From an uncultured Oscillospiraceae bacterium (GTDB taxonomy: Bacteria; Bacillota; Clostridia; Christensenellales; Aristaeellaceae): a DNA stretch of 64,000 nt. Both the position numbers and the translations under genes were made by a program. Location: NCBI GenBank assembly GCA_964497495.1, contig CAZCCZ010000002.1, positions 72,134 through 136,133 on the forward strand, written 5' to 3'. Under the pieces are notes generated by a model, which saw nothing but the letters and a program-made list of their open reading frames with translations, was not told the origin of the DNA and made no database searches. Every line of letters begins with the position of its first letter. Within the stretch, counting starts at the first letter, position 1. Positions 1 through 64,000 of this stretch are shown here, one piece after another.

Positions 1-1
1 G

Positions 2-673
2 TATATCCGGGGACGGATCGGTGAAATGTATCCGGATCACGCCTTTTTCGGCGAGGAGCAGGTGTCCGGCAGCGGCATGGACGAGGACACCCTGCTGCAC
101 AGCCTGCGCGGTTACACCTGGATCGTGGACGCGCTGGACGGTACGACCAACTTCATCCGGGGCATTCCGCAGTTCGCCGTTTCCGTCGCCCTCGTCCACG
201 ACGGGGAGACGCTGGCGGGCGCGGTGTACGACCCGTCCCGCGACGAGCTGTTTTCGGCGGCGAAAGGGAAGGGAGCGACGCTCAACGGCAGGCCGATCCG
301 GGTATCGGGCGTCGGGACGCTGGAAAACGCCATCGTATCCGTCGGCTTTCCCGCCGCCGACCTGTCCAGACGGGCGCAGACCATGATGATGGTGGAGCGG
401 CTGGCGCCCCGTATCGGCAGCCTCCGCGTATATAACTGCGCGGCGCTTTTATTGTGCTACGTTGCCGCCGGGCGTACCGACCTGAGCTTCGAGCTGGGAC
501 TTCACGCGTGGGACATGGCCGCGGGCGCGCTGCTGGTGCGCGAGGCTGGCGGCGACGTATCCTATGCGAACGGGCGAACCTTCGACGTTTTCGCTACGGA
601 AAATTTCTCCGGAAACGCCGGCATACGCAACGCGGCTTTCGCCTGCCTTCGGGGCGAAACGCAGGCCCCGTGA
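2..673 (+). CDS. inositol monophosphatase family protein (N-terminus upstream of window)
   Basis: Frame is open from the window edge. WIVDALDGTTNF and HAWDMAAGALLVREAGG match the two conserved IMPase/SuhB motifs. Confidence 0.85.
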   Translation, partial: YIRGRIGEMYPDHAFFGEEQVSGSGMDEDTLLHSLRGYTWIVDALDGTTNFIRGIPQFAVSVALVHDGETLAGAVYDPSRDELFSAAKGKGATLNGRPIRVSGVGTLENAIVSVGFPAADLSRRAQTMMMVERLAPRIGSLRVYNCAALLLCYVAAGRTDLSFELGLHAWDMAAGALLVREAGGDVSYANGRTFDVFATENFSGNAGIRNAAFACLRGETQAP

Positions 674-734
674 CCCTTGCGGCGGCGGAACGCCCGTTTT
701 CCGGACGTTCCGCCGGCTTTCCATATAAAAATGA

Positions 735-1652
735 ATGGGCGGGTGGTTGATTTTGAAATTACAATTTCTGGGAACCAGCGCGGGGGAATGCTACCCCGCG
801 CTTTGGTGCGAATGCGCGTACTGCCGGTACGCGCGGGAACACGGCGGCAGGAACGTCCGCCTGAACTCCTGCGCCGTGCTGGACGACGACGTGATGATCG
901 ACATGGGCGGCACCTGTTTTTCAGCCGCGCAGACCTTCGGGGTGGATCTGGTGCACAGGGACAAGCTGTTTGTGACGCACGACCATCTGGATCATTTCTT
1001 TCCACAGCACCTGGTGTGGCGAAGTGAACCCTACCACACCGGGCAAGGCGCCCCGCTCGGCGCGGTAACGGATGTGGAGGCGTGGCGAAACGCGATGGGA
1101 CCGCGTTTTTCGCCCGTGCCTTTTCTGCATATCTACGGCCATCCCTCGATACGGAAGGCCATGGAGGCCAACCCGCGGCTGGATATAAGCACCATGGCGG
1201 AAAAGCAGCGCATGGACTTTACCCCCCTCGCGCCGGGGCAAACCGTGGAGCAGGGAAACCTGCGCGTTACGGCGGTGCTTTCCGAACACGGCACGCCGGG
1301 CACGGTGTTCAACTACGTGTTCCAACGAAACGGCAAAACGCTGCTGTACGCGCTGGACTGCGGCGGATACGGCGAGGAGTCGCTTTCGCTTCTCCGGGGT
1401 TTCCGTTACGACTGCGTCGTAATGGAAGGCACCTTCGGTGACCACGGCGTGGATTTTAATTTTCACATGAACAAACGCAAGAACCTGCGAATGCTTGATT
1501 TCTTCACCCGGAACGGGTTGTGGACGGGCAAGCCCAACCTGTGGCTTTCCCACATGGCGCCTCACTGGACGCCCCCATATGACGAATACGCGCCGGAAAT
1601 GGCGAAATACGGCGTCGGCGTGGCGTACGACGGGATGATCCTCGAGATCTGA
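735..1652 (+). CDS. MBL-fold metallo-hydrolase
   Basis: LQFLGTSAG N-terminus and THDHLDH (HxHxDH) zinc motif. Exact start is uncertain. Confidence 0.8.
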   Translation: MGGWLILKLQFLGTSAGECYPALWCECAYCRYAREHGGRNVRLNSCAVLDDDVMIDMGGTCFSAAQTFGVDLVHRDKLFVTHDHLDHFFPQHLVWRSEPYHTGQGAPLGAVTDVEAWRNAMGPRFSPVPFLHIYGHPSIRKAMEANPRLDISTMAEKQRMDFTPLAPGQTVEQGNLRVTAVLSEHGTPGTVFNYVFQRNGKTLLYALDCGGYGEESLSLLRGFRYDCVVMEGTFGDHGVDFNFHMNKRKNLRMLDFFTRNGLWTGKPNLWLSHMAPHWTPPYDEYAPEMAKYGVGVAYDGMILEI

Positions 1653-1704
1653 CCGCCGCCGCCGCGCCTGTTGATTACCGTACCGACGAGGGGAGGGAAC
1701 CGGT

Positions 1705-3408
1705 ATGTTCATGAAAGGCGGCCTGACGCGGACGCTCGCCCTGTTTCTGCTGCTCTCCGTGTTGCTGCTCCTGTTGACGACGGGCGTGTGCTACACCGTC
1801 GCCTACCGGGACGCCGAGGCGCAGGCGGCGGGCCACGCCCGCTCGCAGCTGGATGACGCGGCCAAGGCAATCTCCATGGAACTGGAGGACGTGATCGAAG
1901 GCGCGCAGATGCTGGCCAACGAGAACTCGATCTACAGCTTCATCAGGGCCGACGTCGGCGGGCGTTTTGAGCAGAAGGAACTGCTGCAGACGCTTCTGAA
2001 GAGCTTCACGGATTTCAAATCCCTGGTGGTCCGCATGTTTCTGTACACCGGGGATCGCAGCGCCCTGCTCTCCGGCGCGCAGGACGCGGACGTGTACTCG
2101 CCCCTGCTGTACTCGCTGTTTCTGCGCGTGAAGGACGATTACCGCCTCTTTACGCCTTATCAGGGTTATGTGCTGACGCAATCCTACCGGCTCGGCAGCG
2201 GACAGACGGATTTCGCGCTCCTGATTCCGGTGTACGCGCCCGTGGCGGCGCCCAGAAGCAGCGACTACCTCGGGTCTCTCGTCGCCATGTGCGACGCGGA
2301 AAGGTTCGGCGCGCTGATGCCCTACGGCGGCCAGCGAAAGATGTTGCTGTCGCTTGGCGACGGACTGGCGTACGCCAACTCCCCCTCTTTCACGCTGGAC
2401 AGCCTTGCGCAGTCCGACGTCATCTCCGCCTCCGTGCCGGGGACGCCGTGGACGCTCTACGCCGTCGCCGGGCCCGTGAACCTGAGCGGCCAGTTGGCCG
2501 GGGTGCTTACGGTCTGCGCCGTCGTCTGCGCCGTGGCGGTTCTGGCGCAGACGCTGTTGCTGCTGGCGCTCCGCCGTTCGCTGATCATGCCCATTATCCA
2601 TATCGCCGACCAGACGGACGCCATCGTGGACAACAGCCTGGAGGTGCACAACCCCAGCGGCGAACGCAACGAACTGACGCGCCTCACCAACGGCATCAAC
2701 GGTATGCTGGCCCGCATCCGCGTGCTGGACGAGCAGATGCTGAGCACCCGCCTGAAGCTGTACAAGGAACGGGTGATGTTCCTGCAGGGTCAGATGAACC
2801 CGCACTTTCTCTATAACAACCTCGCCTGCATCCGCGGTATGGCCGGCACGGGCAAAGATGCCGCCGTGCGAACCATCGCCAGCGAAATGGCGGCGATCTA
2901 CCGTTACGGCGCCCAGGGCTCGCCGGTTTCGACGCTCGGCGCGGAACTGGACTGCGTGAAACGGTACGGGGCGATCTACCGTCTGCGCCGGGAGGACGAA
3001 CAGCGCGTTCTGGACATCCACGCGGAGGAAAGCGCGCTTGGCCTGGCGACGCCGCGTATGTTTCTACAGCCGCTGGTGGAAAACGCCTTCCGGCACGGGT
3101 ACGCCGACGCGGCCGAGGGAACGGTGCGCATTTTCGCGGCTGCGGACAACGGCACGCTGACCGTGCGCGTGGTCGACCACGGCGCAGGCATGCCGTCGGA
3201 CAGGCTGGAAAGCCTGAACCGCACCGAGCCGGACGACGACAAAGCGATGACCGGGCACCTGGGTCTGATGAACGTATGGCGCAGGGTGCAGATCATTTTC
3301 GGGCCGGAGGGCGGCATGCGCTTCGAGCAAACCCCCGGCGGCGGCCTGACGGTCGTCGTTTCGATGCCGCAGGGAGATGTAGAAAACGGAATATTTAAGG
3401 ACATATGA
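1705..3408 (+). CDS. sensor histidine kinase, YesM-like
   Basis: N-terminal TM segment, second TM plus HAMP-like linker, LQGQMNPHFLYNNL phospho-acceptor box, and ATPase blocks VENAFRHG, VVDHGAGMP and HLGLMNV. SD GAGGGGAGGGA lies upstream of the ATG. Confidence 0.88.
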   Translation: MFMKGGLTRTLALFLLLSVLLLLLTTGVCYTVAYRDAEAQAAGHARSQLDDAAKAISMELEDVIEGAQMLANENSIYSFIRADVGGRFEQKELLQTLLKSFTDFKSLVVRMFLYTGDRSALLSGAQDADVYSPLLYSLFLRVKDDYRLFTPYQGYVLTQSYRLGSGQTDFALLIPVYAPVAAPRSSDYLGSLVAMCDAERFGALMPYGGQRKMLLSLGDGLAYANSPSFTLDSLAQSDVISASVPGTPWTLYAVAGPVNLSGQLAGVLTVCAVVCAVAVLAQTLLLLALRRSLIMPIIHIADQTDAIVDNSLEVHNPSGERNELTRLTNGINGMLARIRVLDEQMLSTRLKLYKERVMFLQGQMNPHFLYNNLACIRGMAGTGKDAAVRTIASEMAAIYRYGAQGSPVSTLGAELDCVKRYGAIYRLRREDEQRVLDIHAEESALGLATPRMFLQPLVENAFRHGYADAAEGTVRIFAAADNGTLTVRVVDHGAGMPSDRLESLNRTEPDDDKAMTGHLGLMNVWRRVQIIFGPEGGMRFEQTPGGGLTVVVSMPQGDVENGIFKDI

Positions 3409-3512
3409 AATATGAACAACTTTTCCCAACCACAGCAAATGCACCGAAAACGTTTTTCTGGTACGCTTACCCAGAACCGGCCGGAAAGGTACGTTTTCTG
3501 AGGGGGTAGGGC

Positions 3513-4433
3513 ATGAGGGAGCGGAGGAACGGGTTGACCCGCCGCCTGTGGGACGCGCGCTATATTTATCTGCTGCTGATACCGGGCATTCTGTATTTCG
3601 CTATTTTTCATTACGGGCCGATGGGCGGGCTGATACTGGCGTTTAAGAAGTTCAGCGCGAGGCTGGGCATCTGGGGCAGCCCCTGGATCGGGCTGGACAA
3701 TTTCAGGCGCATTTTTTCGACGCCCGCGGCGCTTCTGGCAATCCGCAACACCTTCGTGATCAACCTGTCCCGGCTGGCGATCGAGTTTCCCGCACCCATC
3801 CTGCTGGCCCTGCTGGTCAACGAGATGCGTGGCACACGGCTTAAACGGCTTTACCAGACGGCGTACACGTTCCCGCACTTCCTTTCCTGGGTGGTCGTGG
3901 CTACGATTTTAACGAATTTCCTGAGTAACGGCGGCGCCGTGAACACCGTGCTGGTGCAGCTGGGCGGCGAGCGCACCAACTTTCTGGCCAACGAAGCCAT
4001 TTTCCGGCCGCTGCTGTACGCCACCCATATCTGGAAGGAAATGGGCTGGAACGCGATCATCTATATGGCCGCCATCGCCGGGATCGACCCTTCGCTGTAC
4101 GAGGCCGCGACCGTGGACGGCGCCAGCCGGCTGCGGCAGGCGTGGCACATTTCCCTGCCGGGCATCCGCCCGACCATCGTCGTCCTTTTCATCCTTACCG
4201 TGGGGCGGCTGATGAACGCCGGATTCGAGCAGATCTTCTACCTGCAGAACGCGGCCGTCAAACAGGTGTCGGACATCCTGGATACTTATATTTACGACAT
4301 TACCTTCAAGGCCACGCCCAGCTACGGCTTCTCCACCGCCGTGGGTATGTTCAAGTCGGTCGTGAACCTGGTGCTGCTGCTGATCGCCAACAAGCTGGTG
4401 AAAACCGTCAGCGGAAGCGGCCTGCTGAACTGA
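3513..4433 (+). CDS. CUT1 sugar ABC transporter permease (LplB/MalF-like)
   Basis: Multi-TM protein with EAA-type loop YEAATVDGASRLRQAWHISLPGIRP. Confidence 0.88.
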   Translation: MRERRNGLTRRLWDARYIYLLLIPGILYFAIFHYGPMGGLILAFKKFSARLGIWGSPWIGLDNFRRIFSTPAALLAIRNTFVINLSRLAIEFPAPILLALLVNEMRGTRLKRLYQTAYTFPHFLSWVVVATILTNFLSNGGAVNTVLVQLGGERTNFLANEAIFRPLLYATHIWKEMGWNAIIYMAAIAGIDPSLYEAATVDGASRLRQAWHISLPGIRPTIVVLFILTVGRLMNAGFEQIFYLQNAAVKQVSDILDTYIYDITFKATPSYGFSTAVGMFKSVVNLVLLLIANKLVKTVSGSGLLN

Positions 4434-4449
4434 AAGGGGGAAAGCCCGC

Positions 4450-5349
4450 GTGACTTCTTCGCAGACCCCGGTAACGGTTCGCCGGAAAAAGAAAAGGCTG
4501 ACCGTCGGCGACGTGTTCATCTTCGTGATCCTGACGGTGGTCGTGCTCCTGATCCTCGTTCCGTTTTATAACGCCGTCGTGATTTCGTTTGAAACGAGCC
4601 GCGCCTATTCCCTGCATCCGGTGTCGATGCTGCCCGCGGAATGGTCGCTGGCCAACTACGGCTACCTGCTGGAAAACGGGCAGATATGGGTTGGCTACCG
4701 GAACACGATTTTTATCACCGCAATCGGAACGGCTTACGGCATGACGATTTCGGTGATGACGGCCTACGCGTTTTCCCGCCCGTCCTTTCCGGGAAAGAAG
4801 CTGCTGTTCCTGCTGATGATGTTCACCATGCTGTTTTCCGGCGGCATGGTGCCCACATACCTGCAACTGAAAACGCTCGGGCTGGTGGACAACCGCTTTT
4901 CCGTCATCCTGCTGTTGGGCGTATCCACCTACAACATCATCATTCTAAAAAGCGGCTTCGAGCAGACGCCGCCCTCCCTGTCGGAAGCCGCGAAGATCGA
5001 CGGAGCCAACGAATTGGTGATTTTCTTCCGCGTCATGTTGCCGCTGCAAAGCGCGCTGCTGGCCACGTTCACCCTGTTTACCGCGGTGGCGTACTGGAAC
5101 GAGTGGTTCTGGTCCATGCTGATGATCAACACCTCCGGAAAGATGACGTTGCAGACGGTGCTGCGCTCCATCGTGTCCGAGGCGTCCGCGGACGCGGACA
5201 TCGCCAGCGGCGAGGCCGGGCTGGACGTGTTTTCCCAGGGCGTGAAGATGGCCTCCGTTTTCATGGTCATGGCGCCGATTATGTGCTTCTACCCCTTCTT
5301 GCAGAAATATTTCGTCAAGGGCGTCATGGTGGGCGCGGTCAAAATGTAG
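4450..5349 (+). CDS. CUT1 sugar ABC transporter permease (LplC/MalG-like)
   Basis: EAA loop SEAAKIDGANELVIFFRVMLP. GTG start follows an AAGGGGGAAAG SD. Confidence 0.88.
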   Translation: MTSSQTPVTVRRKKKRLTVGDVFIFVILTVVVLLILVPFYNAVVISFETSRAYSLHPVSMLPAEWSLANYGYLLENGQIWVGYRNTIFITAIGTAYGMTISVMTAYAFSRPSFPGKKLLFLLMMFTMLFSGGMVPTYLQLKTLGLVDNRFSVILLLGVSTYNIIILKSGFEQTPPSLSEAAKIDGANELVIFFRVMLPLQSALLATFTLFTAVAYWNEWFWSMLMINTSGKMTLQTVLRSIVSEASADADIASGEAGLDVFSQGVKMASVFMVMAPIMCFYPFLQKYFVKGVMVGAVKM

Positions 5350-5399
5350 GTTGCAGCCGGGAACAGGCTGTGATGATCATCAGAAAGGAAGGGTTTACG

Positions 5400-6935
5400 A
5401 TGAAACGGTTACTGGGCGTACTCCTGTGCGTGTGTCTGCTGGCATCCGGCGCTGCGGCGCTGGCGGAGGATGGGGGGCACGTGAGCTTCACCATCAATTC
5501 TACCCATTCCAACGCGACGATGGACTACAACAACGACGGTCTGTACAAACTCATCAGCCAGAAGTTCAATTTCGACTACGAGGTGTGGCCGGTTTCCAAA
5601 GACAGCCAGGCGGAGAAATTCCGCATCTGGGTCAACGGCGGCACCATGCCCGACTGCGTGACGCTGAGGGACTTCAAGTATCAGGAGTATGCGACTTACG
5701 CGGACCAGGGCCTGCTGGCGCCGCTTCCCACCGGCTGGGAAGAGACGTACCCTAACCTGTATAAGATGGTCGTGGACAGCGGCATGTACGATAAAATGCT
5801 GCTGGACGGGCAGATGTACGCCATACCGCACGCCATCTTCTCTAACTTCGCCCATATGGATAAGGTGGTCAATCACCTGTCCGTGTACTACCGTAAAGAC
5901 TGGGTGCAAAAGCTGGGGCTGGAGCCGTTCGGCACCGTGATCACCCTTTCCCAGCTGGCCGATTATCTGCACAAGGCGATCGACGCCGACCTGGCCGGGA
6001 ACGGCAACACCATCGGGCTTAGCGAAGACAACGATTATACCGCGCGGTTCTTCACGCTGTTCAGCGACGTGAGCTACAACACCTTCCTGCGCGACGGCGA
6101 CCAGTACGTATGGGGCGCGGCGCAGCCCGGCGTGGTCGATTCCCTGAAGCTGGCTTCCAAGTGGTACCACGAAGGCATTCTGGATCCCGACTTCTACCTG
6201 ATGGCTTCCGCCGACGCGGTGAACAAGTTTACCTCCGGCATCGCCGCCGCCATGTACCACAACTGCGCCATCAGTTCCTACGAAGGCTACCGCGTATCTT
6301 TCCGGGAAGCCACGGGGCTTGACCCCGCGGAGTGCATCGGCGCGGCCGCCATCGCCGACGACAGCGGCGTGGTGCGCGCCATCGAAACCGCCAACTACTG
6401 GTCGGCTACGTTCTTCAGCCCCACCATCAAGCCGGAAGTGATGGACCGCATTTTGCAAATGATGGACTGGATGTGCACGACCGAAGGCCAGCTGACCGTG
6501 ATGATGGGCGTGCCCGGCGAAACCTGGGAACAGGAAGCCGACGGCAGCGTGAAGCTCCTTGTGAAGCCGGACGCGGACGGAAAGACCCCGAGCACCGCGG
6601 AACTGTATAACAGCTTCAGCGTCTTCCGCAGCCTGGGTATTCTGGCGGACGATTACAGCTTCATCAACCCCACCAACGACCCGCAGGTGGTAAGCGACGT
6701 CAAGGCGATTTACGCCGCCAAGCAGAAAGGCTCGATCATCCCGCTGGACTTCGATTACGAAACCTTCGCCAGCGACGCGAAAGCCAACTACTCCATGAAA
6801 CTGGAAGACGAGTTCTCCCGCGTGCTGATCATGCCGGAAACCGACGTGGAAGCCGCCTGGAACACGATGGTGGAATCCAACAAGGGCATCTGGCAGCCCG
6901 TTGTGGACGACCTGAACGCCGCGTTCTGCAAGTAA
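5400..6935 (+). CDS. extracellular solute-binding protein (LplA-like, ~510 aa)
   Basis: The long ORF 4641..6935 only makes sense from ATG 5400, which has SD AAAGGAAGGG followed by signal peptide MKRLLGVLLCVCLLASGAAALA. The upstream part overlaps the permease in another frame. Confidence 0.85.
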   Translation: MKRLLGVLLCVCLLASGAAALAEDGGHVSFTINSTHSNATMDYNNDGLYKLISQKFNFDYEVWPVSKDSQAEKFRIWVNGGTMPDCVTLRDFKYQEYATYADQGLLAPLPTGWEETYPNLYKMVVDSGMYDKMLLDGQMYAIPHAIFSNFAHMDKVVNHLSVYYRKDWVQKLGLEPFGTVITLSQLADYLHKAIDADLAGNGNTIGLSEDNDYTARFFTLFSDVSYNTFLRDGDQYVWGAAQPGVVDSLKLASKWYHEGILDPDFYLMASADAVNKFTSGIAAAMYHNCAISSYEGYRVSFREATGLDPAECIGAAAIADDSGVVRAIETANYWSATFFSPTIKPEVMDRILQMMDWMCTTEGQLTVMMGVPGETWEQEADGSVKLLVKPDADGKTPSTAELYNSFSVFRSLGILADDYSFINPTNDPQVVSDVKAIYAAKQKGSIIPLDFDYETFASDAKANYSMKLEDEFSRVLIMPETDVEAAWNTMVESNKGIWQPVVDDLNAAFCK

Positions 6936-6952
6936 CGGCGGCCTGTGAACGG

Positions 6953-6988
6953 GCAGGGAGCAACGCCCCGCCGGGCGTTGCTCCCTGC
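6953..6988 (+). terminator. 16-bp perfect stem-loop after the SBP gene (no clear U-tract)
   Basis: GCAGGGAGCAACGCCC-cgcc-GGGCGTTGCTCCCTGC, 18 nt after the stop codon. Confidence 0.45.
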
Positions 6989-7033
6989 GTACACCCCGCG
7001 CGGACCCATGCAAAACCGGGAGGTGGCTAGGAA

Positions 7034-7795
7034 GTGTATCGGGTGATCATCGTGGACGACGATCCGTGGTCGCGCGAAGATATAAAGGCCAGCTTCGCCT
7101 TCGAGCAGCAGGGCTTCGAGGTGATCGGGGAATACGGCGACGCGGACAGCGGCCTTGCCGCGATCCTGCGAACGTCTCCCGATCTGGTGGTATCCGACAT
7201 CCGGATGGGGGCGAACAGCGGGCTGGATATGCTGCGTCGCCTCCGGGAGAACCGTGTTTCGTCGCTGTTCGTGCTGGTCAGCGGTTACGACGATTTTTCG
7301 TACGTGCAGGAGGCGTTCCGGTACCAGGCGTTCTACTACCTGCTGAAACCCCTGGACGACGAGAAGCCGCGCCAACTGCTCTTGCGCATCCGGGGGGAAC
7401 TTGCGCAGCGCGGCGCGGCGGGCGACAGGGCGCACGGGGAGGACACCTTCGGGCGCGCGCTGCAATACGTGGACGATCATCTGGAGGAGAACTTTTCTTT
7501 GGAGGAAATGGCGAACGCGCTCTACCTGAACAAGCACTATCTGTCCGACCTGTTCACGAAAAAGCTCGGACAGACCTTTACGCAGTATAAGAACGCCCAA
7601 CGCGTGGATATGGCGGCGCAGATGATACGAAACGGCGATCTGCGGATGCTGGACGTGGCGGAGCGGGCCGGATTCGACAGCGCGAGCCACTTCTGCAAAG
7701 TTTTCAAACGGGTGCTGGGCGTTACGCCGTACCAGTATAAAAGCTCCAGCAGGGGGACCTGCGCGGCGTGCGGGGGAAAGGAAGCGCGGGGCTGA
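7034..7795 (+). CDS. response regulator with AraC-type HTH (YesN-like)
   Basis: Receiver domain (VIIVDDD, LVVSDIRM, LLKP) plus C-terminal AraC HTH (AERAGFDSASHFCKVFKRVLGVTPYQY). GTG start. Confidence 0.9.
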   Translation: MYRVIIVDDDPWSREDIKASFAFEQQGFEVIGEYGDADSGLAAILRTSPDLVVSDIRMGANSGLDMLRRLRENRVSSLFVLVSGYDDFSYVQEAFRYQAFYYLLKPLDDEKPRQLLLRIRGELAQRGAAGDRAHGEDTFGRALQYVDDHLEENFSLEEMANALYLNKHYLSDLFTKKLGQTFTQYKNAQRVDMAAQMIRNGDLRMLDVAERAGFDSASHFCKVFKRVLGVTPYQYKSSSRGTCAACGGKEARG

Positions 7796-7954
7796 ACCCG
7801 TTCACGCAACTGAACGCGCGCGTCCTCCCGCCCCGGCGAAACCTTCCTGCGGCTTCACGGCCGCGACAGCGAACACGGGCCCGCGGAGGTTATCCGGCGC
7901 TTCCGCGCCGGACGCCGAACCGCGCGATTTTCGGACAGGAACAGATGAAACCGA

Positions 7955-8632
7955 ATGGATACGATACGAACGTTGACCTTTTGGGCCGTGGCCGTCCGTT
8001 CCATGCTGGCCATGATGCTGGGCGGCCTCATCGGAACGGAAAGAGGGATGAAAAACCGGCCGGCGGGCATGAGAACCTATATGCTGGTCAGCCTGGGCGC
8101 GTGCCTGGTGATGATGACCAACCAGTACGTCTTTCAGACGTTCGGCACCGGCGACCCCACGCGGCTGGCGGCGCAGGTGGTCAGCGGCATCGGTTTTTTG
8201 GGCGCGGGAACGATCATCGTCACGAACCGCTACCAGATCAAGGGCCTCACGACCGCCGCGGGCCTTTGGACCTCCGCGGGAATCGGGCTGGCCGTCGGCA
8301 TCGGATTTTACGAGGCGGCCGTTTTAAGCGCCGTTCTCGTGTACGTGATTTTGTCCGCCCTGCACGAACTGGACGACCGTATGCGAAGGCGGACCAGCCT
8401 TCTGGAAGTGTATATGGAGCTGGCTTCGCAGGTGCCGCTGGGCCGTTTTATCCGCTTTGCCAGAGAAAAGAACATCTGCATCAGCAACCTGCAGGTGGAG
8501 GCCGAAGCCGCGCCGGGGGAAGACCGCGTGGCGTTCGTGGTGACGCTTAAAAGCATGAACAGGCAGAACCACGACGATATTCTCAGAACGATCAGGGCGA
8601 TGGACGGCCTGGCCTATATCGAGGAACTGTAA
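7955..8632 (+). CDS. MgtC/SapB family membrane protein
   Basis: MLGGLIGTERGMKNRPAGMRTYMLVSLGACLVMM and SGIGFLGAGTII blocks are typical of MgtC. Confidence 0.85.
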   Translation: MDTIRTLTFWAVAVRSMLAMMLGGLIGTERGMKNRPAGMRTYMLVSLGACLVMMTNQYVFQTFGTGDPTRLAAQVVSGIGFLGAGTIIVTNRYQIKGLTTAAGLWTSAGIGLAVGIGFYEAAVLSAVLVYVILSALHELDDRMRRRTSLLEVYMELASQVPLGRFIRFAREKNICISNLQVEAEAAPGEDRVAFVVTLKSMNRQNHDDILRTIRAMDGLAYIEEL

Positions 8633-8671
8633 CGGCGAAGAAGAGGCCGCCCGGAATCTCCCGGTATAAAA

Positions 8672-8714
8672 ACGAGGCCCGGCCCGCGCGTGAATCGCGC
8701 GGGCCGGGCCTCGT
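8672..8714. terminator. bidirectional terminator between mgtC-like and rbsK
   Basis: Perfect 19-bp stem ACGAGGCCCGGCCCGCGCG-tgaat-CGCGCGGGCCGGGCCTCGT, with an A-run on the plus strand (U-run for the minus-strand rbs operon). Confidence 0.7.
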
Positions 8715-8770
8715 ATATTCAAAGAACGCGCCGCTCTCCTCGCGGGGACGTTAAAGCTTGCGGCGCCGGT

Positions 8771-9655
8771 TTACAGCGAGGGGTCGACTTCCGCCCGCGT
8801 GGGGATGGAGTCCGCCGCGCCGCGCCGCGCGACCGTAATCGCGCCCGCCCGGTTGGCCAGTTCCAGCGCACGCGGCGCGCCGAGACCGTTCAAGACGCCC
8901 ATCAGATAGTACCCGGTGAACGTGTCGCCCGCGGCCGTGGTATCCACCGGAACCGTCGGCAACGCCGGAACCCGGAAGAACCCTTCCGCCCCCGCGTACA
9001 GGCAGCCCTGCGCCCCCAGCGTGAGGACGACGTCGGTATCGGGAAATTCCCGCCGCAACGCGCGCGCTATGGATTCGTATTCCGTTTCGCCGCTCAGGGC
9101 CGCGCCTTCCAGCTCGTTGACGAAAAGCCAGCTTACGAGGGAAAGGGGATACCCCTTTACCGCCTCGGTGCAGGGCGCGGCGTTGAAAGCCACGCGCAGG
9201 CCCTTTCGGGAAGCCTTTTCGATGATTTCCGGGACCAGGTTGGTTTCGTTCTGCAGCACGGCCACGTCGCCTTCGCCGAAACGGGAGAGCACCTCGTCCA
9301 CGTACCGTGCGCTCAGCATGGCGTTTGTGCCGGGATAGAGCAGGATGCAGTTCTGCCCCCGGTCGTTCACCTGGATCACGGTGTGGCCGTTGCTTTCGGG
9401 AAGCTCGCGCACGAAGTCCGTCTTTACGTCGTAGGAAGCCAGCGTTTCTTTTAAAAAGCGCCCTTCCGCGCCGATCATGCCTGCGTGGTAGACCGTCAGC
9501 CCGGCTTTGGCGCAGGCGACGGACTGGTTCAACCCCTTGCCGCCGCTGAAAACGCTGCGGCTCAGCGCCGCTTTGGTCTCGCCGGGACGCAGAAATTCGT
9601 CCACCCGGTACACGTAGTCGATGTTCAGGGAGCCGAAATTGACGATCTTCATCAT
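8771..9655 (-). CDS. rbsK: ribokinase
   Basis: PfkB-family blocks FGSLNIDYV, GGKGLNQSVA and DTTAAGDTFTG. Last gene of the rbs operon. Confidence 0.9.
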   Translation of the reverse strand: MMKIVNFGSLNIDYVYRVDEFLRPGETKAALSRSVFSGGKGLNQSVACAKAGLTVYHAGMIGAEGRFLKETLASYDVKTDFVRELPESNGHTVIQVNDRGQNCILLYPGTNAMLSARYVDEVLSRFGEGDVAVLQNETNLVPEIIEKASRKGLRVAFNAAPCTEAVKGYPLSLVSWLFVNELEGAALSGETEYESIARALRREFPDTDVVLTLGAQGCLYAGAEGFFRVPALPTVPVDTTAAGDTFTGYYLMGVLNGLGAPRALELANRAGAITVARRGAADSIPTRAEVDPSL

Positions 9656-9682
9656 GCGCAGTTCAAACCTCGTTCCGTTTGC

Positions 9683-10078
9683 TTAGAATGTGACGCCGGA
9701 CACCAGAACCACGTTGGCGTAGGAGGTGCACTCCCCCGTGCGGACGACCGCTTTGGAACGTTCCGAAAGCTTCTTCAATTCCTCGTGGGAAATGTACTCC
9801 ACCGCGACCCGGCCGCCCAGCCGCGCCAGGATCTCGCGGTGCATCTCCGGCGAGACCGTGCGAATCTCCTCGGCCAGAACCGCCTTTTCCACATACAGTT
9901 CCGAAAGCACCGCGTCCAGCGTTTCCAGAAACCCCGGCACGCCCCGCGTCAGCGCCAGGTCGATGCGCTTCGCGCCCGCGATGGGCAGCCCGCAGTCTCC
10001 CACGGTCAGCATATCCGTATGGCCCATCTGCGCGACGACCGCCGATACTTCTGCATTGATCAGTACGCCCTTTTTCAT
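9683..10078 (-). CDS. rbsD: D-ribose pyranase
   Basis: 131 aa. MKKGVLINAEVSAVVAQMGHTDMLTVGDCGLPI matches the RbsD N-terminus. Confidence 0.9.
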   Translation of the reverse strand: MKKGVLINAEVSAVVAQMGHTDMLTVGDCGLPIAGAKRIDLALTRGVPGFLETLDAVLSELYVEKAVLAEEIRTVSPEMHREILARLGGRVAVEYISHEELKKLSERSKAVVRTGECTSYANVVLVSGVTF

Positions 10079-10121
10079 TCGTAACCCTTCTTTATTTTCA
10101 CATTACCGGGCGAAAAGCGCC

Positions 10122-11111
10122 TTACGCCTTCCCGTTCAGAATCCGCTTGTTTTTCACGTCGTCCATGTATACGGCGATCAGGATGACGACGCCCTTGGCG
10201 ATGTACTGATAATAGCTGTCCATGCCCAGTTGGTTCAGCCCGTTGTTGATGATACCGATGATGAACGCGCCGATGACGGTTCCGGCAATCGCGCCCTGCC
10301 CGCCCGCCATGGACGTACCGCCCAGCACGACCGCCGCGATGGCGTCCATTTCGGAGCCGATGCCCACGGCGGGCTGCATCGAGGTATTGCGGCTGGTCAG
10401 CACGACGCCCGCCAGCGCGGCGCACGTGCCGCAAAGCGTGTAGATCATCAGGATGATCTTCTTGGTGTTGATGCCCGCGAACTTCGCCGCCTTCGGGTTG
10501 CCGCCGATGGCGTAGATGTGGCGGCCCGTGCGCGACCGGCTGAGGATCAGCCAGGAAAGGGCAATGATCCCGACCATGTAGAGCACCGGCAGGGGAACGA
10601 TGCCCAGCGAACTGCCGCCGAAATCCAGAAACGCCTGGCTGGTAAGCCGGATGGTGCCCGCGCTGGTGGTAACGAACACGATGCCGCGCAGGATACTCTG
10701 CGTCGCGTAGGTGACGATGAAGGGCGGAAGCTTGGTGTTGGCCAAAATCAGGCCGTTGGCTACGCCCGCCACCACGCCGGTCAGTATGCCGCCCAGCGCG
10801 CACAGCGCGAACGGAAGCCCCGCGAAGGACATGTACGCCGCCACCATGCCCGCCACTGCCATCACGGAGCCGGTGGAAAGGTCGATGCCGCCCGAGATCA
10901 ACACCAGCGTCATGGCGCAGGAAATGATCATGTTGATGGAGATCTGGCGGGATACGTTAATAAGGTTGCGAACGTTCAGGAACGTGGGCGCCGAGATGCC
11001 CAGCGTCACCACCAGAATCAGCAGGAAAGCGAGCTGCCCGCCGTACCCCACCACCCAGCGCCCCAGCCTTGCGGGCCCCCCCTGATTGGAAATACGATTC
11101 TTCGTTGTCAT
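10122..11111 (-). CDS. rbsC: ribose ABC transporter permease
   Basis: Start trimmed to ATG 11111 (MTTKNR), with SD GGAGAGGAAACC 14 nt after the rbsA stop. Multi-TM CUT2 permease. Confidence 0.88.
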   Translation of the reverse strand: MTTKNRISNQGGPARLGRWVVGYGGQLAFLLILVVTLGISAPTFLNVRNLINVSRQISINMIISCAMTLVLISGGIDLSTGSVMAVAGMVAAYMSFAGLPFALCALGGILTGVVAGVANGLILANTKLPPFIVTYATQSILRGIVFVTTSAGTIRLTSQAFLDFGGSSLGIVPLPVLYMVGIIALSWLILSRSRTGRHIYAIGGNPKAAKFAGINTKKIILMIYTLCGTCAALAGVVLTSRNTSMQPAVGIGSEMDAIAAVVLGGTSMAGGQGAIAGTVIGAFIIGIINNGLNQLGMDSYYQYIAKGVVILIAVYMDDVKNKRILNGKA

Positions 11112-11125
11112 GGTTTCCTCTCCCG

Positions 11126-12613
11126 TCACAGATTGACCGCGTACTGCATAATGGCTTCCTGCGAAAGCTCCGCCTTTTCCAGCCTTCCGGAAATACGGCC
11201 TTCCCGCATGACGACGACGCGGTCGCTGATGTTGATGATTTCCGGAAGCTCCGAGGAGATCATGACGATGGCCATGCCCTGCGCCGCCAGTTCGTTCATC
11301 AGCTCGTAGATTTCCGCTTTGGCACCCACGTCGATGCCGCGGGTGGGCTCGTCCATAATCAGGATGTCCGGCCTGGCGGCGAGCCACCGGGAGATGACGA
11401 CTTTCTGCTGGTTGCCGCCGGACAGGTTCTGGATCTTGGTGCCGTACGACGCCGTTTTAATGGAAAGTTTGGCGACGTATTCGTCGGTGAGCGCCCGCTC
11501 CTGGGCGGCGTTGACGCTGAAACCGCGGATAAAGGAGCGCAGCACGCACAGCGTCAGGTTATACTGCACGGACTGAAAGCCGAACAGGCTTTCTTCCCGC
11601 CGGTTTTCCGGGATGAAGCCGATCTTTAGCGCGTAAGCCTGCGCGGGATTGCGGATTTCCGCCTGCTTTCCGTTGACGTAGATCTTGCCGGACGTGACGG
11701 GGTCGAAACCCAGAACGGCCTTCATCACCTCGGTGCGGCCCGCGCCCACCAGCCCGGCGAAGCCTACGATCTCGCCCTTGCGGACTTCGAAGCCGACGTC
11801 CTTCACGCTGGCGGACGAAAGGTTCTCCACCTTCAGCGCCACGTCGCCCGGCGCGTTGTAGGTGCGGGTGTAATAGTGCGTCATTTCGCGCCCGACCATC
11901 AGGCTTACGATCTCGTCGTTGGTAATGTTGCGAATGTCGGCCGTCCCGACGGACTGCCCGTCCCGGAGCACGGTTACGCGGTCCGCGATTTCCTGCAGTT
12001 CGGACAGGCGGTGCGAAATGTAGATCACGCCGATGCCCTGTGCCTTCAGCTTCCGGATATTGGCAAACAGCAGCTCGATCTCGTTGTCCGACAGGGAGGA
12101 GGTCGGTTCGTCCATGACGATGATGCGGGCGTTGAAGGATATGGCCTTAACGATCTCCACCACCTGCTGTTGGGCGATCGTCAGCCGGTGTACCTTCGAA
12201 AGCGCGCTGATGGGCAGACCAAGCCGGTCGATCAGCTCCTGGGCGCTGTCGTAAATCGCCGCGTAGTCCACGAAGGCGCCCTTATGCGGCTCGCGGTTTA
12301 AAAAGATGTTCTCCGCCACGGTCAGGTAGGGCACCAGAACGAGCTCCTGATGGATGATGCTGATGCCGTTGCGCCTTGCGGCGGGGACGCTGCCCACGTC
12401 CACGGGTTGCCCGTTGATGAGCACCTCGCCCTGATCCCTGGGGTGCACGCCGCCCAGCACGTTGATCAGCGTGGATTTTCCGGCGCCGTTTTCCCCCACG
12501 AGGGCCAGCACCTCGCCCGCCCGGAGCTGTAAATCGACCCCGCGCAGCGCGTAAACGCCGGGAAAGTGTTTATGGATGTTTTTCATTTCCAGCAGGTAGT
12601 TTTCCAAGGGCAA
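11126..12613 (-). CDS. rbsA: ribose/monosaccharide ABC transporter ATP-binding protein (two cassettes)
   Basis: Walker A GENGAGKST, LTIAQQQVVEI, and second-cassette signature LSGGNQQKVVISRWL. Confidence 0.92.
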   Translation of the reverse strand: MPLENYLLEMKNIHKHFPGVYALRGVDLQLRAGEVLALVGENGAGKSTLINVLGGVHPRDQGEVLINGQPVDVGSVPAARRNGISIIHQELVLVPYLTVAENIFLNREPHKGAFVDYAAIYDSAQELIDRLGLPISALSKVHRLTIAQQQVVEIVKAISFNARIIVMDEPTSSLSDNEIELLFANIRKLKAQGIGVIYISHRLSELQEIADRVTVLRDGQSVGTADIRNITNDEIVSLMVGREMTHYYTRTYNAPGDVALKVENLSSASVKDVGFEVRKGEIVGFAGLVGAGRTEVMKAVLGFDPVTSGKIYVNGKQAEIRNPAQAYALKIGFIPENRREESLFGFQSVQYNLTLCVLRSFIRGFSVNAAQERALTDEYVAKLSIKTASYGTKIQNLSGGNQQKVVISRWLAARPDILIMDEPTRGIDVGAKAEIYELMNELAAQGMAIVMISSELPEIINISDRVVVMREGRISGRLEKAELSQEAIMQYAVNL

Positions 12614-12665
12614 TCTCCTTACTGCGCGGCCGGATGCGTCGCAGGCAAACGGCAGGTTTTCTTTC

Positions 12666-12701
12666 GCGGCCCCGCGAAGTCGGTTTGCTCCGCGGGGCCG
12701 C
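12666..12701 (-). other. intercistronic 11-bp GC stem-loop between rbsB and rbsA
   Basis: GCGGCCCCGCG-14 nt-CGCGGGGCCGC. Confidence 0.5.
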
Positions 12702-12721
12702 GTGCTTCGGAATGTTTGAAA

Positions 12722-13672
12722 TCAGGACCAGTCGTCCAGGTTGTAGTCGCCGATGTTGTCGGTGTTGATCATCCACATGTTGACGGTGGTATCCTTCTGG
12801 TAGTCCTCGCCCTTCCAGATGGCGTAGGCGGCGCTGAAGGAGGCGTTGGCCATGTCGATGGGGGAGTACACCATAGTGCCGGTCATTTCGCCCGCCGCGA
12901 TGGACTGCTTGCCCGCGGGGGAACCGTCGAAGCCGAATACCATCAGGTCCGTGTAGCCCAGCTGTTTGCAGGCGCCCACGCAGGAGAGCGCGGTGTTGTC
13001 GTTCAGGCAGACGAACGCGCTGATGTCCGGGTTGCTGGTCAGCAGGTCCTCGGTGTAGGAAGCGATGGCGGAGAGGTCCGTGCAGTCCTTTTCCACGATG
13101 GTCACGTCCGTGCGGCCCTTGGCGGTCAGCGCGTCGGCGAGGCCCTTGAAGCGATCCGCGATGACGGAGAGCTGCTTGTAGTTGAGCGCGCCGACGGTGG
13201 CGTTCTTGGCGAGCTTATCCGCCAGGTATTCGCCGATGGCGTAGCCGCCGTTGTAGCAATCCGCGGTGACGAAGCAGCTGATCTTGTCCCAGTCCGCTTC
13301 CACGACTTTAGAATCCGCGTCCACGATAGCGACGCCCGCGTCGCTGGCGGTCTTAAGCGCGCTGCCCAAAGCGGTGTAATCCGCGGGGAGCACCACGAGC
13401 ACGTTAATGCCGCGCATTACGAGGTCCTCGATGTCCGATACCTGTTTGGTCGCGCTGGAATTCGCATCCGTCACGGCCACCTTGCAGCCCGCCGCTTCCG
13501 CCGCCGCCTTGAAAGTGTCGGCGAACGCCACGGCCCACGTTTCGGTCTGGTTGTGCATCGCGAGGCCGACGAAGCATTCGCCGTCCGCCTTTTCCGCCAC
13601 CGCCGCGGTCAGCCCTCCGGTAACCGTCAGCATCATCGCCAGAGCCAGTAGAACTGCGAGCAGTTTCTTCAT
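12722..13672 (-). CDS. rbsB: ribose-type periplasmic-binding protein
   Basis: Signal peptide MKKLLAVLLALAMMLTV. Peripla_BP_4-like body in rbs context. Confidence 0.85.
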   Translation of the reverse strand: MKKLLAVLLALAMMLTVTGGLTAAVAEKADGECFVGLAMHNQTETWAVAFADTFKAAAEAAGCKVAVTDANSSATKQVSDIEDLVMRGINVLVVLPADYTALGSALKTASDAGVAIVDADSKVVEADWDKISCFVTADCYNGGYAIGEYLADKLAKNATVGALNYKQLSVIADRFKGLADALTAKGRTDVTIVEKDCTDLSAIASYTEDLLTSNPDISAFVCLNDNTALSCVGACKQLGYTDLMVFGFDGSPAGKQSIAAGEMTGTMVYSPIDMANASFSAAYAIWKGEDYQKDTTVNMWMINTDNIGDYNLDDWS

Positions 13673-13730
13673 TCCCTGTTCCTCCTCATGGAATTTTATT
13701 ATTTTTAGCGATGAGCTCTATCGCTAAAAA

Positions 13731-14693
13731 TCATTTCACGAAGGCGCATATCTCGTTGAGCGCCGAAAAAGTCTCGTCGTACGTGCGCAGGACGAAGGCG
13801 TGGGGCATTCCCTTGTAGACCTTCCAACGCACCTTTACGCCCGCGTCCCGCAGGAGCTTTGCGTAAATCAGCCCGTCGTCCGCCAGCGCGTCGCACTCCG
13901 CCTCGATGAACAACGCGTCCGGCAGGCCCGAAAGGTCTTCGGCGAGCATGGGGGATACCAGCGGGCTCCACACCTCTTTGGCCGGGTCGGCCAGGTATTC
14001 GGCCATCAGCGGCGCCAGCGGGGACGCGGATTTGTCGCCGACGCCCACCATCGCGTACACCTCCGCGGACCGTTTGTACACGGTTCCGGTGACTTCAGTC
14101 ACGGGGTAGATCAGCACCTGTCTGGCGACGGTAAATTCTTTGCGTTCCCGCGCCATCAGGGTCAGCGCGGCCACGAAGTTGCCGCCGCTGCTGTCCCCGC
14201 AGAGCATGATCTTCGCCGCGTCCGCGCCAAGCGCCCCGGCGTTGGCGGCCACCCACCGTACCGCCTGGTAGCAGTCCTCCAGCCCCGTGGGGAATTTGTG
14301 CTCCGGCGCCAGCCGGTATTCCACGCTCACGGCCATGACTCCGGCGTTGGCGGCGATGTAGGACGGCACGAAATCGTGCGTTTCCACGCTGCAGGTTTTA
14401 AACCCCCCGCCGTGCAGGAACACAAGCACCGGCAGCGCGCCGCCGTTATCCTTCGGGCGGTACAGCTTCACGGGCACCTCGTACCCGTCCGGCGCGGTAA
14501 AGCTTGCGTACCGCTTGGTCAGCCGGTCGTCCACGGAGAAGGGCCGGGTCAGCTCGCGGTAGAACCGGGCTTCCGCCGTTACGATCTCCTTGCGGCGCGC
14601 CGGGTCGAAACCGGTAAAGAAATCCGGGGACAGGTCCACCTTGGGGTCCAGCGGTCCGTAGTCGCACGGCTGGATCGGCACGTAACGGTTCAT
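13731..14693 (-). CDS. alpha/beta hydrolase (esterase/lipase, hormone-sensitive-lipase type)
   Basis: HGGGF oxyanion motif and GDSSGG nucleophile elbow. Start taken at ATG 14693 (MNRYVPIQ). Confidence 0.85.
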   Translation of the reverse strand: MNRYVPIQPCDYGPLDPKVDLSPDFFTGFDPARRKEIVTAEARFYRELTRPFSVDDRLTKRYASFTAPDGYEVPVKLYRPKDNGGALPVLVFLHGGGFKTCSVETHDFVPSYIAANAGVMAVSVEYRLAPEHKFPTGLEDCYQAVRWVAANAGALGADAAKIMLCGDSSGGNFVAALTLMARERKEFTVARQVLIYPVTEVTGTVYKRSAEVYAMVGVGDKSASPLAPLMAEYLADPAKEVWSPLVSPMLAEDLSGLPDALFIEAECDALADDGLIYAKLLRDAGVKVRWKVYKGMPHAFVLRTYDETFSALNEICAFVK

Positions 14694-14762
14694 GCACAGT
14701 CTTCCTTTCTTTACGCCGCACGAAAGGCGCGGAAAAAACACGCCGCGGGGAACGGCGCCCGG

Positions 14763-15749
14763 TTATACGGTTTCCCGGAGAATCAACCGGTAGTCGAGCT
14801 TCTGTTCGAACATCGGCTTTTTGTACAGGATGTTGTTAATCAGCATTCGGGCCGCGGCACGGCCCATCTCGTAGGCGGGTTGCTCCACCGTGGTCAGCGG
14901 CGGATGCAGGAACCGGGAAAAGTAAATATCGTCCAGCCCCGCGATGCGGATATCCGCCGGGATGCAGAGCCCCCGCTCCCCCGCCGCCTGCATGGCGCCG
15001 ACGGCGATCAGGTCGTTTCCGCATACGATGCCGTCGACTTTCCGTGCGGCCAGAATCGCGCGCGCGCCCTTCAGGCCCGTTTCCACGCTGTAATCGTCGC
15101 GGTAGACCAGCGCGGGGTCCAGCGGAACGCCCGCCTCCTCCAGCGCCTGGCAGTATCCGCCGTACCGGTCGTTGGCCGATGTGTGCAGGGCGGAGAGGAA
15201 GGCGATGCTCCGGCAGCCCTTCTCCAGCAGCAGTTTCGTGGTGTCGTAGATGGCGGCACGCGTGTCGATGTAAATCTTGCCGATGCCGCTGCCGGCTGTA
15301 TCCATCTCGCGGTCTACGATGACGGTGGGGATGTTCTTGGCGATGTAACTGTCGAAGAAGCTTTCCCGTAGCGAACGGGTGAAAATCAGCCCGTCCACCA
15401 TCTTGGCCTGCATGAAGGCCACGCTTTCCTGCTCGCGCCGCGCGTCGTTATCGGTGTTGCAGAATACGACGGCGAAGTTCATTTTACCGGCCACGTCCTG
15501 AATGCCGCGCGCGATATCCGGGAAGAACGGGTTGGTGATATCCGGCAGAATGAAGCCGATGGTGTTGGTCTTTTTCACCTTCAGGCCTTTGGCGACCATG
15601 TTGGGCTGGTAGTCGTTCTCCTCGATCAGGGCAAGCACGCGGTTGCGGGTCGCCTCGCTGATATGCTCGTCCCGGCCGTTGATGACCTTGGAAACGGTGG
15701 CCGTGGAGACGCCCGCGAGTTCCGCGATCTGCTTCATCGTGATGGACAT
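14763..15749 (-). CDS. LacI family transcriptional regulator (RbsR-like)
   Basis: N-terminal HTH MKQIAELAGVSTATVSKVINGR plus a periplasmic-binding-like core. First gene of the rbs operon. Confidence 0.9.
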   Translation of the reverse strand: MSITMKQIAELAGVSTATVSKVINGRDEHISEATRNRVLALIEENDYQPNMVAKGLKVKKTNTIGFILPDITNPFFPDIARGIQDVAGKMNFAVVFCNTDNDARREQESVAFMQAKMVDGLIFTRSLRESFFDSYIAKNIPTVIVDREMDTAGSGIGKIYIDTRAAIYDTTKLLLEKGCRSIAFLSALHTSANDRYGGYCQALEEAGVPLDPALVYRDDYSVETGLKGARAILAARKVDGIVCGNDLIAVGAMQAAGERGLCIPADIRIAGLDDIYFSRFLHPPLTTVEQPAYEMGRAAARMLINNILYKKPMFEQKLDYRLILRETV

Positions 15750-15770
15750 GCCCCCGCCTCCTTACGCTCA

Positions 15771-15785
15771 GGTTAATCGTTTACC
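15771..15785. promoter_or_regulatory. LacI-type operator 1 (GGTTAATCGTTTACC)
   Basis: Pseudo-palindrome with central CG, 22 nt upstream of the regulator ATG. It is the near reverse complement of operator 2. Confidence 0.55.
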
Positions 15786-15834
15786 TTATAAAATGCGACC
15801 CGTATATAACGTTTCCACCGGGAAACGCAGTCAA

Positions 15835-15848
15835 GGTAAACGATTACC
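15835..15848. promoter_or_regulatory. LacI-type operator 2 (GGTAAACGATTACC)
   Basis: 14-bp pseudo-palindrome, cre/RbsR-like, 15 nt downstream of the -10 box. Confidence 0.55.
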
Positions 15849-15863
15849 TAACTTTCTAACCGT

Positions 15864-15892
15864 ATTGTACCACTCGGATTTTCGGTTGTCAA
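15864..15892 (-). promoter_or_regulatory. rbs operon promoter TTGACA-17-TACAAT
   Basis: Read on the minus strand: TTGACA accgaaaatccgagtgg TACAAT. Confidence 0.7.
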
Positions 15893-15969
15893 GAGGCGAC
15901 GGCCGTATTTTTCCGCACGGAAGGGAACAGCGCGGGTTTCCGGGGATATGCGCCGGGGCGGCTTCGTTG

Positions 15970-15997
15970 AAAAAGCCCGCGCTCATCTGGCGCGGGC
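15970..15997 (-). terminator. intrinsic terminator of the liv operon
   Basis: Minus strand: GCCCGCGC-cagatga-GCGCGGGC followed by TTTTT. Confidence 0.65.
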
Positions 15998-16135
15998 CGG
16001 GGCGACTCAGGATGCCGTCAGGCTGTTCTTTTTTCACGGGTCTGTTTGCTGAAAAGCCGCAAGCGCCTTGCCCGCCCGTCGTTGCCGGGCCGCGACACGG
16101 CGTTCGTTGCATCGCGCCTTCGCCCTTGCGCGAAC

Positions 16136-16845
<710 letters not shown>

Positions 16846-16849
<4 letters not shown>

Positions 16850-17652
16850 GCCTTCGCCTCCCCCGTTTCCGCCTCGTCGTCGTCGCTCTCGTCCTCCACG
16901 CCCAGGTACGCGCGGATCACGTCCTCGTTGTTGCGGATCTCGTCCGGCGTGCTGTCGGCGATCTTGGTGCCGTAGTTGAGCACCGTGATCCGGTCGGACA
17001 GGCCCATGACCAGCTTCATATCGTGCTCGATCAGCAGGATGGTGGTGTTCGTGTCGCTGCGCAGGCGGAGGATGAAGTTCTTCATTTCCTCGGTCTCCCT
17101 GGGGTTCAGGCCCGCCGCGGGTTCGTCCAGCATCAGCAGCTTGGGCTCGATGGCCAGCGCGCGGGCGATTTCCAGCCTGCGCTGCTGCCCGTAGGAAAGG
17201 TTGCGCGCCACTTCGCTTTCCTTGCCCGCCAGCCCCACGTAGGCAAGCAGGCGGAGCACCTTCTCGAAGGCTTCCTCCTCTTCCCGGCGCATGCGACCCG
17301 TGCGGAAAACGATGTCCCCGATGTTCGCCCGCATGTTCAGGTAGCAGCCCACCAGGATGTTTTCCGCCACCAGCATGTTCTGGAACAGGCGGATGTTCTG
17401 GAACGTGCGCGCGATTTTATAGGAAGCGACTTTTTCCGGCGTCAGTTTGGTGAGGCTGTGCCCGTCGAAGGTGATGGAGCCGCTGTCCACCGGGTAATAA
17501 CCGCTGATCATGTTGAAGAAGGTGGTTTTTCCCGCGCCGTTGGGGCCGATGACGCTCACGATCTGGTGCTCGTCCATGGAAAAGTCCACGTTGTTGATGG
17601 CGGTCAGGCCGCCGAAGGTTTTGGTAAGCCCCTTGACAAGCAGCAAAGGCAT
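16846..17652 (-). CDS. livG: branched-chain amino acid ABC transporter ATP-binding protein
   Basis: GPNGAGKTT and LSYGQQRRLEIARAL. Acidic C-terminal tail. Confidence 0.9.
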
Positions 17653-17653
17653 A

Positions 17654-18955
17654 TCACGCGCCCTCCTTCGCTTTGGTTTCGGGCGCGCCGTCCGCGGGCG
17701 CTTTCGGCTTGAAGCCCAGCTTCTGCCGAATCTTGAGCATCCGCTTCTCCGGCAGGATGCCGTTGGGGCGGAAGATGCACATCAGCACTAGAATCAGGCC
17801 GAAGATCAGGCGCTCGTACTTGGCGGGGTTGAGCCACGCGGGGAGGTTCAGGATGCCGGAGGTCGTAAGCGACGTAAGGTAGTTGGAGACGTCCTTCAGA
17901 ATTTGCAGTTGGAGCACGATCACCGCCAGCGCGCCGATGATGACGCCCTGCATATTGCCCGTGCCGCCCAGAATGACCATGCACAGGATGATGATCGACT
18001 CCATGAAGGTGAAGCTCGTAGGGTCCACGTAACTCTGCATGGCGGCGAACACCACGCCCATCATGCCGGCCAGCCCCGCCGCGATGGAGAAGGAGAGCAA
18101 CTTCATGCACACCACCGGCACGCCCATGGTGCGGGCCACCAACTCGTCCTCGCGGATGGCCACCCACGCGCGCCCGATGCGCGAATTTTGCAGGTTGCGT
18201 ACCACCAGCACCGTAAGCAGGAACAGCCCCAGCACGATCCAGTAGAAGTCCACCGGTTTGTTAAGCTTGAGAGAAAAGAGCATCGGGGCCTGTATGGGCG
18301 TGATGCCCATAGGGCCGTTGGTCAGGTTCACGGGCTTGGAAAGGTTGTTGAACAGCAGGCGGATGATCTCCGCGAAGCCCAGGGTGACAATGGCCAGATA
18401 GTCGCCTTTCAGCCTCAGCACCGGAAGCCCCAGCAGGAACCCCACGAAACCGGACACCACCAGCGCGATCAGCAGAAACAGCCAGAACCAGTTGCCGGAC
18501 AGCGGGAAGATTTTGTTGGCCATGAAGTAGTTGGCCTGGGAGGAGGCGAAAATCGCGTAGGTATAGGCGCCCACCGCGTAGAAGGCGGCGTACCCGAGGT
18601 TCAGAAGCCCCGTGAAGCCCACCACGATGTTGAGCCCCAGCGACAGGATGGCGTAGATGCCGATGATCGTCGCCACGCGCGCGAAAGTGCCGGATGTCTG
18701 CCCCACGACGGGGATTACCAGCAGCAGGTCGACGGCCGCGAAGGCGATTCTCGCCCACGCGGGAAGGCTTATTTTCTGAACCGCCAGCAGGGACAACAGG
18801 AACAGCACGAACGCTACGCTGTTGCCCGGTTCCAGCAGCAGCCAGACCGGCGCGGCGACGATGACCAGAAGCTGGAGGAGAAACACCGTTTTCTGCCTGC
18901 CGCTCATTTCCCGGAAGGGTACGGCCAACTTTGCTTTCCTCTTGGTCTTATCCAT
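17654..18955 (-). CDS. livM: branched-chain amino acid ABC transporter permease
   Basis: 433 aa, multi-TM. Position between livH and livG. Confidence 0.85.
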   Translation of the reverse strand: MDKTKRKAKLAVPFREMSGRQKTVFLLQLLVIVAAPVWLLLEPGNSVAFVLFLLSLLAVQKISLPAWARIAFAAVDLLLVIPVVGQTSGTFARVATIIGIYAILSLGLNIVVGFTGLLNLGYAAFYAVGAYTYAIFASSQANYFMANKIFPLSGNWFWLFLLIALVVSGFVGFLLGLPVLRLKGDYLAIVTLGFAEIIRLLFNNLSKPVNLTNGPMGITPIQAPMLFSLKLNKPVDFYWIVLGLFLLTVLVVRNLQNSRIGRAWVAIREDELVARTMGVPVVCMKLLSFSIAAGLAGMMGVVFAAMQSYVDPTSFTFMESIIILCMVILGGTGNMQGVIIGALAVIVLQLQILKDVSNYLTSLTTSGILNLPAWLNPAKYERLIFGLILVLMCIFRPNGILPEKRMLKIRQKLGFKPKAPADGAPETKAKEGA

Positions 18956-18956
18956 G

Positions 18957-19925
18957 CTACACCTTCTCTCCGGCCGGCTTGCCCAGCAGGCCGCTGGGTT
19001 TGAAGATCAGGATCAGGATCAGGATGGTAAAGGCGAGCACGTCCTTGTATTCGGAACCGAACATGCCGCCGGTGAGCGCCCCCAGGAACGAAGCGCCGAA
19101 TACCTCGATGAGACCCAGCAGGATGCCGCCCAGCATCGCACCCGGGATTTTGCCGATGCCGCCGAACACGGCGGCCGTAAAGGCTTTCATGCCAAGGATA
19201 AAGCCGGAATAGGGGGAGATGGAGCCGTACTGAACGGAAAACAGCGTGCCCGCCGCGCCGCCCATGCCCGCGCCGATCAAAAAGGTCAGCGAGATTACCA
19301 GATCCACGTTGATGCCCATAAGCCGGGCGGTGTCCCGGTCCTGCGCCACGGCGCGCATGGCTTTTCCCCACTTGTTTTTGTTGACGAACAGGGTCAGCGC
19401 CGCCATCATCAAAAGGCACAGCCCCACGATATACAGCGTTTTTTCCGGCACCACCATGTTCTCCGCGATCTGGATCCGGTTGGAAAATAGCGTGGGCGCG
19501 TACAGATAATAGTTGCCGTTCTTTGCCTCCTCCACCATGCGCACCACGTCCTGCAGGATGAAGGACACGCCGATGGCGGAAATGAAAGGCACCAGCTTGG
19601 GCGCACTGCGCACGGGCCGGTAGGCGATGCGGTCCACCGCTACGCCCAGGCCGCCGCTCATGATCATGGCGACCAGCAGCGCGATGATCAACGCCAGCGT
19701 GGGGGACATGTTGGCCAGAATCCCCAGCGATTTGAGCAGCAGCAGCACTTCGGTGCCCACGAACGCGCCGAACATGAACAGCTCGCTGTGGGCGAAATTG
19801 ATGAATTCCAGAATGCCGTACACCATCGTATAGCCGATGGCGACGATCGCGTACACGAAACCCAAAGTTAACCCGTCGGACAGCAGCTGGGGGATTATTT
19901 TCACCAGCGATTGCAGTTGGTTCAT
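18957..19925 (-). CDS. livH: branched-chain amino acid ABC transporter permease
   Basis: 322 aa, multi-TM, LivH-like. Confidence 0.85.
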   Translation of the reverse strand: MNQLQSLVKIIPQLLSDGLTLGFVYAIVAIGYTMVYGILEFINFAHSELFMFGAFVGTEVLLLLKSLGILANMSPTLALIIALLVAMIMSGGLGVAVDRIAYRPVRSAPKLVPFISAIGVSFILQDVVRMVEEAKNGNYYLYAPTLFSNRIQIAENMVVPEKTLYIVGLCLLMMAALTLFVNKNKWGKAMRAVAQDRDTARLMGINVDLVISLTFLIGAGMGGAAGTLFSVQYGSISPYSGFILGMKAFTAAVFGGIGKIPGAMLGGILLGLIEVFGASFLGALTGGMFGSEYKDVLAFTILILILIFKPSGLLGKPAGEKV

Positions 19926-19946
19926 CCGGCGCCGACCTCCCTGCCG

Positions 19947-19984
19947 CCGCCGCGGGAAAAGGGCGTTCCCTTCTCCCGCGGCGG
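19947..19984 (-). other. intercistronic GC stem-loop between the SBP gene and livH
   Basis: CCGCCGCGGGA...TCCCGCGGCGG outer stem plus AAGGG/CCCTT inner stem, with one mismatch. Confidence 0.5.
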
Positions 19985-20015
19985 TCGATGCGCTTGTTTT
20001 GCGTCTGCGAGGGGT

Positions 20016-21200
20016 TTATTTAAGGTACTCGGTTACGGCGATGGACTTGATGACTTCCGCCGGGTAAGCCGCCTGGCTGAAGCCCAGCACGTACACCTTC
20101 GCCTGTGTGTTGTCGCCGATGCCGTTGAAGGTCACGTCGGTGGCGACGCCTTCGTACCCGGCGGTGGCGCGTACGGCCGCCACCACCTGCTCGCGGGTGG
20201 GCAGCGCGCCGCCGTTGGCCGCGATGGCGGCCTTAACGGCGTTCAGGGCCACGCTCATGGCGTCGAAACCGTAAGCGGCGTAGCCTTCGGGCGCGCGGCC
20301 GTACGCGGCCTGGTAGGAGGCGGCGAACGCGTTGCCCTTTTCGGTGTTCGCCACGCCCGCCGCGGTGGAGGTGTAGTAGGTGCCGATGACCGCGTCGCCC
20401 GCGATGTTCACCAGTTCCACGGAGTCCATGCCGTCCGGGCCGAGGAAGGTCACGGGAATGCCTTTTTCGGCCAGTTGCTTGATCAGCAGGCCGCCTTCGG
20501 GGTAAATCCCGCCGAAGTAAACGGCCTGCGCGCCGCTGGCGCGGATCATTTCTTCCACGGCGCTGTAGTCGGCCTCGCCCGCGGTGATGCCTTCGTAGCC
20601 CAGCACCGTGCCGCCGATGGCCTCGAAGCGCTTTTTAAACTCGTCGGCCACGCCCTGGCCGTAGGTGGTCTTGTCCTGAAGCACGAACACGCTGGTCAGC
20701 CCCAGGCCGAACAGGAAGTCCGCGCCTGCGGGGCCCTGCGCGTCGTCACGGGCGCAGATACGGTTGACCACCGGCAGCGCGCGGTCGGTCACGGCCGTGG
20801 CTGTGTTGGCGGGGGAGACCATGGCCAACCCACCCTGGTTGTACACTTCCGAGGAGGGGATGGCCACGCCGGAGTTCCAGTGGCCCACCACCGCGAGGAA
20901 GTCCTTATCCTCGATCAGCCGCTGCGCGATGCTCACGCCGACCTTGGGGTCGGCCTGGTCGTCCTGCGGGGCGAACTGCAGGTCGAAGCCCAGAGCCTTG
21001 AACTCTTCCACGCTCTGGCTATACGCCAGCTCGATGCCGTTTTTAATCACTTCGCCCATGGCGGCCTGGCTGCCGGACAGGGGGGTGCAGCTGGCGATTT
21101 TGATCACGGGCAGGGCCGTTTCGGCCGTCGCGGGGACGCTGCATGCCAAGAGGGCGATCACGAGGGTGAACGACACCAGGAAGGAGAGAACTCTTTTCAT
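20016..21200 (-). CDS. LivJ/LivK-like amino-acid-binding protein
   Basis: Start trimmed to ATG 21200 (MKRVLSFLVSFTLVIALLAC signal peptide), with SD AAGGAGG upstream. Confidence 0.85.
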   Translation of the reverse strand: MKRVLSFLVSFTLVIALLACSVPATAETALPVIKIASCTPLSGSQAAMGEVIKNGIELAYSQSVEEFKALGFDLQFAPQDDQADPKVGVSIAQRLIEDKDFLAVVGHWNSGVAIPSSEVYNQGGLAMVSPANTATAVTDRALPVVNRICARDDAQGPAGADFLFGLGLTSVFVLQDKTTYGQGVADEFKKRFEAIGGTVLGYEGITAGEADYSAVEEMIRASGAQAVYFGGIYPEGGLLIKQLAEKGIPVTFLGPDGMDSVELVNIAGDAVIGTYYTSTAAGVANTEKGNAFAASYQAAYGRAPEGYAAYGFDAMSVALNAVKAAIAANGGALPTREQVVAAVRATAGYEGVATDVTFNGIGDNTQAKVYVLGFSQAAYPAEVIKSIAVTEYLK

Positions 21201-21257
21201 GGATGGACGCCTCCTTATACTTTTTCCGAGGCGGGTATGCCCGCGCTCCGGATATTC

Positions 21258-21293
21258 AAAAAAACTTCCCGCGGCCGCGTTAAGCCGGAGAAG
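21258..21293 (-). terminator. leader terminator/attenuator upstream of the liv operon
   Basis: Minus strand: CUUCUCCGGC-8 nt-GCCG(C)GGGAAG followed by U7, 57 nt before the ATG. An alternative GGAAGC/GCUUCU pairing lies upstream. Confidence 0.55.
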
Positions 21294-21438
21294 CCTCTTT
21301 GCTTCCATCTTTATCTTTGATTGCGTCGGGAGGCACGAACGTGGAACGTGCGTTGGAAGGAAGAAGTATCGGATAGGGTGAGAATGAAGGAGCACGGAAA
21401 CGATTATGCAAACCGGACGAGCCCGGTCTGATTAGCCA

Positions 21439-21467
21439 ATTATATATCCCTGGAAAACCGGTGTCAA
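21439..21467 (-). promoter_or_regulatory. liv operon promoter TTGACA-17-TATAAT
   Basis: Minus strand: TTGACA ccggttttccagggata TATAAT, ~230 nt upstream of the ATG. Confidence 0.7.
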
Positions 21468-21660
21468 TAAGGGCATATCGGCCTTCCGGCGAAAAACGAA
21501 TTTTAAACAGTTTGCATCACGAAGCTGTATGCGATTCATAATTTTCCTGCGGGCCCCGGCCCCGGCAGGCAGGAATCCGCGCCGTCGGGAAGAAAGAAAT
21601 GGAATGCGGCCCCGCGCCGTATCCGGCGGGAGAACCGCCCCGGAAGGAGAGCGTTACGCC

Positions 21661-22308
21661 ATGAAAAACTTCGTCGTCACCATCGCCCGCGGCTTCGGCA
21701 GCGGCGGCAAGCAGATCGGCCTGCAGATCGCGGGAGACCTGGGCATCCGCCTGATGGACAAAGAGCTTTTGGAACTGGCCTCCGTGGAAAGCGGCATCAA
21801 CGAGGAACTGTTTACGCTGGCCAACGAGAAGTTCAACCGCCGGCTCCTGATGCAGGTGCCCGACCGCGAACATTACGGCAACGTGTTGACGCCCGAGAAC
21901 CGGAAGTTCGTATCGGAAATCAACCTGTTCAACTATCAGGTAAAAATCCTACGGATGCTGGCGCAGACGGAATCCTTCATCGTTATGGGCAAGGCCGCCA
22001 ACTTCGTGCTGCGCGACCTGCCAAACGTCGTCAGCGTCAGCGTACAGGCGCCGTTCGAAGCCTGCGTTCATTCCATTATGGAACGCACCGGCATGGATGA
22101 GGCGGAGGCGGGCAAGATGATCCGCCGCACGGACAAATACCGCTCGGATTACCACAGGTATTACACCGGCGAAAACTGGAAAGATCCTGCCGGATACGAC
22201 CTGTGCCTGAACAGCGCCCGCGTGGGGCGCGCGGCGTGCGCCGAGGTCATCAAGCAGTGCGTGAAAAGCAAGCTGGGCGTGCGGCTCCCCGCCAAAGCGA
22301 AAGCGTGA
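21661..22308 (+). CDS. cytidylate kinase-like family protein
   Basis: MKNFVVTIARGFGSGGKQIG N-terminus is typical of the cytidylate-kinase-like (AAA_28-type) family. Start trimmed to ATG 21661. Confidence 0.7.
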   Translation: MKNFVVTIARGFGSGGKQIGLQIAGDLGIRLMDKELLELASVESGINEELFTLANEKFNRRLLMQVPDREHYGNVLTPENRKFVSEINLFNYQVKILRMLAQTESFIVMGKAANFVLRDLPNVVSVSVQAPFEACVHSIMERTGMDEAEAGKMIRRTDKYRSDYHRYYTGENWKDPAGYDLCLNSARVGRAACAEVIKQCVKSKLGVRLPAKAKA

Positions 22309-22335
22309 GGCGGGCGGGCCCTGGTTCTGCGGCGC

Positions 22336-22371
22336 AAAGCGGCCCGGTTCCCGTTGGAACCGGGCCGCTTT
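22336..22371. terminator. stem-loop between convergent genes
   Basis: AAAGCGGCCCGGTTCC-cgtt-GGAACCGGGCCGCTTT, 16 bp perfect. Confidence 0.55.
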
Positions 22372-22392
22372 CATAAGCCTTCGCGCTTCCCG

Positions 22393-23376
22393 TTACACCT
22401 TCATGCACGAATCGCCGATGATCAGCGAAACGCCGATCACCTGATCTTTCTTGGGGTCCTCCGAAAACAGCGCGTCGAATAGCGCCTGCGACAGGGAGGA
22501 AACGTCCTGCCGGATCGTCGTGAGCCTGGGGTAGGCGTAGCCGGGCATGCAGCCGTCGAAGCCCACGATGGAAAAATCCTGCGGGATGCCGAAACCCCGC
22601 TGGTTGGCGCGCATGCACATGCCCATGGCCACCAGGTCGTTGGCGCAGACCACCGCCGTGGGCGGGTTGCGCAGCGAGCAGAAGTAATCCATCGCCTGCG
22701 CGCCGGTGTTCACGTCCAGCGAGCCTTTATACAGGTAATCCTCCGAGAAATCCAGCCCCTTTTCCGCGACCGTGTCCAGAAACGCCTGGTAGCGCTCCTC
22801 GCAGGAGTGGAAACCCGGCACGTAACCCGCGAAGCCGAGGGTGCGGTGGTTAAGGTTGTACAGGTAATCGGTCAGCAGGTGGATGCCGCGGCTATTGTCG
22901 GAATGGATGCGGCAGTGGCGCATGTCCATGTTCCGGTCCAGACCGATCAGCCGCTGGCTGGTATGCTCGAACGTCGCCGAACTGCGGTTGAACCCTTCCG
23001 TCAGGATGATCCCGCGGGTATGGGCCGCCTCGCAGTAGCGCAGGTATTCGGCCTCCAGCCGGGGGTCGTTCTCCGTGTCGCAGATCAGGAGCGAGCATTT
23101 GTTTTTCAATGCCACCTGGCCCATTTCCTTGATCAGCGCGATGAAATAGGGGTTCTCCATATCGTAAATGAACAGGGCGAAAGCGTTGGACGTGCCTGCG
23201 AACAGGTTTTTCGCGTTGAGGTTCGGCACGTAGTTATATTGCCGTATCACTTCGCTGACCCGCGTGCGAATCTCTTCGGAGGTTTTTTCGGGCGCGTTGA
23301 TGACCCTTGAAACCGTGGCGACGGAGACGCCCGCGATCTGAGCTATTTCCCGGATGCCCACCGTTTTCTTGTTCAT
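22393..23376 (-). CDS. LacI family transcriptional regulator
   Basis: HTH IREIAQIAGVSVATVSRVINAP. Start at ATG 23376 with SD GAGGAGTGG. Divergent from the GRE operon. Confidence 0.9.
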   Translation of the reverse strand: MNKKTVGIREIAQIAGVSVATVSRVINAPEKTSEEIRTRVSEVIRQYNYVPNLNAKNLFAGTSNAFALFIYDMENPYFIALIKEMGQVALKNKCSLLICDTENDPRLEAEYLRYCEAAHTRGIILTEGFNRSSATFEHTSQRLIGLDRNMDMRHCRIHSDNSRGIHLLTDYLYNLNHRTLGFAGYVPGFHSCEERYQAFLDTVAEKGLDFSEDYLYKGSLDVNTGAQAMDYFCSLRNPPTAVVCANDLVAMGMCMRANQRGFGIPQDFSIVGFDGCMPGYAYPRLTTIRQDVSSLSQALFDALFSEDPKKDQVIGVSLIIGDSCMKV

Positions 23377-23524
23377 GGTACCACTCCTCATCGCTATCAT
23401 TGATTATAGAACAGATCGTTTCACAAATCAATACCAATGTATCCGTTATGATGCATTATGAATCATCTTTATCTACGATTTACACAATATATCGCAAGAA
23501 CGACGATAAATTTCAAAAAACATA

Positions 23525-23553
23525 TTGACATATGGCCGAATATATGCCATAAT
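23525..23553 (+). promoter_or_regulatory. GRE operon promoter TTGACA-17-CATAAT
   Basis: TTGACA tatggccgaatatatgc CATAAT. Confidence 0.65.
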
Positions 23554-23557
23554 GCGC

Positions 23558-23573
23558 ATGTAACAAGTTACTT
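23558..23573. promoter_or_regulatory. candidate LacI operator (core GTAACaaGTTAC)
   Basis: Palindromic core 23560-23571, 7 nt after the -10 box. Confidence 0.45.
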
Positions 23574-23644
23574 ACGTTCATAAAAGTCGCCGTTCACACC
23601 GCATTTTACAGTGCCGTGAGAACCCGGCCAAGGGAGAAGATAGC

Positions 23645-26056
23645 ATGAACCTCAGGATTGCCCGCCTGCGCAAAGCGCTCTTTGACCAGAAACCCAAGGT
23701 GTGTTCCGAACGATGCAATATTTTCACGGAGTCCATGAAACGGAATCACGCGAAGCCCGTGGCCCTACGGCGCGCCGAAGCGTACTACGACGTGCTGACG
23801 AACATGACCGTATGGGTCAGGGACGACGAGCTGATCGTCGGCAACCAGGCGAAATGGCCGAAGGCCTCCCCGATTTTCCCGGAATACTCCTGCCAATGGC
23901 TTACGGAGGAGATCGCAGGGAAACCTTATTTCTGGGACGAGCGGCCCGGCGACCGTTTTTACGCGGACGAGGACGTGAAACAGGATATCCTGCGCTGCAT
24001 CGACTACTGGCAGGATAAGACGCTGATCGACTATCTGCGCGCGGCGCTGCCGGAAAGCACGCTGAAAGCCTGGGATTCCGGCGTGATCGACGAGACCTGG
24101 GTGGTCGGCGCGGGGCTGGGCAACGAGATTCCGGATTATAAGCTCGTGCTTCAAAAGGGCCTGAAGGACGTGACGGCCCGGGCGAAGGCCGCACGGGAAG
24201 CGCTGGACCTGAAAGAGCCGGAAGGCGTGAAGAAGGCCTTCTTTCTGGACGGGGTCCTCCGCGGCAACGAGGCGGTCGTGGCGTTTTCCCGCCGGATCGC
24301 GGACGAGTGCGAGCAGCAGGCCGCCGTGTGCTCCGTGGAAACCCGCAAAGAGGAATTGCTGAAGCTTGCGGGCATCTGCCGCCGTGTTCCCTACGAGCCC
24401 GCTCGTACCTTCCATGAGGCGGTGCAGAGCATCTGGCTGATTTTACTGGCCGTGCATCTGGAATCCAACGGGCACGCCATCTCCCTGGGCCGTTTCGACC
24501 AGTACGTGTACCCCTATTATCAGAAAGATTTGAACGAGGGGCGCATTACGCGGGACGAGGCGCTGGAGATCATCGAGTGCTTCTTCATCAAGTGCAACGA
24601 GCTCAACAAGCTCCGCTCCTGGGGAGATTCGGAGTTCTTCCTCGGATACCAGATGTTCATCAATCTGGCGATCTGCGGGCAGGATAAGTTCGGCAACGAC
24701 GTGACCAACGAGATTTCCCACCTGTGCATTCAGGCCTGCTCGGAGCTCCGGCTGGTTACGCCGTCCGTATCCGTGAAATGCTTTGAGAAGACGGACAAGG
24801 CGCTGATGATGGAAGCGCTGGAAGCCGCGGTGAAGCATCAGGGCGGCATGCCCGCCTTCTACAACGACCGCGCGTTCATGGATACGCTCCGTAAAATGGG
24901 CATCGCGGAGGACGACCTGTGCGACTGGTCTCCGGACGGGTGCATCGAAGCCTCCATCCCCGGCAAGTGGGATTTCGCGGCCAAGGGCCCGTGGCTGAAC
25001 GTGGAAAAGGTGCTGGATATCACGCTTCACAACGGCGTGGACACCAAGACCGGGTATCTGTACAAGCCGACCTCCAGGAAGATCGAGGATTGCGCCTCGA
25101 TGGAGGAGATTTTCAAGGAATATACGGATATGCTGGCCTACTTCATGGATATGCAGGTGGTGGTGGAGCATACCAACGACTACGTGCACTGCCTGTACGA
25201 TATCAACCCGTTCCGTTCCTCGCTCATCGAGGATTGCATCGGCCGCGGGCTGGACCTGGTGGAAGGTGGCGCGCTCTACTCGGCGGACGGCGGCCCCACG
25301 GCGGGCTCCATCAGCTCCGGCGACGCGCTGGCGGACATGGAATACGCCGTTTTCACCAAGAAGCTTGTTACATTGAAGGAATTGCTGCACGCGCTGGATA
25401 CGAATTTCGAGGACGGGGCTACCTCGCCCACCGGGCCGGAGCTGCGCGCGGTGCTGCTGAACAAGGCACCGAAATTCGGCAACGACGACGACACGGCGGA
25501 CCGTTGGGTGGTCGCCGTGGAGGAGTTCATCGGCAGCCGGTACCACACCAAATACCACAGCAGTAAATACGGCAAAGGCCCGCTTCCCTGCTGCTTCTCC
25601 TACAGCCAGAGCCCGGTTTCCGGCAACATCGCCTTCGGCCGCAGCGTCGGGGCCACGCCGGACGGCCGCAGAGACGGCATGCCCGTGAACAACGGCGTAT
25701 CCCCCGCCAACGGCGCGGAACGCGAGGGCGCCACGGCCGCCTGCAACAGCGTGGCCAAGCTGCCCACCCAGTGGATTCAAAAAGGCGCCATCTTCAACAT
25801 GCGCCTGGCGAAAAACGCCATCGCCACCCGGGATAAGCGCGAGCGCGTGGTGGATATGATCGGCGTGCTGTTCGACAAGAAGGCCGAGCAGATCCAGTTC
25901 AACGTCGTCGATTCGGACGTGCTTCGGGACGCGATGGCGCACCCGGACGATTATCAGGACCTGATGGTGCGCGTTTCCGGGTACAGCGCGCTGTTCACTT
26001 CCCTGGCCCCGGCCTGCCAGGCGGACGTGATCAACCGCAATGAGCTGGACATCTGA
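23645..26056 (+). CDS. glycyl radical enzyme, PFL2/glycerol-dehydratase-like (eliminase type)
   Basis: 803 aa. C-terminal RVSGYSALF glycyl-radical fingerprint (Gly aa 779). Single active-site Cys in GCIEAS (aa 433) with Glu two residues later. Confidence 0.92.
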   Translation: MNLRIARLRKALFDQKPKVCSERCNIFTESMKRNHAKPVALRRAEAYYDVLTNMTVWVRDDELIVGNQAKWPKASPIFPEYSCQWLTEEIAGKPYFWDERPGDRFYADEDVKQDILRCIDYWQDKTLIDYLRAALPESTLKAWDSGVIDETWVVGAGLGNEIPDYKLVLQKGLKDVTARAKAAREALDLKEPEGVKKAFFLDGVLRGNEAVVAFSRRIADECEQQAAVCSVETRKEELLKLAGICRRVPYEPARTFHEAVQSIWLILLAVHLESNGHAISLGRFDQYVYPYYQKDLNEGRITRDEALEIIECFFIKCNELNKLRSWGDSEFFLGYQMFINLAICGQDKFGNDVTNEISHLCIQACSELRLVTPSVSVKCFEKTDKALMMEALEAAVKHQGGMPAFYNDRAFMDTLRKMGIAEDDLCDWSPDGCIEASIPGKWDFAAKGPWLNVEKVLDITLHNGVDTKTGYLYKPTSRKIEDCASMEEIFKEYTDMLAYFMDMQVVVEHTNDYVHCLYDINPFRSSLIEDCIGRGLDLVEGGALYSADGGPTAGSISSGDALADMEYAVFTKKLVTLKELLHALDTNFEDGATSPTGPELRAVLLNKAPKFGNDDDTADRWVVAVEEFIGSRYHTKYHSSKYGKGPLPCCFSYSQSPVSGNIAFGRSVGATPDGRRDGMPVNNGVSPANGAEREGATAACNSVAKLPTQWIQKGAIFNMRLAKNAIATRDKRERVVDMIGVLFDKKAEQIQFNVVDSDVLRDAMAHPDDYQDLMVRVSGYSALFTSLAPACQADVINRNELDI

Positions 26057-26966
26057 CCCCCGCGCCGGGCTGGTGTTTAACGTCGAGCGGTTCGCCATCG
26101 AGGACGGAAACGGCATCCGCACCGTCGTGTTTTTAAAAGGCTGCGGCATGCGGTGCGCCTGGTGCGCCAACCCGGAATCCCAGTCCCCCCGGCGGGAGAT
26201 TCTGCTGAACCCGAACCTGTGCGTGGGATGCGGTCGATGTTTGGCCGTTTGCCCGCGGGGGCACATCCGGCGGCTGGAGGGCATGGGTTACGTCACCACG
26301 GATAACGACTGCGATTCCTGCGAGCTTTGCGTGGACGGGTGTTACGCGGGCGCGCGCAAGCTCATGGGAACAAGTTACACGCCGGAAGCGCTTTGCGAAA
26401 CGCTGCTGCGGGACAAACCCTATTTCGACCGTTCCGGCGGGGGCGTAACCTTCAGCGGCGGCGAGCCCCTGTTGCAGGTCGATTTCGTAGAGGCGTGCGC
26501 CGGGCTCCTTCGGCGGGAGAACGTGCCCGTGTTGGTGGAAACCTGCGGCTACGCGCCCCGGGTTGCGGTGGAGCGCTGCGCGGCGCTGGCCTGCGATATT
26601 TATTACGACGTCAAGCATATGGACGACGCCGAGCACCGGCGGCTGACGGGGCAGGGCAACGGGCTGATCCTCGATAACCTGCGCTGGCTGTCCGGGCACT
26701 TCGGGGGCGGCCTGTCCGTGCGGTACCCCTTCGTGCCGGGCTGCAACGACGGCGAAGCCGACGTACGCGCGTTCCTCTCGTTCTGCGCGTCCCTGCCGGG
26801 GCTTAAGGACGTATGGTTCCTGCCTTATCACCGGCTGGGCAACCTGAAATATACGGGACTGGGGCGCGAATACCCGATGGGGGAACGCGAATCCCTGAAA
26901 AGCAAAGATCTGGATTTCCTGAAAGCGTATGCGGACGAATACGGGCTGACCGTCCGCATCGGATAA
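26040..26966 (+). CDS. glycyl-radical enzyme activating protein (radical SAM)
   Basis: CGMRCAWC (CxxxCxxC) plus two ferredoxin-like motifs, CVGCGRCLAVCP and CDSCELCVDGC. Overlaps the GRE 3' end by 17 nt. Confidence 0.92.
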   Translation: MSWTSDPRAGLVFNVERFAIEDGNGIRTVVFLKGCGMRCAWCANPESQSPRREILLNPNLCVGCGRCLAVCPRGHIRRLEGMGYVTTDNDCDSCELCVDGCYAGARKLMGTSYTPEALCETLLRDKPYFDRSGGGVTFSGGEPLLQVDFVEACAGLLRRENVPVLVETCGYAPRVAVERCAALACDIYYDVKHMDDAEHRRLTGQGNGLILDNLRWLSGHFGGGLSVRYPFVPGCNDGEADVRAFLSFCASLPGLKDVWFLPYHRLGNLKYTGLGREYPMGERESLKSKDLDFLKAYADEYGLTVRIG

Positions 26967-26989
26967 ACGACGTACGGGAGCGATCGACC

Positions 26990-28399
26990 GTGAAACACAT
27001 GCTGGGGCTGGACTGCGGCAACTCCTCGTTCCGCATCTTTCTGGGAGCGTTCGACGGGGAAGCCGTTCACGTGGAGAGGATCGACCAGCAGCCGAATTTT
27101 ACCGTCAAAATCGGGGAATACGAATACTGGGACATCCTCAATCTCTTCGAAGGCTTCAAGCGGGCGCTCCGTGCCGCCGCAACGCGGGAGCGCATCGACT
27201 CCATCGGCGTTTGCACCTGGGGCGTCGACTTCGCCCTGTTCACCCGGGAGGGCGATATGCTGGGCAACCCGCTCTCTTACCGCAACACGCTCGGCGCCGA
27301 AACGCTTCAAAAGCTGGACGGGGCGCAGCGGGAAAGGCTTTTCGGGCTGACCGGCATCCTGTGCGACAAGATCAATTCCGTTTACATGCTCGGCGGCATC
27401 CGGGAACGGATGCCCTCCCTGTACGCCGCCGCCGACAGGCTGCTGATGGTGCCGGACATCCTGAATTACCTGCTCACGGGCGTGATGCAAAACGAGCCCA
27501 GCGAACTGAGCACCACGCAGCTCATGGACGCTCGCGCCAGGCGGATCAGCCCGGAAGCCTGCTCGTTTTTCGGCCTGCCCCCCTCGCTGTTCTGCGACGT
27601 CGGCCGCCACGGACGGCGCATCGGCTTCCTGCGGGAAAGTATCCGCGAGGAGCTGGGCATCGGCTACGATATCCCCGTGATCTGCGTACCCTCCCACGAC
27701 ACGGCCTGCGCCGTGCTGGCCGTGCCCGCGGGGGAACCCGACTTCGCGTTCGTCAGTTCCGGCACGTGGTCGCTGATCGGCACCGAGCTTGCGCAGCCGG
27801 TGGTGACCCGCGCGGCGATGGACGCGGCGCTGACCAACGAGGTGGGTGCGTTCGACCGCATCACGCTGCTGAAGAACAACGCGGGCATGTTCCTGATGCA
27901 GCGCATCCGCGCGGAGCTCGAAGCGGAGCGCGGCGCGAAAGCAAGCTGGGAGGAACTGACCGGTATGGCCGAGGGAGCGCGGGAGTGGGCGCTTTTCAAC
28001 GTGAACGATCCGCGCTTCTTCAACCCCCCCTCCATGAGCGGCGCCATCCGGGCGGCGCTTTCGGAAAGCGGAAGCCTCGCGGGCGAGGCGGACTGGGGCG
28101 TCGTCATCCGCTCCGTGTACGAGTCTCTGGCGGAAAGCTACGCAGTGTGTGTGAACGATCTGGAAACCGTAACGGGCAGACGGTTCGAGAAGCTTTACAT
28201 CGTTGGCGGCGGCGCCCGCAACGATCTGCTCAACCGGCTTTCCGCCGCCCACACGAAGCGCACCGTCGTCACCTGCGAGGGCGAAAGTACCGTTTTAGGC
28301 AACATCGCCGCCCAGATCGCCTATTTCCGGGAGGGAATTACCCCGGAGGAGCTTCGTAGTATAATAAACCGTTCCGCCCGCACCAGAGTTTACGGGTAA
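26990..28399 (+). CDS. FGGY-family sugar kinase, rhamnulokinase-like
   Basis: LGLDCGNSSFR, DSIGVCTWGVDF, VPSHDTACAV, SSGTWSLIG, NDPRFFNP and YIVGGGARN blocks parallel RhaB. GTG 26990 is preferred (GGGAG SD); ATG 26999 is the alternative. Confidence 0.85.
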   Translation: MKHMLGLDCGNSSFRIFLGAFDGEAVHVERIDQQPNFTVKIGEYEYWDILNLFEGFKRALRAAATRERIDSIGVCTWGVDFALFTREGDMLGNPLSYRNTLGAETLQKLDGAQRERLFGLTGILCDKINSVYMLGGIRERMPSLYAAADRLLMVPDILNYLLTGVMQNEPSELSTTQLMDARARRISPEACSFFGLPPSLFCDVGRHGRRIGFLRESIREELGIGYDIPVICVPSHDTACAVLAVPAGEPDFAFVSSGTWSLIGTELAQPVVTRAAMDAALTNEVGAFDRITLLKNNAGMFLMQRIRAELEAERGAKASWEELTGMAEGAREWALFNVNDPRFFNPPSMSGAIRAALSESGSLAGEADWGVVIRSVYESLAESYAVCVNDLETVTGRRFEKLYIVGGGARNDLLNRLSAAHTKRTVVTCEGESTVLGNIAAQIAYFREGITPEELRSIINRSARTRVYG

Positions 28400-28444
28400 C
28401 GACCGGAACGGGAGATTCGCAGTGTTTGTGAGGGGGTTCTGTCT

Positions 28445-29950
28445 GTGGAGTACATCCTGGAAATGACGGGAATCTGCAAGAGCTTCTTCGGCGTCGAAGT
28501 CCTGCACGAGGCGAAGCTGCAGGTCCGGCCCGGCGAGGTGCACGTGCTGCTGGGTGAAAACGGCGCGGGTAAATCGACGCTGATCAAGATTCTCTCCGGC
28601 GCGTACAGGCGCGAGGTGGGGGAGATTATTCTGGACGGAAAGCCGCTGACCATCGCTTCCCCCAAAGAGGCGCTGGACGCGGGCATCAGCGTGATCTATC
28701 AGGAGTTCAACCTCGTACCCTACCTTTCCGTCTACGAAAACATCCATATCGGCAAGGAAAGGCTGAAAAACGGCCTGCTGGACAAGACCGCCGAGATCGA
28801 GGAGACCCGCGGGCTGCTTGAGAGGATCGGGCTGAACGTGGACCCCAGAACGCGCATTTGCGACCTGAGCGTGGCCCAGTGCCAGATGGTGGAGATTTGC
28901 AAGGCGCTTTCCAACAAGAGCAAGGTGCTCGTGCTGGACGAGCCGACCAGCGCCATTACCGCCAACGAGACGAAGATTCTTTTCGACATCGTGCGCAAAC
29001 TGAAAGCCGAGGGGCTGGGTATTATCTACATCAGCCACCGCTTAAGCGAACTGTTCGAAATCGGCGACCGGGTCACCATCATGCGGGACGGCTGCTATAT
29101 CAAGACCTGCGAGCTCAAGGACACCAACGAGCGCGAGTTGCCCAAGATGATGGTGGGCCGGGACGTGAATTTCGACCGGATCTGCAACGACGGCCTCTGC
29201 CCCAACGAAGTGGCGCTGGATGTGCGCGGCATCTGCTGCCGCGACCGGGTTAAAAACGTGAGCTTCAAACTCCGCAAGGGGGAGATATTGGGCGTAAGCG
29301 GGCTGGTGGGCGCGGGTCGCACGGAGCTGGCCAAATGCATCATCGGCGCGTACCGGCATACGGGCGAGGTGTTCATCAACGGCAAGCCGCTTAAGGGCAG
29401 CGTTTCGGAAGCCATCCGCAACGGCGTGGTGTACCTGAGCGAAGACCGCAAGAACGAAGGACTTGTGCTGATCCACTCGATCCGGGACAACATCGCTTTG
29501 CCCAACCTGCGCCAGTTCGGAAAGACGTTCATCAACCGCCGGACGGTTCTGGAAAAGAGCGACGAGTACATGCGCAAGCTGAGCGTCAAGGCGCCCAACG
29601 ACCAGCTGGAGGTCAGAAACCTTTCAGGCGGCAACCAGCAGAAGGTCGTCATCGCGAAATGGCTGCTCAACCGGCCGCAGGTCTATATTTTCGACGAACC
29701 CACCCGCGGCATCGACGTGGGGGCGCGGGATGAAATTTACCATATCATGGAGGACCTGACCCGCGCGGGGGCTTCCATCCTGATGATTTCGTCCGACATG
29801 GTGGAAGTCATGAAGATGTGCGACCGGATCGCGGTTATGTGCAACGGCGAGATGCCCGTGATTCTGGATAACGACGGCACCGTAACCGAGGAAAAAATCC
29901 TATCTTACACGCTGAACGGAGGAAACGACTATGAAGCAGCAATCGGTTGA
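28445..29950 (+). CDS. CUT2 monosaccharide ABC transporter ATP-binding protein
   Basis: GENGAGKST, LSVAQCQMVEICKAL and LSGGNQQKVVIAKWL. Confidence 0.9.
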   Translation: MEYILEMTGICKSFFGVEVLHEAKLQVRPGEVHVLLGENGAGKSTLIKILSGAYRREVGEIILDGKPLTIASPKEALDAGISVIYQEFNLVPYLSVYENIHIGKERLKNGLLDKTAEIEETRGLLERIGLNVDPRTRICDLSVAQCQMVEICKALSNKSKVLVLDEPTSAITANETKILFDIVRKLKAEGLGIIYISHRLSELFEIGDRVTIMRDGCYIKTCELKDTNERELPKMMVGRDVNFDRICNDGLCPNEVALDVRGICCRDRVKNVSFKLRKGEILGVSGLVGAGRTELAKCIIGAYRHTGEVFINGKPLKGSVSEAIRNGVVYLSEDRKNEGLVLIHSIRDNIALPNLRQFGKTFINRRTVLEKSDEYMRKLSVKAPNDQLEVRNLSGGNQQKVVIAKWLLNRPQVYIFDEPTRGIDVGARDEIYHIMEDLTRAGASILMISSDMVEVMKMCDRIAVMCNGEMPVILDNDGTVTEEKILSYTLNGGNDYEAAIG

Positions 29951-30896
29951 AAAGCGCAGGGTCAGCATATCAGACCTTACGCTTTACATCGGCGCGGTCG
30001 CAATTTTCCTGGTGCTTACGGTCGCCTGCAACCTGGCCGGTAAAAACTTTCTGACGCTGGTCAACATCCAGAACATCATTAAGCAGTCCAGCGTCATCGC
30101 GGTTACGGCCATCGGCGCGTCGCTTGTGATCCTGACCGGCGGCATCGACCTGAGCGTGGGCTCGGTGGTGGCCTTCGTGGGTATCGCCTGCGGCATGATG
30201 CTGAAAAGCGGCGTGGCCATTCCGGTGGTCGTGTGCCTGGCGCTGCTGATCGGCGCGTCGTTCGGCCTGGTCAGCGGCGTGCTCATCAGCTTTGGCAAGG
30301 TGCCCGCCTTCATCACCACGCTGGGCATGATGAACGTCGGGCGCGGGCTGGCGCTGCTGATTAACGGCGGCAAGCCCATCTCCGGCCTTTCCAGCGACCT
30401 GAAGATGCTGATGAATTTTAAGATCGCCGGCATCCCGATTTCCATCTTCTACGTGTTCGTGCTGTACGCGCTGGTGATCGTCATGATGAGCTACACCCGT
30501 TTCGGCCGGCATATCTACGCCCTGGGCGGCAACGCGGCCGCGGCCAAGCTGTCCGGCGTCAATATCCGCAGGACCGAGCTTTCCTGCTACGTGCTGGCGG
30601 GCATCCTCTCCGCCGTGGGCGGCATCATGCTGCTGTCCCGCCTCTCCTACGCCGACCCCAACGCCGGTTCCGGCTACGAAATGAACGCCATCGCCAGTGC
30701 GGTTATCGGCGGCATATCGCTCTCCGGCGGCCGAGGCAAAATCGGCAACACGCTGGTCGGCGCGCTGATTCTGGGCGCTCTCACCTGCGGCTTGCAAATC
30801 CTCAACATCTCCACCTATTGGCAGACGATCATCGCGGGCGCCGTGATCATCGCCGCCGTGTATGCGGACAAGTCTAAGGAACGCAAGGCCGAGTGA
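29931..30896 (+). CDS. CUT2 ABC transporter permease
   Basis: RbsC-like multi-TM protein. 20-nt overlap with the ATPase gene. Confidence 0.88.
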   Translation: MKQQSVEKRRVSISDLTLYIGAVAIFLVLTVACNLAGKNFLTLVNIQNIIKQSSVIAVTAIGASLVILTGGIDLSVGSVVAFVGIACGMMLKSGVAIPVVVCLALLIGASFGLVSGVLISFGKVPAFITTLGMMNVGRGLALLINGGKPISGLSSDLKMLMNFKIAGIPISIFYVFVLYALVIVMMSYTRFGRHIYALGGNAAAAKLSGVNIRRTELSCYVLAGILSAVGGIMLLSRLSYADPNAGSGYEMNAIASAVIGGISLSGGRGKIGNTLVGALILGALTCGLQILNISTYWQTIIAGAVIIAAVYADKSKERKAE

Positions 30897-30951
30897 CCGG
30901 GTTTTACGAAATTATACCGAGAGGTATAAGAATATGAAGGAGGTTTGTCTC

Positions 30952-31992
30952 ATGAAGAAATGGTTGTCTCTGCTGGTTGCCCTGACGATGGTTTTCTCTT
31001 TTAGCGTAGCCGCCGTCGCGGAAGCCGCCGCCACCCCGAACGAAAGCGCCACGCTGGAAGAAGTCGCCGCCGCCCTGCAACCGGCCGCCGACGGGAACTA
31101 CTCGGACCTCTTCATCGGTTTCGTGGGCATGACGCTGAACAACGAGTTCCACATCGTGCTTGCCAATGCCGCCCAGCAGGAAGCCGGCAAGTACGGCGTG
31201 AAGCTGGAAGTGGAAGCGGGCGCCACGCACGCCAGCGCCGATACGCAGCTGGCCATCGTTGAAAACTACATTTCCCAGGGCGTGGACGGCATCCTGCTGG
31301 TGCCCAGCTCCTCCGAGGGCCTCGTGGCCGCCATCCAGGCCTGCGCCGAGGCGAACATTCCCATCATCAACCTGGACACCAAGCTGACCGACGACGTGCT
31401 GGCCGAAGCCGGCATGGACATTCCCTACTTCGGCACCAACAACTACGAGGGCTCCAAGCTCGCGGGTCAGTGGGTGGTTGAGAACATGCCCCAGGGCGTC
31501 GTGACCGCCATCCTCACCGGCATCGACGGCCAGACCAATGCCGCCGACCGCTACAACGGCTTTATGGACGTCGCCGGCGACCACGTGAAGCTGGTGGCCA
31601 CGCAGACCGCCAACTGGGAAGTGGATCAGGGCTACACCGCCGCGCAGAACATCATCCAGGCCAACCCGGACCTGCAGCTGATCGTCTGCGGCAACGACAA
31701 CATGGGCATCGGCGCGCTGAGCGCGGTACAGGAAGCGGGCCTACAGGACCAGATCTCCATCATCGGCTTCGACGCCGTGAGCCAGGCGCTGCAGTACGTG
31801 AAGTCCGGCGATTTCACCGCGACCGTCGCGCAGTATCCCGCCAAGATGGGCGTGCTGGGCGTGGACGCCATGATCCAGCTCCTGACCGGCCATAAGGACA
31901 TCGTGCCGCTGTCCACCGACACCGGCTGCGAACTCGTGACCTCCGCCAACGTGGATTCCTTCATCGAGTACGTCGCCCAGTTTACCAAGTAA
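30952..31992 (+). CDS. CUT2 sugar-binding protein
   Basis: ATG 30952 follows SD GAAGGAGG. Signal peptide MKKWLSLLVALTMVFSFSVAAVA. Confidence 0.85.
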   Translation: MKKWLSLLVALTMVFSFSVAAVAEAAATPNESATLEEVAAALQPAADGNYSDLFIGFVGMTLNNEFHIVLANAAQQEAGKYGVKLEVEAGATHASADTQLAIVENYISQGVDGILLVPSSSEGLVAAIQACAEANIPIINLDTKLTDDVLAEAGMDIPYFGTNNYEGSKLAGQWVVENMPQGVVTAILTGIDGQTNAADRYNGFMDVAGDHVKLVATQTANWEVDQGYTAAQNIIQANPDLQLIVCGNDNMGIGALSAVQEAGLQDQISIIGFDAVSQALQYVKSGDFTATVAQYPAKMGVLGVDAMIQLLTGHKDIVPLSTDTGCELVTSANVDSFIEYVAQFTK

Positions 31993-32016
31993 CCCGAACG
32001 AACGGTCTGTTACCGC

Positions 32017-32045
32017 GCCCGCCGCGCTATCAACGCGCGGCGGGC
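32017..32045 (+). other. 11-bp GC stem-loop after the SBP gene
   Basis: GCCCGCCGCGC-tatcaac-GCGCGGCGGGC. Confidence 0.5.
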
Positions 32046-32074
32046 CTTCTCCAACGACGAGGGGGCTGACACGA

Positions 32075-32734
32075 ATGAACTTCAAGAAACTGATTATCGA
32101 ATCCGGCGTGAAAATGATCGACGGGGGATATACCGTGGAAACCTGGGGCAACATCAGTTGCCGCGACCCTGAAACCGGTAAAATCTACATCACGCCCAGC
32201 GGCATGGATTACTCCCTGCTGACCGAGGACGACGTGGTGGTGGTGGATATCGACGGCAACGTGACCGAGGGCAAGCGCCGCCCCAGCATCGAAACCGGCC
32301 TGCACTGCGGCGTTTACCGCGCGCGGGCGGACGTGAACGCCGTGATCCACACGCACCCCATCTACTCCACCGTGTTCTCCTGCATGGGTGAGGACATCCC
32401 CATGCTGATCGACGAGGCCGCCCAATGCTTCGGCGACGTATGCCGCGTGGCGGAATACGCGCTGCCCGGCTCCAGGGAACTGGCCGACAACTGCGTGAAA
32501 ACGCTCGGCGAAACCTCCAACTGCTGCCTGCTGAAAAGTCACGGCGCCGTTTGCCTGGGCGCTGACATGAAATGCGCGTTCCGCGCCGTGAAGGTGCTGG
32601 AGGTCACCGCGCAGATTTACCAGCTCATCCGCGCGTGCGGCGGCTCCTACCAGCCGATTTCCAAAGAAAATATCGAAAAGATGCAATACTTCGTGGCGCA
32701 CCTCTACGGCCAGGGCTGCTCCTGCGACTGCTGA
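32075..32734 (+). CDS. class II aldolase/adducin-family protein (FucA/RhaD-like)
   Basis: TWGNIS, ITPSG and AVIHTHP His-metal motifs. Confidence 0.85.
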   Translation: MNFKKLIIESGVKMIDGGYTVETWGNISCRDPETGKIYITPSGMDYSLLTEDDVVVVDIDGNVTEGKRRPSIETGLHCGVYRARADVNAVIHTHPIYSTVFSCMGEDIPMLIDEAAQCFGDVCRVAEYALPGSRELADNCVKTLGETSNCCLLKSHGAVCLGADMKCAFRAVKVLEVTAQIYQLIRACGGSYQPISKENIEKMQYFVAHLYGQGCSCDC

Positions 32735-32747
32735 CGCGCGACGTGGC

Positions 32748-32785
32748 GCCGGGCCCCCGCCCTCCCCGGAGGACGGGGGCCCGGC
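32748..32785 (+). terminator. terminator-like 12-bp GC hairpin ending the GRE-locus operon
   Basis: GCCGGGCCCCCG-14 nt-CGGGGGCCCGGC followed by TTGTT. Confidence 0.55.
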
Positions 32786-32828
32786 TTGTTCAGCCGTTCG
32801 CTTTCCACAGGGGGAACGGCCCCATGCC

Positions 32829-32857
32829 TTGACAAGCGCAACCCGTTCCTTTACAAT
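32829..32857 (+). promoter_or_regulatory. native tRNA-Arg promoter TTGACA-17-TACAAT, now orphaned
   Basis: TTGACA agcgcaacccgttcctt TACAAT, 17 nt before the truncated tRNA 5' half. Lies in GC-rich host-like DNA. Confidence 0.7.
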
Positions 32858-32869
32858 GGCTTTCGGCTT

Positions 32870-32916
32870 CCCTTGCGCCTATAGCTCAGCAGGATAGAGC
32901 GTCCGCCTCCTAAGCG
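32870..32916 (+). repeat. left direct repeat (attL-like), 47 nt
   Basis: Identical to 38163-38209 except C32879 versus T38172. Confidence 0.9.
32875..32916 (+). pseudogene. displaced 5' half of tRNA-Arg(CCT), positions 1 to the anticodon loop
   Basis: GCGCCTATAGCTCAGCAGGATAGAGCGTCCGCCTCCTAAGCG, after which the sequence diverges into AT-rich DNA. No T-arm or 3' acceptor strand. Confidence 0.85.
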
Positions 32917-33192
32917 TAGAATGGGCGCGATCATAACTGATTAGCACATTATTAAACAGAGAAGAATGGCGTATAAATATTCAGCCTGTGAGTTCCGTCA
33001 AGGAGCCTTTTTTATATTGCTGAACATGAATTTTTTGGTGACCATATAAGGCTAGCCCTCATCCTTACCAAGGGGCATTAAAAAGCATATTGGGCAGTAA
33101 AAAGACGAACTTTCGATGGACAGCACTGGCTATTAAAAATGGCGTTTCTACATTGTGTCTGTAGTACTCCACTCATTGTCTAATCTACAAAA

Positions 33193-34335
33193 TCACCTTG
33201 TTGAGCGTCCGCCTCCTTCTCCGGCTTCCTGTTGACAATAAGAATTGTTGTAATAATTTTCAAGCGTACTCCATGTGCGATTAATTTCAGCATTAAATAA
33301 ATCTGTATGATATTCTATAAAAGCAGAATCTTTGACACATGGATCAATGATATTAAGTTCTTTTCTATGTCCTGATGAACATGCACTCTTGATCCTTGTT
33401 GATAGTTCACTATCATTATTCATAAAAGTTTTTCCTACGAGCCAAATCTCTGAGGATAAAGAAAGCGAATCATTAAAGGCAGTGAGGTGAGTAGTCAGAA
33501 TACTGCTTTCATAATATATCTCTTCTTTATCCTTCACTGGATATATTAATATATGAGGAGAGACCCCATCATTATCTGGGCTTGGCAACCCATCTACCAG
33601 TAGATTATAATATACATCCTGTCTATACATGTTATAAAACCAATTCAATGAGCCATGAAGTTTGATCAATCTTACAGGATCTGAGTGTGGGTATTTTTTT
33701 GCAATATAAACCCCCTTGAATCCTAAATTCGAAAATGAACGCTCATCAAGTTTTTCCATGTTGAGTAATGTATAGTCTGCTATTTCATCATAATTAAAGG
33801 AAATGACTGTGTCTTCCTGTGAGAGCATTTGAAATAGTTTTTCATGGTATATGCAATGTCGGTTGTGCCCCAACGCTAAGAACATATAATTATAAAAATC
33901 ATCTGCAAACAAAGTTTGGAAATTCGTGTAAGCGATATATTGCTCAGCTAATTCTCTGTGCGTTTGAGCATATGTCAATATATTGTGGACAATGGGATAG
34001 TATGAAATATCAGTTGTAAAATTATATATATATTGGGGCATACTTAATATCATCTTTAAGGTTTCTTCTTGAAAAAAAACATACTTTGGTTCTATTTTAA
34101 CTCTTGCTTTTTCTATATAAAATAATGCAGTACAATACATTTCAAAGTCATTATCAACACCTGAATACACATATAACTCATTAAAATCCTTAATTAGTTG
34201 TTCATCTCTTTCTTGATAGTGGTTGTGTGTATTTGGCACCACTTTATGTAAGTCCTTGAGCAATGGAATTTTCATGGAGTTTGCACAACTACAACCGTAT
34301 GACGCACCAGCACCGAGTATTATAAGCTTTGACAT
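33193..34335 (-). CDS. stand-alone SIR2-like (SIR2_2/ThsA-type) domain protein, candidate NADase
   Basis: Ordered blocks IILGAGAS (aa 5-12), ISFNYDEIADY (N181-Y-D), IKLHGSLNW (H227-G) and IWLVGKTFMNNDSE (aa 297-310). SD AGAGGGA. Low-GC island cargo. Confidence 0.65.
   Translation of the reverse strand: MSKLIILGAGASYGCSCANSMKIPLLKDLHKVVPNTHNHYQERDEQLIKDFNELYVYSGVDNDFEMYCTALFYIEKARVKIEPKYVFFQEETLKMILSMPQYIYNFTTDISYYPIVHNILTYAQTHRELAEQYIAYTNFQTLFADDFYNYMFLALGHNRHCIYHEKLFQMLSQEDTVISFNYDEIADYTLLNMEKLDERSFSNLGFKGVYIAKKYPHSDPVRLIKLHGSLNWFYNMYRQDVYYNLLVDGLPSPDNDGVSPHILIYPVKDKEEIYYESSILTTHLTAFNDSLSLSSEIWLVGKTFMNNDSELSTRIKSACSSGHRKELNIIDPCVKDSAFIEYHTDLFNAEINRTWSTLENYYNNSYCQQEAGEGGGRSTR
33203..33217 (+). 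repeat. third att-like fragment (15-nt exact match to the tRNA core)
   Basis: GAGCGTCCGCCTCCT equals the D-stem 3' strand through the anticodon loop of the tRNA. Lies inside the last codons of the SIR2-like ORF. Confidence 0.7.
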
Positions 34336-34511
34336 AAGTATCCCTCTTTCTATTTTGTCAATTAAGTATATTGTAAGTTTCTGTTGGAAGCAAATGAAAC
34401 ATTATATGTTTGACTTTACCCAAAACGACCGTATTTGATAATTATCCATAAAATTAGGAATAGTGCTGAAAACAAGCAGATTTTAATATCAAAACCCATA
34501 TCATAAACATA

Positions 34512-34540
34512 TTGACATTAAACCCCGTATATGATACAAT
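34512..34540 (+). promoter_or_regulatory. serine recombinase promoter TTGACA-17-TACAAT
   Basis: TTGACA ttaaaccccgtatatga TACAAT. Confidence 0.65.
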
Positions 34541-34549
34541 TCATATATG
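34526..34549. promoter_or_regulatory. res/operator-like inverted repeat overlapping the -10 box
   Basis: CGTATATGA-tacaat-TCATATATG, 8 of 9 positions complementary. Confidence 0.4.
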
Positions 34550-34561
34550 GAGGTGTTCTTT

Positions 34562-35125
34562 ATGAAGCTTGGTTATGCAAGGGTTAGCACACTAGATCAG
34601 TCGCTTGATCGTCAGCTTGATAGTCTTAACGCTCAGGGCTGTGAACGTATCTATCAAGAGAAGATAACTGGTACAAAGGCGCATCGTCCAGAGTTGGATA
34701 GAATGATGGAAACCTTGCGTTCTGGAGATGCGTTAGTGGTTGACAGTTTCAGCCGATTGAGCAGAAGCACTAAAGACCTTCTTGAAATGGTGGATCGTCT
34801 GCAAAAGATGAACGTCAGCCTAATCAGTCTGAAAGAGAATCTTGATACGACTACTGCAACTGGCAAGCTGATGCTCACTATGATGTCTGCTTTAAGCCAA
34901 TTTGAGCGCGATATCATAGCTGAGCGAACGGCGGAGGGATTAAGAGCAGCACGCGCAAGGGGAAGGCTTGGAGGCCGTCCTAAGGCGAATACGAAGGCAA
35001 TAGAACAAGCTTTAAAGATGTACGATTCACAGAAGTTCACTATTCGGGAAATTGCTGATAGCACAAAGCTCAGCACCGCGACCATCAATAGGCGAGTGGC
35101 AGAGCGAAAGAGGGTTAACCCCTAA
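34562..35125 (+). CDS. small serine recombinase (resolvase/invertase family)
   Basis: MKLGYARVSTLDQSLDRQ catalytic-Ser N-terminus and C-terminal HTH TIREIADSTKLSTATINRRV. ATG 34562 follows SD GGAGG. Confidence 0.9.
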   Translation: MKLGYARVSTLDQSLDRQLDSLNAQGCERIYQEKITGTKAHRPELDRMMETLRSGDALVVDSFSRLSRSTKDLLEMVDRLQKMNVSLISLKENLDTTTATGKLMLTMMSALSQFERDIIAERTAEGLRAARARGRLGGRPKANTKAIEQALKMYDSQKFTIREIADSTKLSTATINRRVAERKRVNP

Positions 35126-35469
35126 TAATTGATTTGAAGTTGTTATGGGGGATGTTTACAAAAACCCCATTCAGCTTCTTTTTCATATACCTATATAGCA
35201 CTTTGAGAAAACAAAAATGAAGAAATTTTATTTTGAAGGTAATGTGGCAACGCGCCTATAATCATCCAATAAAACTCACAAGATACATGCAACCTGTGTC
35301 ACATTCTAATGATATATATAGATTGATCGTTTAATATATTGTGCTTCACTCCAACATAAGCATGGTTTGTGGGTAAATACCATAAAAACCCTTTGCTTTC
35401 AACGATTTTGGAATGAATTTGGATGATATTTGGATGTGAATGAAATGCAGAAAAAGTTTTGTTACCCTC

Positions 35470-35498
35470 TTGACAGATGATTTAGCATGTGATATATT
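35470..35498 (+). promoter_or_regulatory. promoter TTGACA-17-(TGa)TATATT upstream of the Rep-like gene
   Basis: TTGACA gatgatttagcatgtga TATATT, with an extended -10 TG. Confidence 0.55.
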
Positions 35499-35597
35499 TA
35501 TGTTTCCCCGACTAGGGGATAGTTTTATTTATGCTATTTTAGATTTGCTGACTAGAATAGCACATTATTCTGGGAATATGGTGAAGTTAGGAGGCAC

Positions 35598-36464
35598 GTG
35601 GAAAACCTTGAATCATTTCAATTTGAACCCTTTGTACACACATTTTCGTTTATAACAGAAGATATTGTTTATCAAAAAGGCGATACTGTATACAAACCAC
35701 AATACGTACGTAATATTTATCGCCATCCCGATTCGACAACGTTCACCATAAATCCAAATAAGGTATGTGGTGAGCTTCGTAGCATAAAAGCCTTGGGAAA
35801 GGCAATTCACTGCATTATGGATGACCTTGGTATTAGAAAGATATGTTTCACACGAATTGACTTTTGCTTTAACACCTGCGTAGATTTTGAAAAATGCTAT
35901 AAAATCAATGACTTAATAAAAAAACTGTACGGCCTAATAATAAAATCAAGAAATTCATATTATACCTTTGGAGATGATCATCAAAAACGCAGTACCAAAG
36001 TTGATCATAAATCATCTTCACAAGAAACCTATAATAAGAAAATAGAAAGCAACGGATGTTCCCCTTATAGCACACGGCTGGAGTTTCGCTTCTACCGTGG
36101 GAAACCTATCAGGGGTGTTGAAATGCTTGTACAACATCTTCGTACTGTGTTGATCAATCTACCTAAGTATTATAACGCATTGGTTGATCAGCATTATGAA
36201 TATCTTTGTGCTGCATATGAACGGGAACGACAAAGCGATTATGAAGGCCGTATATTATCTGTTGCAGAATTTATCACAAAGTATGCCAACTCATTCTTTT
36301 GTTATGAGCTGACAAAGAAGTTTTATAATCATTATCGTACTGGGTCATTTAAAGGTTGGCTGTGTGGTTATCGGAAGAAGCACGTTCTAACATTCTATGC
36401 CCCAAAAGATGTACAAGAATATTTATCTTTGCTTCAACGGTCACTTGATGAATATACAAAGTAA
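35598..36464 (+). CDS. Rep_trans-like replication initiator/relaxase (tentative)
   Basis: Blocks FVHTFSF, CFTRIDFCFN and ETYNKKIES..STRLEFRF resemble the D.L.FT / R.D.A.D / YDK..E...R.E.. pattern of PF02486 proteins. GTG start lies only 3 nt after AGGAGG, so the start is uncertain. Confidence 0.4.
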   Translation: MENLESFQFEPFVHTFSFITEDIVYQKGDTVYKPQYVRNIYRHPDSTTFTINPNKVCGELRSIKALGKAIHCIMDDLGIRKICFTRIDFCFNTCVDFEKCYKINDLIKKLYGLIIKSRNSYYTFGDDHQKRSTKVDHKSSSQETYNKKIESNGCSPYSTRLEFRFYRGKPIRGVEMLVQHLRTVLINLPKYYNALVDQHYEYLCAAYERERQSDYEGRILSVAEFITKYANSFFCYELTKKFYNHYRTGSFKGWLCGYRKKHVLTFYAPKDVQEYLSLLQRSLDEYTK

Positions 36465-36924
36465 ATAGAGTATTGACCACAGAACGCTAGTACGAACAGA
36501 ACTATGTACTGAAAGCGTTGTTACCTCTATGTTTTCATAATCCATCGTGATTGATGTTGTCTAATTTGTATACCTTAATATAGTTTGCAGTAACTATGAT
36601 ACTGTGCTTACCAATTCCCAGAACCGTCTTTCAGCAAGAAAATCGACTGCTTAATAATTATAATAATATAGATATTGAAAGAAGAATTTTATGGTAGAAA
36701 CTAATCCATCCAGCTTATTTGGAATGCAATTTTCTGGCCTTATGAATAATAATTTTGACAATATAAACAATAATGATTACAATAATATGGTATCTTGTTA
36801 TGCTTTGCTTGGACAAGCTTTTCTTGCTGGTTGCAAAATGCAAGCAGGATACGCCCAGAACCTTGACAATGGAATACCACAGGCTGATTTGATTCATGCG
36901 CCATTGACGGAAGGAGAATCCACA

Positions 36925-37980
36925 ATGGCAAAAAGGAAACAAAAACGTGTTGAAATTGATGGTATTACTCGTTGGGTATCTGGAAAAAACGAGAAGGATG
37001 TTTTTGAAAACCTTGTTCAGTTGGTGAGAAACACAGATTCTGGAACAACGAACACAAAGCAAGGTAAGCCGGAAGCATCGTTTCAAGAGTATACCAATAA
37101 CTGGTATGAGCTTTATAAGGTTAAGAAGATAAAGCATCGTGAACGACAGAACCATCAAACACTATTCAATAAACACCTTTTCCCATTCTTCGGGAATATG
37201 AAACTGTCTGAGATTGCTACAGACGATATCCAAAGGTTTTTTATTCAAAAGGATGATGAAGGGTATGCCGCCTCGACGATTCACAAGATGGATGTGCTTA
37301 TCAAACAGATATTCCGTTCTGCTCTTGAAGATGATGTTATCAGAAAAAATCCTGCTGATAGTGACCGTCTGAATTACAACGACAAAGAAGTCAAACGGAA
37401 AGCCTTGACTATGGGTGAAATGATAACGCTGTATCATTCGTTGTCCAGTCTTGTAAAACCGCAAGATCGTTTGTTAATAGCTATCCCTGCCTTTTCTGGA
37501 ACGAGAAGAGGAGAAACGCTTGCTCTCTGTTGGGAAGATATTGATTGGAAAGATCGAATCCTCCATGTTCATCAGGCGATTTCCTTTGAAAATGGCAAGC
37601 CACGTGTTGGCAAACCAAAAACCGACGCAGGTACACGTGATATTCCCTTGGATAATCGCCTTGCTTCAATGCTAGAACCACTCAAAAAAGAAACAGGGTT
37701 CATTATTGGGGATGGTTTTAAGCCTATTACAGAATGCACATATAGGTGCAGCTGGAAACGGATTAGTAAGGCGATTGAACTAAAGGGCACTACCGCACAC
37801 ACCTTACGGCACACATTTATAACCTTTGCGGAGTCATCAGGAGTTGATGTGAAAACGCTTCAATCTATCGCTGGACATGCTGATGTTGAAACAACCTTGA
37901 ATAGATATACGCATCAGCGAAAGGATATTCTCAAAGACGCAGGTCAGGTGATTGATAAAGTCTTTTCCCAGATCAATTGA
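36925..37980 (+). CDS. int: tyrosine site-specific integrase
   Basis: ATG 36925 follows SD GAAGGAGA. Catalytic blocks GTRRGE, HTLRHTF and GHADVETTLNRYTH. The N-rich 78-codon upstream extension of the ORF is discarded. Confidence 0.92.
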   Translation: MAKRKQKRVEIDGITRWVSGKNEKDVFENLVQLVRNTDSGTTNTKQGKPEASFQEYTNNWYELYKVKKIKHRERQNHQTLFNKHLFPFFGNMKLSEIATDDIQRFFIQKDDEGYAASTIHKMDVLIKQIFRSALEDDVIRKNPADSDRLNYNDKEVKRKALTMGEMITLYHSLSSLVKPQDRLLIAIPAFSGTRRGETLALCWEDIDWKDRILHVHQAISFENGKPRVGKPKTDAGTRDIPLDNRLASMLEPLKKETGFIIGDGFKPITECTYRCSWKRISKAIELKGTTAHTLRHTFITFAESSGVDVKTLQSIAGHADVETTLNRYTHQRKDILKDAGQVIDKVFSQIN

Positions 37981-38122
37981 AATGTGTCAGGGGATGTGTC
38001 AAGCACAAGTGCTTTCTAACCTAGAAAAATAAAGCGTTTGAGAGCGATACAATCCCTAAAAATGTGGCAAGGTTGGTGGCAATAGGATAAAAACGAGAGA
38101 AAACGCCCCTTTACCCTCCGCC

Positions 38123-38151
38123 TTGACATACTGGAACGGTTATCATACAAT
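38123..38151 (+). promoter_or_regulatory. element-borne tRNA promoter TTGACA-17-TACAAT
   Basis: TTGACA tactggaacggttatca TACAAT, 16 nt before the intact tRNA. Lies in AT-rich element DNA. Confidence 0.7.
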
Positions 38152-38162
38152 GATTTCCGTTC

Positions 38163-38209
38163 CCCTTGCGCTTATAGCTCAGCAGGATAGAGCGTCCGCC
38201 TCCTAAGCG
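38163..38209 (+). repeat. right direct repeat (attR-like), 47 nt
   Basis: Matches 32870-32916 with one mismatch. Confidence 0.9.
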
Positions 38210-38244
38210 GAAGGCCTCGCGTTCGAATCGCGATAGGCGCGCCA
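38168..38244 (+). tRNA. tRNA-Arg (anticodon CCT), CCA encoded
   Basis: Hand-folded cloverleaf: GCGCTTA / GCTC-AGCAGGATA-GAGC / TCCGC-CTCCTAA-GCGGA / AGGCC / TCGCG-TTCGAAT-CGCGA / TAGGCGC-G-CCA. One U:G wobble in the acceptor stem. Confidence 0.9.
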
Positions 38245-38247
38245 GCG

Positions 38248-38282
38248 AAAAGCCCGCAGATTGAAAGACTTGCGGGCTTTTT
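38248..38282 (+). terminator. intrinsic terminator after tRNA-Arg
   Basis: AAAAGCCCGCA-12 nt-TGCGGGCTTTTT. Confidence 0.75.
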
Positions 38283-38656
38283 ATTCGCTCAACCTGTTTA
38301 TCCGTTCCGATACCTTTCTTCATTACTATATCGATTATATCGGATCGAAACGCGGGCTAATAACCGCGGCTTTAACCCGGATAACCCGCTTTACTAAACC
38401 TGAGCAATGGGTAAATTCTTTGCTTGCGCGTTTCTGGAGCTACAGGAGGCGAGCGCCTGCTCACGGATGAACGCGGAAGATTATCCGGCGCTACCCTCGC
38501 AATTCGTGCCGGTAATTCGCGGCGGGGCGGAGGCAAGGGAACCTCCGGCTGTTTCTGCCGGAACCGGCGCTTTACGAAGACGACGGGTATTCCGGTTATT
38601 CCGCCCCGCAGCCCTGCGGGAAACCAGACCGGACGCAACCGGCCCCGGAGTGCGAA

Positions 38657-38682
38657 AAAGCCCCGCCTTACGGCGGGGCTTT
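38657..38682 (-). terminator. intrinsic terminator of the FAD-oxidoreductase operon
   Basis: Minus strand: AAAGCCCCGCC-gtaa-GGCGGGGCTTTTT. Confidence 0.7.
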
Positions 38683-38719
38683 TCACGCGTGGATTGGCCG
38701 AAACCTCTCCGGGCCGTTT

Positions 38720-40114
38720 TTAGCGGCTGGAAACGACCTGCGGCTCGTCCTCGAACCAGACGTGATCGTCGATGAGCCGGGCGCGCAGGGAAGCGTAGGG
38801 CAGGTCGCGGATATCGGCGTAACGGCCCGCCGCGACCATCGCCGCCGCCGTGCCCGCGGCCTGGCCCTGCGCCATGCAGGACACCGTGTTGCGGGTGGAC
38901 ATGTGGGCGTGGTGGTTGGACGTGACCATCATCCCGACGGCAAACAGGTTCGAAAGCCCCTTCACCTGTATGGCGCGCAGCGGGAAGCCGTACGTACCGC
39001 CGTTGCGGATCTGCTGCGCGGGCGCCTCGTCGTGGAAGCCGTAGGCGAAGATATCGTCCGCGAAGTGCGTTCCGGCGATGATCTCGTCGTTGCTCAGGTC
39101 GTAGTCGCACTCCACGCAGCGCGCCCGCCGGATGGTAACGGTGGGGCTGGTGCGGGTGATGAAGGCGTGCTCGCTGTGGGGGACCACCTGCTTGAGCAGC
39201 GCGAGGGCCTCGCGCTGGCGGCGGCGCAGCTCGTATTCCGCCTGCGCGAGCGCGTCGCGGTCGGCGGGGCAGCCGTTCATCATAAAGTTGAGCTTGATGA
39301 ACATGAAATAGTTGTCGTGCAGGGTCGTGGTGACCGTGTGCATGCCCAGTTCCTTCGCCTTCTGGCCGAAAGCGGGGTCAAGCCGATCCCAGTTGCCGTC
39401 CACGCGGATGATCTGGTTGGGCTTGCCGTCCCTCACGCCGCGCGCGTATTCTTTGAGCGCGCCGTGCTCCTTCAGGTACCGGTAATACTCGTCGATGTCG
39501 ATCCCGGCGATACCCATGCTGTTGGCTACCGGATAATCCGTCATTTCCGTCAGCGGGGCCCCGGCGCGCGCGCACACGTCCCCGTAGCCGGTGGCGTCGA
39601 CGAAGACTTTCGCCGTCAGGGCCTGGCAACCCCCGTGGGATTCCGTGACGATTGTTTTCACGGCGCCGTTCTGCTGCTCCGCGTCGACGACCAGGGTGTT
39701 CAGCAGCACGTCCACGCCCGCTTCGCGCAGCATTTCCAGCGCGAGCAGCTTGTAAATCTCCACGTCCACGCACAGCGTGTCGGAATCGTAGCCGAAGTTC
39801 ATCAGCGTTTCGTTGTGCCCGGACGCGCCGCCCGCCATTTCCAGACGGTTGATGAACTCCTCCGGCAGGCCGCGGACAACCTTTTTCTTCTTAACACCCG
39901 GAAAAGCCTTGTACAGGTTGAAGAAGCTGTGCAGCCCGCAGCCGCCCTCGGTCGCGATGCCGCCCGCGTACCCTTTCTGTTCCACTACCGCGGTCTTCGC
40001 GCCCAGCCTCGCGGCGGAGATCGCCGCGAAAACGCCGGCGGTTCCGCCACCGCATACGACGACGTCGTAGCTGCGGGCGGAAACCCGTTTCTCCGGCCTT
40101 ACGTAATATTCCAA
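38720..40114 (-). CDS. FAD-dependent oxidoreductase (FAD_oxidored-type), paralogue 2
   Basis: YDVVVCGGGTAGV dinucleotide fold, GLHSFFNLYKAFPG, and C-terminal HMSTRNTVSCMAQGQAAGTAAA. Confidence 0.8.
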   Translation of the reverse strand: MEYYVRPEKRVSARSYDVVVCGGGTAGVFAAISAARLGAKTAVVEQKGYAGGIATEGGCGLHSFFNLYKAFPGVKKKKVVRGLPEEFINRLEMAGGASGHNETLMNFGYDSDTLCVDVEIYKLLALEMLREAGVDVLLNTLVVDAEQQNGAVKTIVTESHGGCQALTAKVFVDATGYGDVCARAGAPLTEMTDYPVANSMGIAGIDIDEYYRYLKEHGALKEYARGVRDGKPNQIIRVDGNWDRLDPAFGQKAKELGMHTVTTTLHDNYFMFIKLNFMMNGCPADRDALAQAEYELRRRQREALALLKQVVPHSEHAFITRTSPTVTIRRARCVECDYDLSNDEIIAGTHFADDIFAYGFHDEAPAQQIRNGGTYGFPLRAIQVKGLSNLFAVGMMVTSNHHAHMSTRNTVSCMAQGQAAGTAAAMVAAGRYADIRDLPYASLRARLIDDHVWFEDEPQVVSSR

Positions 40115-40130
40115 ACTCTCATACCTCCGC

Positions 40131-41507
40131 TTACTCGCCCAAGTAGACGCCGTTCGCTTTCAGCGTTGCGCGAAGCGCCGCCACGTCCAGAGCCCGCGGC
40201 GCGCATCCGTTGCGCGCGCTCAGCGCCGCCGCCGTGCCCACCGCCTCGCCCTGCGCCATGCAGGACACGGTGTTACGGGTGGACATATGCGCGTCCCACG
40301 TGCCCGTGATCAGCCGGCCCGCGACCAGCAGGCCTTCCACGCGCTTGGGCAGCAGGGCGCGGTAGGGGATGCCGTAGCACTTGGCGTCCTTAATCATAAT
40401 GCGCGGTGCGCAATCGTGGAAACCGTACAGCATCACTTCGTCGTCGAACCGCGCGCCGTTGGTGATCTCCTCCAGGGACAGGTCGTACTCGCATTCGATT
40501 ACGCGCGTATACCGTACGCCCAACCCGTTGGGAGTCCAGTTGACGTACGCGTGCTCGAACCCCGGAATGTACTTCACCAGCATCCGGGACAAATCCATCA
40601 CCTGATGCCGAAGCGTGACGACCGCCCTGCTGGCCGCCTCGTTGTCGGTCACGTCCACGTTGCGCATATTGGCAATGTTGATATAGTTGAAGTTGTTGGC
40701 GTGGAAGGAGAAGCCCAGCGGCCCCCACATGGTGTTTTTCTGCATGAACTCGGTGAAGCGCGGGTCTTTCTTCAGCTCGAAGCCCAGACGGATCACGTCG
40801 TCGTCGCCGTCTTTCGGCCCGCGGATGATCTGGGTGATCATATCCTTTTCTTCCAGATAGGCCACCAGCCGCTTCATATCCACGTTCATCATGCCGAACG
40901 GGAAGCCCACGGAGGTCGTTTCGTGCTTCTTCACGAAGCCCGCGCCCGCGAGGGCGGCCACGTCGCCGTCCCCCGTCGTATCCACGACCACTTTGGCGCG
41001 TATCGCTTCACGGCCCGACTTGCTTTCAATCACGACGCCTTCCACCGTGCCGCCGTCGCATATCGCCCCGGCGACCATGGCGTTCAGCAGGATCGTGACG
41101 CCGGCTTCTTCCAGCATGCGCAGAACTTCGTCTTTGAACGCTTCCCAGTCTACGAGGGTAATGACCGAGTCGTAATTGCCGCCCTTTTCCTGTTCCAGAT
41201 GCCCGTACGAGCCGCCGCGGGCCACCAGCCGCGCGATGACCTCCTGCGGGATGCCGCGCACCAGCTGCCGCTTCTCGGCGCCCGGGAACGCCTTGTACAG
41301 ATTGAAAAAGCTGTGCAGGGGGCCCGCTCCGCCGACGATCGTCCCGCCCACGTAGCTGTTGCGGTCGATCAGGATCGTCCGCGCGCCGTTCCGGGCGGCG
41401 GCCAGCGCCGCTACGAACCCGGCGGTGCCTCCGCCGCAAACCGCGACGTCGCATTCGTAACGGACGGGCGTGCTGAGCGTCTCCCGGTAAATCTTGTCAT
41501 TTTCCAT
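40131..41507 (-). CDS. FAD-dependent oxidoreductase (FAD_oxidored-type), paralogue 1
   Basis: CDVAVCGGGTAGF, GPLHSFFNLYKAFPG and HMSTRNTVSCMAQGEAVGTAAA. Shares these blocks with the neighbouring gene. Confidence 0.8.
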   Translation of the reverse strand: MENDKIYRETLSTPVRYECDVAVCGGGTAGFVAALAAARNGARTILIDRNSYVGGTIVGGAGPLHSFFNLYKAFPGAEKRQLVRGIPQEVIARLVARGGSYGHLEQEKGGNYDSVITLVDWEAFKDEVLRMLEEAGVTILLNAMVAGAICDGGTVEGVVIESKSGREAIRAKVVVDTTGDGDVAALAGAGFVKKHETTSVGFPFGMMNVDMKRLVAYLEEKDMITQIIRGPKDGDDDVIRLGFELKKDPRFTEFMQKNTMWGPLGFSFHANNFNYINIANMRNVDVTDNEAASRAVVTLRHQVMDLSRMLVKYIPGFEHAYVNWTPNGLGVRYTRVIECEYDLSLEEITNGARFDDEVMLYGFHDCAPRIMIKDAKCYGIPYRALLPKRVEGLLVAGRLITGTWDAHMSTRNTVSCMAQGEAVGTAAALSARNGCAPRALDVAALRATLKANGVYLGE

Positions 41508-41529
41508 GGATATCGGCTCCTTCCAATTC

Positions 41530-44085
41530 TTAAGCCTCCGTCCGGATAACCGCGTACGGATAGGGCTGCCGCGGATGGTAAACGCCGGGATACATCGCGC
41601 AGTCGCCGCCCGGGAGCTGGACCGTCACGTACGCCATGATGTCCCACGCGGGGTCCACCGCTTCGGCCGGGATTTCGGCGGCGTAAACGCCGTCCCCCGT
41701 GCGCGTCATCGTCACGGTATTGAAATTGCCGCGGAGCTGGTTCACGTCGCGGTAATGCAGCACGGGTTCCGTTGGGAAATCCAGCATGCCGATCCCGTAT
41801 GCCCGAACGGTCGCCGGGCATCCGCTCTTTGCGGTTTCGGGAATATCCGCCGTGAACGGATAGGCGCCCGCGCAGGCTGCTTCTTCGGCGGACGGCGCGG
41901 CGGACTGCTCTCCCAGCAGCTTTTTTACGCTCTGACGGTCGCGTTCCAGTTCCACGGTCAGGTCGCGCCACGTGCCGCGGCGCGTGATGGAACCGGCCGA
42001 ACTGAAATCCAGATCGTGATAATACGTCTGAACGCCGAGTGCCGAAAGCGTCTCCCACGTTCCTACGGCGCGATCCAGCCACTTGTCGCAGGACGATAAC
42101 CAGGACGGAACGCCGGTCTCCCGCCAGCAGGCCAGCGCGTAGGCCGCGCGAATCTTTTGGGCGTGGTAGAGGCTCAGGTAAGCCGTCATCCGCATATCCA
42201 GGCACGCGGCCCGCAGTTCCGGCGAAGCGGAGCTTTTTTCCAGCCGTTCCACGTCGGCCAGCACGGCTTCGGACAGGTCTTGCAGCCACTGCGAATACTG
42301 TTTGGGGGTATACTTGCCCTGCACGGCCCCCGTTGAGTACACGTCGTGGGCGAACTCGTCGATGCCGTAGAACAGGCCGTGGTCGCTGGGCTCGGTCGAC
42401 CCGTAGGTAATGGCGTCGTAAAAATCGAAAGAGGCGATCTGGTTGATGTTGTTCTCGGCGAACAGCGCCCAACCCGTGTTCAGCTCCGTCCAGTACCGAA
42501 GAGACGGATGTACCGGCATGTGAACGGTGGTGATCAGCGGAATAATGCGGCTGGAAAGGGAAAGCGCATGTTCCGCCAGCGCGCCCGTTTCCTTGCCGAA
42601 GCGCCGGGTAAACTCGGAGGTCCAGATTTCGCTGTCCGCGTGGACGTTGTACCCGACCCGGCCGTACAGGGTGTACCACAGCCAGAACCTTTCGTCCTCC
42701 CAGCGATCCTGTTGCAGTTCGGGATCGTTGAAAATCTTCCAGGGCTCCCGGTGGGAAAGCTCGTGCCCGTATTTCAGCGACAGAGGCGCGTTCACCTGAA
42801 AGCCCGTAGCGCCGGAAAGGGAGCAGCTCTGGGAGAAACGGCGCGCGTACTCGGCGTCGCCCCAGAGAAAAAGGTTCGTGGAGCCGTAATTCCACAGCCG
42901 GAAAATAACGTCGTACTTCTTCGGCTTGCGCAGCATATCCGCATACGAATACCGGCGGGAATGGTTATAGTTGTCCAACTGCTCTTGTTCTTCCGTGCGC
43001 ATGACCGACAGGTGATAGGGGAGCGCCGCGTGCTCGCACCAGTACTTGGTGGGTACCTCCACGTCCAGCCCGAGCCCCTGCGCGTGATCCACGATGGACT
43101 CGGTCAGCCCCTTGGCACGAAGATCCAGCGTAAAGCGCTTGCCCAACTGTTTCCCGGCTTCCGCCACCGCGTCGGCGTTGTGGTTCCAGAAATCTTCCGC
43201 CGAAACCTGCGAGCCCACGCCGGACTCGTGGTTGACGCGGAACTGCACGATGTCGATGCCCGGAACGGCCTTAAGCAGCTCGACCATCCCCCGGTAGCAA
43301 TACTCGCTCAGTTCCGTTTCCGCTTGCGGAAGATTCTCCACCAGCGATTCCTGCTCCGTCGTCCAGGGCCGCTGCTGCCACGTGGCGAAGACGAATTTCA
43401 TGCCGTACTGGTGGCAAAGCGCCACGATGGTCTGCAGCATCGCCAGGTTGTCCCGCTGCGAGGTGTGTACGTTGGCCGTGAGGCCGACTTTTTCAAACCC
43501 GGGCACCGGCAGGATGAACGGATACGGCGGGGACATGTAGGCGGTGTCGAAACCCACGATAAGGCAGAAGCGGTTGAAGCGCGCCGCGGCCAGACGCTTG
43601 AAATAGTAGTGCCAGAAATCCTGCGACAGGAACCATTCGTTGTCCAGATGCCCCAGAAGATAGCGATCCATGCAGCGAACGGCGTTGTCCGGCTTTTCCG
43701 TCATATCGGCCGCCTGCTCGACGGCGTCGACGCCGTAAAGCCGGATCTTGCGGGCCATGTCCAGCAGGAGATAGAGCAGGCCGTTCTCGTCGGAACCCGT
43801 CAGAAGCAGGGCCCGGCAGGCGTGTGCGTCGACGTTGAAGCAGCCCAGCGCCTCGGGCGCGTTCGGCACAGCCCTGCCGTTGCTTTCCAGAAGCATCTTG
43901 ACCGTGTACTCGCCGGCAAGCCCGACGACCACCAGCCGTTCGTCCGGCCGAAGCCCGTTCGGCACGCACGGAACGGGCCGGAACGCGATCTCTTTTTCCT
44001 TCAAAGCCTGAAGCAGTTCCGTCGTTCCCGTCTGGATCACCTTGGTGGGGTCGGCCGGAAGCAAAATAAGTAACGTCACGATCAT
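41530..44085 (-). CDS. large conserved-looking protein of unknown function (possibly glycoside-hydrolase-like)
   Basis: ~850-aa uninterrupted ORF co-directional with the transporter and oxidoreductases, with non-GC-artefact composition (W/Y/F-rich). No motif I can name with confidence. Start is ATG 44085 or TTG 44106. Confidence 0.6.
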   Translation of the reverse strand: MIVTLLILLPADPTKVIQTGTTELLQALKEKEIAFRPVPCVPNGLRPDERLVVVGLAGEYTVKMLLESNGRAVPNAPEALGCFNVDAHACRALLLTGSDENGLLYLLLDMARKIRLYGVDAVEQAADMTEKPDNAVRCMDRYLLGHLDNEWFLSQDFWHYYFKRLAAARFNRFCLIVGFDTAYMSPPYPFILPVPGFEKVGLTANVHTSQRDNLAMLQTIVALCHQYGMKFVFATWQQRPWTTEQESLVENLPQAETELSEYCYRGMVELLKAVPGIDIVQFRVNHESGVGSQVSAEDFWNHNADAVAEAGKQLGKRFTLDLRAKGLTESIVDHAQGLGLDVEVPTKYWCEHAALPYHLSVMRTEEQEQLDNYNHSRRYSYADMLRKPKKYDVIFRLWNYGSTNLFLWGDAEYARRFSQSCSLSGATGFQVNAPLSLKYGHELSHREPWKIFNDPELQQDRWEDERFWLWYTLYGRVGYNVHADSEIWTSEFTRRFGKETGALAEHALSLSSRIIPLITTVHMPVHPSLRYWTELNTGWALFAENNINQIASFDFYDAITYGSTEPSDHGLFYGIDEFAHDVYSTGAVQGKYTPKQYSQWLQDLSEAVLADVERLEKSSASPELRAACLDMRMTAYLSLYHAQKIRAAYALACWRETGVPSWLSSCDKWLDRAVGTWETLSALGVQTYYHDLDFSSAGSITRRGTWRDLTVELERDRQSVKKLLGEQSAAPSAEEAACAGAYPFTADIPETAKSGCPATVRAYGIGMLDFPTEPVLHYRDVNQLRGNFNTVTMTRTGDGVYAAEIPAEAVDPAWDIMAYVTVQLPGGDCAMYPGVYHPRQPYPYAVIRTEA

Positions 44086-44137
44086 TATGGAATCCCGCCT
44101 TCTCAAATATATTGCGTTTGCAAGCCGTATGGAAGAA

Positions 44138-44977
44138 TCAGTCTTTCAGGCCGCTGCTGGCGATGCCGGCCACGAACTGCTTTTGAAAGATCATGAACAC
44201 GGTGAAAATGGGGATCAGGGAGCAGACCGAAGCCGCCAGAATCGCGCCGTAGCTGGCGGAGTTGTCGTCCTTGAAGAAGTTCAAGCCGAGCGGGATCGTC
44301 GCCAGCGCCTTGCTGCGGATGTAGACCAGCGGCGCGGAGTACTCGTTCCACGAGGACACGAACATGAAGATGACCAGCGCGCTGACCGCAGAGGTGGAAA
44401 GCGGCAGGATGATCCTCACGAACGTCGAGAAATGGCCTGAACCGTCGATTTTCGCGGCTTCGCTGAACTCGTCGGGGATGGACATGAAGAACTGCCGGAG
44501 CATGAAGGTGCCGAAGGCCGTGAACATGGCGGGCAGGATCAGCGCGGCGTGCGTATTGTACAGGCCGATGGTCTTGAAGAGCACGAAACGGGGAATCAGC
44601 ATCATCTGCGTGGGGAAGGCGAGCGTGGAAAGATAGATGAGGAAGATCACCTCGCGGCCCTTGAACTTGATCTTGGCGAACGCGTAGGCGGCCAGCGCGC
44701 TGGTCACCACGTCGCCCAGCAGGCTAAGGCCCGTAACCTTTACGGAGTTCAGGAAGAACGTCAGGAACGGAACGTCCGAATTCCACACCCGGTTGTAGTT
44801 GGCCCACGTGATTTTGGAAGGGATCCATTCGATCGGGAAGTTGAAAATCTGGTTGTCCGGCTTAAAGGAGGACGACAGCATCCAGACGAACGGCAGGACC
44901 ATGATGACGGACAGCGCGCCCAGTATGACGGTCCAGATCGTTTTGGTAATGATACGTTTGCTTTTCAGCGTCATCAT
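44138..44977 (-). CDS. CUT1 sugar ABC transporter permease (MalG-like)
   Basis: EAA loop SEAAKIDGSGHFSTFVRIILP. Confidence 0.88.
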   Translation of the reverse strand: MMTLKSKRIITKTIWTVILGALSVIMVLPFVWMLSSSFKPDNQIFNFPIEWIPSKITWANYNRVWNSDVPFLTFFLNSVKVTGLSLLGDVVTSALAAYAFAKIKFKGREVIFLIYLSTLAFPTQMMLIPRFVLFKTIGLYNTHAALILPAMFTAFGTFMLRQFFMSIPDEFSEAAKIDGSGHFSTFVRIILPLSTSAVSALVIFMFVSSWNEYSAPLVYIRSKALATIPLGLNFFKDDNSASYGAILAASVCSLIPIFTVFMIFQKQFVAGIASSGLKD

Positions 44978-44981
44978 GGGT

Positions 44982-45917
44982 CTACGCCTCCTTCATCTTT
45001 TTCATGTTGTTCTGGATCATTTTCCCGATGGAGAAAATGAACACCAGCAGGAACAGCACCCAGGACATCGCCGTGGCGTAGCCGATATCGTTGTTCAGGA
45101 ACGCCGTTTTATAAATATAGTAGACCAGAACGGACGACGAGTCGCCGGGGCCGCCCTTGGTCATGACCTGCACGGTTTCGAACACCTGGAAGGAATTGAT
45201 GAACGAGATGATGATCAGGAAGAACATCGTGTTGGACAGTGAGGGAATGGTGATTTTGAAAAACTGCTGGATCTTGTTGGCTCCGTCGATCTCCGCGGCT
45301 TCGTACAGGGCGTTCGGGATGCCCTGAAGCCCGGCCAGAACGATGATGATGTTGTAGCCGATGCGCTGCCAGATGCCGACGATGATGATGGAGAGCAGGG
45401 ACGTGCGCGTCGAGTTCAGCCATTTCGGAGGGTCCGCGACCCCGACGGAGGTCAGGAACTGGTTGATGGGCCCGAAAGAGGGAAGGAACAGGATCATCCA
45501 GACCATGGAAACGGCGACGATCGACGAGATATTCGGCAGATAAAAGGCCAGCCGCAGGACGCCCTTTCCGTATACGTGCTTGTTGAGCAGCACGCCCAGG
45601 ATCAGCGCCAGAAAAATGGCGACCGGCACGAGCACTAAACTGTAGATGACGGTGTTGATAAGGGACTGTACGAAGGTCGAATCGGCGGGAAGCCGCATAT
45701 AGTTGCTGAAACCCACGAATTTCAGGTTGGAAATGCTGGAGGCGAAGTTCCATTTTGAAAAGCTCAAACCGGCCGCCATCAGGATCGGCACCAGTTTGAA
45801 AAACACGTACCCGATAAAGTTCAGGCTGATAAACGCCCAGCCGGCAAGGTTCTCCCTTGTGGAAAGACGAATGCTTCGCTCGCGCCTGATGGCGGGTTTA
45901 TCTGCTGTTGTGAACAT
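44982..45917 (-). CDS. CUT1 sugar ABC transporter permease (MalF-like)
   Basis: EAA loop YEAAEIDGANKIQQFFKITIP. Confidence 0.88.
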   Translation of the reverse strand: MFTTADKPAIRRERSIRLSTRENLAGWAFISLNFIGYVFFKLVPILMAAGLSFSKWNFASSISNLKFVGFSNYMRLPADSTFVQSLINTVIYSLVLVPVAIFLALILGVLLNKHVYGKGVLRLAFYLPNISSIVAVSMVWMILFLPSFGPINQFLTSVGVADPPKWLNSTRTSLLSIIIVGIWQRIGYNIIIVLAGLQGIPNALYEAAEIDGANKIQQFFKITIPSLSNTMFFLIIISFINSFQVFETVQVMTKGGPGDSSSVLVYYIYKTAFLNNDIGYATAMSWVLFLLVFIFSIGKMIQNNMKKMKEA

Positions 45918-45964
45918 ATCTTCGATCCCCTTCCGATAGAATAACCCCCGCCAAACAGAGGAAG

Positions 45965-46004
45965 CCTGTACCTCCGGCGGTCCGGGATATACCGGAGGTA
46001 CAGG
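45965..46004 (-). other. 13-bp perfect stem-loop between the SBP and permease genes
   Basis: CCTGTACCTCCGG-14 nt-CCGGAGGTACAGG. Confidence 0.5.
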
Positions 46005-46022
46005 TGCCGGTTTTGCGCGCTG

Positions 46023-47372
46023 TTAATTCACGCCGGCCGTGATAGCGGCGTCGCCTTCGGACTTGATGCTCGCCAGAGCGTCCTCGGGCGCCATCTCGCC
46101 GGTGAAGACGAGGGTCATGTACTTGCGAACGGCTTCGTTAATCGTTACCTGGCCGACGCTGATGGTGTTGTCCTTGCTGACCAGGCTGCGGTCGCGGGCC
46201 ATCACGCTCATGGCCATGTCGTAATCCAGGCCCGGCTTCTCCGAGAAGATGATCTTGTTGAAAGCTTCTTTTTCTTCAGCGGTCTTCAGCTGATAGCCGG
46301 GATGCATGCCCTTGTTGCCCGCGAACAGTTCCGCGTGCGTGAGGGTCAGGTACTTGAGCGCTTCCCAGGAAGCCTGGGCGTCCGGAGCGCTGGCCGGGAT
46401 GCTGGCGGTAGACGTGTAGCAGGTGGTCACGGTCGCGCCGCCGTCGACGGTGGGCATATCCGCAAGGCCGATGTCCGTTCCCTCGGGGATTTCGCCGTAG
46501 CTGGACTTGAGGTACAGGCAGCCGTACACGGGGGCGACCCACATCGCGTACTTACCGTTGTACAGGCCGGCCATACCGGTGGGATCCTTGTAGTACTGCA
46601 GCGCCATGTAATCGGCGTAGGGAACCACGCACTTGTCTTCCATCGCGAGCTTATAGAAGAAGTTCAGGCTGTCCTTCATTTCCTGGGTGTCGAAGGTCGT
46701 GGCGGTAAGGTCGCTGGTGTAATAGGCGAAGGTGCCGAGTTTCTGCCGGGCGATCGTATCCCAGTAGTTGTCCCCGTCGCCGTCGCACAGGTCCATCATC
46801 GCGCCGTACACTTTATCGGCGCCTTCGCCGTGCGTGAGCTTGATGGCCGTCTGGCGGAAGTCTTCCCACGTCCAGCCCTCGGAGGGGTAAGCGACGCCGG
46901 CTTCGTCGAACATCTTCTTGTTGAACCAGACCATATTGATGTTGTTGCAATACGGAATGGCGTAGTAGTCGCCGTTGATGTTCATCGTCTTCTCGATGGA
47001 GGGGCCCATGATGTCTTCGTAGGTCCAACCCTCCTGGTCAAAGAACTGCTTCAGGCCCATGTATACGCTGTCGTCCGCGCGGGTGCGCAGATCCATCGCG
47101 CTGGCCTGCGTCATCACGTTGATCGGCTCGCCGGAGGACAGCGCCGTGTTGATGGTCAGCGTGGCGGCGTCCGCCAGCTTCTCATAAACCATTTCGTACT
47201 TACCGGCGAAATCGGTGTTAAACTGCGATACGAGCGCCTCCAGGTTGGCGGGGTTGGTCCACGCGTACAGATGAACCGTCTCGGGGGTTCCGGACGCCAG
47301 CGCGCCGGAGGTCAGGGTGCATAAAAGAATCAGCGACAAGAGGATCGATGTGAGTTTCCTTGAATTTCTCAT
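46023..47372 (-). CDS. CUT1 extracellular solute-binding protein
   Basis: ATG 47372 follows SD GAAGGAG. Signal peptide MRNSRKLTSILLSLILLCTLTSGALA. Confidence 0.85.
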   Translation of the reverse strand: MRNSRKLTSILLSLILLCTLTSGALASGTPETVHLYAWTNPANLEALVSQFNTDFAGKYEMVYEKLADAATLTINTALSSGEPINVMTQASAMDLRTRADDSVYMGLKQFFDQEGWTYEDIMGPSIEKTMNINGDYYAIPYCNNINMVWFNKKMFDEAGVAYPSEGWTWEDFRQTAIKLTHGEGADKVYGAMMDLCDGDGDNYWDTIARQKLGTFAYYTSDLTATTFDTQEMKDSLNFFYKLAMEDKCVVPYADYMALQYYKDPTGMAGLYNGKYAMWVAPVYGCLYLKSSYGEIPEGTDIGLADMPTVDGGATVTTCYTSTASIPASAPDAQASWEALKYLTLTHAELFAGNKGMHPGYQLKTAEEKEAFNKIIFSEKPGLDYDMAMSVMARDRSLVSKDNTISVGQVTINEAVRKYMTLVFTGEMAPEDALASIKSEGDAAITAGVN

Positions 47373-47827
47373 ACAGCACACTCCTTCTTTGTTATGGGGA
47401 ACCGTGGATTAACCAATTAACGCATGATCGTCTCCCGATATGATACATCCTCCTCTCTCGTTACGGAAGACGGATGATGCTTGGTTCACATAGTGAAATT
47501 CAATTTCATTCGTAACCCCATGATATCATAATCAGCGGAATAATCAAGACTTTTACCAAAATAAACATCGAAATCTCGCACAAGCGAACGGAAAGGGAGC
47601 GCCACGCGGAGACGGAAAACGTCGCCGGCTCCCGCGGGTACGCGCCGCCCGGTCTGCGTCGGTTTACGACGTACCGATCGCGCCGCCGCCTTCTTTCCAC
47701 GCCGTCCAACGCTCATCTCCTTCAAATGGCGGCCGTTCTTCCCGCCGCCCGCCGCCGCGGGCCGCCGGGAAACCGGAGGCTCCGCGCGCCCGCCGGTTTT
47801 TCGGACACCGGCCCAGTGAACTCTGTT

Positions 47828-48769
47828 TTACGGATTCACCACGTTCTGCGCGTCGCCCTGAAGGAACGAAGCGAGGTTGCTTACGGCGACATCCATCAGC
47901 CGTTGGCGGGATTCCTTGGGCGCCCACGCGATGTGGGGGGTGATCAGGCAGTTCGGAAGCCCCAGCAGCGGGTTGTCGGCGCGTATGGGTTCCTGGGATA
48001 CGACGTCCACGGCGGCCGCGTATACCCGCTGGCTTTGAAGCGCTTCCCGCAGGTCCGCCTCGTTGATCAGGGGCCCGCGGGACGTGTTGATGAGGATCAC
48101 GCCTTTTTTCATTTTGGCAATCGTCGCGCGGTTGATCATGCCCTGCGTGTCCGGCAGAAGGGGGCAATGCAGGGTAATAATATCGCTCTGGGCAAGCAGT
48201 TCGTCCAGAGACACCATTTCGGGGGCGCTTACTTGCGTGTCGTACGCGATCACGCGAAGGCCGAAGCCTTTGGCGATGGCGGCCGTCGCCCGGCCGATGC
48301 GTCCGTAGCCGATGATGCCCATGGTTTTACCGGCCAACTCGATTAGCGGATAATCCCAGAAGCAGAAATCCCGGCTGCTGGTCCAGCGACCCTGCTGCAC
48401 CTGCCGGTCGTGGTGCGCCACGTGGTGGCAGATTTCCAGAAGCAACGCGAACACATACTGCGCGACCGCGGCCGTGCCGTACGTGGGTATGTTCGTCACG
48501 GGGATGCCGCGTTTCCTGGCTGCGGCCGTATCCACGACGTTGTAGCCGGTCGCCAGGACGCCGATGAAACGTAAGTCTTTCGCGTTCCCGATGGTTTTGG
48601 CGTCCAGCGGCGTCTTGTTGGTGTATACCGCCTCCGCGCCCTTTATACGCTCCGCGATCTGCTCCGGCAGGGTATGCTCGTAGACCGTCAGGTCGCCGAG
48701 CGCTTTCAGCCCGTCCCAGGACAAATCCCCTGGGTTCAGCGTGTATCCGTCCAGAACCACAATTTTCAT
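47828..48769 (-). CDS. D-isomer-specific 2-hydroxyacid dehydrogenase (glycerate/hydroxypyruvate reductase-like)
   Basis: MKIVVLDG start with SD GGGAGG. NAD motif GIIGYGRIGRA, and C-terminal ITPHIAW. Confidence 0.85.
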   Translation of the reverse strand: MKIVVLDGYTLNPGDLSWDGLKALGDLTVYEHTLPEQIAERIKGAEAVYTNKTPLDAKTIGNAKDLRFIGVLATGYNVVDTAAARKRGIPVTNIPTYGTAAVAQYVFALLLEICHHVAHHDRQVQQGRWTSSRDFCFWDYPLIELAGKTMGIIGYGRIGRATAAIAKGFGLRVIAYDTQVSAPEMVSLDELLAQSDIITLHCPLLPDTQGMINRATIAKMKKGVILINTSRGPLINEADLREALQSQRVYAAAVDVVSQEPIRADNPLLGLPNCLITPHIAWAPKESRQRLMDVAVSNLASFLQGDAQNVVNP

Positions 48770-48844
48770 CTTTTTGCCTCCCGCCTCTATTGCGCATGGG
48801 AATCGCATATGTTACCATGGGAAAAAACCAAGAGAAGGAATTCT

Positions 48845-49624
48845 ATGGCGTCGAAATTGTTTAAGTCCAACCAGTCCGTGGAAAAGGTGCTCCAAATCAT
48901 CGAATGTCTGGCAAAAAACGGGGAACCGATGCGGCTGAACGATTTATCCCAGCGTATCGGCATGCCGGACAGCACGGTGCTGCGGATCCTGAACACGTTG
49001 GTGCAGAAGGGGTACGCCTATCAGGAAGAAAACACTCACCGGTACGGGCTGACCCTCCGCATTTCCTCCATCGGGCAAATGGTCAGCAGTACGCTGCATA
49101 TCCGCGATATCGTGAAACCCTATCTGAAACGGCTGAGCGTCCTTTCCGGGGAATCGGCCTGCCTGACCATCGAAGAGGGGATGGAGGTCATTTACATCGA
49201 CGTGGAGGACGGGGTAGACGGGATGCTGAAGATCATGCAGCGTATCGGCAAACGCGCTCCCCTGCACGCGACGGGCGTCGGCAAAATCTTTCTGACGCAG
49301 TACTCGCAGGAACAGATGCAGCGCCTGCTCACCGAGAAAGGGCTGGTTCCGCTTACGGCGCACACGCTGACGACTGTGGAAGCGTTGACGGCGGAGGTGC
49401 AAAAGATCAGGGAGCAGGGATACGCGATCGACGACGAGGAGTGCGAGCTGGGGGCTCGCTGCGTGGCCGCGCCCCTGTACAGCTACGATAACAAAATCAT
49501 CGCTGCCATCAGCATCACCGGGCCGTCGTTACGCATCGACGACGGGAAGCTGGACCAACTCCGCCAGCTCGTCATCGAAACGGCGCAGACCGTCAGCCTA
49601 CAGCTGGGCTACAACCCTTCCTGA
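48845..49624 (+). CDS. IclR family transcriptional regulator
   Basis: N-terminal wHTH VEKVLQIIECLAKNGEPMRLNDLSQRIGMPDSTVLRILNTL and C-terminal IclR effector domain (GYAIDDEE, AISITGP). Confidence 0.9.
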   Translation: MASKLFKSNQSVEKVLQIIECLAKNGEPMRLNDLSQRIGMPDSTVLRILNTLVQKGYAYQEENTHRYGLTLRISSIGQMVSSTLHIRDIVKPYLKRLSVLSGESACLTIEEGMEVIYIDVEDGVDGMLKIMQRIGKRAPLHATGVGKIFLTQYSQEQMQRLLTEKGLVPLTAHTLTTVEALTAEVQKIREQGYAIDDEECELGARCVAAPLYSYDNKIIAAISITGPSLRIDDGKLDQLRQLVIETAQTVSLQLGYNPS

Positions 49625-49635
49625 CGCCGCCGGGA

Positions 49636-50544
49636 TCAGACGAGTTCCCAGGCTTCGTTGAGAAAACGCTTCGCTCCGGCCAGCACCATATCGCTGTCCT
49701 CATCGCCCCAGGGCTTGACCTCGAAAGCCACTACGGGGCGTTTTTCACGCGCGATATATCCGACGTCCATCAGCTTGCGCAGGAAGCTTGCCAGCAGCTT
49801 CCGGTCTACCACGCTGTTTTCAAAATCGAAACGCGGGTGCTGGTCGCCGTAGGCGGGAGCGCCTTTCGTAAGCACGGAATTGGCGATGTGCACGTGGCGG
49901 ATGTAGGGAACGACGGGGTCGATGCTCTGGTCGAGCGTTTCGTGCAGCTGCGTGATGTGGCTCAGGTCGATCATCAGCCCGAAGTTGGGGAATTCCTGCG
50001 ACACTTCTTTGGCGAAACGGGCGGCGCGGGAGGCGGGCCCGATCAGCGCGCATTTTTCCACGTCGTAATCGAACACTTCCAGATACACCTGCAAATCGCC
50101 TTTCTGCTGTGCGTAGCCGCAGATTTCGCGGGTGCTTTTCAGCAACTGCCGGTAGGCTTCCTCTTCCCGGCCCGCCTCGAACCTGCCGGACAGGTACCCG
50201 ACGGCGGAAGCGCCGATTTCGTACGCTTCGTCGATGCAGGCGAGCACGCGGGAAAGCGCCGCCTGCCGTTCCTTTTCGTCGAGGCTGTTCAGGTTTTCCT
50301 TGTTGCGCAGCAACTGGGGCTGCGCGCCGAAGCCCAGCGTCATGCCGGCTTGCCTTGCGTAGCGGCCCACCAGCGCCCGCTGCTGCGCATCCGCGATGTG
50401 CGTGACCTCTATGGCGTCGAAATAGGGGTCGTCCATAACCTTTTTCACGCTGGAGAGGATGTCTCCTTCTCCGGTCATCGCCGCGGGATAGGCCATAAAA
50501 TGCACAAGACCGACTTTGATCGACCGATGAAGATCCGTATTCAC
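49636..50544 (-). CDS. sugar phosphate isomerase/epimerase (xylose-isomerase-like TIM barrel)
   Basis: AP_endonuc_2-like pattern (YLEVF, IDLSHI, HVHIAN metal ligands). Not clearly Hyi. Confidence 0.6.
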   Translation of the reverse strand: MNTDLHRSIKVGLVHFMAYPAAMTGEGDILSSVKKVMDDPYFDAIEVTHIADAQQRALVGRYARQAGMTLGFGAQPQLLRNKENLNSLDEKERQAALSRVLACIDEAYEIGASAVGYLSGRFEAGREEEAYRQLLKSTREICGYAQQKGDLQVYLEVFDYDVEKCALIGPASRAARFAKEVSQEFPNFGLMIDLSHITQLHETLDQSIDPVVPYIRHVHIANSVLTKGAPAYGDQHPRFDFENSVVDRKLLASFLRKLMDVGYIAREKRPVVAFEVKPWGDEDSDMVLAGAKRFLNEAWELV

Positions 50545-50556
50545 GCGAATGCCTCC

Positions 50557-52236
50557 TTATTCCTCGGGCGCGAAGCTCTTGACCATATCCAGGCGGCCGC
50601 CCATATCGCAGAACTGCTCCGGCTGGCAGACCACGTCGATCACGTAGGTTTTTCCGCTTTCCTTGGCGCGCTTCAGCGCGGCCGTCAGCTCGTCCGGCGT
50701 ATGCACGCGCTCGGCCATGCAGCCGTAACCCTGCGCGACCTTCACGTAATCCACCCGACCGTCCTGGTTGTAGGGCATTGCCACCGCGTATTCGTAACCG
50801 TAGGCGGTGCGCTGGTTTTCGCAAATCAGCCCCAGGTAGGCGTTATTCACGATCACGGCGATGACGGGCTTTTTGAACACGGAGGATACGGCGAGCTCCT
50901 CCCCCATGAAGGTGAAGCCGAAATCGCCCAGCACGGTTACGCTGTAGGCTTTGGAATCGGCGACTTTCGCCCCGAACGCCGCGGGAATTTCGTAGCCCAG
51001 CGTGCCTGCGCCGCCGGAGGGCAGGTACCGACGGGGAACGTTGATCTCCTGCAGCTGGCCGGACCAAATCTGCGTGTTGCCGCAGCCGACGGTGAACATG
51101 GTTTGCTCGTCGAAGGCGCGGTTCACTTCCCGGAAGACGCGGTGCGGAAGGATGGGCACCTGGTCGTAATCCGTTTTCCGTGCCAGTTGCTTGCGAAGCC
51201 CGGCGATCCCGGCGGCGCGAGCGGGATTCACGGGCTTCATCCCCTTGCGTTTCGCCTGCGCCAGCAGCTCGTCCACCGCCAGCTTCGCGTCGGACACGAT
51301 GCCCAGATCCGGCTGGAACACCTTGCCGATCTGAGCCGGTTCGATGTCAATATGGATGAATTTGCGGCCCTGGCGGTATACGCCCAGATCCCCGGTGTGA
51401 CGGTCGGAGAAACGGCAGCCGATGCCCAAAATCAGATCGGATTCCAAGAAAACCTTGTTGCCGATCGGCTGGCCGACCTGAATGCCCGCGTGGCCGGCGT
51501 TGAGCGGGTGGTTGAGCGGAATGCCGCCCTTGGCCATAAAGGTGGTGATGACGGGAAGCTGCAGGTATTCGGCGAAGGCGACGACGTCCGCCTCGCACTC
51601 GGCCAGCGTGCAGCCGCCGCCCATGATGATGGCGGGCGCCTTGGCCTCGTTCAGCATTTTCAGCGCTTCGGCAATCTTCGCGGGGTCGGGCGCGGGCTTG
51701 ACGACCGGCGCCGGCTCGTACGCATTAATATCGAAATCAATGTCGGCCGTCTGCACGTCCAGAGGCAGATCCAGCAGCACGGGGCCCGGCTTGCCGCTGC
51801 GCATTAAATAGAACGCTTCCTTCATCACGGCGGGCAGGTCTTTGGGCTCGGTCAGGCAATAGGTCTTCTTGGCGACCGGGGCGCAAATGGTGGCGATGTC
51901 CACGCACTGGAAAACGTCCATTTTCAGCTGCCAGGTTTTCGCCTGCCCGGTGATGGCCAGCAGGGGGATGGAATCGATGTTGGCCGTGTAAACGCCGGTT
52001 ACGAAGTTGGTCGCGCCCGGGCCGGAGGTGCAAATGGCCAGGGCGATTTTATGGCTCGCGCGGTAATACCCGTCCGCCGCGTGCGTGCAGGCTTCTTCGT
52101 GCCGCATGCAGTAATGGTCGATCGGGGCTTTCTCTAAATACTGATAAACGGGGTTGATCCCCGCGCCGGGGATTCCAAAAGCGTCGGTGATCCCCTCTTT
52201 TACTAAAATTTGAACTAAGGCCTCTGCGACTTTCAT
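50557..52236 (-). CDS. thiamine-diphosphate enzyme, glyoxylate carboligase/acetolactate synthase-like
   Basis: GIPGAGINPVY, TSGPGATN, LMRSGKPGPVLLDLPLDVQ, and C-terminal GDFGF...NN ThDP motif. The N-terminal blocks parallel Gcl. Confidence 0.75.
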   Translation of the reverse strand: MKVAEALVQILVKEGITDAFGIPGAGINPVYQYLEKAPIDHYCMRHEEACTHAADGYYRASHKIALAICTSGPGATNFVTGVYTANIDSIPLLAITGQAKTWQLKMDVFQCVDIATICAPVAKKTYCLTEPKDLPAVMKEAFYLMRSGKPGPVLLDLPLDVQTADIDFDINAYEPAPVVKPAPDPAKIAEALKMLNEAKAPAIIMGGGCTLAECEADVVAFAEYLQLPVITTFMAKGGIPLNHPLNAGHAGIQVGQPIGNKVFLESDLILGIGCRFSDRHTGDLGVYRQGRKFIHIDIEPAQIGKVFQPDLGIVSDAKLAVDELLAQAKRKGMKPVNPARAAGIAGLRKQLARKTDYDQVPILPHRVFREVNRAFDEQTMFTVGCGNTQIWSGQLQEINVPRRYLPSGGAGTLGYEIPAAFGAKVADSKAYSVTVLGDFGFTFMGEELAVSSVFKKPVIAVIVNNAYLGLICENQRTAYGYEYAVAMPYNQDGRVDYVKVAQGYGCMAERVHTPDELTAALKRAKESGKTYVIDVVCQPEQFCDMGGRLDMVKSFAPEE

Positions 52237-52262
52237 TTCAAGCCCTCCATTTCATTAAGTGA

Positions 52263-52281
52263 AATCATCTTTCACTATCAA
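52263..52281. promoter_or_regulatory. perfect inverted repeat AGTGAAA-5-TTTCACT (candidate IclR operator)
   Basis: Lies immediately downstream of the -10 box of the minus-strand promoter. Confidence 0.4.
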
Positions 52282-52287
52282 TATTTT

Positions 52288-52316
52288 AAACCGATCCGAA
52301 AACTTTGTCAACTTGT
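52288..52316 (-). promoter_or_regulatory. promoter TTGACA-17-TAAAAT for the ThDP-enzyme/TIM-barrel operon
   Basis: Minus strand: TTGACA aagttttcggatcggtt TAAAAT. Confidence 0.6.
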
Positions 52317-52429
52317 TTATCGTTTTTTAACAAAAACTCTATGATGTTCTATTCTCTTTCGCCGGGGCGGGATCTCCGGAAACCGGGCAAAGGGGAGATG
52401 CCGAAATGAAATATGGTTTCATTTACATC

Positions 52430-52458
52430 TTGATCTTTTTTGGCCCCGCCCCTATAAT
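52430..52458 (+). promoter_or_regulatory. promoter TTGATC-17-TATAAT upstream of the larA-like gene
   Basis: TTGATC ttttttggccccgcccc TATAAT. Leaves a ~185-nt GC-rich leader. Confidence 0.55.
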
Positions 52459-52645
52459 AACCGGGAATCCTTTTCCCTGGCGCGATGCATCCTGCGGACA
52501 CCGGACGGACCGGCCCGAACGGCGGCGCCTTGCCGGAAAACGGGTTTCCCCAACGGCGGGAAAAGCCCCCGAAGCGGAACGCCGCGCTGAAAGCGGGCGC
52601 TCCCGTCCACCGTCTAACCGCTTGTTTGATTGAAAGGGCGTTGTT

Positions 52646-53920
52646 ATGCTCCTGTCTCTTCCGTACGATCTGGGGTACCAAAGCGTGGAACTGCCGGACG
52701 CGCGTGTGCGGGCGGTGCTGACGCCCGGCGCCGCGCCGAAAACGGACGCCTCGCAGGACGAAACGGTCGCCGAGGCACTGAGCCATCCGCTGGACAGCCC
52801 GCCGCTTTCCGTTTTATCGAAAAACGCGAAGCGTGTGCTGGTCATTTCCAGCGACCATACGAGGCCGGTTCCCAGCGGCGTCCTCATGCCGCGGCTCCTT
52901 CGGGAGATCCGGGCGGGCAATCCCCGCGCCGAAATTAAAATTCTCATTTCCACCGGCTGCCACCGCCCCAGCACCCGCGAGGAGCTGTTGCGGAAATTCG
53001 GGCCGGATATCGTGAACGAGGAAGAAATCGTCAACCACGACAGTACGGACGCGGACGGGATGATCGATTTGGGCGTTCTGCCGTCCGGCGGAAGGCTGCG
53101 GGTGAACCGGCTGGCGGCCTGGGCGGATCTGGTGGTAGGGGAGGGGTTCATCGAGCCCCACTTTTTCGCGGGCTTTTCCGGCGGCAGAAAAAGCATCCTG
53201 CCCGGTATAGCCTCGGCGGAAACGGTGCTTTATAACCATTGCGCTCCGTTCATCGCAGACCCGAAGGCGAGGACGGGCATTTTACAGGGCAACCCCATCC
53301 ACCGGGATATGCTTTACGCGGCGAAGGCGGCCAACCTCGGCTTCATCCTCAACGTGGCGCTGGACGAGCGAAAGCGGATTATCGGCGCGTGGGCGGGGAA
53401 TTTTCAAACGGCGCACGAGGCGGGCTGCGCCTTCGTACGGGAACACAGCTCCGTGCCCGCCGTGCCGGGGGACGTCGTGCTGACGTCCAACGGAGGCTAT
53501 CCGCTGGATCAGAACGTCTACCAGGCGGTCAAGTGCATGACCGCGGCGGAAAGCTGCGTACGGCGGGACGGCGTGATCATCGTATCGGCGGCCTGCCGGG
53601 ACGGCGCTGGCGGGGGGAACTTCTTCCGGCAGTCCAGTCAAAACCTGAGCCCGTCGGAGATTCTGAATCAAATCCGGGCGGTGCCCCCCGACCGGACGGA
53701 ACCCGACCAGTGGCAGACGCAGATTCTGATGCGCGTGCTGACCAAAGCCCGCGTGATCATGGTTACGGACCCGTCCCTGAAGGAGACGGTCGAAAAGATG
53801 CACATGGCCTACGCGCCCACGCTGGAGGCGGCGGTTCGGGCGGCCGAACGCACGGCGCCCGGCGGGCGGTACGTCGCCATCCCCGACGGCGTTTCCGTGA
53901 TCGTCCGGGAAGATGTCTGA
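52646..53920 (+). CDS. LarA-like nickel-pincer-dependent 2-hydroxyacid racemase/epimerase family protein
   Basis: ISSDHTRPVP, EPHFFAGFSGGRKSILPG and GGYPLDQNVYQAVKCM blocks match the LarA/DUF2088 family. Confidence 0.7.
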   Translation: MLLSLPYDLGYQSVELPDARVRAVLTPGAAPKTDASQDETVAEALSHPLDSPPLSVLSKNAKRVLVISSDHTRPVPSGVLMPRLLREIRAGNPRAEIKILISTGCHRPSTREELLRKFGPDIVNEEEIVNHDSTDADGMIDLGVLPSGGRLRVNRLAAWADLVVGEGFIEPHFFAGFSGGRKSILPGIASAETVLYNHCAPFIADPKARTGILQGNPIHRDMLYAAKAANLGFILNVALDERKRIIGAWAGNFQTAHEAGCAFVREHSSVPAVPGDVVLTSNGGYPLDQNVYQAVKCMTAAESCVRRDGVIIVSAACRDGAGGGNFFRQSSQNLSPSEILNQIRAVPPDRTEPDQWQTQILMRVLTKARVIMVTDPSLKETVEKMHMAYAPTLEAAVRAAERTAPGGRYVAIPDGVSVIVREDV

Positions 53921-54029
53921 CGACCGCCGCCGTCCGGATCGCTGAAAAAGGCCCGGCTGCGGGGTGGCAAGGGGTATCACATACAGGGAAGAAAGCCGAC
54001 GGCTACCGCCGTCCGGATCGCACCATAAA

Positions 54030-54059
54030 AATCGCCGGAGGCCTGAGCCCCCGGCGATT
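54030..54059 (-). terminator. terminator after fucI (convergent with the larA-like gene)
   Basis: Minus strand: AATCGCCGG-12 nt-CCGGCGATTTTTA. Confidence 0.6.
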
Positions 54060-54101
54060 CTTATTGCTTCCCCGTTTTCGCCGCATCCGGCGATCCCGTT
54101 C

Positions 54102-55883
54102 TCAGCCGTACAGCGGGCCGTAATGCGCGCACGCCGAGTAATCGGCCGCCTGGGTGTCGATGGCGCCGAAGGCCGCCCAGCTGTGCGGACGGTAGACCTT
54201 CTCCGCGGGTACGTTGTGCATGTTCACCGGAATGCGCAACATGGAGCACAGGGTGATCAGCTCCGCGCCTACGTGCCCGTACACGGTCACGCCGTGGTTG
54301 GCGCCCCAGTTGGCCATGACGCCGTACACGTCCCGGAAAACGCCTTCCCCGGTCAGCCTGGGGGCGAACCACGTGGTGGGCCAGGTACGGTCGGTGCGCT
54401 CGTCCAGCGTTTTGTGCACCGCGTCCGGCAGTACGAGGGTGGAACCCTCGGCGATCTGCATCACCGGCCCCACGCCCTCCACGATGTTCACGCGCAGCAT
54501 CGTGACGGGCATTTCGGCGTCGGTCTTGAAATGGCTGGAAAATCCGCCGCCCCGGAAATATTCGTAGTTGGCGCGGCACCAGTCCGTCGCCTTCAGGCAG
54601 GCGTCGATATCCTTTTGCGTCATATCCCAGAAGGGCTTCATCACGGCCCGGCCCTGCGCGTCCCGGCTGGCCCCGGTGCAGTCCAGCGCTGTGGCTCCGC
54701 TGTTGATCAGGTGGATGAAACCGTCGGCGGCTTTCCCGGCAGGCTCCCAGCCGGTTACGCGCCGGACCGCTTCCGGGCTCCAGTAGGTGCGCACGTCGTG
54801 GAAGCAGGGGGCCGTGTGGGTGACGAGGGTGCCCAGCATCATCGCGACGCCGTTCAGGGTGTCGTTCTCGGTGGCGAAGGGTGTGGGCGCCTTCGGGCCG
54901 TTCCAGTCGAAGGTGCTCGCCATGAGGCTTTCGGTGAAGTCCGCGTTGGGCAGCCAGTCCGTCCAGCTGCGCTGGCCCTGAAAGCCGCCTGCGACGGCGT
55001 TCTTGCCCAGCGCTTCCTCGTGCCATCCCATGGCGTCCAGCCTGGGGTTGCCGTAGAGGATATCGCGGATGACGAGCGTCATTTTCACGATGAACTCCCA
55101 GTCCTGTTCCGGGGGCACCGCTTTGGAGCGGGTGATGATCTCCGGCAGGTTTCTCCCCGCGTTGCAGTCGAACCCCTCCGGGCAGTTGGTTTTCACCCAC
55201 GCAAGCGCCTTCCCGGTTTCTTCGGGGTCGAAGACGCCCAGCCGGATGCGGCGGAGGATCTCAGTCATATCCACCCATTCGGTGCGGATGCCGAAATACT
55301 TCTGGAACGCCATGGTGTCGCAGTAGCTGCCCATGATGCCCATCGCCACGCCGCCCAGGTTTACGTACGCCTTGTTCTTCATCCAGCCTACTGCCACGGC
55401 GCAGCGGGCGAACAGCCGTATCTTCTCCGCCACATCCTCCGGCACGGAGGCGTCCCCCGCGTCCTGCACGTCCCGGCCGTAGATGCTGAACGCCGGAAGC
55501 CCTTTCTGCGCGTAGGCCGCCAGCACCGCCGCCAGGTATACCGCGCCCGGCCGTTCCGTGCCGTTGAAGCCCCACACCGCCTTGATGGTCTGGGGGTTCA
55601 TATCGAAGGTTTCCATGCCGTAGCACCAGCAGGGCGTTACCGTGAGAGTCGCCACGATGTTCTGGGTGGCGAAAAACTCCTCGCATTTCGCGGCTTCCGC
55701 GCCGCCGCCGATGGTGGACGGCGCGACGACCGCCTGTACGGGCGTGCCGTCCGGATAGCGCAGGCTTTCCACCAGCTTCCCGGCGGCCTGGGCCATGCCC
55801 ATCGTCTGTTTTTCCAGCCCCTCGCGCACGCCGCCCCAGCGGCCGTCGATCACGGGGCGAATCCCGATTTTCGGGTAGAGCAT
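54102..55883 (-). CDS. fucI: L-fucose isomerase
   Basis: LYPKIGIRPVIDGRWGGVREGLEKQTM and TLTVTPCWCYGMETFDM closely parallel E. coli FucI. ATG 55883 follows SD AGGAGG. Confidence 0.92.
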   Translation of the reverse strand: MLYPKIGIRPVIDGRWGGVREGLEKQTMGMAQAAGKLVESLRYPDGTPVQAVVAPSTIGGGAEAAKCEEFFATQNIVATLTVTPCWCYGMETFDMNPQTIKAVWGFNGTERPGAVYLAAVLAAYAQKGLPAFSIYGRDVQDAGDASVPEDVAEKIRLFARCAVAVGWMKNKAYVNLGGVAMGIMGSYCDTMAFQKYFGIRTEWVDMTEILRRIRLGVFDPEETGKALAWVKTNCPEGFDCNAGRNLPEIITRSKAVPPEQDWEFIVKMTLVIRDILYGNPRLDAMGWHEEALGKNAVAGGFQGQRSWTDWLPNADFTESLMASTFDWNGPKAPTPFATENDTLNGVAMMLGTLVTHTAPCFHDVRTYWSPEAVRRVTGWEPAGKAADGFIHLINSGATALDCTGASRDAQGRAVMKPFWDMTQKDIDACLKATDWCRANYEYFRGGGFSSHFKTDAEMPVTMLRVNIVEGVGPVMQIAEGSTLVLPDAVHKTLDERTDRTWPTTWFAPRLTGEGVFRDVYGVMANWGANHGVTVYGHVGAELITLCSMLRIPVNMHNVPAEKVYRPHSWAAFGAIDTQAADYSACAHYGPLYG

Positions 55884-55884
55884 C

Positions 55885-56613
55885 TCACTCTTCCTCCTTC
55901 GTATGTTGATCCTTTTCGCCACGGGAGGCGCCCGCCCCGTACTTCTCGTAACCCGGGTGGCGGCCCGACACGTGGTAGTAGTTCTCCCGCAGATCGAGGA
56001 GTTTATCGACGTTTTCGCGGCTGATTTCCTTCGCGCCGCCCAGCAGGCGGGCCGTCAGGCTGATTTTCGCGAAGAGTTCCAGCGTTTCCATGCGATAGTA
56101 GGCGGTGATCACGTCCCTGCCCAGCGCGAGCGCGCCGTGATTTTGCAAAAGCATCACGTCGTGTTTGGGCAGCAGGGGCTCGATGGAATCCGGCACCTCG
56201 TTCGTGGAGGGGGCGCCGTAGGGCGCGACCGGCACCGCGCCGATGGAGATGATTGATTCGATCATGCTGTATTCGTCCAGCGGGATGTTGGCCACCGCGT
56301 AGCCCGTGGCCGTGGGCGGATGCGCGTGCACCACGCCGCCCACGTCCGCGCGTTTTTCGTAGCAGCGCATGTGCATCTTGATTTCACTGGAAGGCACGCT
56401 GCCCGCTGGGCCTTCCAGCACGTTCATACCGCCGTCCACCCGCAGCAGCGTTTCCGGCGTGATGAAGCTTTTGCTGACGCCTGACGGGGTGATCCAGAAT
56501 GTGCCGTCGTCCATCCTAACCGAAACGTTACCGTCGTTTGCGGCAACCCAGCCGAGCTGCCACATTTTGTGGCATACGTCGCATATCTGGTTTTTGATTT
56601 CTTCCGTATTCAT
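55885..56613 (-). CDS. class II aldolase (FucA-like)
   Basis: ANDGNVS, ITPSG, SSEIKMH and VVHAHPP metal-ligand motifs. ATG 56613. Stop abuts the fucI start. Confidence 0.85.
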   Translation of the reverse strand: MNTEEIKNQICDVCHKMWQLGWVAANDGNVSVRMDDGTFWITPSGVSKSFITPETLLRVDGGMNVLEGPAGSVPSSEIKMHMRCYEKRADVGGVVHAHPPTATGYAVANIPLDEYSMIESIISIGAVPVAPYGAPSTNEVPDSIEPLLPKHDVMLLQNHGALALGRDVITAYYRMETLELFAKISLTARLLGGAKEISRENVDKLLDLRENYYHVSGRHPGYEKYGAGASRGEKDQHTKEEE

Positions 56614-56850
56614 TGCTACCCCTCTTCCGTTCCCGTGTATTCTATCATATCGCATCCGCCGGTAAAAAGCCAGTCCCGAATTGCGCTCCGCCCGCCGCGA
56701 AGCGGCCCCGGAGGGCGATGACGGCCGTTTTCGGCCCTCGCCAGACGGTGGATACGAAACGAACCTGTGATGTTGCGGCTCGCTGCCCTTTCCACAGCCT
56801 TGCGTACGTCCGTGGATGGCGGCGCGGATGGTAACTATTTCACAAAACGC

Positions 56851-56879
56851 TTGACACGATTTGTACACTATTGTATAGT
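56851..56879 (+). promoter_or_regulatory. promoter TTGACA-17-TATAGT for the CUT2 transporter operon
   Basis: TTGACA cgatttgtacactattg TATAGT. Confidence 0.65.
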
Positions 56880-56883
56880 ATGT

Positions 56884-56903
56884 GAAACAAGAAACGTTAC
56901 GCT
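56884..56903. promoter_or_regulatory. shared operator-like motif GAAACaaGAAACGTTaCGCT
   Basis: Starts 5 nt after the -10 box. Near-identical to 62974-62992. Confidence 0.5.
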
Positions 56904-57010
56904 TATATGGCAGGATTCCTTTTGCGGGGCCGATTCGTAACAACGGAGCGGTGTGGACAGGACCGTATACGGAGCGCGCCCGCGGCGCGAAACCGGAAGG
57001 AAGGGTTTTT

Positions 57011-58513
57011 TTGAACGAAGTGATTTTAACGATGAAGGGCATCGATAAAACCTTTCCGGGCGTCCACGCGCTGGATCACGTGGATTTTGAGGTGCGCAAG
57101 GGCGAGGTGCACGCGCTGATGGGGGAAAACGGCGCTGGCAAATCCACGCTGATGAAGGTGCTTACGGGCATCTATACCAAAGACGCGGGCACGATCACCT
57201 ACGAGGGCAGGGAAGTGTGCTTCGCAAGCCCGCGCGAGGCGCAGGCGGCCGGGGTGGTGATCGTCCACCAGGAACTGAACATGATGGGCCACCTGACCGT
57301 TGCGCAGAACATTTTCATCGGCCGCGAATGGAAGAAAGGCCTTCTGATCGACGACGCGCGCATGAACGAGGAGGCGCGCAAACTGTTTGGGCAGCTGAAC
57401 ATCGACATCGACCCGCGCGAGACCATGAGCAGGCTCACCGTGGGCAAGCAGCAGATGTGCGAAATCGCCAAGGCGATCTCCCACGAGGCCAAGATCATTA
57501 TTTTCGACGAACCCAGCGCGGCCCTGACGGACGCGGAGATCGACCAGCTTTTCCGCATTATCCGCGACCTGCGCCGGAAAGAGTACGGGATCGTGTATAT
57601 CTCCCACCGTATGGACGAAATCAAGAAAATCACGGACCGCGTAACCGTGATGCGGGACGGGCAGACGGTGGGAACGCTGATTACCGACGAATGCACCAAG
57701 GACGACATCGTCCACATGATGGTGGGTCGCGTGATTTACGAGGAGCCGAAAACCAAAAGCCGCGTGCCCGCAGGCGCGCCCGTGGTGCTGCGCGTGGAGC
57801 ACCTGAACGCGGGCCGCATGGTGCGGGACGTGAGCTTCGAGCTTCGCAAGGGCGAGATCCTCGGGTTTTCCGGGCTGATGGGCGCCGGGCGCACCGAAAC
57901 GGCGCGCGCGCTCTTCGGGGCCGACCCCCGGGAAAGCGGCGACATCTACGTGGAGGGGAAAAAGGTCGTTATCCATTCTCCGCAGGACGCCGTGCGCATG
58001 GGCATCGGCTACCTGTCGGAAGACCGCAAGCGGTACGGCGTGGTGCTGAAAAAGAGTATCACGGAAAATTCCACCCTCGCGTGCCTGGCGGATTACATCA
58101 AGCGTTTCAACATCATCGATGGCGCCGCCGAACACAGGGTCGCCCAGAAAATGGTGGACACCCTGAAAACCAAGACGCCCGGCGTGGACCAGATGGTGTT
58201 GGACCTTTCCGGCGGCAACCAGCAGAAGGTGGTCGTTGCCAAGTGGCTTATCAGCAACAGCAAAATCCTTATTTTCGACGAGCCGACGCGCGGTATCGAC
58301 GTGGGCGCGAAGCAGGAAATATACGAACTGATGAACCGGCTGGTGCAGGAAGGTAAATCCATCATCATGATTTCCTCCGAAATGCCGGAAATCCTCCGCA
58401 TGAGCGACCGCATCGTGGTGATGTGCGAGGGGAAGAAAACGGCGGAATTCGACGTGTCGGAAGCCACGCAGGAAAAGATCATGAACGCGGCGACACGTGA
58501 GATCGCGGTGTAA
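57011..58513 (+). CDS. CUT2 monosaccharide ABC transporter ATP-binding protein
   Basis: GENGAGKST, LTVGKQQMCEIAKAI and LSGGNQQKVVVAKWL. TTG 57011 follows GGAAGGAAGGG; ATG 57032 is the alternative. Confidence 0.9.
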   Translation: MNEVILTMKGIDKTFPGVHALDHVDFEVRKGEVHALMGENGAGKSTLMKVLTGIYTKDAGTITYEGREVCFASPREAQAAGVVIVHQELNMMGHLTVAQNIFIGREWKKGLLIDDARMNEEARKLFGQLNIDIDPRETMSRLTVGKQQMCEIAKAISHEAKIIIFDEPSAALTDAEIDQLFRIIRDLRRKEYGIVYISHRMDEIKKITDRVTVMRDGQTVGTLITDECTKDDIVHMMVGRVIYEEPKTKSRVPAGAPVVLRVEHLNAGRMVRDVSFELRKGEILGFSGLMGAGRTETARALFGADPRESGDIYVEGKKVVIHSPQDAVRMGIGYLSEDRKRYGVVLKKSITENSTLACLADYIKRFNIIDGAAEHRVAQKMVDTLKTKTPGVDQMVLDLSGGNQQKVVVAKWLISNSKILIFDEPTRGIDVGAKQEIYELMNRLVQEGKSIIMISSEMPEILRMSDRIVVMCEGKKTAEFDVSEATQEKIMNAATREIAV

Positions 58514-58527
58514 GGGGGAAAAAAGAC

Positions 58528-59529
58528 GTGAAGGAATCCCTTCGGAAGTTTAAGAACCTGCGCTTCGTCAAGGCCATCGGTTTCAACCGCGTCGTCCTGA
58601 TCCTGATCATATTCCTGATGTACGGGCTGTTCACGCTGCTGACGCCTCTTCTGCGCAACGGCTCCACGTTCGTCAACTACAACCGTATCCTCAGCGCGCT
58701 CAACTACGCCTATTTCATCGGCTTCCTGGGGCTGGGCGTCACTTTCGTCATCGCGACCGGCGGCATCGATTTCTCCATCGGGCCCGTGATGTTCTGCTCG
58801 GCGCTCATTTCCGGGTACTGCCTCACCAAGTTCAACGTGCCGCTATGGCTGTGCCTGTTCATCAGCGTCGCGGTGGGCGCGGTTTTCGGCAGCGTCGGCG
58901 GCTATTTCGTGGCCTTCCGCCACCTGCCGTCGTTCATCACCTCGCTGGCGCTGATGCAGGTGGCCAAGGGCGTGGGGTCGATTTTCACTAAAACCCAGTC
59001 GGTCACGTGGCCGTCGGACAACCCCGCCACGTCCTGGTATCGCAGCCTGGTCAAGCTGGACGGCTTTCCTGTGGGGTTCGCGATCCTCATCGTGGTGGCG
59101 ATCTTCTGCTCCGTCCTGCTGTACCATACCATGGCCGGACGCTACATGCTCTGCCTGGGCAGCAACAAGGAAGCGGTGCGCCTTTCCGGCGTGGACACCC
59201 GTAGGTGGGAGATGCTGGCCTACGTGATGTCCGGCGCGCTGGCGGGCGTTGCGGCCATCTTTTACGTCGGCGCGTACACCACCGTCCAACCCGGGCTCGG
59301 GGACACCTTCAACAACGAGGCCATCGCGGCCTGCGTAATGGGCGGTACGTCCATGGCGGGCGGCTCCGCGTCCATCCTGGGCACGGTGATCGGCGCGATC
59401 ATCGTGGCGCTGATGCAGGAGGGCATTCTGGCGATGGGCTTTACGATCTCCTATCAATATGTGCTGACCGGCCTGATCGTGCTGGGCGCGGTAACGGCGG
59501 ACATTATCAGCCGCAAACGCAGGAACTGA
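58528..59529 (+). CDS. CUT2 ABC transporter permease
   Basis: RbsC-like multi-TM protein. GTG start. Confidence 0.88.
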   Translation: MKESLRKFKNLRFVKAIGFNRVVLILIIFLMYGLFTLLTPLLRNGSTFVNYNRILSALNYAYFIGFLGLGVTFVIATGGIDFSIGPVMFCSALISGYCLTKFNVPLWLCLFISVAVGAVFGSVGGYFVAFRHLPSFITSLALMQVAKGVGSIFTKTQSVTWPSDNPATSWYRSLVKLDGFPVGFAILIVVAIFCSVLLYHTMAGRYMLCLGSNKEAVRLSGVDTRRWEMLAYVMSGALAGVAAIFYVGAYTTVQPGLGDTFNNEAIAACVMGGTSMAGGSASILGTVIGAIIVALMQEGILAMGFTISYQYVLTGLIVLGAVTADIISRKRRN

Positions 59530-59560
59530 CCGCGCGGCACACATAGAAACCGGAGGGGCA

Positions 59561-60544
59561 ATGGCAATGGGCGGTATGAAGAAGAAGCCGATCATACAGG
59601 CGATCGGCGTGCAAAGGCTCGTGATCCTCGGCGTTCTGGTAATTCTGTTCGCCTTTTTCTGCATCATGAGCGAGTCGTTCCGGAAGTATACCACCATCAT
59701 TACGATGTGCAGCTATATGTACTACATCATGCTGATGGCGATCGGCGTTACCTTCCCGCTGATCACCGGCGGCGTGGATCTTTCCATCGGCACGGGGCTG
59801 GTTTGCTACTCCATCGTCGGCAGCTATCTGATGCGGCAGATGGGCCTTCCCATCTGGGTGGCCATGCTGGTCACCGTGGGCATGGGCGTCTTCTTCGGCT
59901 TCTTCAACGGTATCATCATCGCCAAGCTGGACCTGCCCCCGTTCATCACCACGCTGTGCACCATGATGATCGTTCGCGGGCTGGGGTCCATCCTGACCGG
60001 CGGCATGACGGGCGTATGGCCCATGGCGGGGCAGGAGGGAAGTTGGTTCAGGGACCTGCTGAAGTATAAGATCGGCGATACGGTTTACCCGGTCGGCATG
60101 ATCCTCATCATCGTGCTGGTGGTCGTCATGTCCCTGGTGCTCAACCACTCCCGCGTGGGGCGCTACATCATCGCGATCGGCAGCAACAAGGAAGCGCTTA
60201 AGCTTTCCGGCGTCAACGTCGTCCGGTGGCACGTGATGGCGTACGTGTTCTCCGGTTTCTTCGCGGGGTTGGCGGCCATCGCCTACGCGGGCACTTTTTC
60301 CAGCATCACGCCGGGCACCGGCGCGGGTCTGGAACTGGACGCCATCGGCGGGGCCATCATCGGCGGCACGGCGATGACCGGCGGCAGCGGCTCCATCATC
60401 GGCACGTTCCTGGGCGTATGCCTGATTTCGCTGCTCAAGACCGGCCTGCCCAACGTGGGCCTGCAGGCCAACTGGCAGCAGATCATCACGGGCGCGATCC
60501 TGATCGTCGCGGTGACGATCGACATGGCGCGCAGACGCAAATAA
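59561..60544 (+). CDS. CUT2 ABC transporter permease (second subunit)
   Basis: RbsC-like multi-TM protein. ATG 59567 may be the true start, given the SD GGAGGGG spacing. Confidence 0.88.
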   Translation: MAMGGMKKKPIIQAIGVQRLVILGVLVILFAFFCIMSESFRKYTTIITMCSYMYYIMLMAIGVTFPLITGGVDLSIGTGLVCYSIVGSYLMRQMGLPIWVAMLVTVGMGVFFGFFNGIIIAKLDLPPFITTLCTMMIVRGLGSILTGGMTGVWPMAGQEGSWFRDLLKYKIGDTVYPVGMILIIVLVVVMSLVLNHSRVGRYIIAIGSNKEALKLSGVNVVRWHVMAYVFSGFFAGLAAIAYAGTFSSITPGTGAGLELDAIGGAIIGGTAMTGGSGSIIGTFLGVCLISLLKTGLPNVGLQANWQQIITGAILIVAVTIDMARRRK

Positions 60545-60600
60545 GCTCGATATGTACGCCGCCAAGGCGTCATATACATATAAAAAGGGGGGTTTATTCC

Positions 60601-61692
60601 ATGAAAAAGGCGTTGTCTCTGTTCCTGGTGCTGGCGCTGCTCGTCGGCACGGTCTCTTTCGCGCTTGCGGACGAGGCGAAGACCTACTCCTTTGAGATCG
60701 TATCAAAGGGCTTCCAGTCCACCTATTGGCAGGCGGTTCTGAAGGGCTGCCAGATGGAAACGAAGAAGATCAACGACGAAGCCGGCTATGAGAAGGTCAA
60801 GTTCAACATGGTCGGACCCGACTCCGAGAGCGATATCGCCGTACAGGTGAACGAGTTCGAGTCCGCCCTCAACGCCAAGCCCGACGCGATCGGCCTTGCC
60901 GCGCTGGATGTGAACGCCCTCAACGACAACATCGCCGCCGCGCAGGCCGCCGGCATCCCCATCATCGGCTTCGACTCCGGCGTGCCCAACGCTCCCGCGG
61001 GCGCCGTGCTGGCCAATGCCTCCACGGATAACTTCGCCGCCGGCCAGGTGGTCGCCGAGAACCTCTACGCCAAGATCAAGGATCGCATCGCCGCCGCCAC
61101 CGCGCCCGTGCGCATCGGCGAAATCAACCAGGACGCCACCTCCGAGTCCATCACCAACCGCGGCATCGGCTTCATCGACAAGATGCTGGAACTGCTCGCC
61201 GCGGATAACGTGCCCGTGGCCGTGATCGGCAACGACAAGTACGTGGGCGACGCAAAGGGCGCCACCGTGGCCGAGGCCGACGCGAAGGTCGTCATCGAAG
61301 TCCGCGTGCCCGCGCAGACCACCACCGAACTGTGCGCCACCGAAGCGGGCGTGATCCTGAACGAGTCCGACACCATCGCCGTGTTCGGCTCCAACCAGGT
61401 CGCCGCCGAGGGCGTGATTACCGCCAACGAAATGCTGAACGTCTGCGGCTCCGGCGACGACCAGATCATCGCCGTGGGCTTCGACTCCGGCACCGTCATC
61501 AAAGCGGCCGTGACCTCCGGCGTCATGTACGGCGCCGTAACGCAGAGCCCCGTCGGCATCGGCGAAAAGCTGATCGACCTGCTGCTGGCCGCCGCTTCCG
61601 GCGAAGCCGTGCAGGACACCGACACCGGCTGCGCGTTCTACACCGCCGAGAACATCGCTTCCGACGCGATCGCCCCCAACCTGTACGACTGA
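60601..61692 (+). CDS. CUT2 sugar-binding protein
   Basis: ATG 60601 and signal peptide MKKALSLFLVLALLVGTVSFALA. The upstream part of the ORF overlaps the permease. Confidence 0.85.
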   Translation: MKKALSLFLVLALLVGTVSFALADEAKTYSFEIVSKGFQSTYWQAVLKGCQMETKKINDEAGYEKVKFNMVGPDSESDIAVQVNEFESALNAKPDAIGLAALDVNALNDNIAAAQAAGIPIIGFDSGVPNAPAGAVLANASTDNFAAGQVVAENLYAKIKDRIAAATAPVRIGEINQDATSESITNRGIGFIDKMLELLAADNVPVAVIGNDKYVGDAKGATVAEADAKVVIEVRVPAQTTTELCATEAGVILNESDTIAVFGSNQVAAEGVITANEMLNVCGSGDDQIIAVGFDSGTVIKAAVTSGVMYGAVTQSPVGIGEKLIDLLLAAASGEAVQDTDTGCAFYTAENIASDAIAPNLYD

Positions 61693-61716
61693 CGTACGGT
61701 ACCCGGGAAACGGTCG

Positions 61717-61744
61717 GGGCCGCCCTCCGCAAGGAGGGCGGCCC
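61717..61744. terminator. 12-bp GC hairpin between the SBP gene and convergent LacI gene
   Basis: GGGCCGCCCTCC-gcaa-GGAGGGCGGCCC. Confidence 0.55.
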
Positions 61745-61800
61745 TTCGTCGCTTTTACATCCGAACGCCGTATACGCGGCGGTGTGGGAACGGGCGGCTT

Positions 61801-62820
61801 TCAGGTTTTCTTCAGCCTTCGGATACTGCTTCCCTCGTGCAGCTGCGTGGAAAGGGTGATGATCTGGCACAGCGGCTGGGAAGAACCGTCCGAGAGCAGG
61901 CGTAGAAGCTGCCTGGCGACGCACTCGCCGATGGCGTTTTGCGGTTGTTTGACCAGCGTGAGGGTGGGGAACATCGCGCCGAAAAGATCCAGCTTGTCAA
62001 AACCGATCACGGAGATATCGTCCGGCACCCGGCAGGAGGCTTCGTTGAGCGCGATCATCGCGCCGAGCGTCATTTCGTAATTCGTTACGAACACGGCCGT
62101 GGGCGGCGTGGGAAGCGCCAGCAACGCCTTGGTTTGCGTATAACCGCCTTCCAGTGTATAATCGCTGAAGCGGATCAGCTCCTCCCGGGGACGAATGCTG
62201 AATTCCGCGTATGCGTTCAGGTAGCCCTCCCGGCGCTTCTGCGTGGTGAAGATCCCCTCGTTGCCCAGAATCAGGCCGATCTCCTCGTGACCGGCTTCCA
62301 GCAGATGGCGCGTGGCCTTTTCCGCCGCGTCCACGTTGTCCACGACGACGGCGCTGACCTTGCCGCTGAAAGCTTTCAGCATCCTGTCCACCAGCACGAC
62401 GGGGATGCCCGCGTCCATCGCGGGTTTCAGGTGCTCGCCCGTTGTGTCCGTAGGCATGTTGATCAGGCCGTCCACGCGCTTGTGCATCAGGAACGAGACG
62501 GCCTCCTTCTCCCGGCGGGGGTCCGTGCGGCAGTCGCATACGATGACCGCGTAATCGTGCTTGCGCAGGATATCTTCCATCGTGGTGATGATGGAGGTGA
62601 TGAACTGGTTGCCGAGCTCGGGGATTACCACGCCTACCGTGCGGCTCAGGCTGGTTTTCAGGCTGCGGGCGAACTCGTTGGGCACGAAATGAAGGTCCCG
62701 CACGGCGTCCTCGATGAGTTTCTTGTTCTTCGGCCTCACGTTGCCGCCGTTGAGATATTTGGAAATCGTCGCAAGCCCCAGACCCGTGATTTTCGCGATG
62801 TCCTTCATGGTGGCCGCCAT
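61801..62820 (-). CDS. LacI family transcriptional regulator
   Basis: HTH MKDIAKITGLGLATISKYLNG. ATG 62820 follows SD GGGAGGG. Confidence 0.9.
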   Translation of the reverse strand: MAATMKDIAKITGLGLATISKYLNGGNVRPKNKKLIEDAVRDLHFVPNEFARSLKTSLSRTVGVVIPELGNQFITSIITTMEDILRKHDYAVIVCDCRTDPRREKEAVSFLMHKRVDGLINMPTDTTGEHLKPAMDAGIPVVLVDRMLKAFSGKVSAVVVDNVDAAEKATRHLLEAGHEEIGLILGNEGIFTTQKRREGYLNAYAEFSIRPREELIRFSDYTLEGGYTQTKALLALPTPPTAVFVTNYEMTLGAMIALNEASCRVPDDISVIGFDKLDLFGAMFPTLTLVKQPQNAIGECVARQLLRLLSDGSSQPLCQIITLSTQLHEGSSIRRLKKT

Positions 62821-62940
62821 TCGGATTCCCTCCCGCCGCACGGTAATCCCGTTTGTCCGTATTATATCAAAAAGCGGGGGAGGATACAACAAACACCGCG
62901 AATCGTTTAGGATATCGTCCGTTTTTACCCCGGTTCCCGC

Positions 62941-62969
62941 TTGACACGCGGGGTGATTGCGTATATACT
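62941..62969 (+). promoter_or_regulatory. promoter TTGACA-17-TATACT for the aldolase/kinase operon
   Basis: TTGACA cgcggggtgattgcgta TATACT. Confidence 0.65.
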
Positions 62970-62973
62970 ACTG

Positions 62974-62992
62974 GAAACGGAAACGTTTCGCT
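62974..62992. promoter_or_regulatory. shared operator-like motif GAAACgGAAACGTTTCGCT
   Basis: Contains the perfect 10-bp palindrome GAAACGTTTC (62980-62989). Starts 5 nt after the -10 box. Confidence 0.55.
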
Positions 62993-63010
62993 ATTGTAGG
63001 GGGATTCGAT

Positions 63011-63850
63011 ATGCCTTTGGTATCTTCCGGAGAACTCTTGCGGGCGGCTCAAAAAGGCGGGTACGCCGTGGGCGCCTTCAACGTCGAAAACATGGAGATG
63101 GCGCAGGCCGTTGTTTCCGCGGCGGCGGAGGCCGGCGCTCCCGTGATCGTGCAAACCACGTCGGGAACGCTGAAATACGCGCCTCCGGCGGTTTTCGCGG
63201 GGATCGTGGAAAGGCTGGCGCGGGATGTGAAAGTGCCGGTGGCGCTGCACCTGGACCACGGAAGCAGCCTGGAGCTCGCGCGGGCCTGCGCGCAGGCCGG
63301 GTATACGTCGCTGATGATCGACGGTTCGCTGCTGCCTTTTTCCGGTAACGTTACGCTTACGAAGAGCGTTGTGGAGATGGCGGGCGCGCTGCCCGTGGAA
63401 GCGGAACTGGGCACCGTCGGCGGCAAAGAGGACGACCACGACGCGAAACCGCAGTACACCGACCCCGCGCAGGCCGCGGAATTCGTGCGCGAAACGGGCG
63501 TCGCCAGCTTCGCCGTGGCCATCGGCACGGCGCACGGCGTTTATAAAGGCGTGCCCAAACTGGATATCGACCTGCTGAAGAAGATCCGCGAAACCGTGTC
63601 TGTGCCGCTGGTGCTGCACGGCACCAGCGGGGTGCCGCACGGGCAGGTACGCGCCTGCATCGAACGCGGCATCTGCAAGGTCAACTACGCCACGGAACTC
63701 CGTATCGCTTTCTCCGACGGCGTGAAGGGCGTGCTCGCGGCGAACCCGGACGTTTTCGACCCGAAAAAGTACCTGTCCGCGGGGCGCGAGGCCGTGAAGG
63801 CCCGCGTGCTGGAACTGATCCGCCTGTGCGGTTCCGAAGGAAAGGGCTGA
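63011..63850 (+). CDS. class II ketose-bisphosphate aldolase (FbaA/GatY/KbaY family)
   Basis: YAVGAFNVENMEM, LHLDHG and GTAHG motifs. Confidence 0.9.
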   Translation: MPLVSSGELLRAAQKGGYAVGAFNVENMEMAQAVVSAAAEAGAPVIVQTTSGTLKYAPPAVFAGIVERLARDVKVPVALHLDHGSSLELARACAQAGYTSLMIDGSLLPFSGNVTLTKSVVEMAGALPVEAELGTVGGKEDDHDAKPQYTDPAQAAEFVRETGVASFAVAIGTAHGVYKGVPKLDIDLLKKIRETVSVPLVLHGTSGVPHGQVRACIERGICKVNYATELRIAFSDGVKGVLAANPDVFDPKKYLSAGREAVKARVLELIRLCGSEGKG

Positions 63851-63851
63851 C

Positions 63852-64000
63852 ATGGGCGCGTACGTATTGGGCGTCGACGTAGGCACTTCCGCCTGCAAGG
63901 CCGCGCTGTTCGACCTGAACGGCGCGGCGGTGGCGCAGGGGGTTGGCGAATACCCCGTGTGCTATCCGCGCGCCGGTTGGGCGGAGCAGCGCCCGGAAGA
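63852..64000 (+). CDS. FGGY carbohydrate kinase, xylulokinase-like (3' end outside window)
   Basis: VLGVDVGTSACKAALFD ... GWAEQRPE N-terminal FGGY signature. Confidence 0.8.
   Translation, partial: MGAYVLGVDVGTSACKAALFDLNGAAVAQGVGEYPVCYPRAGWAEQRPE

What the first reader, a model, noticed from the sequence alone, without database searches (positions are those of the whole stretch)
22393..32734. Eliminase-type glycyl radical enzyme embedded in a sugar kinase / aldolase / monosaccharide-transporter operon
Seen in sequence: the 803-aa GRE has RVSGYSALF (Gly aa 779, nt 25979-25981) and a single active-site Cys followed by x-Glu (GCIEAS, Cys aa 433, nt 24941-24943). An overlapping activase has CxxxCxxC plus two CxxCxxCxxxC motifs. 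Established knowledge: Cys-x-Glu with one Cys marks 1,2-eliminating GREs (glycerol/propanediol dehydratases, choline TMA-lyase, Hyp dehydratase, C-S lyases), whereas PFL has Cys-Cys. The context differs from characterised members. There are no microcompartment shell genes, no aldehyde or alcohol dehydrogenase and no isomerase. Instead, on the same strand, there is a rhamnulokinase-like FGGY kinase, a CUT2 ABC transporter and a FucA/RhaD-like aldolase. All sit behind one consensus promoter with a LacI-type operator. Inference: the GRE may act directly on an imported sugar, deoxysugar or polyol-type substrate, for example dehydration to a (deoxy)ketose that is then phosphorylated and cleaved. 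Alternatively it may act on the C3 product of the aldolase.
Basis: partly seen in the sequence, partly recalled or inferred. Interest (0 to 1): 0.65.

Follow-up and report, generated by a model that had tools for sequence, protein, structure and literature searches.

The report
Uncharacterised glycyl radical sugar-catabolism operon
An oxygen-sensitive radical enzyme of a previously unstudied type sits in a tightly conserved eight-gene sugar-uptake and breakdown operon found in anaerobes of three phyla, where it seems to replace the usual sugar isomerase, pointing to an unknown anaerobic route for a still unidentified sugar-like nutrient.

Summary

The glycyl radical enzyme (GRE) matches no characterised clade. 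It is 31-36% identical to glycerol and propanediol dehydratase, YbiW and PflD, and falls below every NCBIfam cut-off. In a scan of 1.84 billion cluster representatives its family collapses to one representative at 63% identity. The next relative is at 39%.

The same eight genes recur in Bacillota, Planctomycetota and Spirochaetota: LacI, GRE, activase, RhaB/FucK-like kinase, CUT2 ABC transporter and class II aldolase. Nothing else is conserved beside them. There is no isomerase, dehydrogenase or microcompartment shell gene. A TGTAACAAGTTACA operator is conserved in 20 of 23 loci.

The GRE shares a 6-7-residue insertion with YbiW and with a sister clade that is also linked to ABC transporters. 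It replaces the near-universal active-site His with Asn and an Asp with Lys.

Best reading: the GRE cleaves a C-O bond in the imported, unphosphorylated sugar-like substrate. This unmasks a ketone and stands in for the isomerase of fuc/rha/ara-type operons. Kinase and aldolase follow. Substrate and regiochemistry remain unresolved. The locus is a new variant of GRE-dependent sugar catabolism and a good experimental target.

The parts
22393..23400 (-). LacI-family repressor, RbsR-like and divergently transcribed
   Evidence: Pfam LacI plus Peripla_BP_3. The best NCBIfam hit is RbsR at 176 bits, below its cut-off. A LacI gene is present and divergent in 20 of 25 orthologous loci.
23525..23553 (+). 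Sigma-70-type promoter TTGACA-17-CATAAT with a TG extension
   Evidence: Consensus scan gives 11/12 matches. This is a prediction only.
23557..23572 (.). LacI-type operator ATGTAACAAGTTACTT, placed just after the -10 box
   Evidence: Near-palindrome. The box TGTAACAAGTTACA is found with at most 2 mismatches upstream of the operon in 20 of 23 loci. Shuffled sequences reached the observed match in 0/200 trials at 19 of those loci and 2/200 at L002.
23645..26056 (+). Glycyl radical enzyme, 803 aa, with a CxE-type (eliminase/isomerase) active site. It is the founding member here of an uncharacterised clade.
   Evidence: Pfam PFL-like plus Gly_radical. No NCBIfam equivalog is reached. One 50%-identity cluster representative at 63% identity, the next at 39%.
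24941..24949 (+). Codons for Cys433-Ile434-Glu435: the thiyl-radical Cys and the general-base Glu
   Evidence: Translation. The motif PDGCIEASIPGKWDFAAKGPW is nearly invariant across 21 orthologues (one Asp->Thr, one Ser->Ala).
25979..25981 (+). Codon for Gly779, the glycyl radical site in RVSGYSALF
   Evidence: Translation and alignment.
26040..26966 (+). GRE activating enzyme: radical SAM CX3CX2C plus two ferredoxin-like CX2CX2CX3C motifs
   Evidence: TIGR02494 at 289 bits against a 174-bit cut-off. Motifs were read in the translation.
26993..28399 (+). FGGY kinase of the RhaB / S. pneumoniae FucK subfamily
   Evidence: TIGR02627 rhamnulokinase at 313 bits, below its 528-bit cut-off. The best PDB hit is 4c23 FucK, followed by 2cgj RhaB. 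The SHDTA motif aligns with His236-Asp237 of RhaB.
28445..29950 (+). CUT2 ABC transporter ATPase with two ABC domains
   Evidence: Pfam ABC_tran x2. It resembles XylG, AraG and RbsA, all below cut-off.
29931..30896 (+). CUT2 ABC transporter permease
   Evidence: Pfam BPD_transp_2. RbsC-like at 266 bits, below cut-off.
30952..31992 (+). Solute-binding protein (Peripla_BP_4), ribose/allose-binding-protein-like
   Evidence: Pfam. Best PDB hits are 4yle, 5dte and 2ioy. The positions aligned to RBP residues Asn13, Asp89, Arg141, Asn190, Asp215 and Gln235 (list recalled from memory) are kept and Phe164 is Trp, but Arg90->Thr, Phe16->His and Asn64->Val.
32075..32734 (+). Class II (Zn) aldolase-fold enzyme of a cluster-specific subfamily, marked by the IDEAAQ motif
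   Evidence: Pfam Aldolase_II. The Zn ligands and Glu73 are kept. Tyr113->Asp, Ser72->Ile and Phe131->Pro. Homologues at 61-65% identity always sit in this cluster.
32782..32796 (+). Terminator-like hairpin at the end of the operon
   Evidence: Pattern scan only.

Best explanation
This is a LacI-repressed, self-contained catabolic operon for a neutral, monosaccharide-like compound. A CUT2 ABC transporter imports the compound without phosphorylating it.

The GRE is activated by the adjacent radical SAM enzyme and acts first. The Cys433 thiyl radical abstracts H from a carbinol carbon. Glu435 deprotonates the hydroxyl. The resulting ketyl radical expels an oxygen substituent from the neighbouring carbon, either a ring ether O (as in YbiW/PflD) or an OH. 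H is returned from Cys433, which leaves a new ketone.

The GRE therefore occupies the step that an aldose-ketose isomerase fills in fuc, rha and ara operons. The RhaB/FucK-like kinase then phosphorylates the keto-sugar. The class II aldolase splits it into a triose phosphate and a small carbonyl compound.

What is shown: gene identities, motifs, co-conservation, operator, clade isolation and relatedness to YbiW. What is inferred: the order of steps, the C-O cleavage chemistry and the substrate class.

The most likely substrate class, at roughly 0.25, is a cyclic-ether or polyol sugar derivative without a free carbonyl, such as a 1,5-anhydroalditol. That would make this an ABC/kinase version of 'anhydroglycolysis'.
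For: - Eight-gene content is conserved across three phyla, with gene order shuffled in L004 and L020 but content kept (L020 swaps LacI for DeoR).
- No other gene family is conserved in the flanks: at most 3 of 108 ORFs share a Pfam family, and there is no isomerase or dehydrogenase.
- The aldolase subfamily is found only in this cluster in all sampled cases.
- The CxE active site matches the eliminase/isomerase classes described in PMC13450708.
- The 6-7-aa insertion (R/K)YG(K/R)GP is shared with YbiW and with the nearest clades, and is absent from GD, PD and PflD. An NJ tree groups these sequences, with bootstrap support of only 15-24%.
- The sister clade at 39% identity sits beside a CUT2 ABC transporter in 4 of 4 loci. 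Two of those loci have no kinase, which implies those GREs act on unphosphorylated imported substrates.
- The recalled GD/PD small-diol contact positions are replaced, Tyr640->Ser as in YbiW.
- The operator is conserved in 20 of 23 loci.
- RNA contigs of the mouse-gut orthologue span the GRE-activase-kinase and the binding-protein-aldolase junctions.
Against: - No substrate has been identified and no experiment exists.
- Regiochemistry is a problem. A radical 1,2-elimination leaves the carbon next to the new ketone deoxygenated. An anhydroalditol or alditol therefore gives a 1-deoxy-ketose. The kinase, however, belongs to the subfamily whose known members phosphorylate C1-OH of 6-deoxy-L-ketohexoses.
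- In one genome (L014) the aldolase slot holds a canonical FucA that is 75% identical to the characterised S. pneumoniae Fuc1P aldolase. That points to a DHAP-forming ketose-1-phosphate cleavage. A HOCH2-CO- ketose can arise by this chemistry only from a hemiacetal C1, that is, from an aldose.
- The general-acid His of GD (His164), conserved in PD, YbiW and PflD, is Asn here, so the mechanism may differ.
- Tree support for the YbiW grouping is weak.
Confidence: 0.5

Rival explanations
1. Radical aldose-to-ketose isomerase. This is a special case of 'GRE acts first'. The imported compound is an ordinary aldopyranose or aldofuranose, for example L-fucose, D-arabinose, D-ribose, D-allose or 5-deoxyribose. 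The GRE abstracts H from C2 and breaks the C1-ring-oxygen bond exactly as YbiW does. Because C1 is a hemiacetal, the product is a true 2-ketose. That ketose is phosphorylated at C1 and cleaved to DHAP plus an aldehyde.
For: By the reasoning in the full report this is the only C-O elimination route considered that yields the HOCH2-CO- ketose expected for a RhaB/FucK-type kinase and for a FucA-type aldolase. The canonical FucA that occupies the aldolase slot in L014 fits this. The operon lacks exactly the isomerase of fuc/rha operons. Transporter and repressor are ribose/allose-like.
Against: There is no evident selective reason to use an oxygen-sensitive 90-kDa radical enzyme plus an activase for a reaction that cheap metal-dependent isomerases perform. 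No such GRE is known (PMC13450708). The cluster's own aldolase has lost the FucA catalytic Tyr113.
Confidence: 0.12
2. Kinase first, GRE second, in the order seen with YbiW. The imported compound is phosphorylated by the FGGY kinase. The GRE then acts on the sugar phosphate. The aldolase cleaves the resulting keto-sugar phosphate.
For: The characterised sugar GREs YbiW and PflD act on 6-phosphates (PMC12441222; PMC13450708). Of five positions that are basic in both YbiW and PflD but not in GD or PD, one (Lys/Arg734) is conserved as Lys/Arg across the family; Arg601 in the window protein is Arg or Gln in the family.
Against: The other candidate basic positions are not conserved as basic here. 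FGGY kinases of this subfamily act on keto-sugars rather than on ring ethers or polyols (established knowledge, not tested here). Two of four sister-clade loci have no kinase at all.
Confidence: 0.13
3. GRE acts last, on the unphosphorylated product of the aldolase. Candidates are lactaldehyde or its hydrate, 1,2-propanediol, glycolaldehyde and glycerol. This is the logic of fucose/rhamnose GRM5 loci and is the first reader's alternative.
For: Co-location of a GRE, an activase and a class II aldolase is known from GRM5 fucose/rhamnose microcompartment loci (PMC13450708). The best PDB scores are to propanediol and glycerol dehydratase. Lys447 could in principle stabilise a gem-diolate or a carboxylate; this is inference only.
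Against: There is no isomerase to make the ketose, and no lactaldehyde reductase, aldehyde dehydrogenase or shell proteins in any of about 25 loci. All five aligned positions of the recalled GD/PD diol contacts are changed. The YbiW-type insertion and the pocket substitutions suggest a larger substrate. The sister clade is linked to transporters without any aldolase.
Confidence: 0.12
4. An ordinary, already known enzyme: a glycerol or propanediol dehydratase, or a PFL, that merely happens to lie beside sugar genes.
For: Sources annotate homologues as 'pyruvate formate-lyase' or 'formate C-acetyltransferase'.
Against: It has a single Cys followed by x-Glu rather than the Cys-Cys of PFL. It scores below all curated cut-offs. 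Identity to GD and PD is 35-36% and the contact residues differ. Synteny is strict across three phyla.
Confidence: 0.02

Closest known systems
YbiW / PflD 'anhydroglycolysis' of E. coli: 1,5-anhydroglucitol-6-P and 1,5-anhydromannitol-6-P C-O lyases (Ma et al., JACS 2024, as summarised in PMC12441222 and PMC13450708)
   Same: Both use a GRE with a CxE motif inside a sugar-catabolic operon, followed by an aldolase that yields a triose phosphate. This GRE shares with YbiW the (R/K)YG(K/R)GP insertion, the GCIE...GKW Cys loop and Ser at the GD-Tyr640 position.
   Different: Identity is only 31-32%, and the NCBIfam PflD-type model scores 420 bits against a 1109-bit cut-off. The active-site His is Asn and Lys447 is unique to this family. 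Uptake is by a CUT2 ABC transporter rather than a PTS. Phosphorylation is by a RhaB/FucK-like FGGY kinase rather than a PTS. The aldolase is class II FucA-fold rather than class I FSA. The substrate is probably unphosphorylated.
B12-independent glycerol dehydratase (1r8w) and propanediol dehydratase (5i2a)
   Same: These give the best PDB sequence scores, 496 and 510 bits. They share the CxE eliminase motif and the same type of activase with two extra Fe-S motifs.
   Different: Identity is 35-36%. The changes are His164->Asn, Ser282->Ala, Tyr339->Phe, Asp447->Lys and Tyr640->Ser, plus an extra insertion. There is no microcompartment, no 1,3-propanediol or aldehyde dehydrogenase.
fuc, rha and ara operons: isomerase + FGGY kinase + class II aldolase-fold enzyme + transporter + repressor
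   Same: The architecture is the same except for one step. The kinase is 32-33% identical to E. coli RhaB and S. pneumoniae FucK. The aldolase is 34-38% identical to S. pneumoniae FucA and 35-42% to B. thuringiensis DrdA. One genome uses a canonical FucA in this slot.
   Different: There is no FucI, RhaA or AraA isomerase and no mutarotase. A GRE plus its activase stands in that position. The aldolase has Asp in place of the catalytic Tyr113.
GRM5 fucose/rhamnose glycyl-radical microcompartment loci
   Same: A GRE, an activase and a class II aldolase are encoded together (PMC13450708).
   Different: There are no shell proteins, no aldehyde or alcohol dehydrogenases and no phosphotransacylase. 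The GRE is not a propanediol dehydratase by its residues.
Sister clade of uncharacterised ABC-linked GREs (P0242 family, for example in Christensenella hongkongensis)
   Same: Identity is 39%, the insertion is shared, and the GRE lies directly beside a CUT2 ABC transporter in 4 of 4 loci.
   Different: The sister clade keeps the active-site His. It is partnered with an FGGY kinase of another subfamily (17% identical in L041, GGDQ motif), a ribulose-phosphate 3-epimerase-like protein, an aldo-keto reductase or a second GRE, and never with the class II aldolase.

Membership tests
Glycyl radical enzyme superfamily (PFL-like) | C-terminal glycyl radical motif RVxG[FWY] and a PFL-like barrel domain | tested here: met
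   RVSGYSALF with Gly779. Pfam PFL-like at 570 bits and Gly_radical at 95 bits.
Glycyl radical enzyme superfamily (PFL-like) | A cognate radical SAM activase with CX3CX2C encoded alongside | tested here: met
   TIGR02494 at 289 bits against a 174-bit cut-off. CGMRCAWC plus two CX2CX2CX3C motifs. The gene overlaps the GRE stop codon.
GRE 1,2-eliminase / isomerase classes | A single catalytic Cys followed by x-Glu on the Cys loop (CXE) | tested here: met
   GC433IE435 is invariant in 21 orthologues. The class definition comes from PMC13450708.
GRE 1,2-eliminase / isomerase classes | Demonstrated C-O, C-N or C-S cleavage activity | not testable with these tools
   This needs an anaerobic enzyme assay.
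Pyruvate formate-lyase | Adjacent Cys-Cys pair on the Cys loop, and the TIGR01255 equivalog score | tested here: not met
   There is a single Cys. TIGR01255 scores 150 bits against a 994-bit cut-off.
Glycerol / propanediol dehydratase (GRE) | Substrate-contact residues His164, Ser282, Tyr339, Asp447 and Tyr640 (GD numbering) | tested here: not met
   They are Asn160, Ala278, Phe338, Lys447 and Ser656, all invariant in the family. Only the role of His164 was confirmed here, from PMC13450708. The rest of the contact list is recalled from the GD structure literature.
Glycerol / propanediol dehydratase (GRE) | Context: microcompartment shell genes and/or aldehyde and alcohol dehydrogenases | tested here: not met
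   None is present in the window region or in 27 loci.
YbiW/PflD anhydroalditol-6-phosphate C-O lyases | Sequence membership (the NCBIfam PflD-type equivalog, or high identity) | tested here: not met
   NF007437 scores 420 bits against a 1109-bit cut-off. Identity is 32% to YbiW and 31% to PflD.
YbiW/PflD anhydroalditol-6-phosphate C-O lyases | Operon with PTS components and a class I fructose-6-phosphate aldolase (FSA) | tested here: not met
   E. coli loci: ybiW-ybiY with fsaA adjacent; frwCB-pflDC-frwD with ptsA and fsaB adjacent. Here the partners are an ABC transporter, an FGGY kinase and a class II aldolase.
YbiW/PflD anhydroalditol-6-phosphate C-O lyases | The YbiW-type insertion before the Tyr640 strand, and a GCIE..GKW Cys loop | tested here: met
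   It is shared with YbiW but not with PflD. This marks relatedness and does not establish function.
Choline TMA-lyase, HypD, HpsG/HpfG, IslA | NCBIfam equivalog cut-offs | tested here: not met
   Scores are 432-463 bits against cut-offs of 1000-1100. NCBIfam returned no IslA/IseG model among the hits; IslA, IseG and HpsG chains are only weak PDB hits at 290-314 bits.
L-fuculose-1-phosphate aldolase (class II) | Zn ligands His92, His94 and His155, Glu73 and the phosphate pocket | tested here: met
   All are conserved, except that Ser72 is Ile.
L-fuculose-1-phosphate aldolase (class II) | Catalytic Tyr113' and the hydrophobic aldehyde pocket; equivalog score | tested here: not met
   Tyr113->Asp (IDEAAQ), Phe131->Pro and Phe206->Val. 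The best NCBIfam score is 156 bits against a 264-bit cut-off.
Rhamnulokinase / FucK (FGGY) | FGGY N and C domains with the catalytic His-Asp; equivalog score | tested here: inconclusive
   The domains and SHDTA are present. TIGR02627 scores 313 bits against a 528-bit cut-off. It belongs to the subfamily, but its substrate is unknown.
CUT2 monosaccharide ABC transporter | Fused two-domain ATPase, BPD_transp_2 permease and Peripla_BP_4 binding protein | tested here: met
   No equivalog cut-off is reached, so the substrate is unassigned.

The most novel reading that the evidence does not exclude
The GRE carries out a reaction type not yet described for the superfamily on a free, unphosphorylated sugar. 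One possibility is a radical aldose-to-ketose isomerisation. Another is ring-opening or dehydration of an abundant but overlooked carbohydrate derivative. Either would define a new anaerobic 'radical' entry into triose metabolism. That pathway would be widespread in gut, digester, termite and marine anaerobes. It would be one of a larger, unexplored set of ABC-transporter-linked sugar GREs.
Probability: 0.3. Interest if true: 0.8.

Novelty: new variant of a known kind. Interest (0 to 1): 0.68.

Why it matters
GREs drive several consequential anaerobic transformations in gut and environmental microbiomes, including TMA, H2S, p-cresol, skatole and propionate formation. Only two sugar-acting GREs are known, and both were described in 2024. 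This locus defines a sharply delimited and widely distributed GRE family with a changed catalytic set (Asn for His, Lys for Asp).

The operon is minimal and self-contained. It supplies a transporter, a binding protein, a repressor with a defined operator, a kinase and an aldolase. The open question of what the enzyme does is therefore directly testable by ligand screening of the binding protein and repressor, followed by an in vitro cascade.

Solving it would add a carbohydrate-utilisation pathway that current annotation mislabels as 'pyruvate formate-lyase' plus 'fuculose aldolase' plus 'rhamnulokinase'. It would also open the related sister clades. The orthologue is transcribed in the mouse gut, so the substrate is likely to be dietary or host-derived.

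Tried and rejected
1. Literature. Seven full-text searches were run: GRE with kinase/aldolase/ABC, anhydroglucitol, rhamnulokinase, fuculose and anhydro-, plus all GRE papers since 2023 and a set of anhydroglycolysis terms. The 2026 GRE review was also read. None describes this family or this operon. The JACS 2024 paper itself is not held.

2. RNA evidence for the window organism. No RNA run is available, and the sequence occurs only in bioreactor and biogas DNA metagenomes. An orthologue was used instead. That evidence consists of low-depth contigs that may include DNA.

3. Extra conserved genes in the flanks. All-against-all clustering and a Pfam survey of 108 ORFs found none.

4. Phosphate-site heuristic, using positions that are basic in both YbiW and PflD. 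The result is weak and inconclusive.

5. Binding-protein ligand residues compared with E. coli RBP and AlsB. The classical sugar-binding set is kept and Arg90 is lost, also in the four sister-clade binding proteins. This does not identify the ligand.

6. Riboswitch or other RNA element in the 5' UTR. None was found at Rfam gathering thresholds.

7. Rejected as unlikely. Scores to HpsG/HpfG models and to IslA/IseG structures are far below cut-off or weak. The binding protein is of the neutral-sugar type. No sulfite-handling genes are conserved.

8. Microcompartment association. Rejected.

9. Structure prediction was not run. The tool returns no coordinates, so it could not resolve the pocket.

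Full report
**Observation.**
- ORF listing and translation give a divergent LacI gene at 22393-23400 (-).
- The 803-aa GRE lies at 23645-26056. Cys433 sits in PDGCIEAS and Gly779 in RVSGYSALF, and the codon coordinates are as stated.
- The activase at 26040-26966 overlaps the GRE by 17 nt. It carries CX3CX2C plus two CX2CX2CX3C motifs.
- Then come an FGGY kinase, a two-domain ABC ATPase, a BPD_transp_2 permease, a Peripla_BP_4 binding protein and a class II aldolase at 32075-32734.
- Pfam and NCBIfam confirm each family.
- Comparison with orthologues moves two starts. The kinase begins at 26993 and the binding protein at 30952.
- Gaps between genes range from -20 to +82 nt.
- The consensus scan finds TTGACA-17-CATAAT with a TG extension at 23525-23553. 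Directly after it lies the near-palindrome ATGTAACAAGTTACTT.
- A terminator-like hairpin follows the aldolase at 32782-32796.
- Rfam finds no riboswitch in the leader.

**Is the gene set a unit?** A scan of one genome per species returned 25 orthologous GRE loci at 62-85% identity. They come from three phyla:
- Bacillota: Candidatus Limiplasma, Christensenella, Lachnospiraceae, Dorea, Acetivibrio mesophilus and Ruminiclostridium sufflavum.
- Planctomycetota.
- Spirochaetota: Sphaerochaetaceae and Spirochaetia.

tblastn with the eight window proteins shows the same genes in most full-length loci.
- In L004 and L020 the gene order is rearranged but the content is kept.
- L020 replaces LacI with a DeoR regulator placed inside the cluster.
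- L016 lacks the aldolase; L006 and L021 lack a kinase and LacI hit.
- L014 carries a different aldolase, discussed below.
- All-against-all clustering of every ORF in these loci finds no ninth conserved family.
- A Pfam survey of 108 flanking ORFs finds no family in more than three of them.
- There is therefore no conserved isomerase, dehydrogenase, mutarotase or shell protein.
- Three further aldolase homologues at 61-65% identity, taken from metagenomes, all lie in the same eight-gene cluster.
- The operator box TGTAACAAGTTACA occurs with at most 2 mismatches upstream of the first operon gene in 20 of 23 loci, against 0-2 of 200 shuffles. The three exceptions are the DeoR locus and two Planctomycetota loci where no LacI gene was found.
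- The window organism is seen only in bioreactor and biogas DNA metagenomes, and no RNA run is available.
- The orthologue in mouse-gut Lachnospiraceae bacterium 3-2 is covered in four mouse-gut metatranscriptomes. Contigs there span the GRE-activase-kinase and the binding-protein-aldolase junctions. Depth is low and DNA carry-over cannot be excluded.

**Where the GRE sits in the superfamily.**
- It reaches no NCBIfam equivalog. CutC, HypD, HpsG, HpfG, PflD-type and the decarboxylases score 257-463 bits against cut-offs of 1000-1150. It is even below the generic PFL2-3 subfamily cut-off, 625.7 against 678.2 bits.
- The best solved relatives are propanediol dehydratase 5i2a, glycerol dehydratase 1r8w, a CutC, 9rco, 6xs4 and YbiW. 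All score similarly, at 447-510 bits.
- Identity is 36% to GD, 35.5% to PD, 32% to YbiW and 31% to PflD. For comparison, GD and PD are 58% identical to each other.
- The exhaustive HMMER scan of 1.84 billion 50%-identity representatives is the clearest result. The whole family is one representative at 63% identity and 1217 bits. The next protein is at 39% identity and 664 bits. The ten nearest other clades are likewise unassigned by NCBIfam.
- Within the family, 85 alignment columns are invariant and differ from all of GD, PD, 9rco, YbiW and PflD.
- At the aligned positions of the GD glycerol contacts the family has Asn160 for His164, Ala278 for Ser282, Phe338 for Tyr339, Lys447 for Asp447 and Ser for Tyr640. 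The role of His164 is confirmed in PMC13450708. The remaining contacts are recalled from the structure literature.
- His at the first of these positions is almost universal among 60 GRE clade representatives. Asn there is a hallmark of this family.
- A 6-7-residue insertion, (R/K)YG(K/R)GP, lies before the strand that carries the Tyr640 position. It is shared with YbiW and with about a dozen uncharacterised clades, including the nearest ones. It is absent from GD, PD, PflD and CutC-like sequences.
- A neighbour-joining tree groups exactly these sequences, but with bootstrap support of only 15-24%.
- The family is therefore best described as an isolated branch of a YbiW-containing supergroup.

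**The sister clade.** The nearest clade is the P0242 family, which includes Christensenella hongkongensis.
- It lies directly next to a CUT2 ABC transporter in all four loci examined.
- Two of those loci also carry an FGGY kinase; the one compared (L041) is of a different subfamily (17% identical, GGDQ motif). One carries a ribulose-phosphate 3-epimerase-like gene and an aldo-keto reductase. One carries a second GRE-activase pair and a Zn alcohol dehydrogenase. None carries a class II aldolase.
- Two of the four have no kinase nearby. This argues that those GREs act on the unphosphorylated imported compound.
- More distant clades (P0505, P0482) have no ABC transporter.

**Partner enzymes.**
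- Kinase. It belongs to the RhaB / S. pneumoniae FucK subfamily, at 32-33% identity, with SHDTA aligned to His236-Asp237 of RhaB. It is below the rhamnulokinase cut-off.
- Aldolase. It keeps the three Zn histidines, Glu73 and most of the phosphate pocket. It has an invariant IDEAAQ motif in which Asp replaces the catalytic Tyr113 of FucA. Ser72 is Ile and Phe131 is Pro. S. pneumoniae FucA and B. thuringiensis DrdA both have the canonical residues.
- L014 aldolase. In L014 the slot is filled by a canonical FucA that is 75% identical to the characterised S. pneumoniae enzyme. It is followed by a transposase.
- Binding protein. It keeps most of the positions aligned to the ligand-binding residues of ribose-binding protein (list recalled from memory) but has Thr for Arg90. 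The four sister-clade binding proteins also lack that Arg.

**Mechanism.** The CxE motif places the enzyme among the eliminases and isomerases.
- In these, the thiyl radical abstracts H from a carbinol carbon and Glu deprotonates the hydroxyl.
- The ketyl radical then expels a substituent from the adjacent carbon (PMC13450708).
- The operon has the architecture of fuc, rha and ara operons, which combine an isomerase, an FGGY kinase and a class II aldolase-fold enzyme (E. coli loci). Here the isomerase is missing and the GRE pair is present.
- The most economical reading is that the GRE supplies the keto-sugar from the imported compound.

What this chemistry can produce is constrained, and this part is my inference. 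The carbon next to the new ketone ends up having lost one oxygen.
- An anhydroalditol or alditol therefore gives a 1-deoxy-2-ketose, as YbiW does. The kinase would then have to phosphorylate the distal hydroxyl, and the aldolase would give hydroxyacetone plus glyceraldehyde-3-phosphate.
- A true HOCH2-CO- ketose is what RhaB/FucK-type kinases and the canonical FucA of L014 suggest. It can arise only if C1 is a hemiacetal, that is, from an aldose by radical ring-opening isomerisation.
- The first option has precedent and an obvious rationale, but it fits the kinase and aldolase types less well.
- The second option fits them well, but it lacks a rationale.

I could not resolve this in silico. 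A downstream role on the C3 fragment, as in GRM5 loci, is disfavoured. The isomerase, reductase, aldehyde dehydrogenase and shell genes are all absent. The diol-contact residues are changed. The sister clade has no aldolase.

**Comparison and novelty.** The closest known system in function is the YbiW/PflD anhydroglycolysis pathway. Membership in that family fails on sequence scores and on context: PTS and FSA there, ABC transporter, FGGY kinase and class II aldolase here. Membership in the glycerol or propanediol dehydratases fails on contact residues and on context. The 2026 review of the superfamily lists no enzyme of this kind, and the held literature has none. I therefore rate this a new variant of a known kind: a GRE-dependent sugar-catabolic module with a new enzyme clade, an altered catalytic set and a new pathway architecture. 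The substrate is unknown.

**In passing.** Immediately downstream of the operon lies a 5.3-kb low-GC island (0.36-0.48 against about 0.61).
- It carries a serine recombinase, a tyrosine integrase and a weakly SIR2-like protein.
- It is inserted in tRNA-Arg(CCT).
- It is bounded by a 56-nt direct repeat.

Noticed in passing
window 32861-38244: A 5.3-kb low-GC island (GC 0.36-0.48 against about 0.61) is inserted in tRNA-Arg(CCT). A 56-nt direct repeat at 32861-32916 and 38154-38209 covers the 5' part of the tRNA. The intact tRNA lies at 38168-38244 and a tRNA remnant at 32875-32929. The island carries a serine recombinase/invertase (34547-35125) and a tyrosine integrase (36691-37980). The promoter-like site at 32829-32857 is probably the original tRNA promoter.
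   Followed up: yes
window 33193-34335 (-) and 35598-36464 (+): These are the cargo ORFs of the island. The 380-aa protein has weak matches to PADLOC SIR2 models (best E = 9e-11) and none in Pfam or PHROGs, so it may be an anti-phage defence gene. The 288-aa protein matches nothing.
   Followed up: partly
L039-L042 (sister-clade loci): A second uncharacterised GRE clade, 39% identical and carrying the same YbiW-type insertion, lies next to a CUT2 ABC transporter in 4 of 4 loci. Its partners vary: an FGGY kinase of another subfamily, a ribulose-phosphate 3-epimerase-like gene, an aldo-keto reductase or a Zn alcohol dehydrogenase. L042 has two different GRE-activase pairs flanking one transporter.
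   Followed up: partly
L014:18542-19222 and 19848-20711: In Clostridiales bacterium COT073 the cluster-specific aldolase is replaced by a canonical FucA that is 75% identical to S. pneumoniae FcsA. A PD-(D/E)XK transposase follows directly. This looks like a non-orthologous replacement after a rearrangement.
   Followed up: partly
L020:5309-6175: In Spirochaetia bacterium MS495-87 the cluster is rearranged to kinase-aldolase-DeoR-ABC-GRE-activase. It is regulated by a DeoR-family protein instead of LacI, and the LacI operator box is absent there.
   Followed up: yes
L026:1969-5292 and 8214-11431: A Bacillota MAG carries two tandem GRE-activase pairs that are only 33-34% identical to the window GRE. 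Their function is unknown.
   Followed up: no
window 23645-26056 (residues 649-650): A Cys-Cys pair (PCC[FY]SYSQSP) lies on the strand leading to the GD-Tyr640 position. Cys650 is invariant and unique to the family and Cys649 is Cys in all but one orthologue. So are Cys24, Cys118 and Cys222. Whether any of them takes part in H-atom transfer is unknown.
   Followed up: no
window 17654-21395 (-): Upstream of the locus lies a branched-chain-amino-acid-type ABC transporter, with two BPD_transp_2 permeases and a Peripla_BP_6 binding protein. A cytidylate-kinase-like gene follows at 21529-22308. Neither is conserved with the GRE cluster.
   Followed up: partly

Follow-up and report, generated by a model that had tools for sequence, protein, structure and literature searches.

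[quoted passage not shown] This would be a clean, well-delimited bacterial case of a mobile island that substitutes its own promoter and 5' half for those of a tRNA gene, and for as long as the island stays integrated the host would rely on island DNA for its supply of tRNA-Arg(CCT). The layout is real here, yet it belongs to an already known, rare class. The initial annotation had described a reversed polarity, and the reversal holds at this locus. It is not unprecedented: in Islander, 159 of 3919 islands have the 5' fragment of the tDNA displaced (Hudson, Lau & Williams 2015, PMC4383910).

The island, 5.3 kb of bracketed DNA, lies between two forward-strand copies of a 47-nt direct repeat at 32870-32916 (attL, the displaced 5' fragment) and 38163-38209 (attR). 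They differ by a single mismatch, C on the left and T on the right at tRNA position 5. Each copy comprises 5 leader nucleotides and tRNA positions 1-42 (-4 to 42 in the block comparison), and the right end, ...CTCCTAAGCG, reaches 3 nt beyond the anticodon loop; the anticodon itself occupies positions 35-37. Weaker homology between the copies lengthens the match to 56 nt at 93% and can also be traced leftward as far as the -35 hexamer, where GCCTTGACA is common to both. A near-identical repeat of 47 nt inside 9 kb is far beyond chance. GC content is 30-48% between the repeats versus 58-65% in the host flanks, and it climbs again past ~38400. Repeat, mismatch and the low-GC DNA between the copies are thus where the initial annotation had placed them. 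The crossover probably took place within the anticodon loop (38199-38205), at or slightly to the left of the right end of attR.

The only tRNA that ARAGORN finds in the 64-kb window is the intact tRNA-Arg(CCT) at 38168-38244 on the forward strand, which scores 65.4 bits in Rfam. The left copy is not called by ARAGORN, as expected from the earlier claim that only the right copy is a full tRNA, and Rfam aligns it at 31.4 bits as a tRNA without a T arm. This displaced fragment exceeds the Rfam tRNA threshold, a warning for annotation. GCGCCTA of the left copy would form a perfect acceptor stem with TAGGCGC, whereas GCGCTTA of the right copy creates a U5:G68 wobble, again in agreement with the earlier reading. 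Downstream, the host terminator of the tRNA (38250-38285, forward strand) can be read from the sequence as a GC-rich stem of 9 bp with a T run behind it. The intact tRNA appears to be a chimera, with positions 1 to ~38 from the island and the remainder from the host.

Both copies are preceded by TTGACA-17-TACAAT on the forward strand, at 32829-32857 and 38123-38151. A consensus scan scored each at 11 of 12 consensus matches and found different spacers, in line with the two promoters described at the outset. The left one lies in 58-65% GC DNA directly after the terminator of an aldolase gene and is probably the host's native tRNA-Arg(CCT) promoter, which would now drive the 5' fragment only and read into the island. 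The right one is a putative island-borne promoter from which the intact tRNA would be transcribed, and promoters occupy the same place next to int in two related loci, L011 and L015. By hand count, the GC content of spacer and leader is ~59% on the left and 41% and 50% on the right, values that match host and island, respectively. The AT-rich island as a whole abounds in promoter-like sites (30, against 17.5 expected). We considered L011 as an arbiter of the island-borne promoter and rejected it; its spacer is similar to the left and right spacers alike, at ~10 of 17 positions.

What kind of recombinase lies beside the intact tRNA? The gene at 36925-37980 (forward strand) encodes an intact tyrosine integrase of 351 residues (PF00589, 8.8e-20; PF14659, 3e-11; PF22022, 1.6e-8; phrog_1, 6e-64) and ends 180 nt upstream of the identity block. 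The protein has a catalytic domain and an N-terminal SAM-like core-binding domain, and R194, K232, H292, R295, H318 and Y328 are invariant in a 16-sequence family alignment. The nearest solved structure is the 'Int protein' of 6en0/6emy/6emz (E ~1e-20), and a database protein, P0001, is 100% identical over 351 residues; translation probably does not begin at the ATG further upstream, at 36691. After the int stop codon, two direct-repeat pairs fill 37982-38081 on the forward strand: ATGTGTCA occurs twice (37982, 37994), followed by ATGTGGCA and TTGGTGGCA (38062, 38073). They may be the arm-type Int-binding sites of attP. At the island's left end, a search for P'-arm sites gave one motif match, at 33333, which is not convincing. 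Comparison with related elements supports a crossover at the anticodon loop, the tRNA piece being inverted relative to int and the arm-type repeats, and attP must therefore hold the promoter and the 5' half, as had been proposed.

The closest relative of the integrase, P0002, is 60% identical and is the sole close one among 5.8 billion proteins. Its locus, L011, has int, tandem TGTGGCA repeats, TTGACA-17-TACAAT and tRNA-Arg(CCT) in this order on one strand, with 39-41% GC to the left of the tRNA and 50-60% to the right. In L015 and L023 (integrases 40% identical), int, promoter and tRNA-Arg(CCG) likewise run in one direction. The tRNA is convergent with int at 15 of the 17 related loci that have a tRNA at most 600 nt downstream of int. 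This is the usual 3'-half replacement and bears out the assumption that duplication of the 3' part is the normal polarity. At the five loci with both ends visible (L012, L017, L047, L022, L031), the block extends from the 3' end and terminator to positions 29-38. The block of the window is the mirror image of these five, and in all six the end that faces away from int falls at the anticodon stem-loop. No usable tRNA context came from the loci of P0004 and P0012.

The conventional relatives, at tRNA-Arg(ACG) (L012, L014, L017, L020, L035, L047), tRNA-Asn (L022, L031, L032) and others, encode integrases of the same family (28-41% identity for the loci named). They share with the island the order of int, arm-repeat pairs and tRNA piece, a probable crossover at the anticodon stem-loop, and resolvase cargo. 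They differ in attP, which carries the terminator and 3' half antisense to int, whereas that of the window carries the promoter and 5' half in sense. The tRNA of the conventional L012 has a perfect acceptor stem, while that of L011 has G1:U72, a contrast that parallels the U5:G68 wobble of the window and speaks for chimerism. The two-pair layout after int, with element-specific motifs, recurs in L011, L012, L014, L017, L020, L022, L027, L035 and L047, and is identical in both tRNA polarities. Both polarities in one integrase family, with the same sublocation and arm layout, make a natural pair for studying the evolution of attP orientation and target choice. In a neighbour-joining tree, the CCT, CCG and ACG clades have 100% support each; support between clades is 35-44%, which does not choose between one flip and two.

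We envisage integration as follows. In a gut or digester Clostridia-type host, the integrase would recombine at the anticodon stem-loop of tRNA-Arg(CCT), using an attP with the order int, arm-type repeats, sigma-70-type promoter, leader and tRNA positions 1 to ~38. As the tRNA piece of attP is in sense orientation, the host promoter and 5' half would be displaced leftward, to the far end of the island unit (32917-38162). The product would be a chimeric intact tRNA gene, with promoter and 5' half from the island and 3' half and terminator from the host, and excision would regain the native gene. Can an empty site be found? An exact look-up of the aldolase gene returned just a 929-nt contig that stops short of the promoter, the aldolase had only 55-70% identical relatives in other Clostridia when compared with genome collections, and the exact empty-site DNA pattern had 0 matches in metagenomes. 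Closer homologues of the aldolase (77-86%; L095-L100) and of an FAD-oxidoreductase (81-86%; L101, L102) have no adjoining tRNA-Arg(CCT), and synteny with these loci (77-86% amino-acid identity) stops at the tRNA. With no empty site found in these collections, the grounds for taking the left copy as native are recombination topology, base composition and the C5:G68 pair. As to an excised circle or viral relatives, neither the 5'-half pattern nor the integrase had matches in viral contigs.

The island also carries cargo. A 380-residue protein with a SIR2-like region (33193-34335, reverse strand; PADLOC SIR2 models, best E = 9.1e-11; no Pfam match at E <= 0.01) is a candidate anti-phage defence protein. 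It is followed on the forward strand by a serine recombinase of the resolvase/DNA invertase type (34547-35125; PF00239, 1.2e-44; phrog_125, 1e-67), genes for which recur in the related elements L011, L012, L014 and L103. Two further forward-strand ORFs, of 71 (35440-35655) and 288 codons (35598-36464), had no significant family matches in Pfam, PADLOC and phrog searches.

Three apparent relics of tRNA genes lie near the left end. First, TGGGCGCG at 32922-32929 (forward strand), on the island side of the junction, matches the 3' acceptor strand and discriminator of the tRNA at 7 of 8 positions; the 31.4-bit Rfam alignment pairs it with GCGCCUA, with a chance of ~1-2.5%. Second, an exact 17-mer at 33057-33073 is an antisense fossil (reverse strand) of a tRNA-Thr(GGT) anticodon stem-loop, and on the right it stops no more than 1 nt from the point where the identity block of Thr-targeting relatives ends (L037/L042 compared with L040). 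Third, 15 nt at 33203-33217 (forward strand) form another partial copy of the tRNA-Arg(CCT) 5' half, from the 3' strand of the D stem to the middle of the anticodon loop; ~1e-4 are expected by composition. These relics hint at past target switching.

It is possible, if on balance doubtful, that the island is composite, with 32917-33202 left over from an older element or from older int-attP modules and the present unit starting at 33218, after a degenerate older att core. The 15-nt Arg copy does end in the anticodon loop at 33217, and both it and the Thr fossil are far beyond chance and at most 300 nt from the left end. Moreover, the SIR2-like ORF, whose C-terminal tail 33203-33217 encodes, reads through the 15-mer and stops 8 nt past it. 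Against this, the fossils are short, neither another int nor arm repeats accompany them, and the 286-nt segment is island-like (39% GC) without a match to other loci. The polarity of the present junctions is in any case unaffected.

An exchange at the left edge of the homology, at GCCTTGACA near the -35 hexamer, or RecA-type recombination within the ~90-bp homology, would make the right promoter and whole tRNA native and the left spacer and 5' fragment island DNA. The homology of the copies does reach back to GCCTTGACA, and native tRNAs also have U:G wobbles. Furthermore, L015 and L016, whose integrases are 99.8% identical, diverge just before the -35 hexamer, so that in this lineage the element could end upstream of the promoter. 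We nevertheless regard such an exchange as improbable. The attP would still contain a promoter and a 5' half ending at the anticodon loop, which is sensible only for a crossover there; every relative whose two ends are visible has an identity block that ends at the anticodon stem-loop; and the left spacer has the high GC content of the host, with C5 complementary to G68. An assembly artefact, or a partial tRNA duplication unrelated to mobility, is more improbable still: the source seems to be a metagenome-type assembly and the nearest proteins come from MAGs, but both junctions are in one contig and their flanks agree, the integrase belongs to a tRNA-targeting family and is where it should be, an independent 1.48-Mb long-read contig shows this order as well, and the repeat boundary coincides with the canonical sublocation.

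How does an anticodon-loop insertion that replaces the 5' half compare with known systems? Islander defines an island of 2-200 kb by a full tDNA, a fragment of that tDNA in like orientation and an intervening integrase gene, the fragment being a 5' one upstream or a 3' one downstream, terminal rather than internal (PMC4383910). Here the fragment comprises tRNA positions 1-42, is terminal, and lies 5.3 kb upstream with the integrase between. The 5'-fragment islands of Islander resemble ours in their intact tDNA, upstream same-orientation 5' fragment, tyrosine integrase and anticodon-centred site; they are given as a count only, whereas here the attP promoter, arm repeats and both polarities are laid out. 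Island finders restricted to 3' fragments would miss such islands. The anticodon-loop ('A', symmetric) sublocation class goes back to Williams 2002, as cited in PMC4383910 and bioRxiv 10.1101/2020.11.02.365908; the window block ends at 42, and those of the relatives start at 29-38. According to a review, bacterial tRNA genes that have undergone recombination are, with very few exceptions, still preceded by the promoter they had before, and 5' halves are used by archaeal pTN3-like elements and seldom in bacteria (PMC8371274).

The arg2-upstream islands of Klebsiella pneumoniae (clade I.d) also lie upstream of a tRNA-Arg gene, a position that contrasts with all others (bioRxiv 10.1101/2020.11.02.365908). 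They differ in their proteobacterial host and D-loop sublocation; the window block runs through the anticodon loop to position 42. For the pTN3-like integrases of Thermococcales, as Cossu et al. 2017 are summarized in PMC8371274, attB is likewise the 5' tRNA half and element DNA drives expression of the restored tRNA, but these archaeal 'suicidal' integrases have their gene split on integration, and it is the int promoter that transcribes the tRNA. In the window, int stays intact and a dedicated putative sigma-70-type promoter precedes the tRNA. The attP inside int that marks pTN3-like/SSV-type 'suicidal' integrases is not what we find, int being uninterrupted over 36925-37980. With dusA-specific integrases, the replacement 5' end comes from the island. 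These too integrate into the 5' end of a gene (Farrugia et al. 2015, PMC4482086), but their target is protein-coding and their integrase family another.

Returning to the anticodon-loop crossover with a sense attP, how might that attP have arisen? Tentatively, and as one possibility that we would not favour over others, an attP captured an entire tRNA unit (promoter, gene and terminator), creating the sense lineages Arg-CCT and Arg-CCG, and the unused 3' part then decayed. One integrase family would thereby use the anticodon stem-loop in either orientation. The element at 32922-32929 is possibly a relic of the whole tRNA gene formerly in attP. Just inside the island and downstream of the orphaned promoter, 32992-33016 (forward strand) forms a weak terminator-like hairpin (5-bp stem with 3 GC pairs) and a T run, which may act as a terminator; with the relic, it would be a remnant of the captured unit. 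The Thr(GGT) and 15-nt Arg fossils would be older att cores that record successive switches of target or module. The orphaned strong host promoter would also make a T-arm-less, tRNA-like RNA antisense to the SIR2-like gene, a side effect specific to the polarity that replaces the 5' half.

The 5.3-kb island at tRNA-Arg(CCT), which occupies 32917-38162 of the window, is bracketed by a 47-nt direct repeat with one mismatch (32870-32916 and 38163-38209), or 56 nt at 93% identity if weaker flanks are included. The repeat comprises five leader bases followed by tRNA positions 1-42 and ends three bases beyond the anticodon loop. The right copy (attR) is part of the intact tRNA-Arg(CCT) at 38168-38244, called by ARAGORN as the sole tRNA of the 64-kb window and scored at 65.4 bits by Rfam, as the initial annotation had anticipated; after the left copy (attL), AT-rich DNA replaces the tRNA continuation. 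Each copy is preceded by a TTGACA-17-TACAAT promoter (32829-32857 on the left, 38123-38151 on the right), and the two spacers differ in sequence. GC content is 0.30-0.48 between the repeats, compared to 0.58-0.65 outside. In the acceptor stem, the 3' strand TAGGCGC pairs along its full length with GCGCCTA, the 5' strand of the left copy, and forms U5:G68 with GCGCTTA of the right copy. Bracketing repeat, lone full tRNA, paired promoters, GC trough and U:G wobble, all noted when the DNA was initially annotated, are indeed present in the sequence.

How does this arrangement compare with that of related integrases? A single close relative, P0002 (60% identity), was found among 5.8 billion proteins. 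In its locus L011, on a 1.48-Mb contig, the integrase gene (int) is followed on the same strand by tandem TGTGGCA repeats, a TTGACA-17-TACAAT promoter and tRNA-Arg(CCT), with GC contents of 39-41% left and 50-60% right of the tRNA. This tRNA (11243-11319), next to the 60%-identical integrase, carries G1:U72 and is the second presumably chimeric tRNA with a wobble in its acceptor stem. Our locus set comprised 80 loci from metagenomes that represent more distant relatives and three obtained by look-ups of the integrase homologs P0002, P0003 and P0008; the 17 loci with a tRNA at most 600 nt downstream of int entered the polarity count. The tRNA converges on int, the ordinary arrangement, in 15 of them (targets Arg-ACG in six loci, Asn in three, Met in three, Ala, Thr and Cys/Gly). 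It is co-directional with int in the remaining two, L011 (Arg-CCT) and L015 (Arg-CCG), the latter with a TTGACA-17-TATCAT promoter between int and tRNA. The tRNA of the window likewise runs with int, and the proposed reversal of the usual polarity is supported by this comparison. In a neighbor-joining tree the CCT, CCG and ACG clades each receive 100% support and their order only 35-44%, so that the polarity may have flipped either once or twice.

We compared identity blocks, the near-identical att repeats shared by both copies, for loci that contain both copies. The block runs from tRNA position 31, 38 and 33 to the 3' end plus 43, 44 and 43 nt in the Arg-ACG loci L012, L017 and L047, respectively, from 29 to 75 and from 31 to 73 in the Asn loci L022 and L031, and from -4 to 42 at Arg-CCT in the window. 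In the orientation of int, the block end away from int is the anticodon stem-loop in all compared loci. Straight after the int stop, every family member carries two pairs of short direct repeats of element-specific sequence (ATGTGTCA/ATGTGGCA in the window, TGTGGCA in L011, CTGACA in L012, TGTGATAA in L014, TGTGCCA in L047), which we read as putative arm-type Int sites. Because block ends and the layout of the post-int repeats recur across the family, a common attP plan is predicted, consisting of int, arm sites, a tRNA piece and a crossover at the anticodon stem-loop. The tRNA piece is mostly terminator plus 3' half, antisense to int; L011, L015 and the island of the window instead have promoter plus 5' half, in sense. 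In two Thr-targeting relatives, L037 (~11180-11222) and L042 (~2050-2093), only the 3' part of tRNA-Thr(GGT) lies beside int and the full tRNA is absent, which is what an unintegrated attP would look like.

Which of the two promoters and 5' halves, then, is native? Conservative site-specific exchange would leave, to the left of the crossover, host DNA at attL and element DNA at attR. Placing the crossover at the anticodon loop would make the left promoter and C5-bearing 5' fragment native and displaced, the right promoter and T5-bearing 5' half island-borne, and the expressed tRNA a chimera. The predicted attB would consist of the left promoter, the C5 5' half and GGAAGGCC..., the predicted attP of the right promoter, the T5 5' half and TAGAATGGG.... 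In agreement with this model, C5 pairs with G68, and the left promoter spacer and leader (~59% GC by our own count) are richer in GC than the right (41% and 50%). An acceptor-stem wobble is also found in the L011 tRNA, and none in that of the conventional locus L012. We consider it probable, at roughly 85%, that the island brings a predicted promoter together with the 5' half of tRNA-Arg(CCT), as proposed initially; the family attP plan supports such an attP. An exchange near the -35 hexamer instead of the anticodon loop is improbable; one locus lends it some weight: L016, whose int region is 99.8% identical to that of L015, departs from it just before the -35 hexamer. Even after such an exchange, attP would contain a promoter together with a 5' half that stops at the anticodon loop, and since this applies to both exchange points, the main conclusion on attP is unaffected. 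The divergence itself (L016 11236-11375 versus L015 1914-2055) is abrupt after 1.9 kb of near-identity; past it, L015 continues into promoter and tRNA-Arg(CCG), L016 into the start of an unrelated ORF. The cause may be a different site, a deletion or a chimeric assembly.

The element is a well-resolved further case of the rare, already catalogued 5'-fragment class: Islander accepts this configuration and lists 159 islands with a 5' fragment versus 3760 with a 3' fragment (PMC4383910). According to a review (PMC8371274), recombinant tRNA genes of bacteria retain their original promoter with very few exceptions; in pTN3-like integrases the 5' half is the part used and is expressed from the int promoter, and bacterial cases of a similar kind have seldom been met. 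Klebsiella islands upstream of arg2 have a D-loop sublocation (bioRxiv 10.1101/2020.11.02.365908). Unlike the former, the window element has an unsplit int, and unlike the latter, its identity block extends to the anticodon loop, which rules out both assignments. What it adds is the mirror-image family comparison and the putative fossil att cores.

The genes on either side of the island are ordinary host genes: to its left a sugar ABC transporter and a class II aldolase, to its right two FAD oxidoreductases. Their nearest relatives belong to uncultured Clostridia (e.g. Candidatus Limiplasma at 77%). In the search for an empty site, neither exact look-up of the aldolase, an identical copy of which is present in SRR8925774, nor a genome scan with it yielded a usable relative, and the exact empty-site pattern had no match in metagenomes. 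Among the closest homologs of both flanking genes, no locus had tRNA-Arg(CCT) between these neighbors; relatives of the flanking genes at 77-86% identity are without this tRNA at that place. Right of the tRNA terminator, 38286-38420 has a GC content of ~45-50%, below that of host genes; neither an ORF nor an Rfam match was found there.

Within the island, a tyrosine integrase (36925-37980, plus strand) has as its nearest solved structure the 'Int protein' 6en0/6emy/6emz (E ~1e-20), and R, K, H-x-x-R, H and Y are invariant in the family alignment. Two ORFs without assigned function (35440-36464) and a serine recombinase/DNA invertase (34547-35125) lie on the same strand. A resolvase recurs in the related elements L011, L012, L014 and L103. 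In L011, L014 and L103, the DNA upstream of int also contains an ArdC-N/MPTase gene, genes for small HTH proteins and ORFs of 140-170 aa; L011 has a type I restriction-modification system in addition. Taken together, the four appear to form a family of small, integrative and possibly mobilizable Clostridia elements. The minus strand of the island encodes a 380-aa ORF (33193-34335) with a SIR2-like region, matched by several PADLOC SIR2 models (best E = 9e-11) and by no Pfam family. As cargo of a minimal island, it is a possible anti-phage defense gene.

The left end of the island holds further traces of tRNA. Directly after the left junction, in island DNA, TGGGCGCG matches the tRNA 3' acceptor strand plus discriminator at 7 of 8 bases (chance ~1-2.5%). 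Because of this resemblance, 5' fragment and TGGGCGCG together (32875-32929) score 31.4 bits in Rfam as a T-arm-less tRNA, against a gathering score of 29, and annotation could mistake them for a tRNA or pseudo-tRNA; the segment may have remained from a complete tRNA gene formerly in attP. At 33057-33073, in antisense, the island contains 17 nt that match the anticodon stem-loop of tRNA-Thr(GGT) exactly. The end of this 17-mer falls within 1 nt of the identity-block end in Thr-targeting relatives (L037 and L042 versus L040), and the 17-mer resembles a fossil att core from another target. Part of the Arg(CCT) 5' half occurs for a third time as an exact 15-nt match (GAGCGTCCGCCTCCT, 33203-33217), which ends inside the anticodon loop and codes for the GC-rich tail at the C-terminus of the SIR2-like ORF; composition alone predicts ~1e-4 such matches. 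A control comparison of the window with 18 tRNA sequences gave just one further match of at least 13 nt, a single 13-mer, where ~2.6 are expected by chance. These relics point either to earlier insertions that have since decayed or to int-attP modules swapped one after another. A weak terminator-like hairpin with a T run (32992-33016) lies ~75 nt into the island, downstream of the presumed host promoter that was orphaned there, and might stop transcription antisense into the SIR2-like gene.

Follow-up and report, generated by a model that had tools for sequence, protein, structure and literature searches.

A stand-alone SIR2-like protein carried by a 5.3-kb tRNA-integrated element as a candidate single-gene NADase effector

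Can a small protein that consists of one sirtuin-like domain serve as a complete defence system? This question is raised by a locus within a window of 64,000 nucleotides, the whole stretch of DNA analysed here, in which a gene on the minus strand encodes a SIR2-like protein of 380 residues. The initial annotation described this gene as the only cargo of a mobile element and as a candidate for an unusually minimal anti-phage module, on the premise that all described SIR2 defences are multi-domain or multi-gene. It also proposed profile searches, a structure comparison and a survey of homologue neighbourhoods, including whether homologues always lie on islands and whether they share a partner. 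The open reading frame is present on the minus strand as described (Table 1).

The gene is part of a low-GC island (32917-38153) that lies inside a tRNA-Arg(CCT) gene and is bounded by a 56-nt direct repeat, D1 (32861-32916 and 38154-38209; 93% identity, spacing 5293). GC content drops to 0.30-0.45 in the island against ~0.62 in the host. The tRNA repeat at both ends, an integrase gene ending 188 nt ahead of tRNA-Arg(CCT) and the deviant composition bear out the annotated 5.3-kb tRNA-integrated element; the repeat had been placed at the 3' end of the tRNA, but it is the 5' half. At the left junction an orphaned chromosomal tRNA promoter (TTGACA-17-TACAAT at 32829-32857, 11/12 in the promoter scan) is followed by the original 5' half of the tRNA gene (32875-32916), seen by Rfam as a partial tRNA match at 32875-32929. 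At the right junction, an element-borne promoter (TTGACA 38123-38128, TACAAT 38146-38151) stands ahead of an element-borne 5' half, the second repeat copy, which together with the chromosomal 3' half forms an intact tRNA-Arg(CCT) at 38168-38244 (ARAGORN call; Rfam tRNA 65.4 bits). The best explanation for this arrangement is that the element came from a low-GC donor and entered tRNA-Arg(CCT) of a 62%-GC Clostridia-like host. The host can be placed only approximately, with a sugar ABC ATPase encoded in the flank showing 81% identity to a protein of a Candidatus Limiplasma MAG.

Table 1. Features of the integrated element and its junctions (positions in the window)
Feature	Position	Strand	Basis
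attL (left junction)	32829..32916	+	repeat D1, promoter scan, Rfam
AT-rich 286-bp segment between attL and the 15-nt att-like fragment	32917..33202		sequence, ORF list
SIR2-like (SIRim-type) protein gene, 380 aa	33193..34335	-	ORF list, family alignment
Third exact copy of 15-nt tRNA 5'-half piece, GAGCGTCCGCCTCCT	33203..33217	+	repeat family D2
Candidate expression signals of the SIR2-like gene	34341..34406	-	read from minus-strand sequence
Small serine recombinase (resolvase/invertase type), element backbone	34547..35125	+	Pfam, PHROG
ORF288, backbone protein	35598..36464	+	conserved in related elements
Tyrosine integrase	36691..37980	+	Pfam Phage_integrase, PHROG_1
attR (right junction)	38123..38244	+	ARAGORN, Rfam, repeat D1

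The backbone of the element comprises a resolvase (Pfam Resolvase, E=1.2e-44; PHROG DNA invertase, E=1e-67), ORF288 and a tyrosine integrase (Pfam Phage_integrase, E=9e-20, with SAM-like N-terminal domains from aa 131; PHROG_1 integrase, E=1e-64, aligned from aa 89). As listed, the integrase ORF carries an N-rich leader of 78 residues, and from its sequence the true start is likely M79 at 36925. The SIR2-like gene is the only non-backbone gene, which upholds its description as sole cargo; ORF288 had been overlooked, and the island holds four ORFs. Next to attL, the AT-rich segment contains no credible ORF by sequence and ORF list and has a terminator-like hairpin at 32992-33006 on the plus strand (terminator scan); an earlier tandem element may have left it behind. 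A DNA search of the whole island against plasmids returned no match. An independent read set (L007) holds an identical copy of the SIR2-like gene in the same integrated form, with no excised circular junction.

How variable is the cargo slot? Only two relatives of ORF288 (60% and 51% identity) occur among 5.8 billion proteins. In two contigs, L092 and L093, ORF288 relatives lie between the resolvase gene and xis-int, and the short contig L094 shows the xis-int side only. The window resolvase is 85% identical in amino acids to that of L092, the sole related contig that reaches left of the resolvase gene, where a different gene occupies the slot. The SIR2-like gene is the variable cargo of an integrative mini-element. 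A tblastn search with the Xis proteins of the relatives found no xis in the window. ORF288 itself has no match in Pfam, PHROG, NCBIfam or PADLOC, nor by tblastn among plasmids. Its AF2 model, built from three sequences, is poor (pLDDT 59) and has no Foldseek match at E<=0.001, and there is no PDB profile match. A role in replication or mobilisation is conceivable; its motifs RIDFCFN, YNKxIES and TRxEFRFY may resemble those of Rep_trans initiators, which is an impression of ours.

Is the cargo a SIR2 protein? The two profile checks gave different answers: Pfam PF13289 (SIR2_2) scores 11.7 bits (E=0.27) and does not pass its cutoff of 24.5, whereas the PADLOC SIR2 model PDLC04087 matches with E=9.1e-11. 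NCBIfam and PHROGs contain no match. Since 76 of 106 remote relatives match Pfam SIR2_2 (E<=0.01) and the PADLOC model is matched as well, membership follows by transitive homology and fold in spite of the missed PF13289. Sequence and profile searches of the PDB gave only sub-threshold matches, to SIR2 of SIR2-HerA (E=0.21 and 1.5), and these served solely to set the motif register.

The AF2 model of the protein (pLDDT 88.4, pTM 0.89) leads to the same family. In the Foldseek comparison the anti-phage system SIR2-HerA supplies, with its SIR2 subunit, every one of the top 20 matches, the best with E=4.9e-9 and probability 1.0; the TM-score to this subunit is only ~0.45 and the identity 12-17%. 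DSR2 comes next, and classical sirtuins (CobB, Sir2-Af, SIRT5/6) appear lower down. The predicted layout has strand beta1 at aa 3-7, helices at 26-168 and strand beta2 at aa 176-179 in a Rossmann alpha/beta/alpha core. The whole chain is thus described as one Rossmann core with a helical insert at ~aa 26-170, and Pfam, PADLOC and AF2 agree with the annotation that no further domain, and hence no sensor, is fused to it.

The four motif blocks named in the initial annotation are found in the order given, as G8-A-G-A-S12, N181-Y-D183, H227-G228 and G301-K-x-F-x-N-x-D-x-E310. In 20 homologues of 30-46% identity, G8, A9, G10, A11, N181, Y182, D183, H227, G228 and S229 are invariant, as are G301, K302, F304, N306, D308 and E310 in the family alignment. 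Judged by this invariance, the blocks are not due to chance. Among the 106 remote relatives N181, G228 and S229 are still invariant, and H227 and D183 are conserved in at least 90%. In a profile alignment, N181-Y-D183 and H227 coincide with N163-Y-D165 and H212 of PsSIR2, in agreement with the annotated catalytic positions of the Asn and His; N163, D165 and H212 are the putative catalytic residues of PsSIR2 (PMC11472057). The insert of the core family is longer and helical, with conserved positions of its own (E65, L120, N138, F143, Y150, C161). C161 is the sole invariant cysteine of the homologue alignment and CxxC pairs are absent, which leaves no Zn-binding Cys tetrad. In the SIRim (defence-type) branch the Zn site is systematically absent and the sheet has at least seven strands (bioRxiv 10.1101/2024.09.18.613514); DSSP assigns 10 strands to our model. 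Taken from alignments and model, the predicted fold is that of SIR2 proteins of the defence-type (SIRim/SIR2_2) branch.

The core family of ~20 clusters is distributed patchily over bacteria and archaea (Methanothrix, Aenigmatarchaeota). A search with the family profile retrieves ~2,460 protein clusters (50% identity) at E<=0.001, and the best 150 of these are all <=431 aa, with full-length members of ~320-430 aa, so the protein is not unusually minimal as had been suggested. Searches for homologues in 2.9 M viral contigs and, by tblastn, in phages (50,697 records) and 72,556 plasmids came back empty, and a BFVD fold search with the model gave giant-virus sirtuins only.

ThsA (Thoeris), DSR1/DSR2, SIR2-APAZ/short pAgo and Avs5, for which NAD+ depletion is the established mode of action, share the SIRim/SIR2_2 catalytic domain and its N/H pair with the protein described here. 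In contrast to it they carry SLOG/Macro, large C-terminal, APAZ or STAND parts or have obligate partners (ThsB, pAgo), and by Pfam, PADLOC and AF2 none of these fused sensor or regulatory domains or partners is present in the protein or the island. Thoeris ThsA is recognised by a SLOG/Macro fusion and an adjacent TIR gene, ThsB, and here we find neither an extra domain nor a TIR gene. DSR1 and DSR2 are ~1000 aa long and join an N-terminal SIR2 to a large C-terminal sensor, whereas our protein has 380 aa and a single domain.

Closer parallels come from small stand-alone proteins. AbiH of Lactococcus lactis is a single-gene abortive infection protein, sirtuin-like and largely found on ICEs, for which NAD+ depletion is the proposed mechanism (PMC13064643), and it has been drawn among bacterial SIRim examples (bioRxiv 10.1101/2024.09.18.613514). 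AbiH (PF14253) resembles our case as a small single-gene protein of sirtuin-like fold, without a fused sensor, on integrated elements. Nevertheless, the SIR2-like protein has no Pfam or PADLOC match to AbiH even at E<=1, only five of the 106 remote relatives match the AbiH model, and the carrier is a 5.3-kb integrase/resolvase mini-element in place of an ICE. Sole-Sir2, a CRISPR-supervised single protein, yields ADPR from NAD+ in vitro. With one of its close homologues E. coli is protected from T2 and T4, and none of the phages tested was held off by the CRISPR-linked sole-Sir2 genes as such (bioRxiv 10.1101/2024.12.27.630466). It too is a small stand-alone Sir2-like protein proposed to be a complete defence system. 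By its description it is set apart, with ~440 aa and a non-SIR2 part that precedes a DSR2-like Sir2 domain at the C-terminus, whereas our protein is SIR2 core from residue 3 to the end of the chain and has SIR2-HerA-type folds as its top matches. PADLOC already lists the candidate PDC-S21, flagged as defence-related bioinformatically; like SIR2_2-only proteins it is small and matches the same family profile, and it is matched by 18 of the 106 remote relatives, while our protein and the ~20-cluster core family stay below both the PDC-S21 and SIR2_2 thresholds. The premise that SIR2 defences always have several domains or genes is therefore wrong: AbiH and sole-Sir2 are single-gene systems, and what is new here is the family member, not the principle.

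Against this background we favour, as somewhat the more probable account, a candidate stand-alone NADase that is autoinhibited and would act from a single gene as an abortive-infection effector. In the uninfected cell the NAD+ pocket, with the Rossmann core on one side and the large helical small domain (~aa 26-170) on the other, would be held closed, and such autoinhibition by the small domain has been shown for PsSIR2 (PMC11472057). A phage-derived cue might then act directly on the helical small domain and/or via oligomerisation and open the pocket, upon which N181, D183 and H227 would hydrolyse NAD+, starve the infected cell and halt phage replication. If the protein is active, a divergent, Pfam-invisible family would be added to the NADase defences that consist of one SIR2 (SIRim) protein, a class that is growing, and its ~367 aa would offer a compact model of how a SIR2 domain senses infection with neither fused sensor nor partner. 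The very small integrative element would be acting as a one-gene defence shuttle. The current picture would stay unchanged, with small stand-alone SIR2 defences on mobile elements already established by AbiH and sole-Sir2.

We counted in favour of an NADase effector the fold and family matches, the conserved active-site residues, the lack of a shared neighbour among homologues, the restriction-modification (R-M) and toxin-antitoxin (TA) genes beside some of them, the mobile cargo position and the precedents of AbiH and sole-Sir2. Counted on the other side were the sub-threshold PF13289 score, the missing AbiH and PDC-S21 matches, the ordinary contexts of some homologues, the lack of phage and plasmid homologues, the minimal NADase activity of the SIR2-HerA SIR2 alone, the sole-Sir2 genes that give no protection, and a C-terminus altered by read-through into the att-like fragment, which might impair the protein.

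A wider picture, which we regard as unlikely when taken as a whole, would make the ~20-cluster core family a self-contained sensor-effector of ~367 aa whose enlarged helical domain (aa ~26-170), specific to the family and with invariant residues of its own, is the phage sensor. The family would have been transferred horizontally between bacteria and archaea and would be ferried by an as yet undescribed family of ~5-kb resolvase and ORF288 mini-elements, in which the integrase, the tRNA target and the occupant of one cargo slot are exchanged.

Could the effector instead depend on a partner encoded elsewhere? It might be an orphaned module that needs an unlinked HerA-, pAgo- or TIR-like sensor of the host, or else ORF288 or the resolvase. 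The best fold match is the SIR2 of a two-gene system, SIR2-HerA (Nezha; PDB 8sub, 8w9l, 8wld), which has a similar length (~380-415 aa), a bilobed Rossmann core with a helical small domain and the N-Y-D ... H-G-S residues in register, and which without its partner has minimal NADase activity only (PMC11472057). Moreover, 74 of the 106 remote relatives match Argonaute-associated SIR2 models, and the start of the Methanothrix homologue shares 4 nt with a gene of 168 aa. The island, with the SIR2-like gene, resolvase, ORF288 and integrase only, nevertheless holds no HerA, pAgo, TIR or SLOG gene by Pfam, PADLOC and NCBIfam. The gene is monocistronic and transcribed divergently from the resolvase gene and ORF288, with no adjacent partner gene, as annotated. 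Since ORF288 and the resolvase stand beside a different gene in L092, they are not specific partners. Nor did the neighbourhood survey bring up a conserved partner: all-against-all BLASTP of the immediate neighbours of eight close homologues, from a small sample of ~12 loci for the close family, revealed no shared similarity, and the 150 immediate neighbours of ~78 wider-family genes contained no dominant family by Pfam and PADLOC. ResIII occurs in five cases, and HerA lies beside only two of the ~78 loci; HerA adjoins none of the close homologues in the loci examined. Dependence on a non-adjacent partner is thus, in our estimate, decidedly unlikely, and it is the best placed of the four rivals.

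Next in order, and again improbable to us, stands a non-immune sirtuin-like enzyme, for example a deacylase, an ADP-ribosyltransferase acting on protein or small molecules or an NAD-dependent regulator, whose presence on the element would be incidental. Several close homologues do lie in ordinary contexts, and the expectation that they are always on islands does not hold: we find them beside an L13/S9/S2/EF-Ts operon, UvrA or Rce1-like genes, the latter recurring in two loci (L006 and L179), and no integrase in any homologue locus. One subclade (P0015-P0020) lies in such stable-looking, housekeeping-type contexts (ribosomal protein operon, UvrA, Rce1-like), and the classical sirtuins do appear lower among the fold matches. 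Other neighbourhoods point towards defence, with a type II R-M system with C-protein (L089-91), an MmeI-type R-M system with a kinase (L175), TA modules (L088, L011; VapB in L005), and a SIR2_2-TPR protein with an AAA_21 ATPase (L010). A non-immune role is also opposed by the missing Zn-binding Cys tetrad, a trait of the SIRim branch (bioRxiv 10.1101/2024.09.18.613514), by best HMM and fold matches that all fall in the defence-type branch, and by the patchy bacterial and archaeal distribution at 30-46% identity.

The 3' end of the gene raises the prospect of a decaying passenger, intact in appearance and deprived of function when the native end was lost at the element boundary. By alignment the native protein corresponds to about codons 1-369 (native length ~367-369 aa). 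The last ~11 codons (33193-33228; EAGEGGGRSTR) run through the 15-nt att-like tRNA fragment; this tail is missing from every homologue in the family alignment and is predicted to be disordered, with pLDDT below 50 for residues 374-380. GAGCGTCCGCCTCCT occurs three times in the window, whereas 100 shuffles give an expectation of 0.00, and the copy within the 3' end of the ORF is, by its sequence, a probable relic att site. L011 contains a homologue cut down to aa 117-365, and the element itself may be immobilised, because it lacks xis and its two att repeats are now only 93% identical. Still, aa 1-367 align with all invariant residues kept and without frameshift or internal stop, and the independent read set has the identical copy. 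The very end of the C-terminus is of variable length among homologues, so the protein may accommodate a short extension. We consider an inactive passenger less probable than a non-immune enzyme.

The least probable account in our view, a gene that serves the element as a toxin-like stabiliser punishing loss of the island or as an exclusion factor against competing mobile elements, perhaps tied to the integration state, would fit the tiny element with no other cargo, the absence of the xis that its relatives carry and a stop codon outside the 15-nt fragment, such that recombination at this site would give the protein another C-terminal tail. Against it, searches beside the gene for an antitoxin-like ORF, a type III antitoxin-like RNA or other RNA family, or a repeat array found nothing, no recognisable mobile element surrounds the homologues elsewhere, and a relic of tandem integration explains the 15-nt copy more simply.

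At the other end of the gene, a consensus scan of the intergenic region found no full -35/-10 pair on the minus strand, so the promoter is a putative one. A perfect TATAAT lies upstream at 34406-34401, and the ribosome-binding site AAGAGGGA at 34348-34341 precedes the ATG by five bases; together they are the probable expression signals of the SIR2-like gene.

The SIR2 identity of the 380-residue protein is settled even though the proposed check with Pfam profile PF13289 failed (a score of 11.7 bits, E=0.27, where 24.5 is required). The PADLOC SIR2 model PDLC04087 matches the protein (E=9e-11), and of its 106 remote relatives linked by profile, 76 score against Pfam SIR2_2 with E<=0.01. An AlphaFold2 model derived from the family alignment has high confidence (pLDDT 88.4, pTM 0.89) and in Foldseek matches the SIR2 subunits of the anti-phage SIR2-HerA system (best E=4.9e-9, probability 1.0), followed by DSR2, CobB, Sir2-Af, SIRT5/6, FAM118B and Avs5. 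A profile-to-PDB alignment, weak overall, sets N181-Y-D183 against N163-Y-D165 and H227 against H212 of PsSIR2, the Paenibacillus SIR2 of SIR2-HerA; the structural study names these PsSIR2 residues as putatively catalytic (PMC11472057). The four motif blocks lie exactly where the initial annotation had placed them. G8, A9, G10, A11, N181, Y182, D183, H227, G228, S229, G301, K302, F304, N306, D308 and E310 are invariant in 20 aligned homologs (30-46% identity); among the 106 far more distant relatives, N181, G228 and S229 are still invariant, and conservation of G8, A9, G10, Y182, D183, H227 and D308 is 90% or higher.

The chain is one domain, a Rossmann core with a ~145-residue helical insert following strand 1. 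It lacks the Cys tetrad of a zinc module, its model has ten strands, and it carries no fused SLOG, Macro, TIR, STAND or APAZ domain. As modeled, these single-domain, zinc-free, ten-strand features match the description of the immune "SIRim" branch and not that of classical sirtuins (bioRxiv 10.1101/2024.09.18.613514). We lean toward an autoinhibited NADase that would be activated by a cue: by analogy with PsSIR2 and ThsA (PMC11472057), the helical small domain would block the NAD+ pocket until activation, and the enlarged family-specific helical domain, and/or oligomerization, might answer an infection cue, with NAD+ depletion and abortive infection as the outcome. A defense NADase is a reasonable reading. 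What the analysis shows is the fold, catalytic residues, architecture, lack of partner and cargo position; chemistry, trigger and phenotype are inferred.

Its supposedly unusual minimality is not justified, since small stand-alone SIR2 defense proteins have already been described; the premise that SIR2 defense is always multi-domain or multi-gene fails on AbiH, sole-Sir2 and PDC-S21. AbiH, an abortive-infection protein of lactococci that is encoded by a single gene and was cloned in 1996, is now recognized as sirtuin-like and is carried largely on integrated conjugative elements (PMC13064643); it has been drawn as a bacterial SIRim example (bioRxiv 10.1101/2024.09.18.613514). The "sole-Sir2" protein is a ~440-aa single-protein NADase, a close homolog of which shields E. 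coli against T2/T4 (bioRxiv 10.1101/2024.12.27.630466). PDC-S21, a PADLOC candidate family, is matched by 18 of the 106 remote relatives. By HMM comparison the window protein itself belongs to neither AbiH nor PDC-S21. Its SIR2 core begins at residue 3, an architecture unlike that of sole-Sir2, and although its closest structure is the SIR2 of SIR2-HerA, it has no HerA. It is a divergent new addition to the already recognized stand-alone SIRim proteins on mobile DNA, resembling these systems in concept and lying outside all named families. Its main value is a compact family spanning bacteria and archaea that Pfam misses at its curated threshold, carried here by a tidy mini-element with one cargo.

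HMMER, run in full over 1.84 billion representatives, returned 43 matches at E<=1e-30 and, at E<=0.001, 2,460 clusters; the best 150 of these are all <=431 aa, the full-length ones measuring ~320-430 aa. The core family, with ~20 full-length clusters, is rare. Its members are scattered over Anaerotignum, Methanothrix, Aenigmatarchaeota, Omnitrophota, Spirochaetales and anaerobic-digester metagenomes, and no homolog was found in the viral contigs, phage records or plasmids searched.

The stand-alone status of the gene is borne out. An all-against-all BLASTP of the neighbors of the window gene and eight close homologs revealed no common immediate-neighbor protein, and across ~78 loci of the wider family the 150 ORFs directly next to the gene show no dominant neighbor family (ResIII 5, type I REase 4, PbeA 4, HerA 2). 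An operon is suggested at the Methanothrix locus, where a 168-aa gene overlaps the homolog start and a VapB gene lies near; as nothing equivalent exists at the other loci, this gene may be a lineage-specific partner. That the window protein is an orphan effector dependent on an unlinked partner is unlikely.

The homologs do not sit consistently on mobile islands. Defense or toxin-antitoxin genes accompany the homolog in roughly 5/12 close-family contexts, and the Omnitrophota locus looks like a defense island; the contexts are mixed and include a ribosomal-protein operon and UvrA. These housekeeping contexts belong to the high-GC subclade P0015-P0020, where an Rce1-like CPBP protease gene is twice close by. 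They hint at vertical inheritance and perhaps a non-defense role in that branch, and they are what speaks for a non-immune sirtuin-like enzyme, a reading slightly less likely still. An inactive passenger is improbable. Beside the window gene the analysis found neither an antitoxin-like ORF nor an RNA family, tandem array or hairpin, and a toxin or exclusion factor serving the element is the least probable explanation.

The window has a GC content of ~62% with a single exception, a block at ~32.9-38.15 kb with GC 0.30-0.45, which is flanked by a 56-nt direct repeat. Together with tRNA-Arg(CCT), block and repeat confirm the annotated 5.3-kb tRNA-integrated element and its coordinates. The left repeat copy is an orphaned tRNA 5' half, to which Rfam still gives a partial tRNA score; that the duplicated piece is the 5' half had been omitted. 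Islands that integrate into a tRNA gene typically duplicate its 3' portion. Related elements that use tRNA-Ser(GGA) follow this pattern, unlike the window element, which supplies its own TTGACA-17-TACAAT promoter and 5' half, joined to the chromosomal 3' half; upstream, the promoter and 5' half originally present lie orphaned. At acceptor-stem position 5 the orphan has C (pairing with G) and the working copy T (a G-U wobble). The element resides in an uncultured Clostridia-like host of high GC; an ABC ATPase flanking it shares 81% identity with a protein from a Candidatus Limiplasma MAG. In an independent assembly from SRR8925806 the stretch from resolvase through SIR2 to the left junction (attL) recurs as an identical copy.

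Four credible ORFs lie in the block, among them ORF288, missed in the initial gene inventory. It has just two relatives among 5.8 billion proteins (60% and 51% identity). Its AlphaFold2 model is poor (pLDDT 59); its conserved motifs RIDFCFN, YNKxIES and TRxEFRFY may recall Rep_trans-type initiators. At two related loci, L092 and L093, an ORF288 relative lies between a resolvase gene (at L092 85% identical to the window resolvase) and an HTH_17 excisionase with a tyrosine integrase; the short contig of a third, L094, begins just before the ORF288 relative and shows only excisionase and integrase. All three adjoin tRNA-Ser(GGA), oriented toward its 3' end as is usual. Their integrases share only 22-26% identity with that of the window, and tblastn finds no xis gene in the window element (corresponding stretch 36465-36925), so the resolvase-ORF288 module has been joined to another integrase and another tRNA target; excision of the element may no longer be possible. 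The true integrase start is probably 36925, because homology begins only after M79 (MAKRKQKRVEIDG...). DNA similarity to L092 sets in ~60 bp before the resolvase gene begins, and left of that point L092 has an unrelated repeat protein in place of the SIR2 gene. Resolvase and ORF288 are thus the conserved backbone, with swappable integrase and target site. The SIR2-like gene sits in a variable position, and "only cargo" is a fair description on this one comparator locus.

Features of the window element and of loci carrying homologs or related elements
Feature	Locus	Coordinates	Strand	Remarks
Left junction	window	32829-32916		original tRNA promoter and 5' half
56-nt direct repeat	window	32861-32916; 38154-38209		93% identity, spacing 5293 nt; right copy = first 42 nt of tRNA + 14 nt upstream
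AT-rich stretch	window	32917-33202		286 bp; no credible ORF; between attL and 15-nt site
Terminator-like hairpin	window	32992-33006	+	
SIR2-like ORF	window	33193-34335	-	380 aa
Third exact 15-nt tRNA-segment copy GAGCGTCCGCCTCCT	window	33203-33217		inside last codons of SIR2-like ORF
Small serine recombinase	window	34547-35125		divergent from SIR2-like ORF; Pfam Resolvase E=1e-44
ORF288	window	35598-36464		no match in any HMM library
Tyrosine integrase, as listed	window	36691-37980		
Asn-rich low-complexity leader	window	36691-36924		78 aa, opens listed integrase ORF
Right junction	window	38123-38244		element-borne promoter and 5' half
Intact tRNA-Arg(CCT)	window	38168-38244		
ORF288 relatives	L092; L094	2573-3508; 299-1168		
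HTH_17 excisionase	L092; L094	3768-3962; 1412-1612		64-66 aa; between ORF288 and integrase
Homolog	L089-91			near type II R-M system with C-protein
Homolog	L175			near MmeI-type R-M enzyme and Ser/Thr kinase
Homolog	L088			near DUF433/DUF5615 and PIN TA modules
Partial homolog, Spirochaetales	L011	9935-10741		C-terminal two-thirds only (aa 117-365), likely pseudogene; VapBC pair directly after
168-aa gene, Methanothrix	L004 (= L009, L005)	9498-10004		no Pfam match; overlaps homolog start by 4 nt
Homolog locus, Omnitrophota	L010	6715-16830		upstream: 679-aa SIR2_2-TPR and 315-aa unknown proteins; downstream: HEAT-repeat and unknown proteins, 880-aa AAA_21/AAA_23 ATPase
Homolog	L008			neighbors unannotatable
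Homolog locus	L177/178	3590-5449 (L177)		by L13/S9/S2/EF-Ts operon, plainly housekeeping
Homolog loci	L006; L179	6132-11176; 796-3215		by UvrA and Rce1-like genes

The 3' end of the SIR2-like gene carries what may be a further trace of integration. Homologs stop within a few residues of a "YYN" motif, at about residue 367 of the window protein, which extends ~11 codons further (EAGEGGGRSTR); residues 374-380 are disordered in the model. The 15-nt tRNA segment within these codons occurs three times in the window against 0.00 expected (100 shuffles), and the stop codon falls 10 nt past it. The simplest reading is a relic att site of an earlier tandem integration, with foreign DNA supplying the gene's present stop codon; the ORF-less stretch beyond would then possibly be a remnant of the earlier element. 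Recombination at this site would leave the excised form encoding a different, longer C-terminal tail (...GGGRSILLSYKRKGNGNHCMITVPVCQGGG). Transcription from the orphaned tRNA promoter runs antisense to the SIR2-like gene, and the terminator-like hairpin lies just downstream of that promoter.
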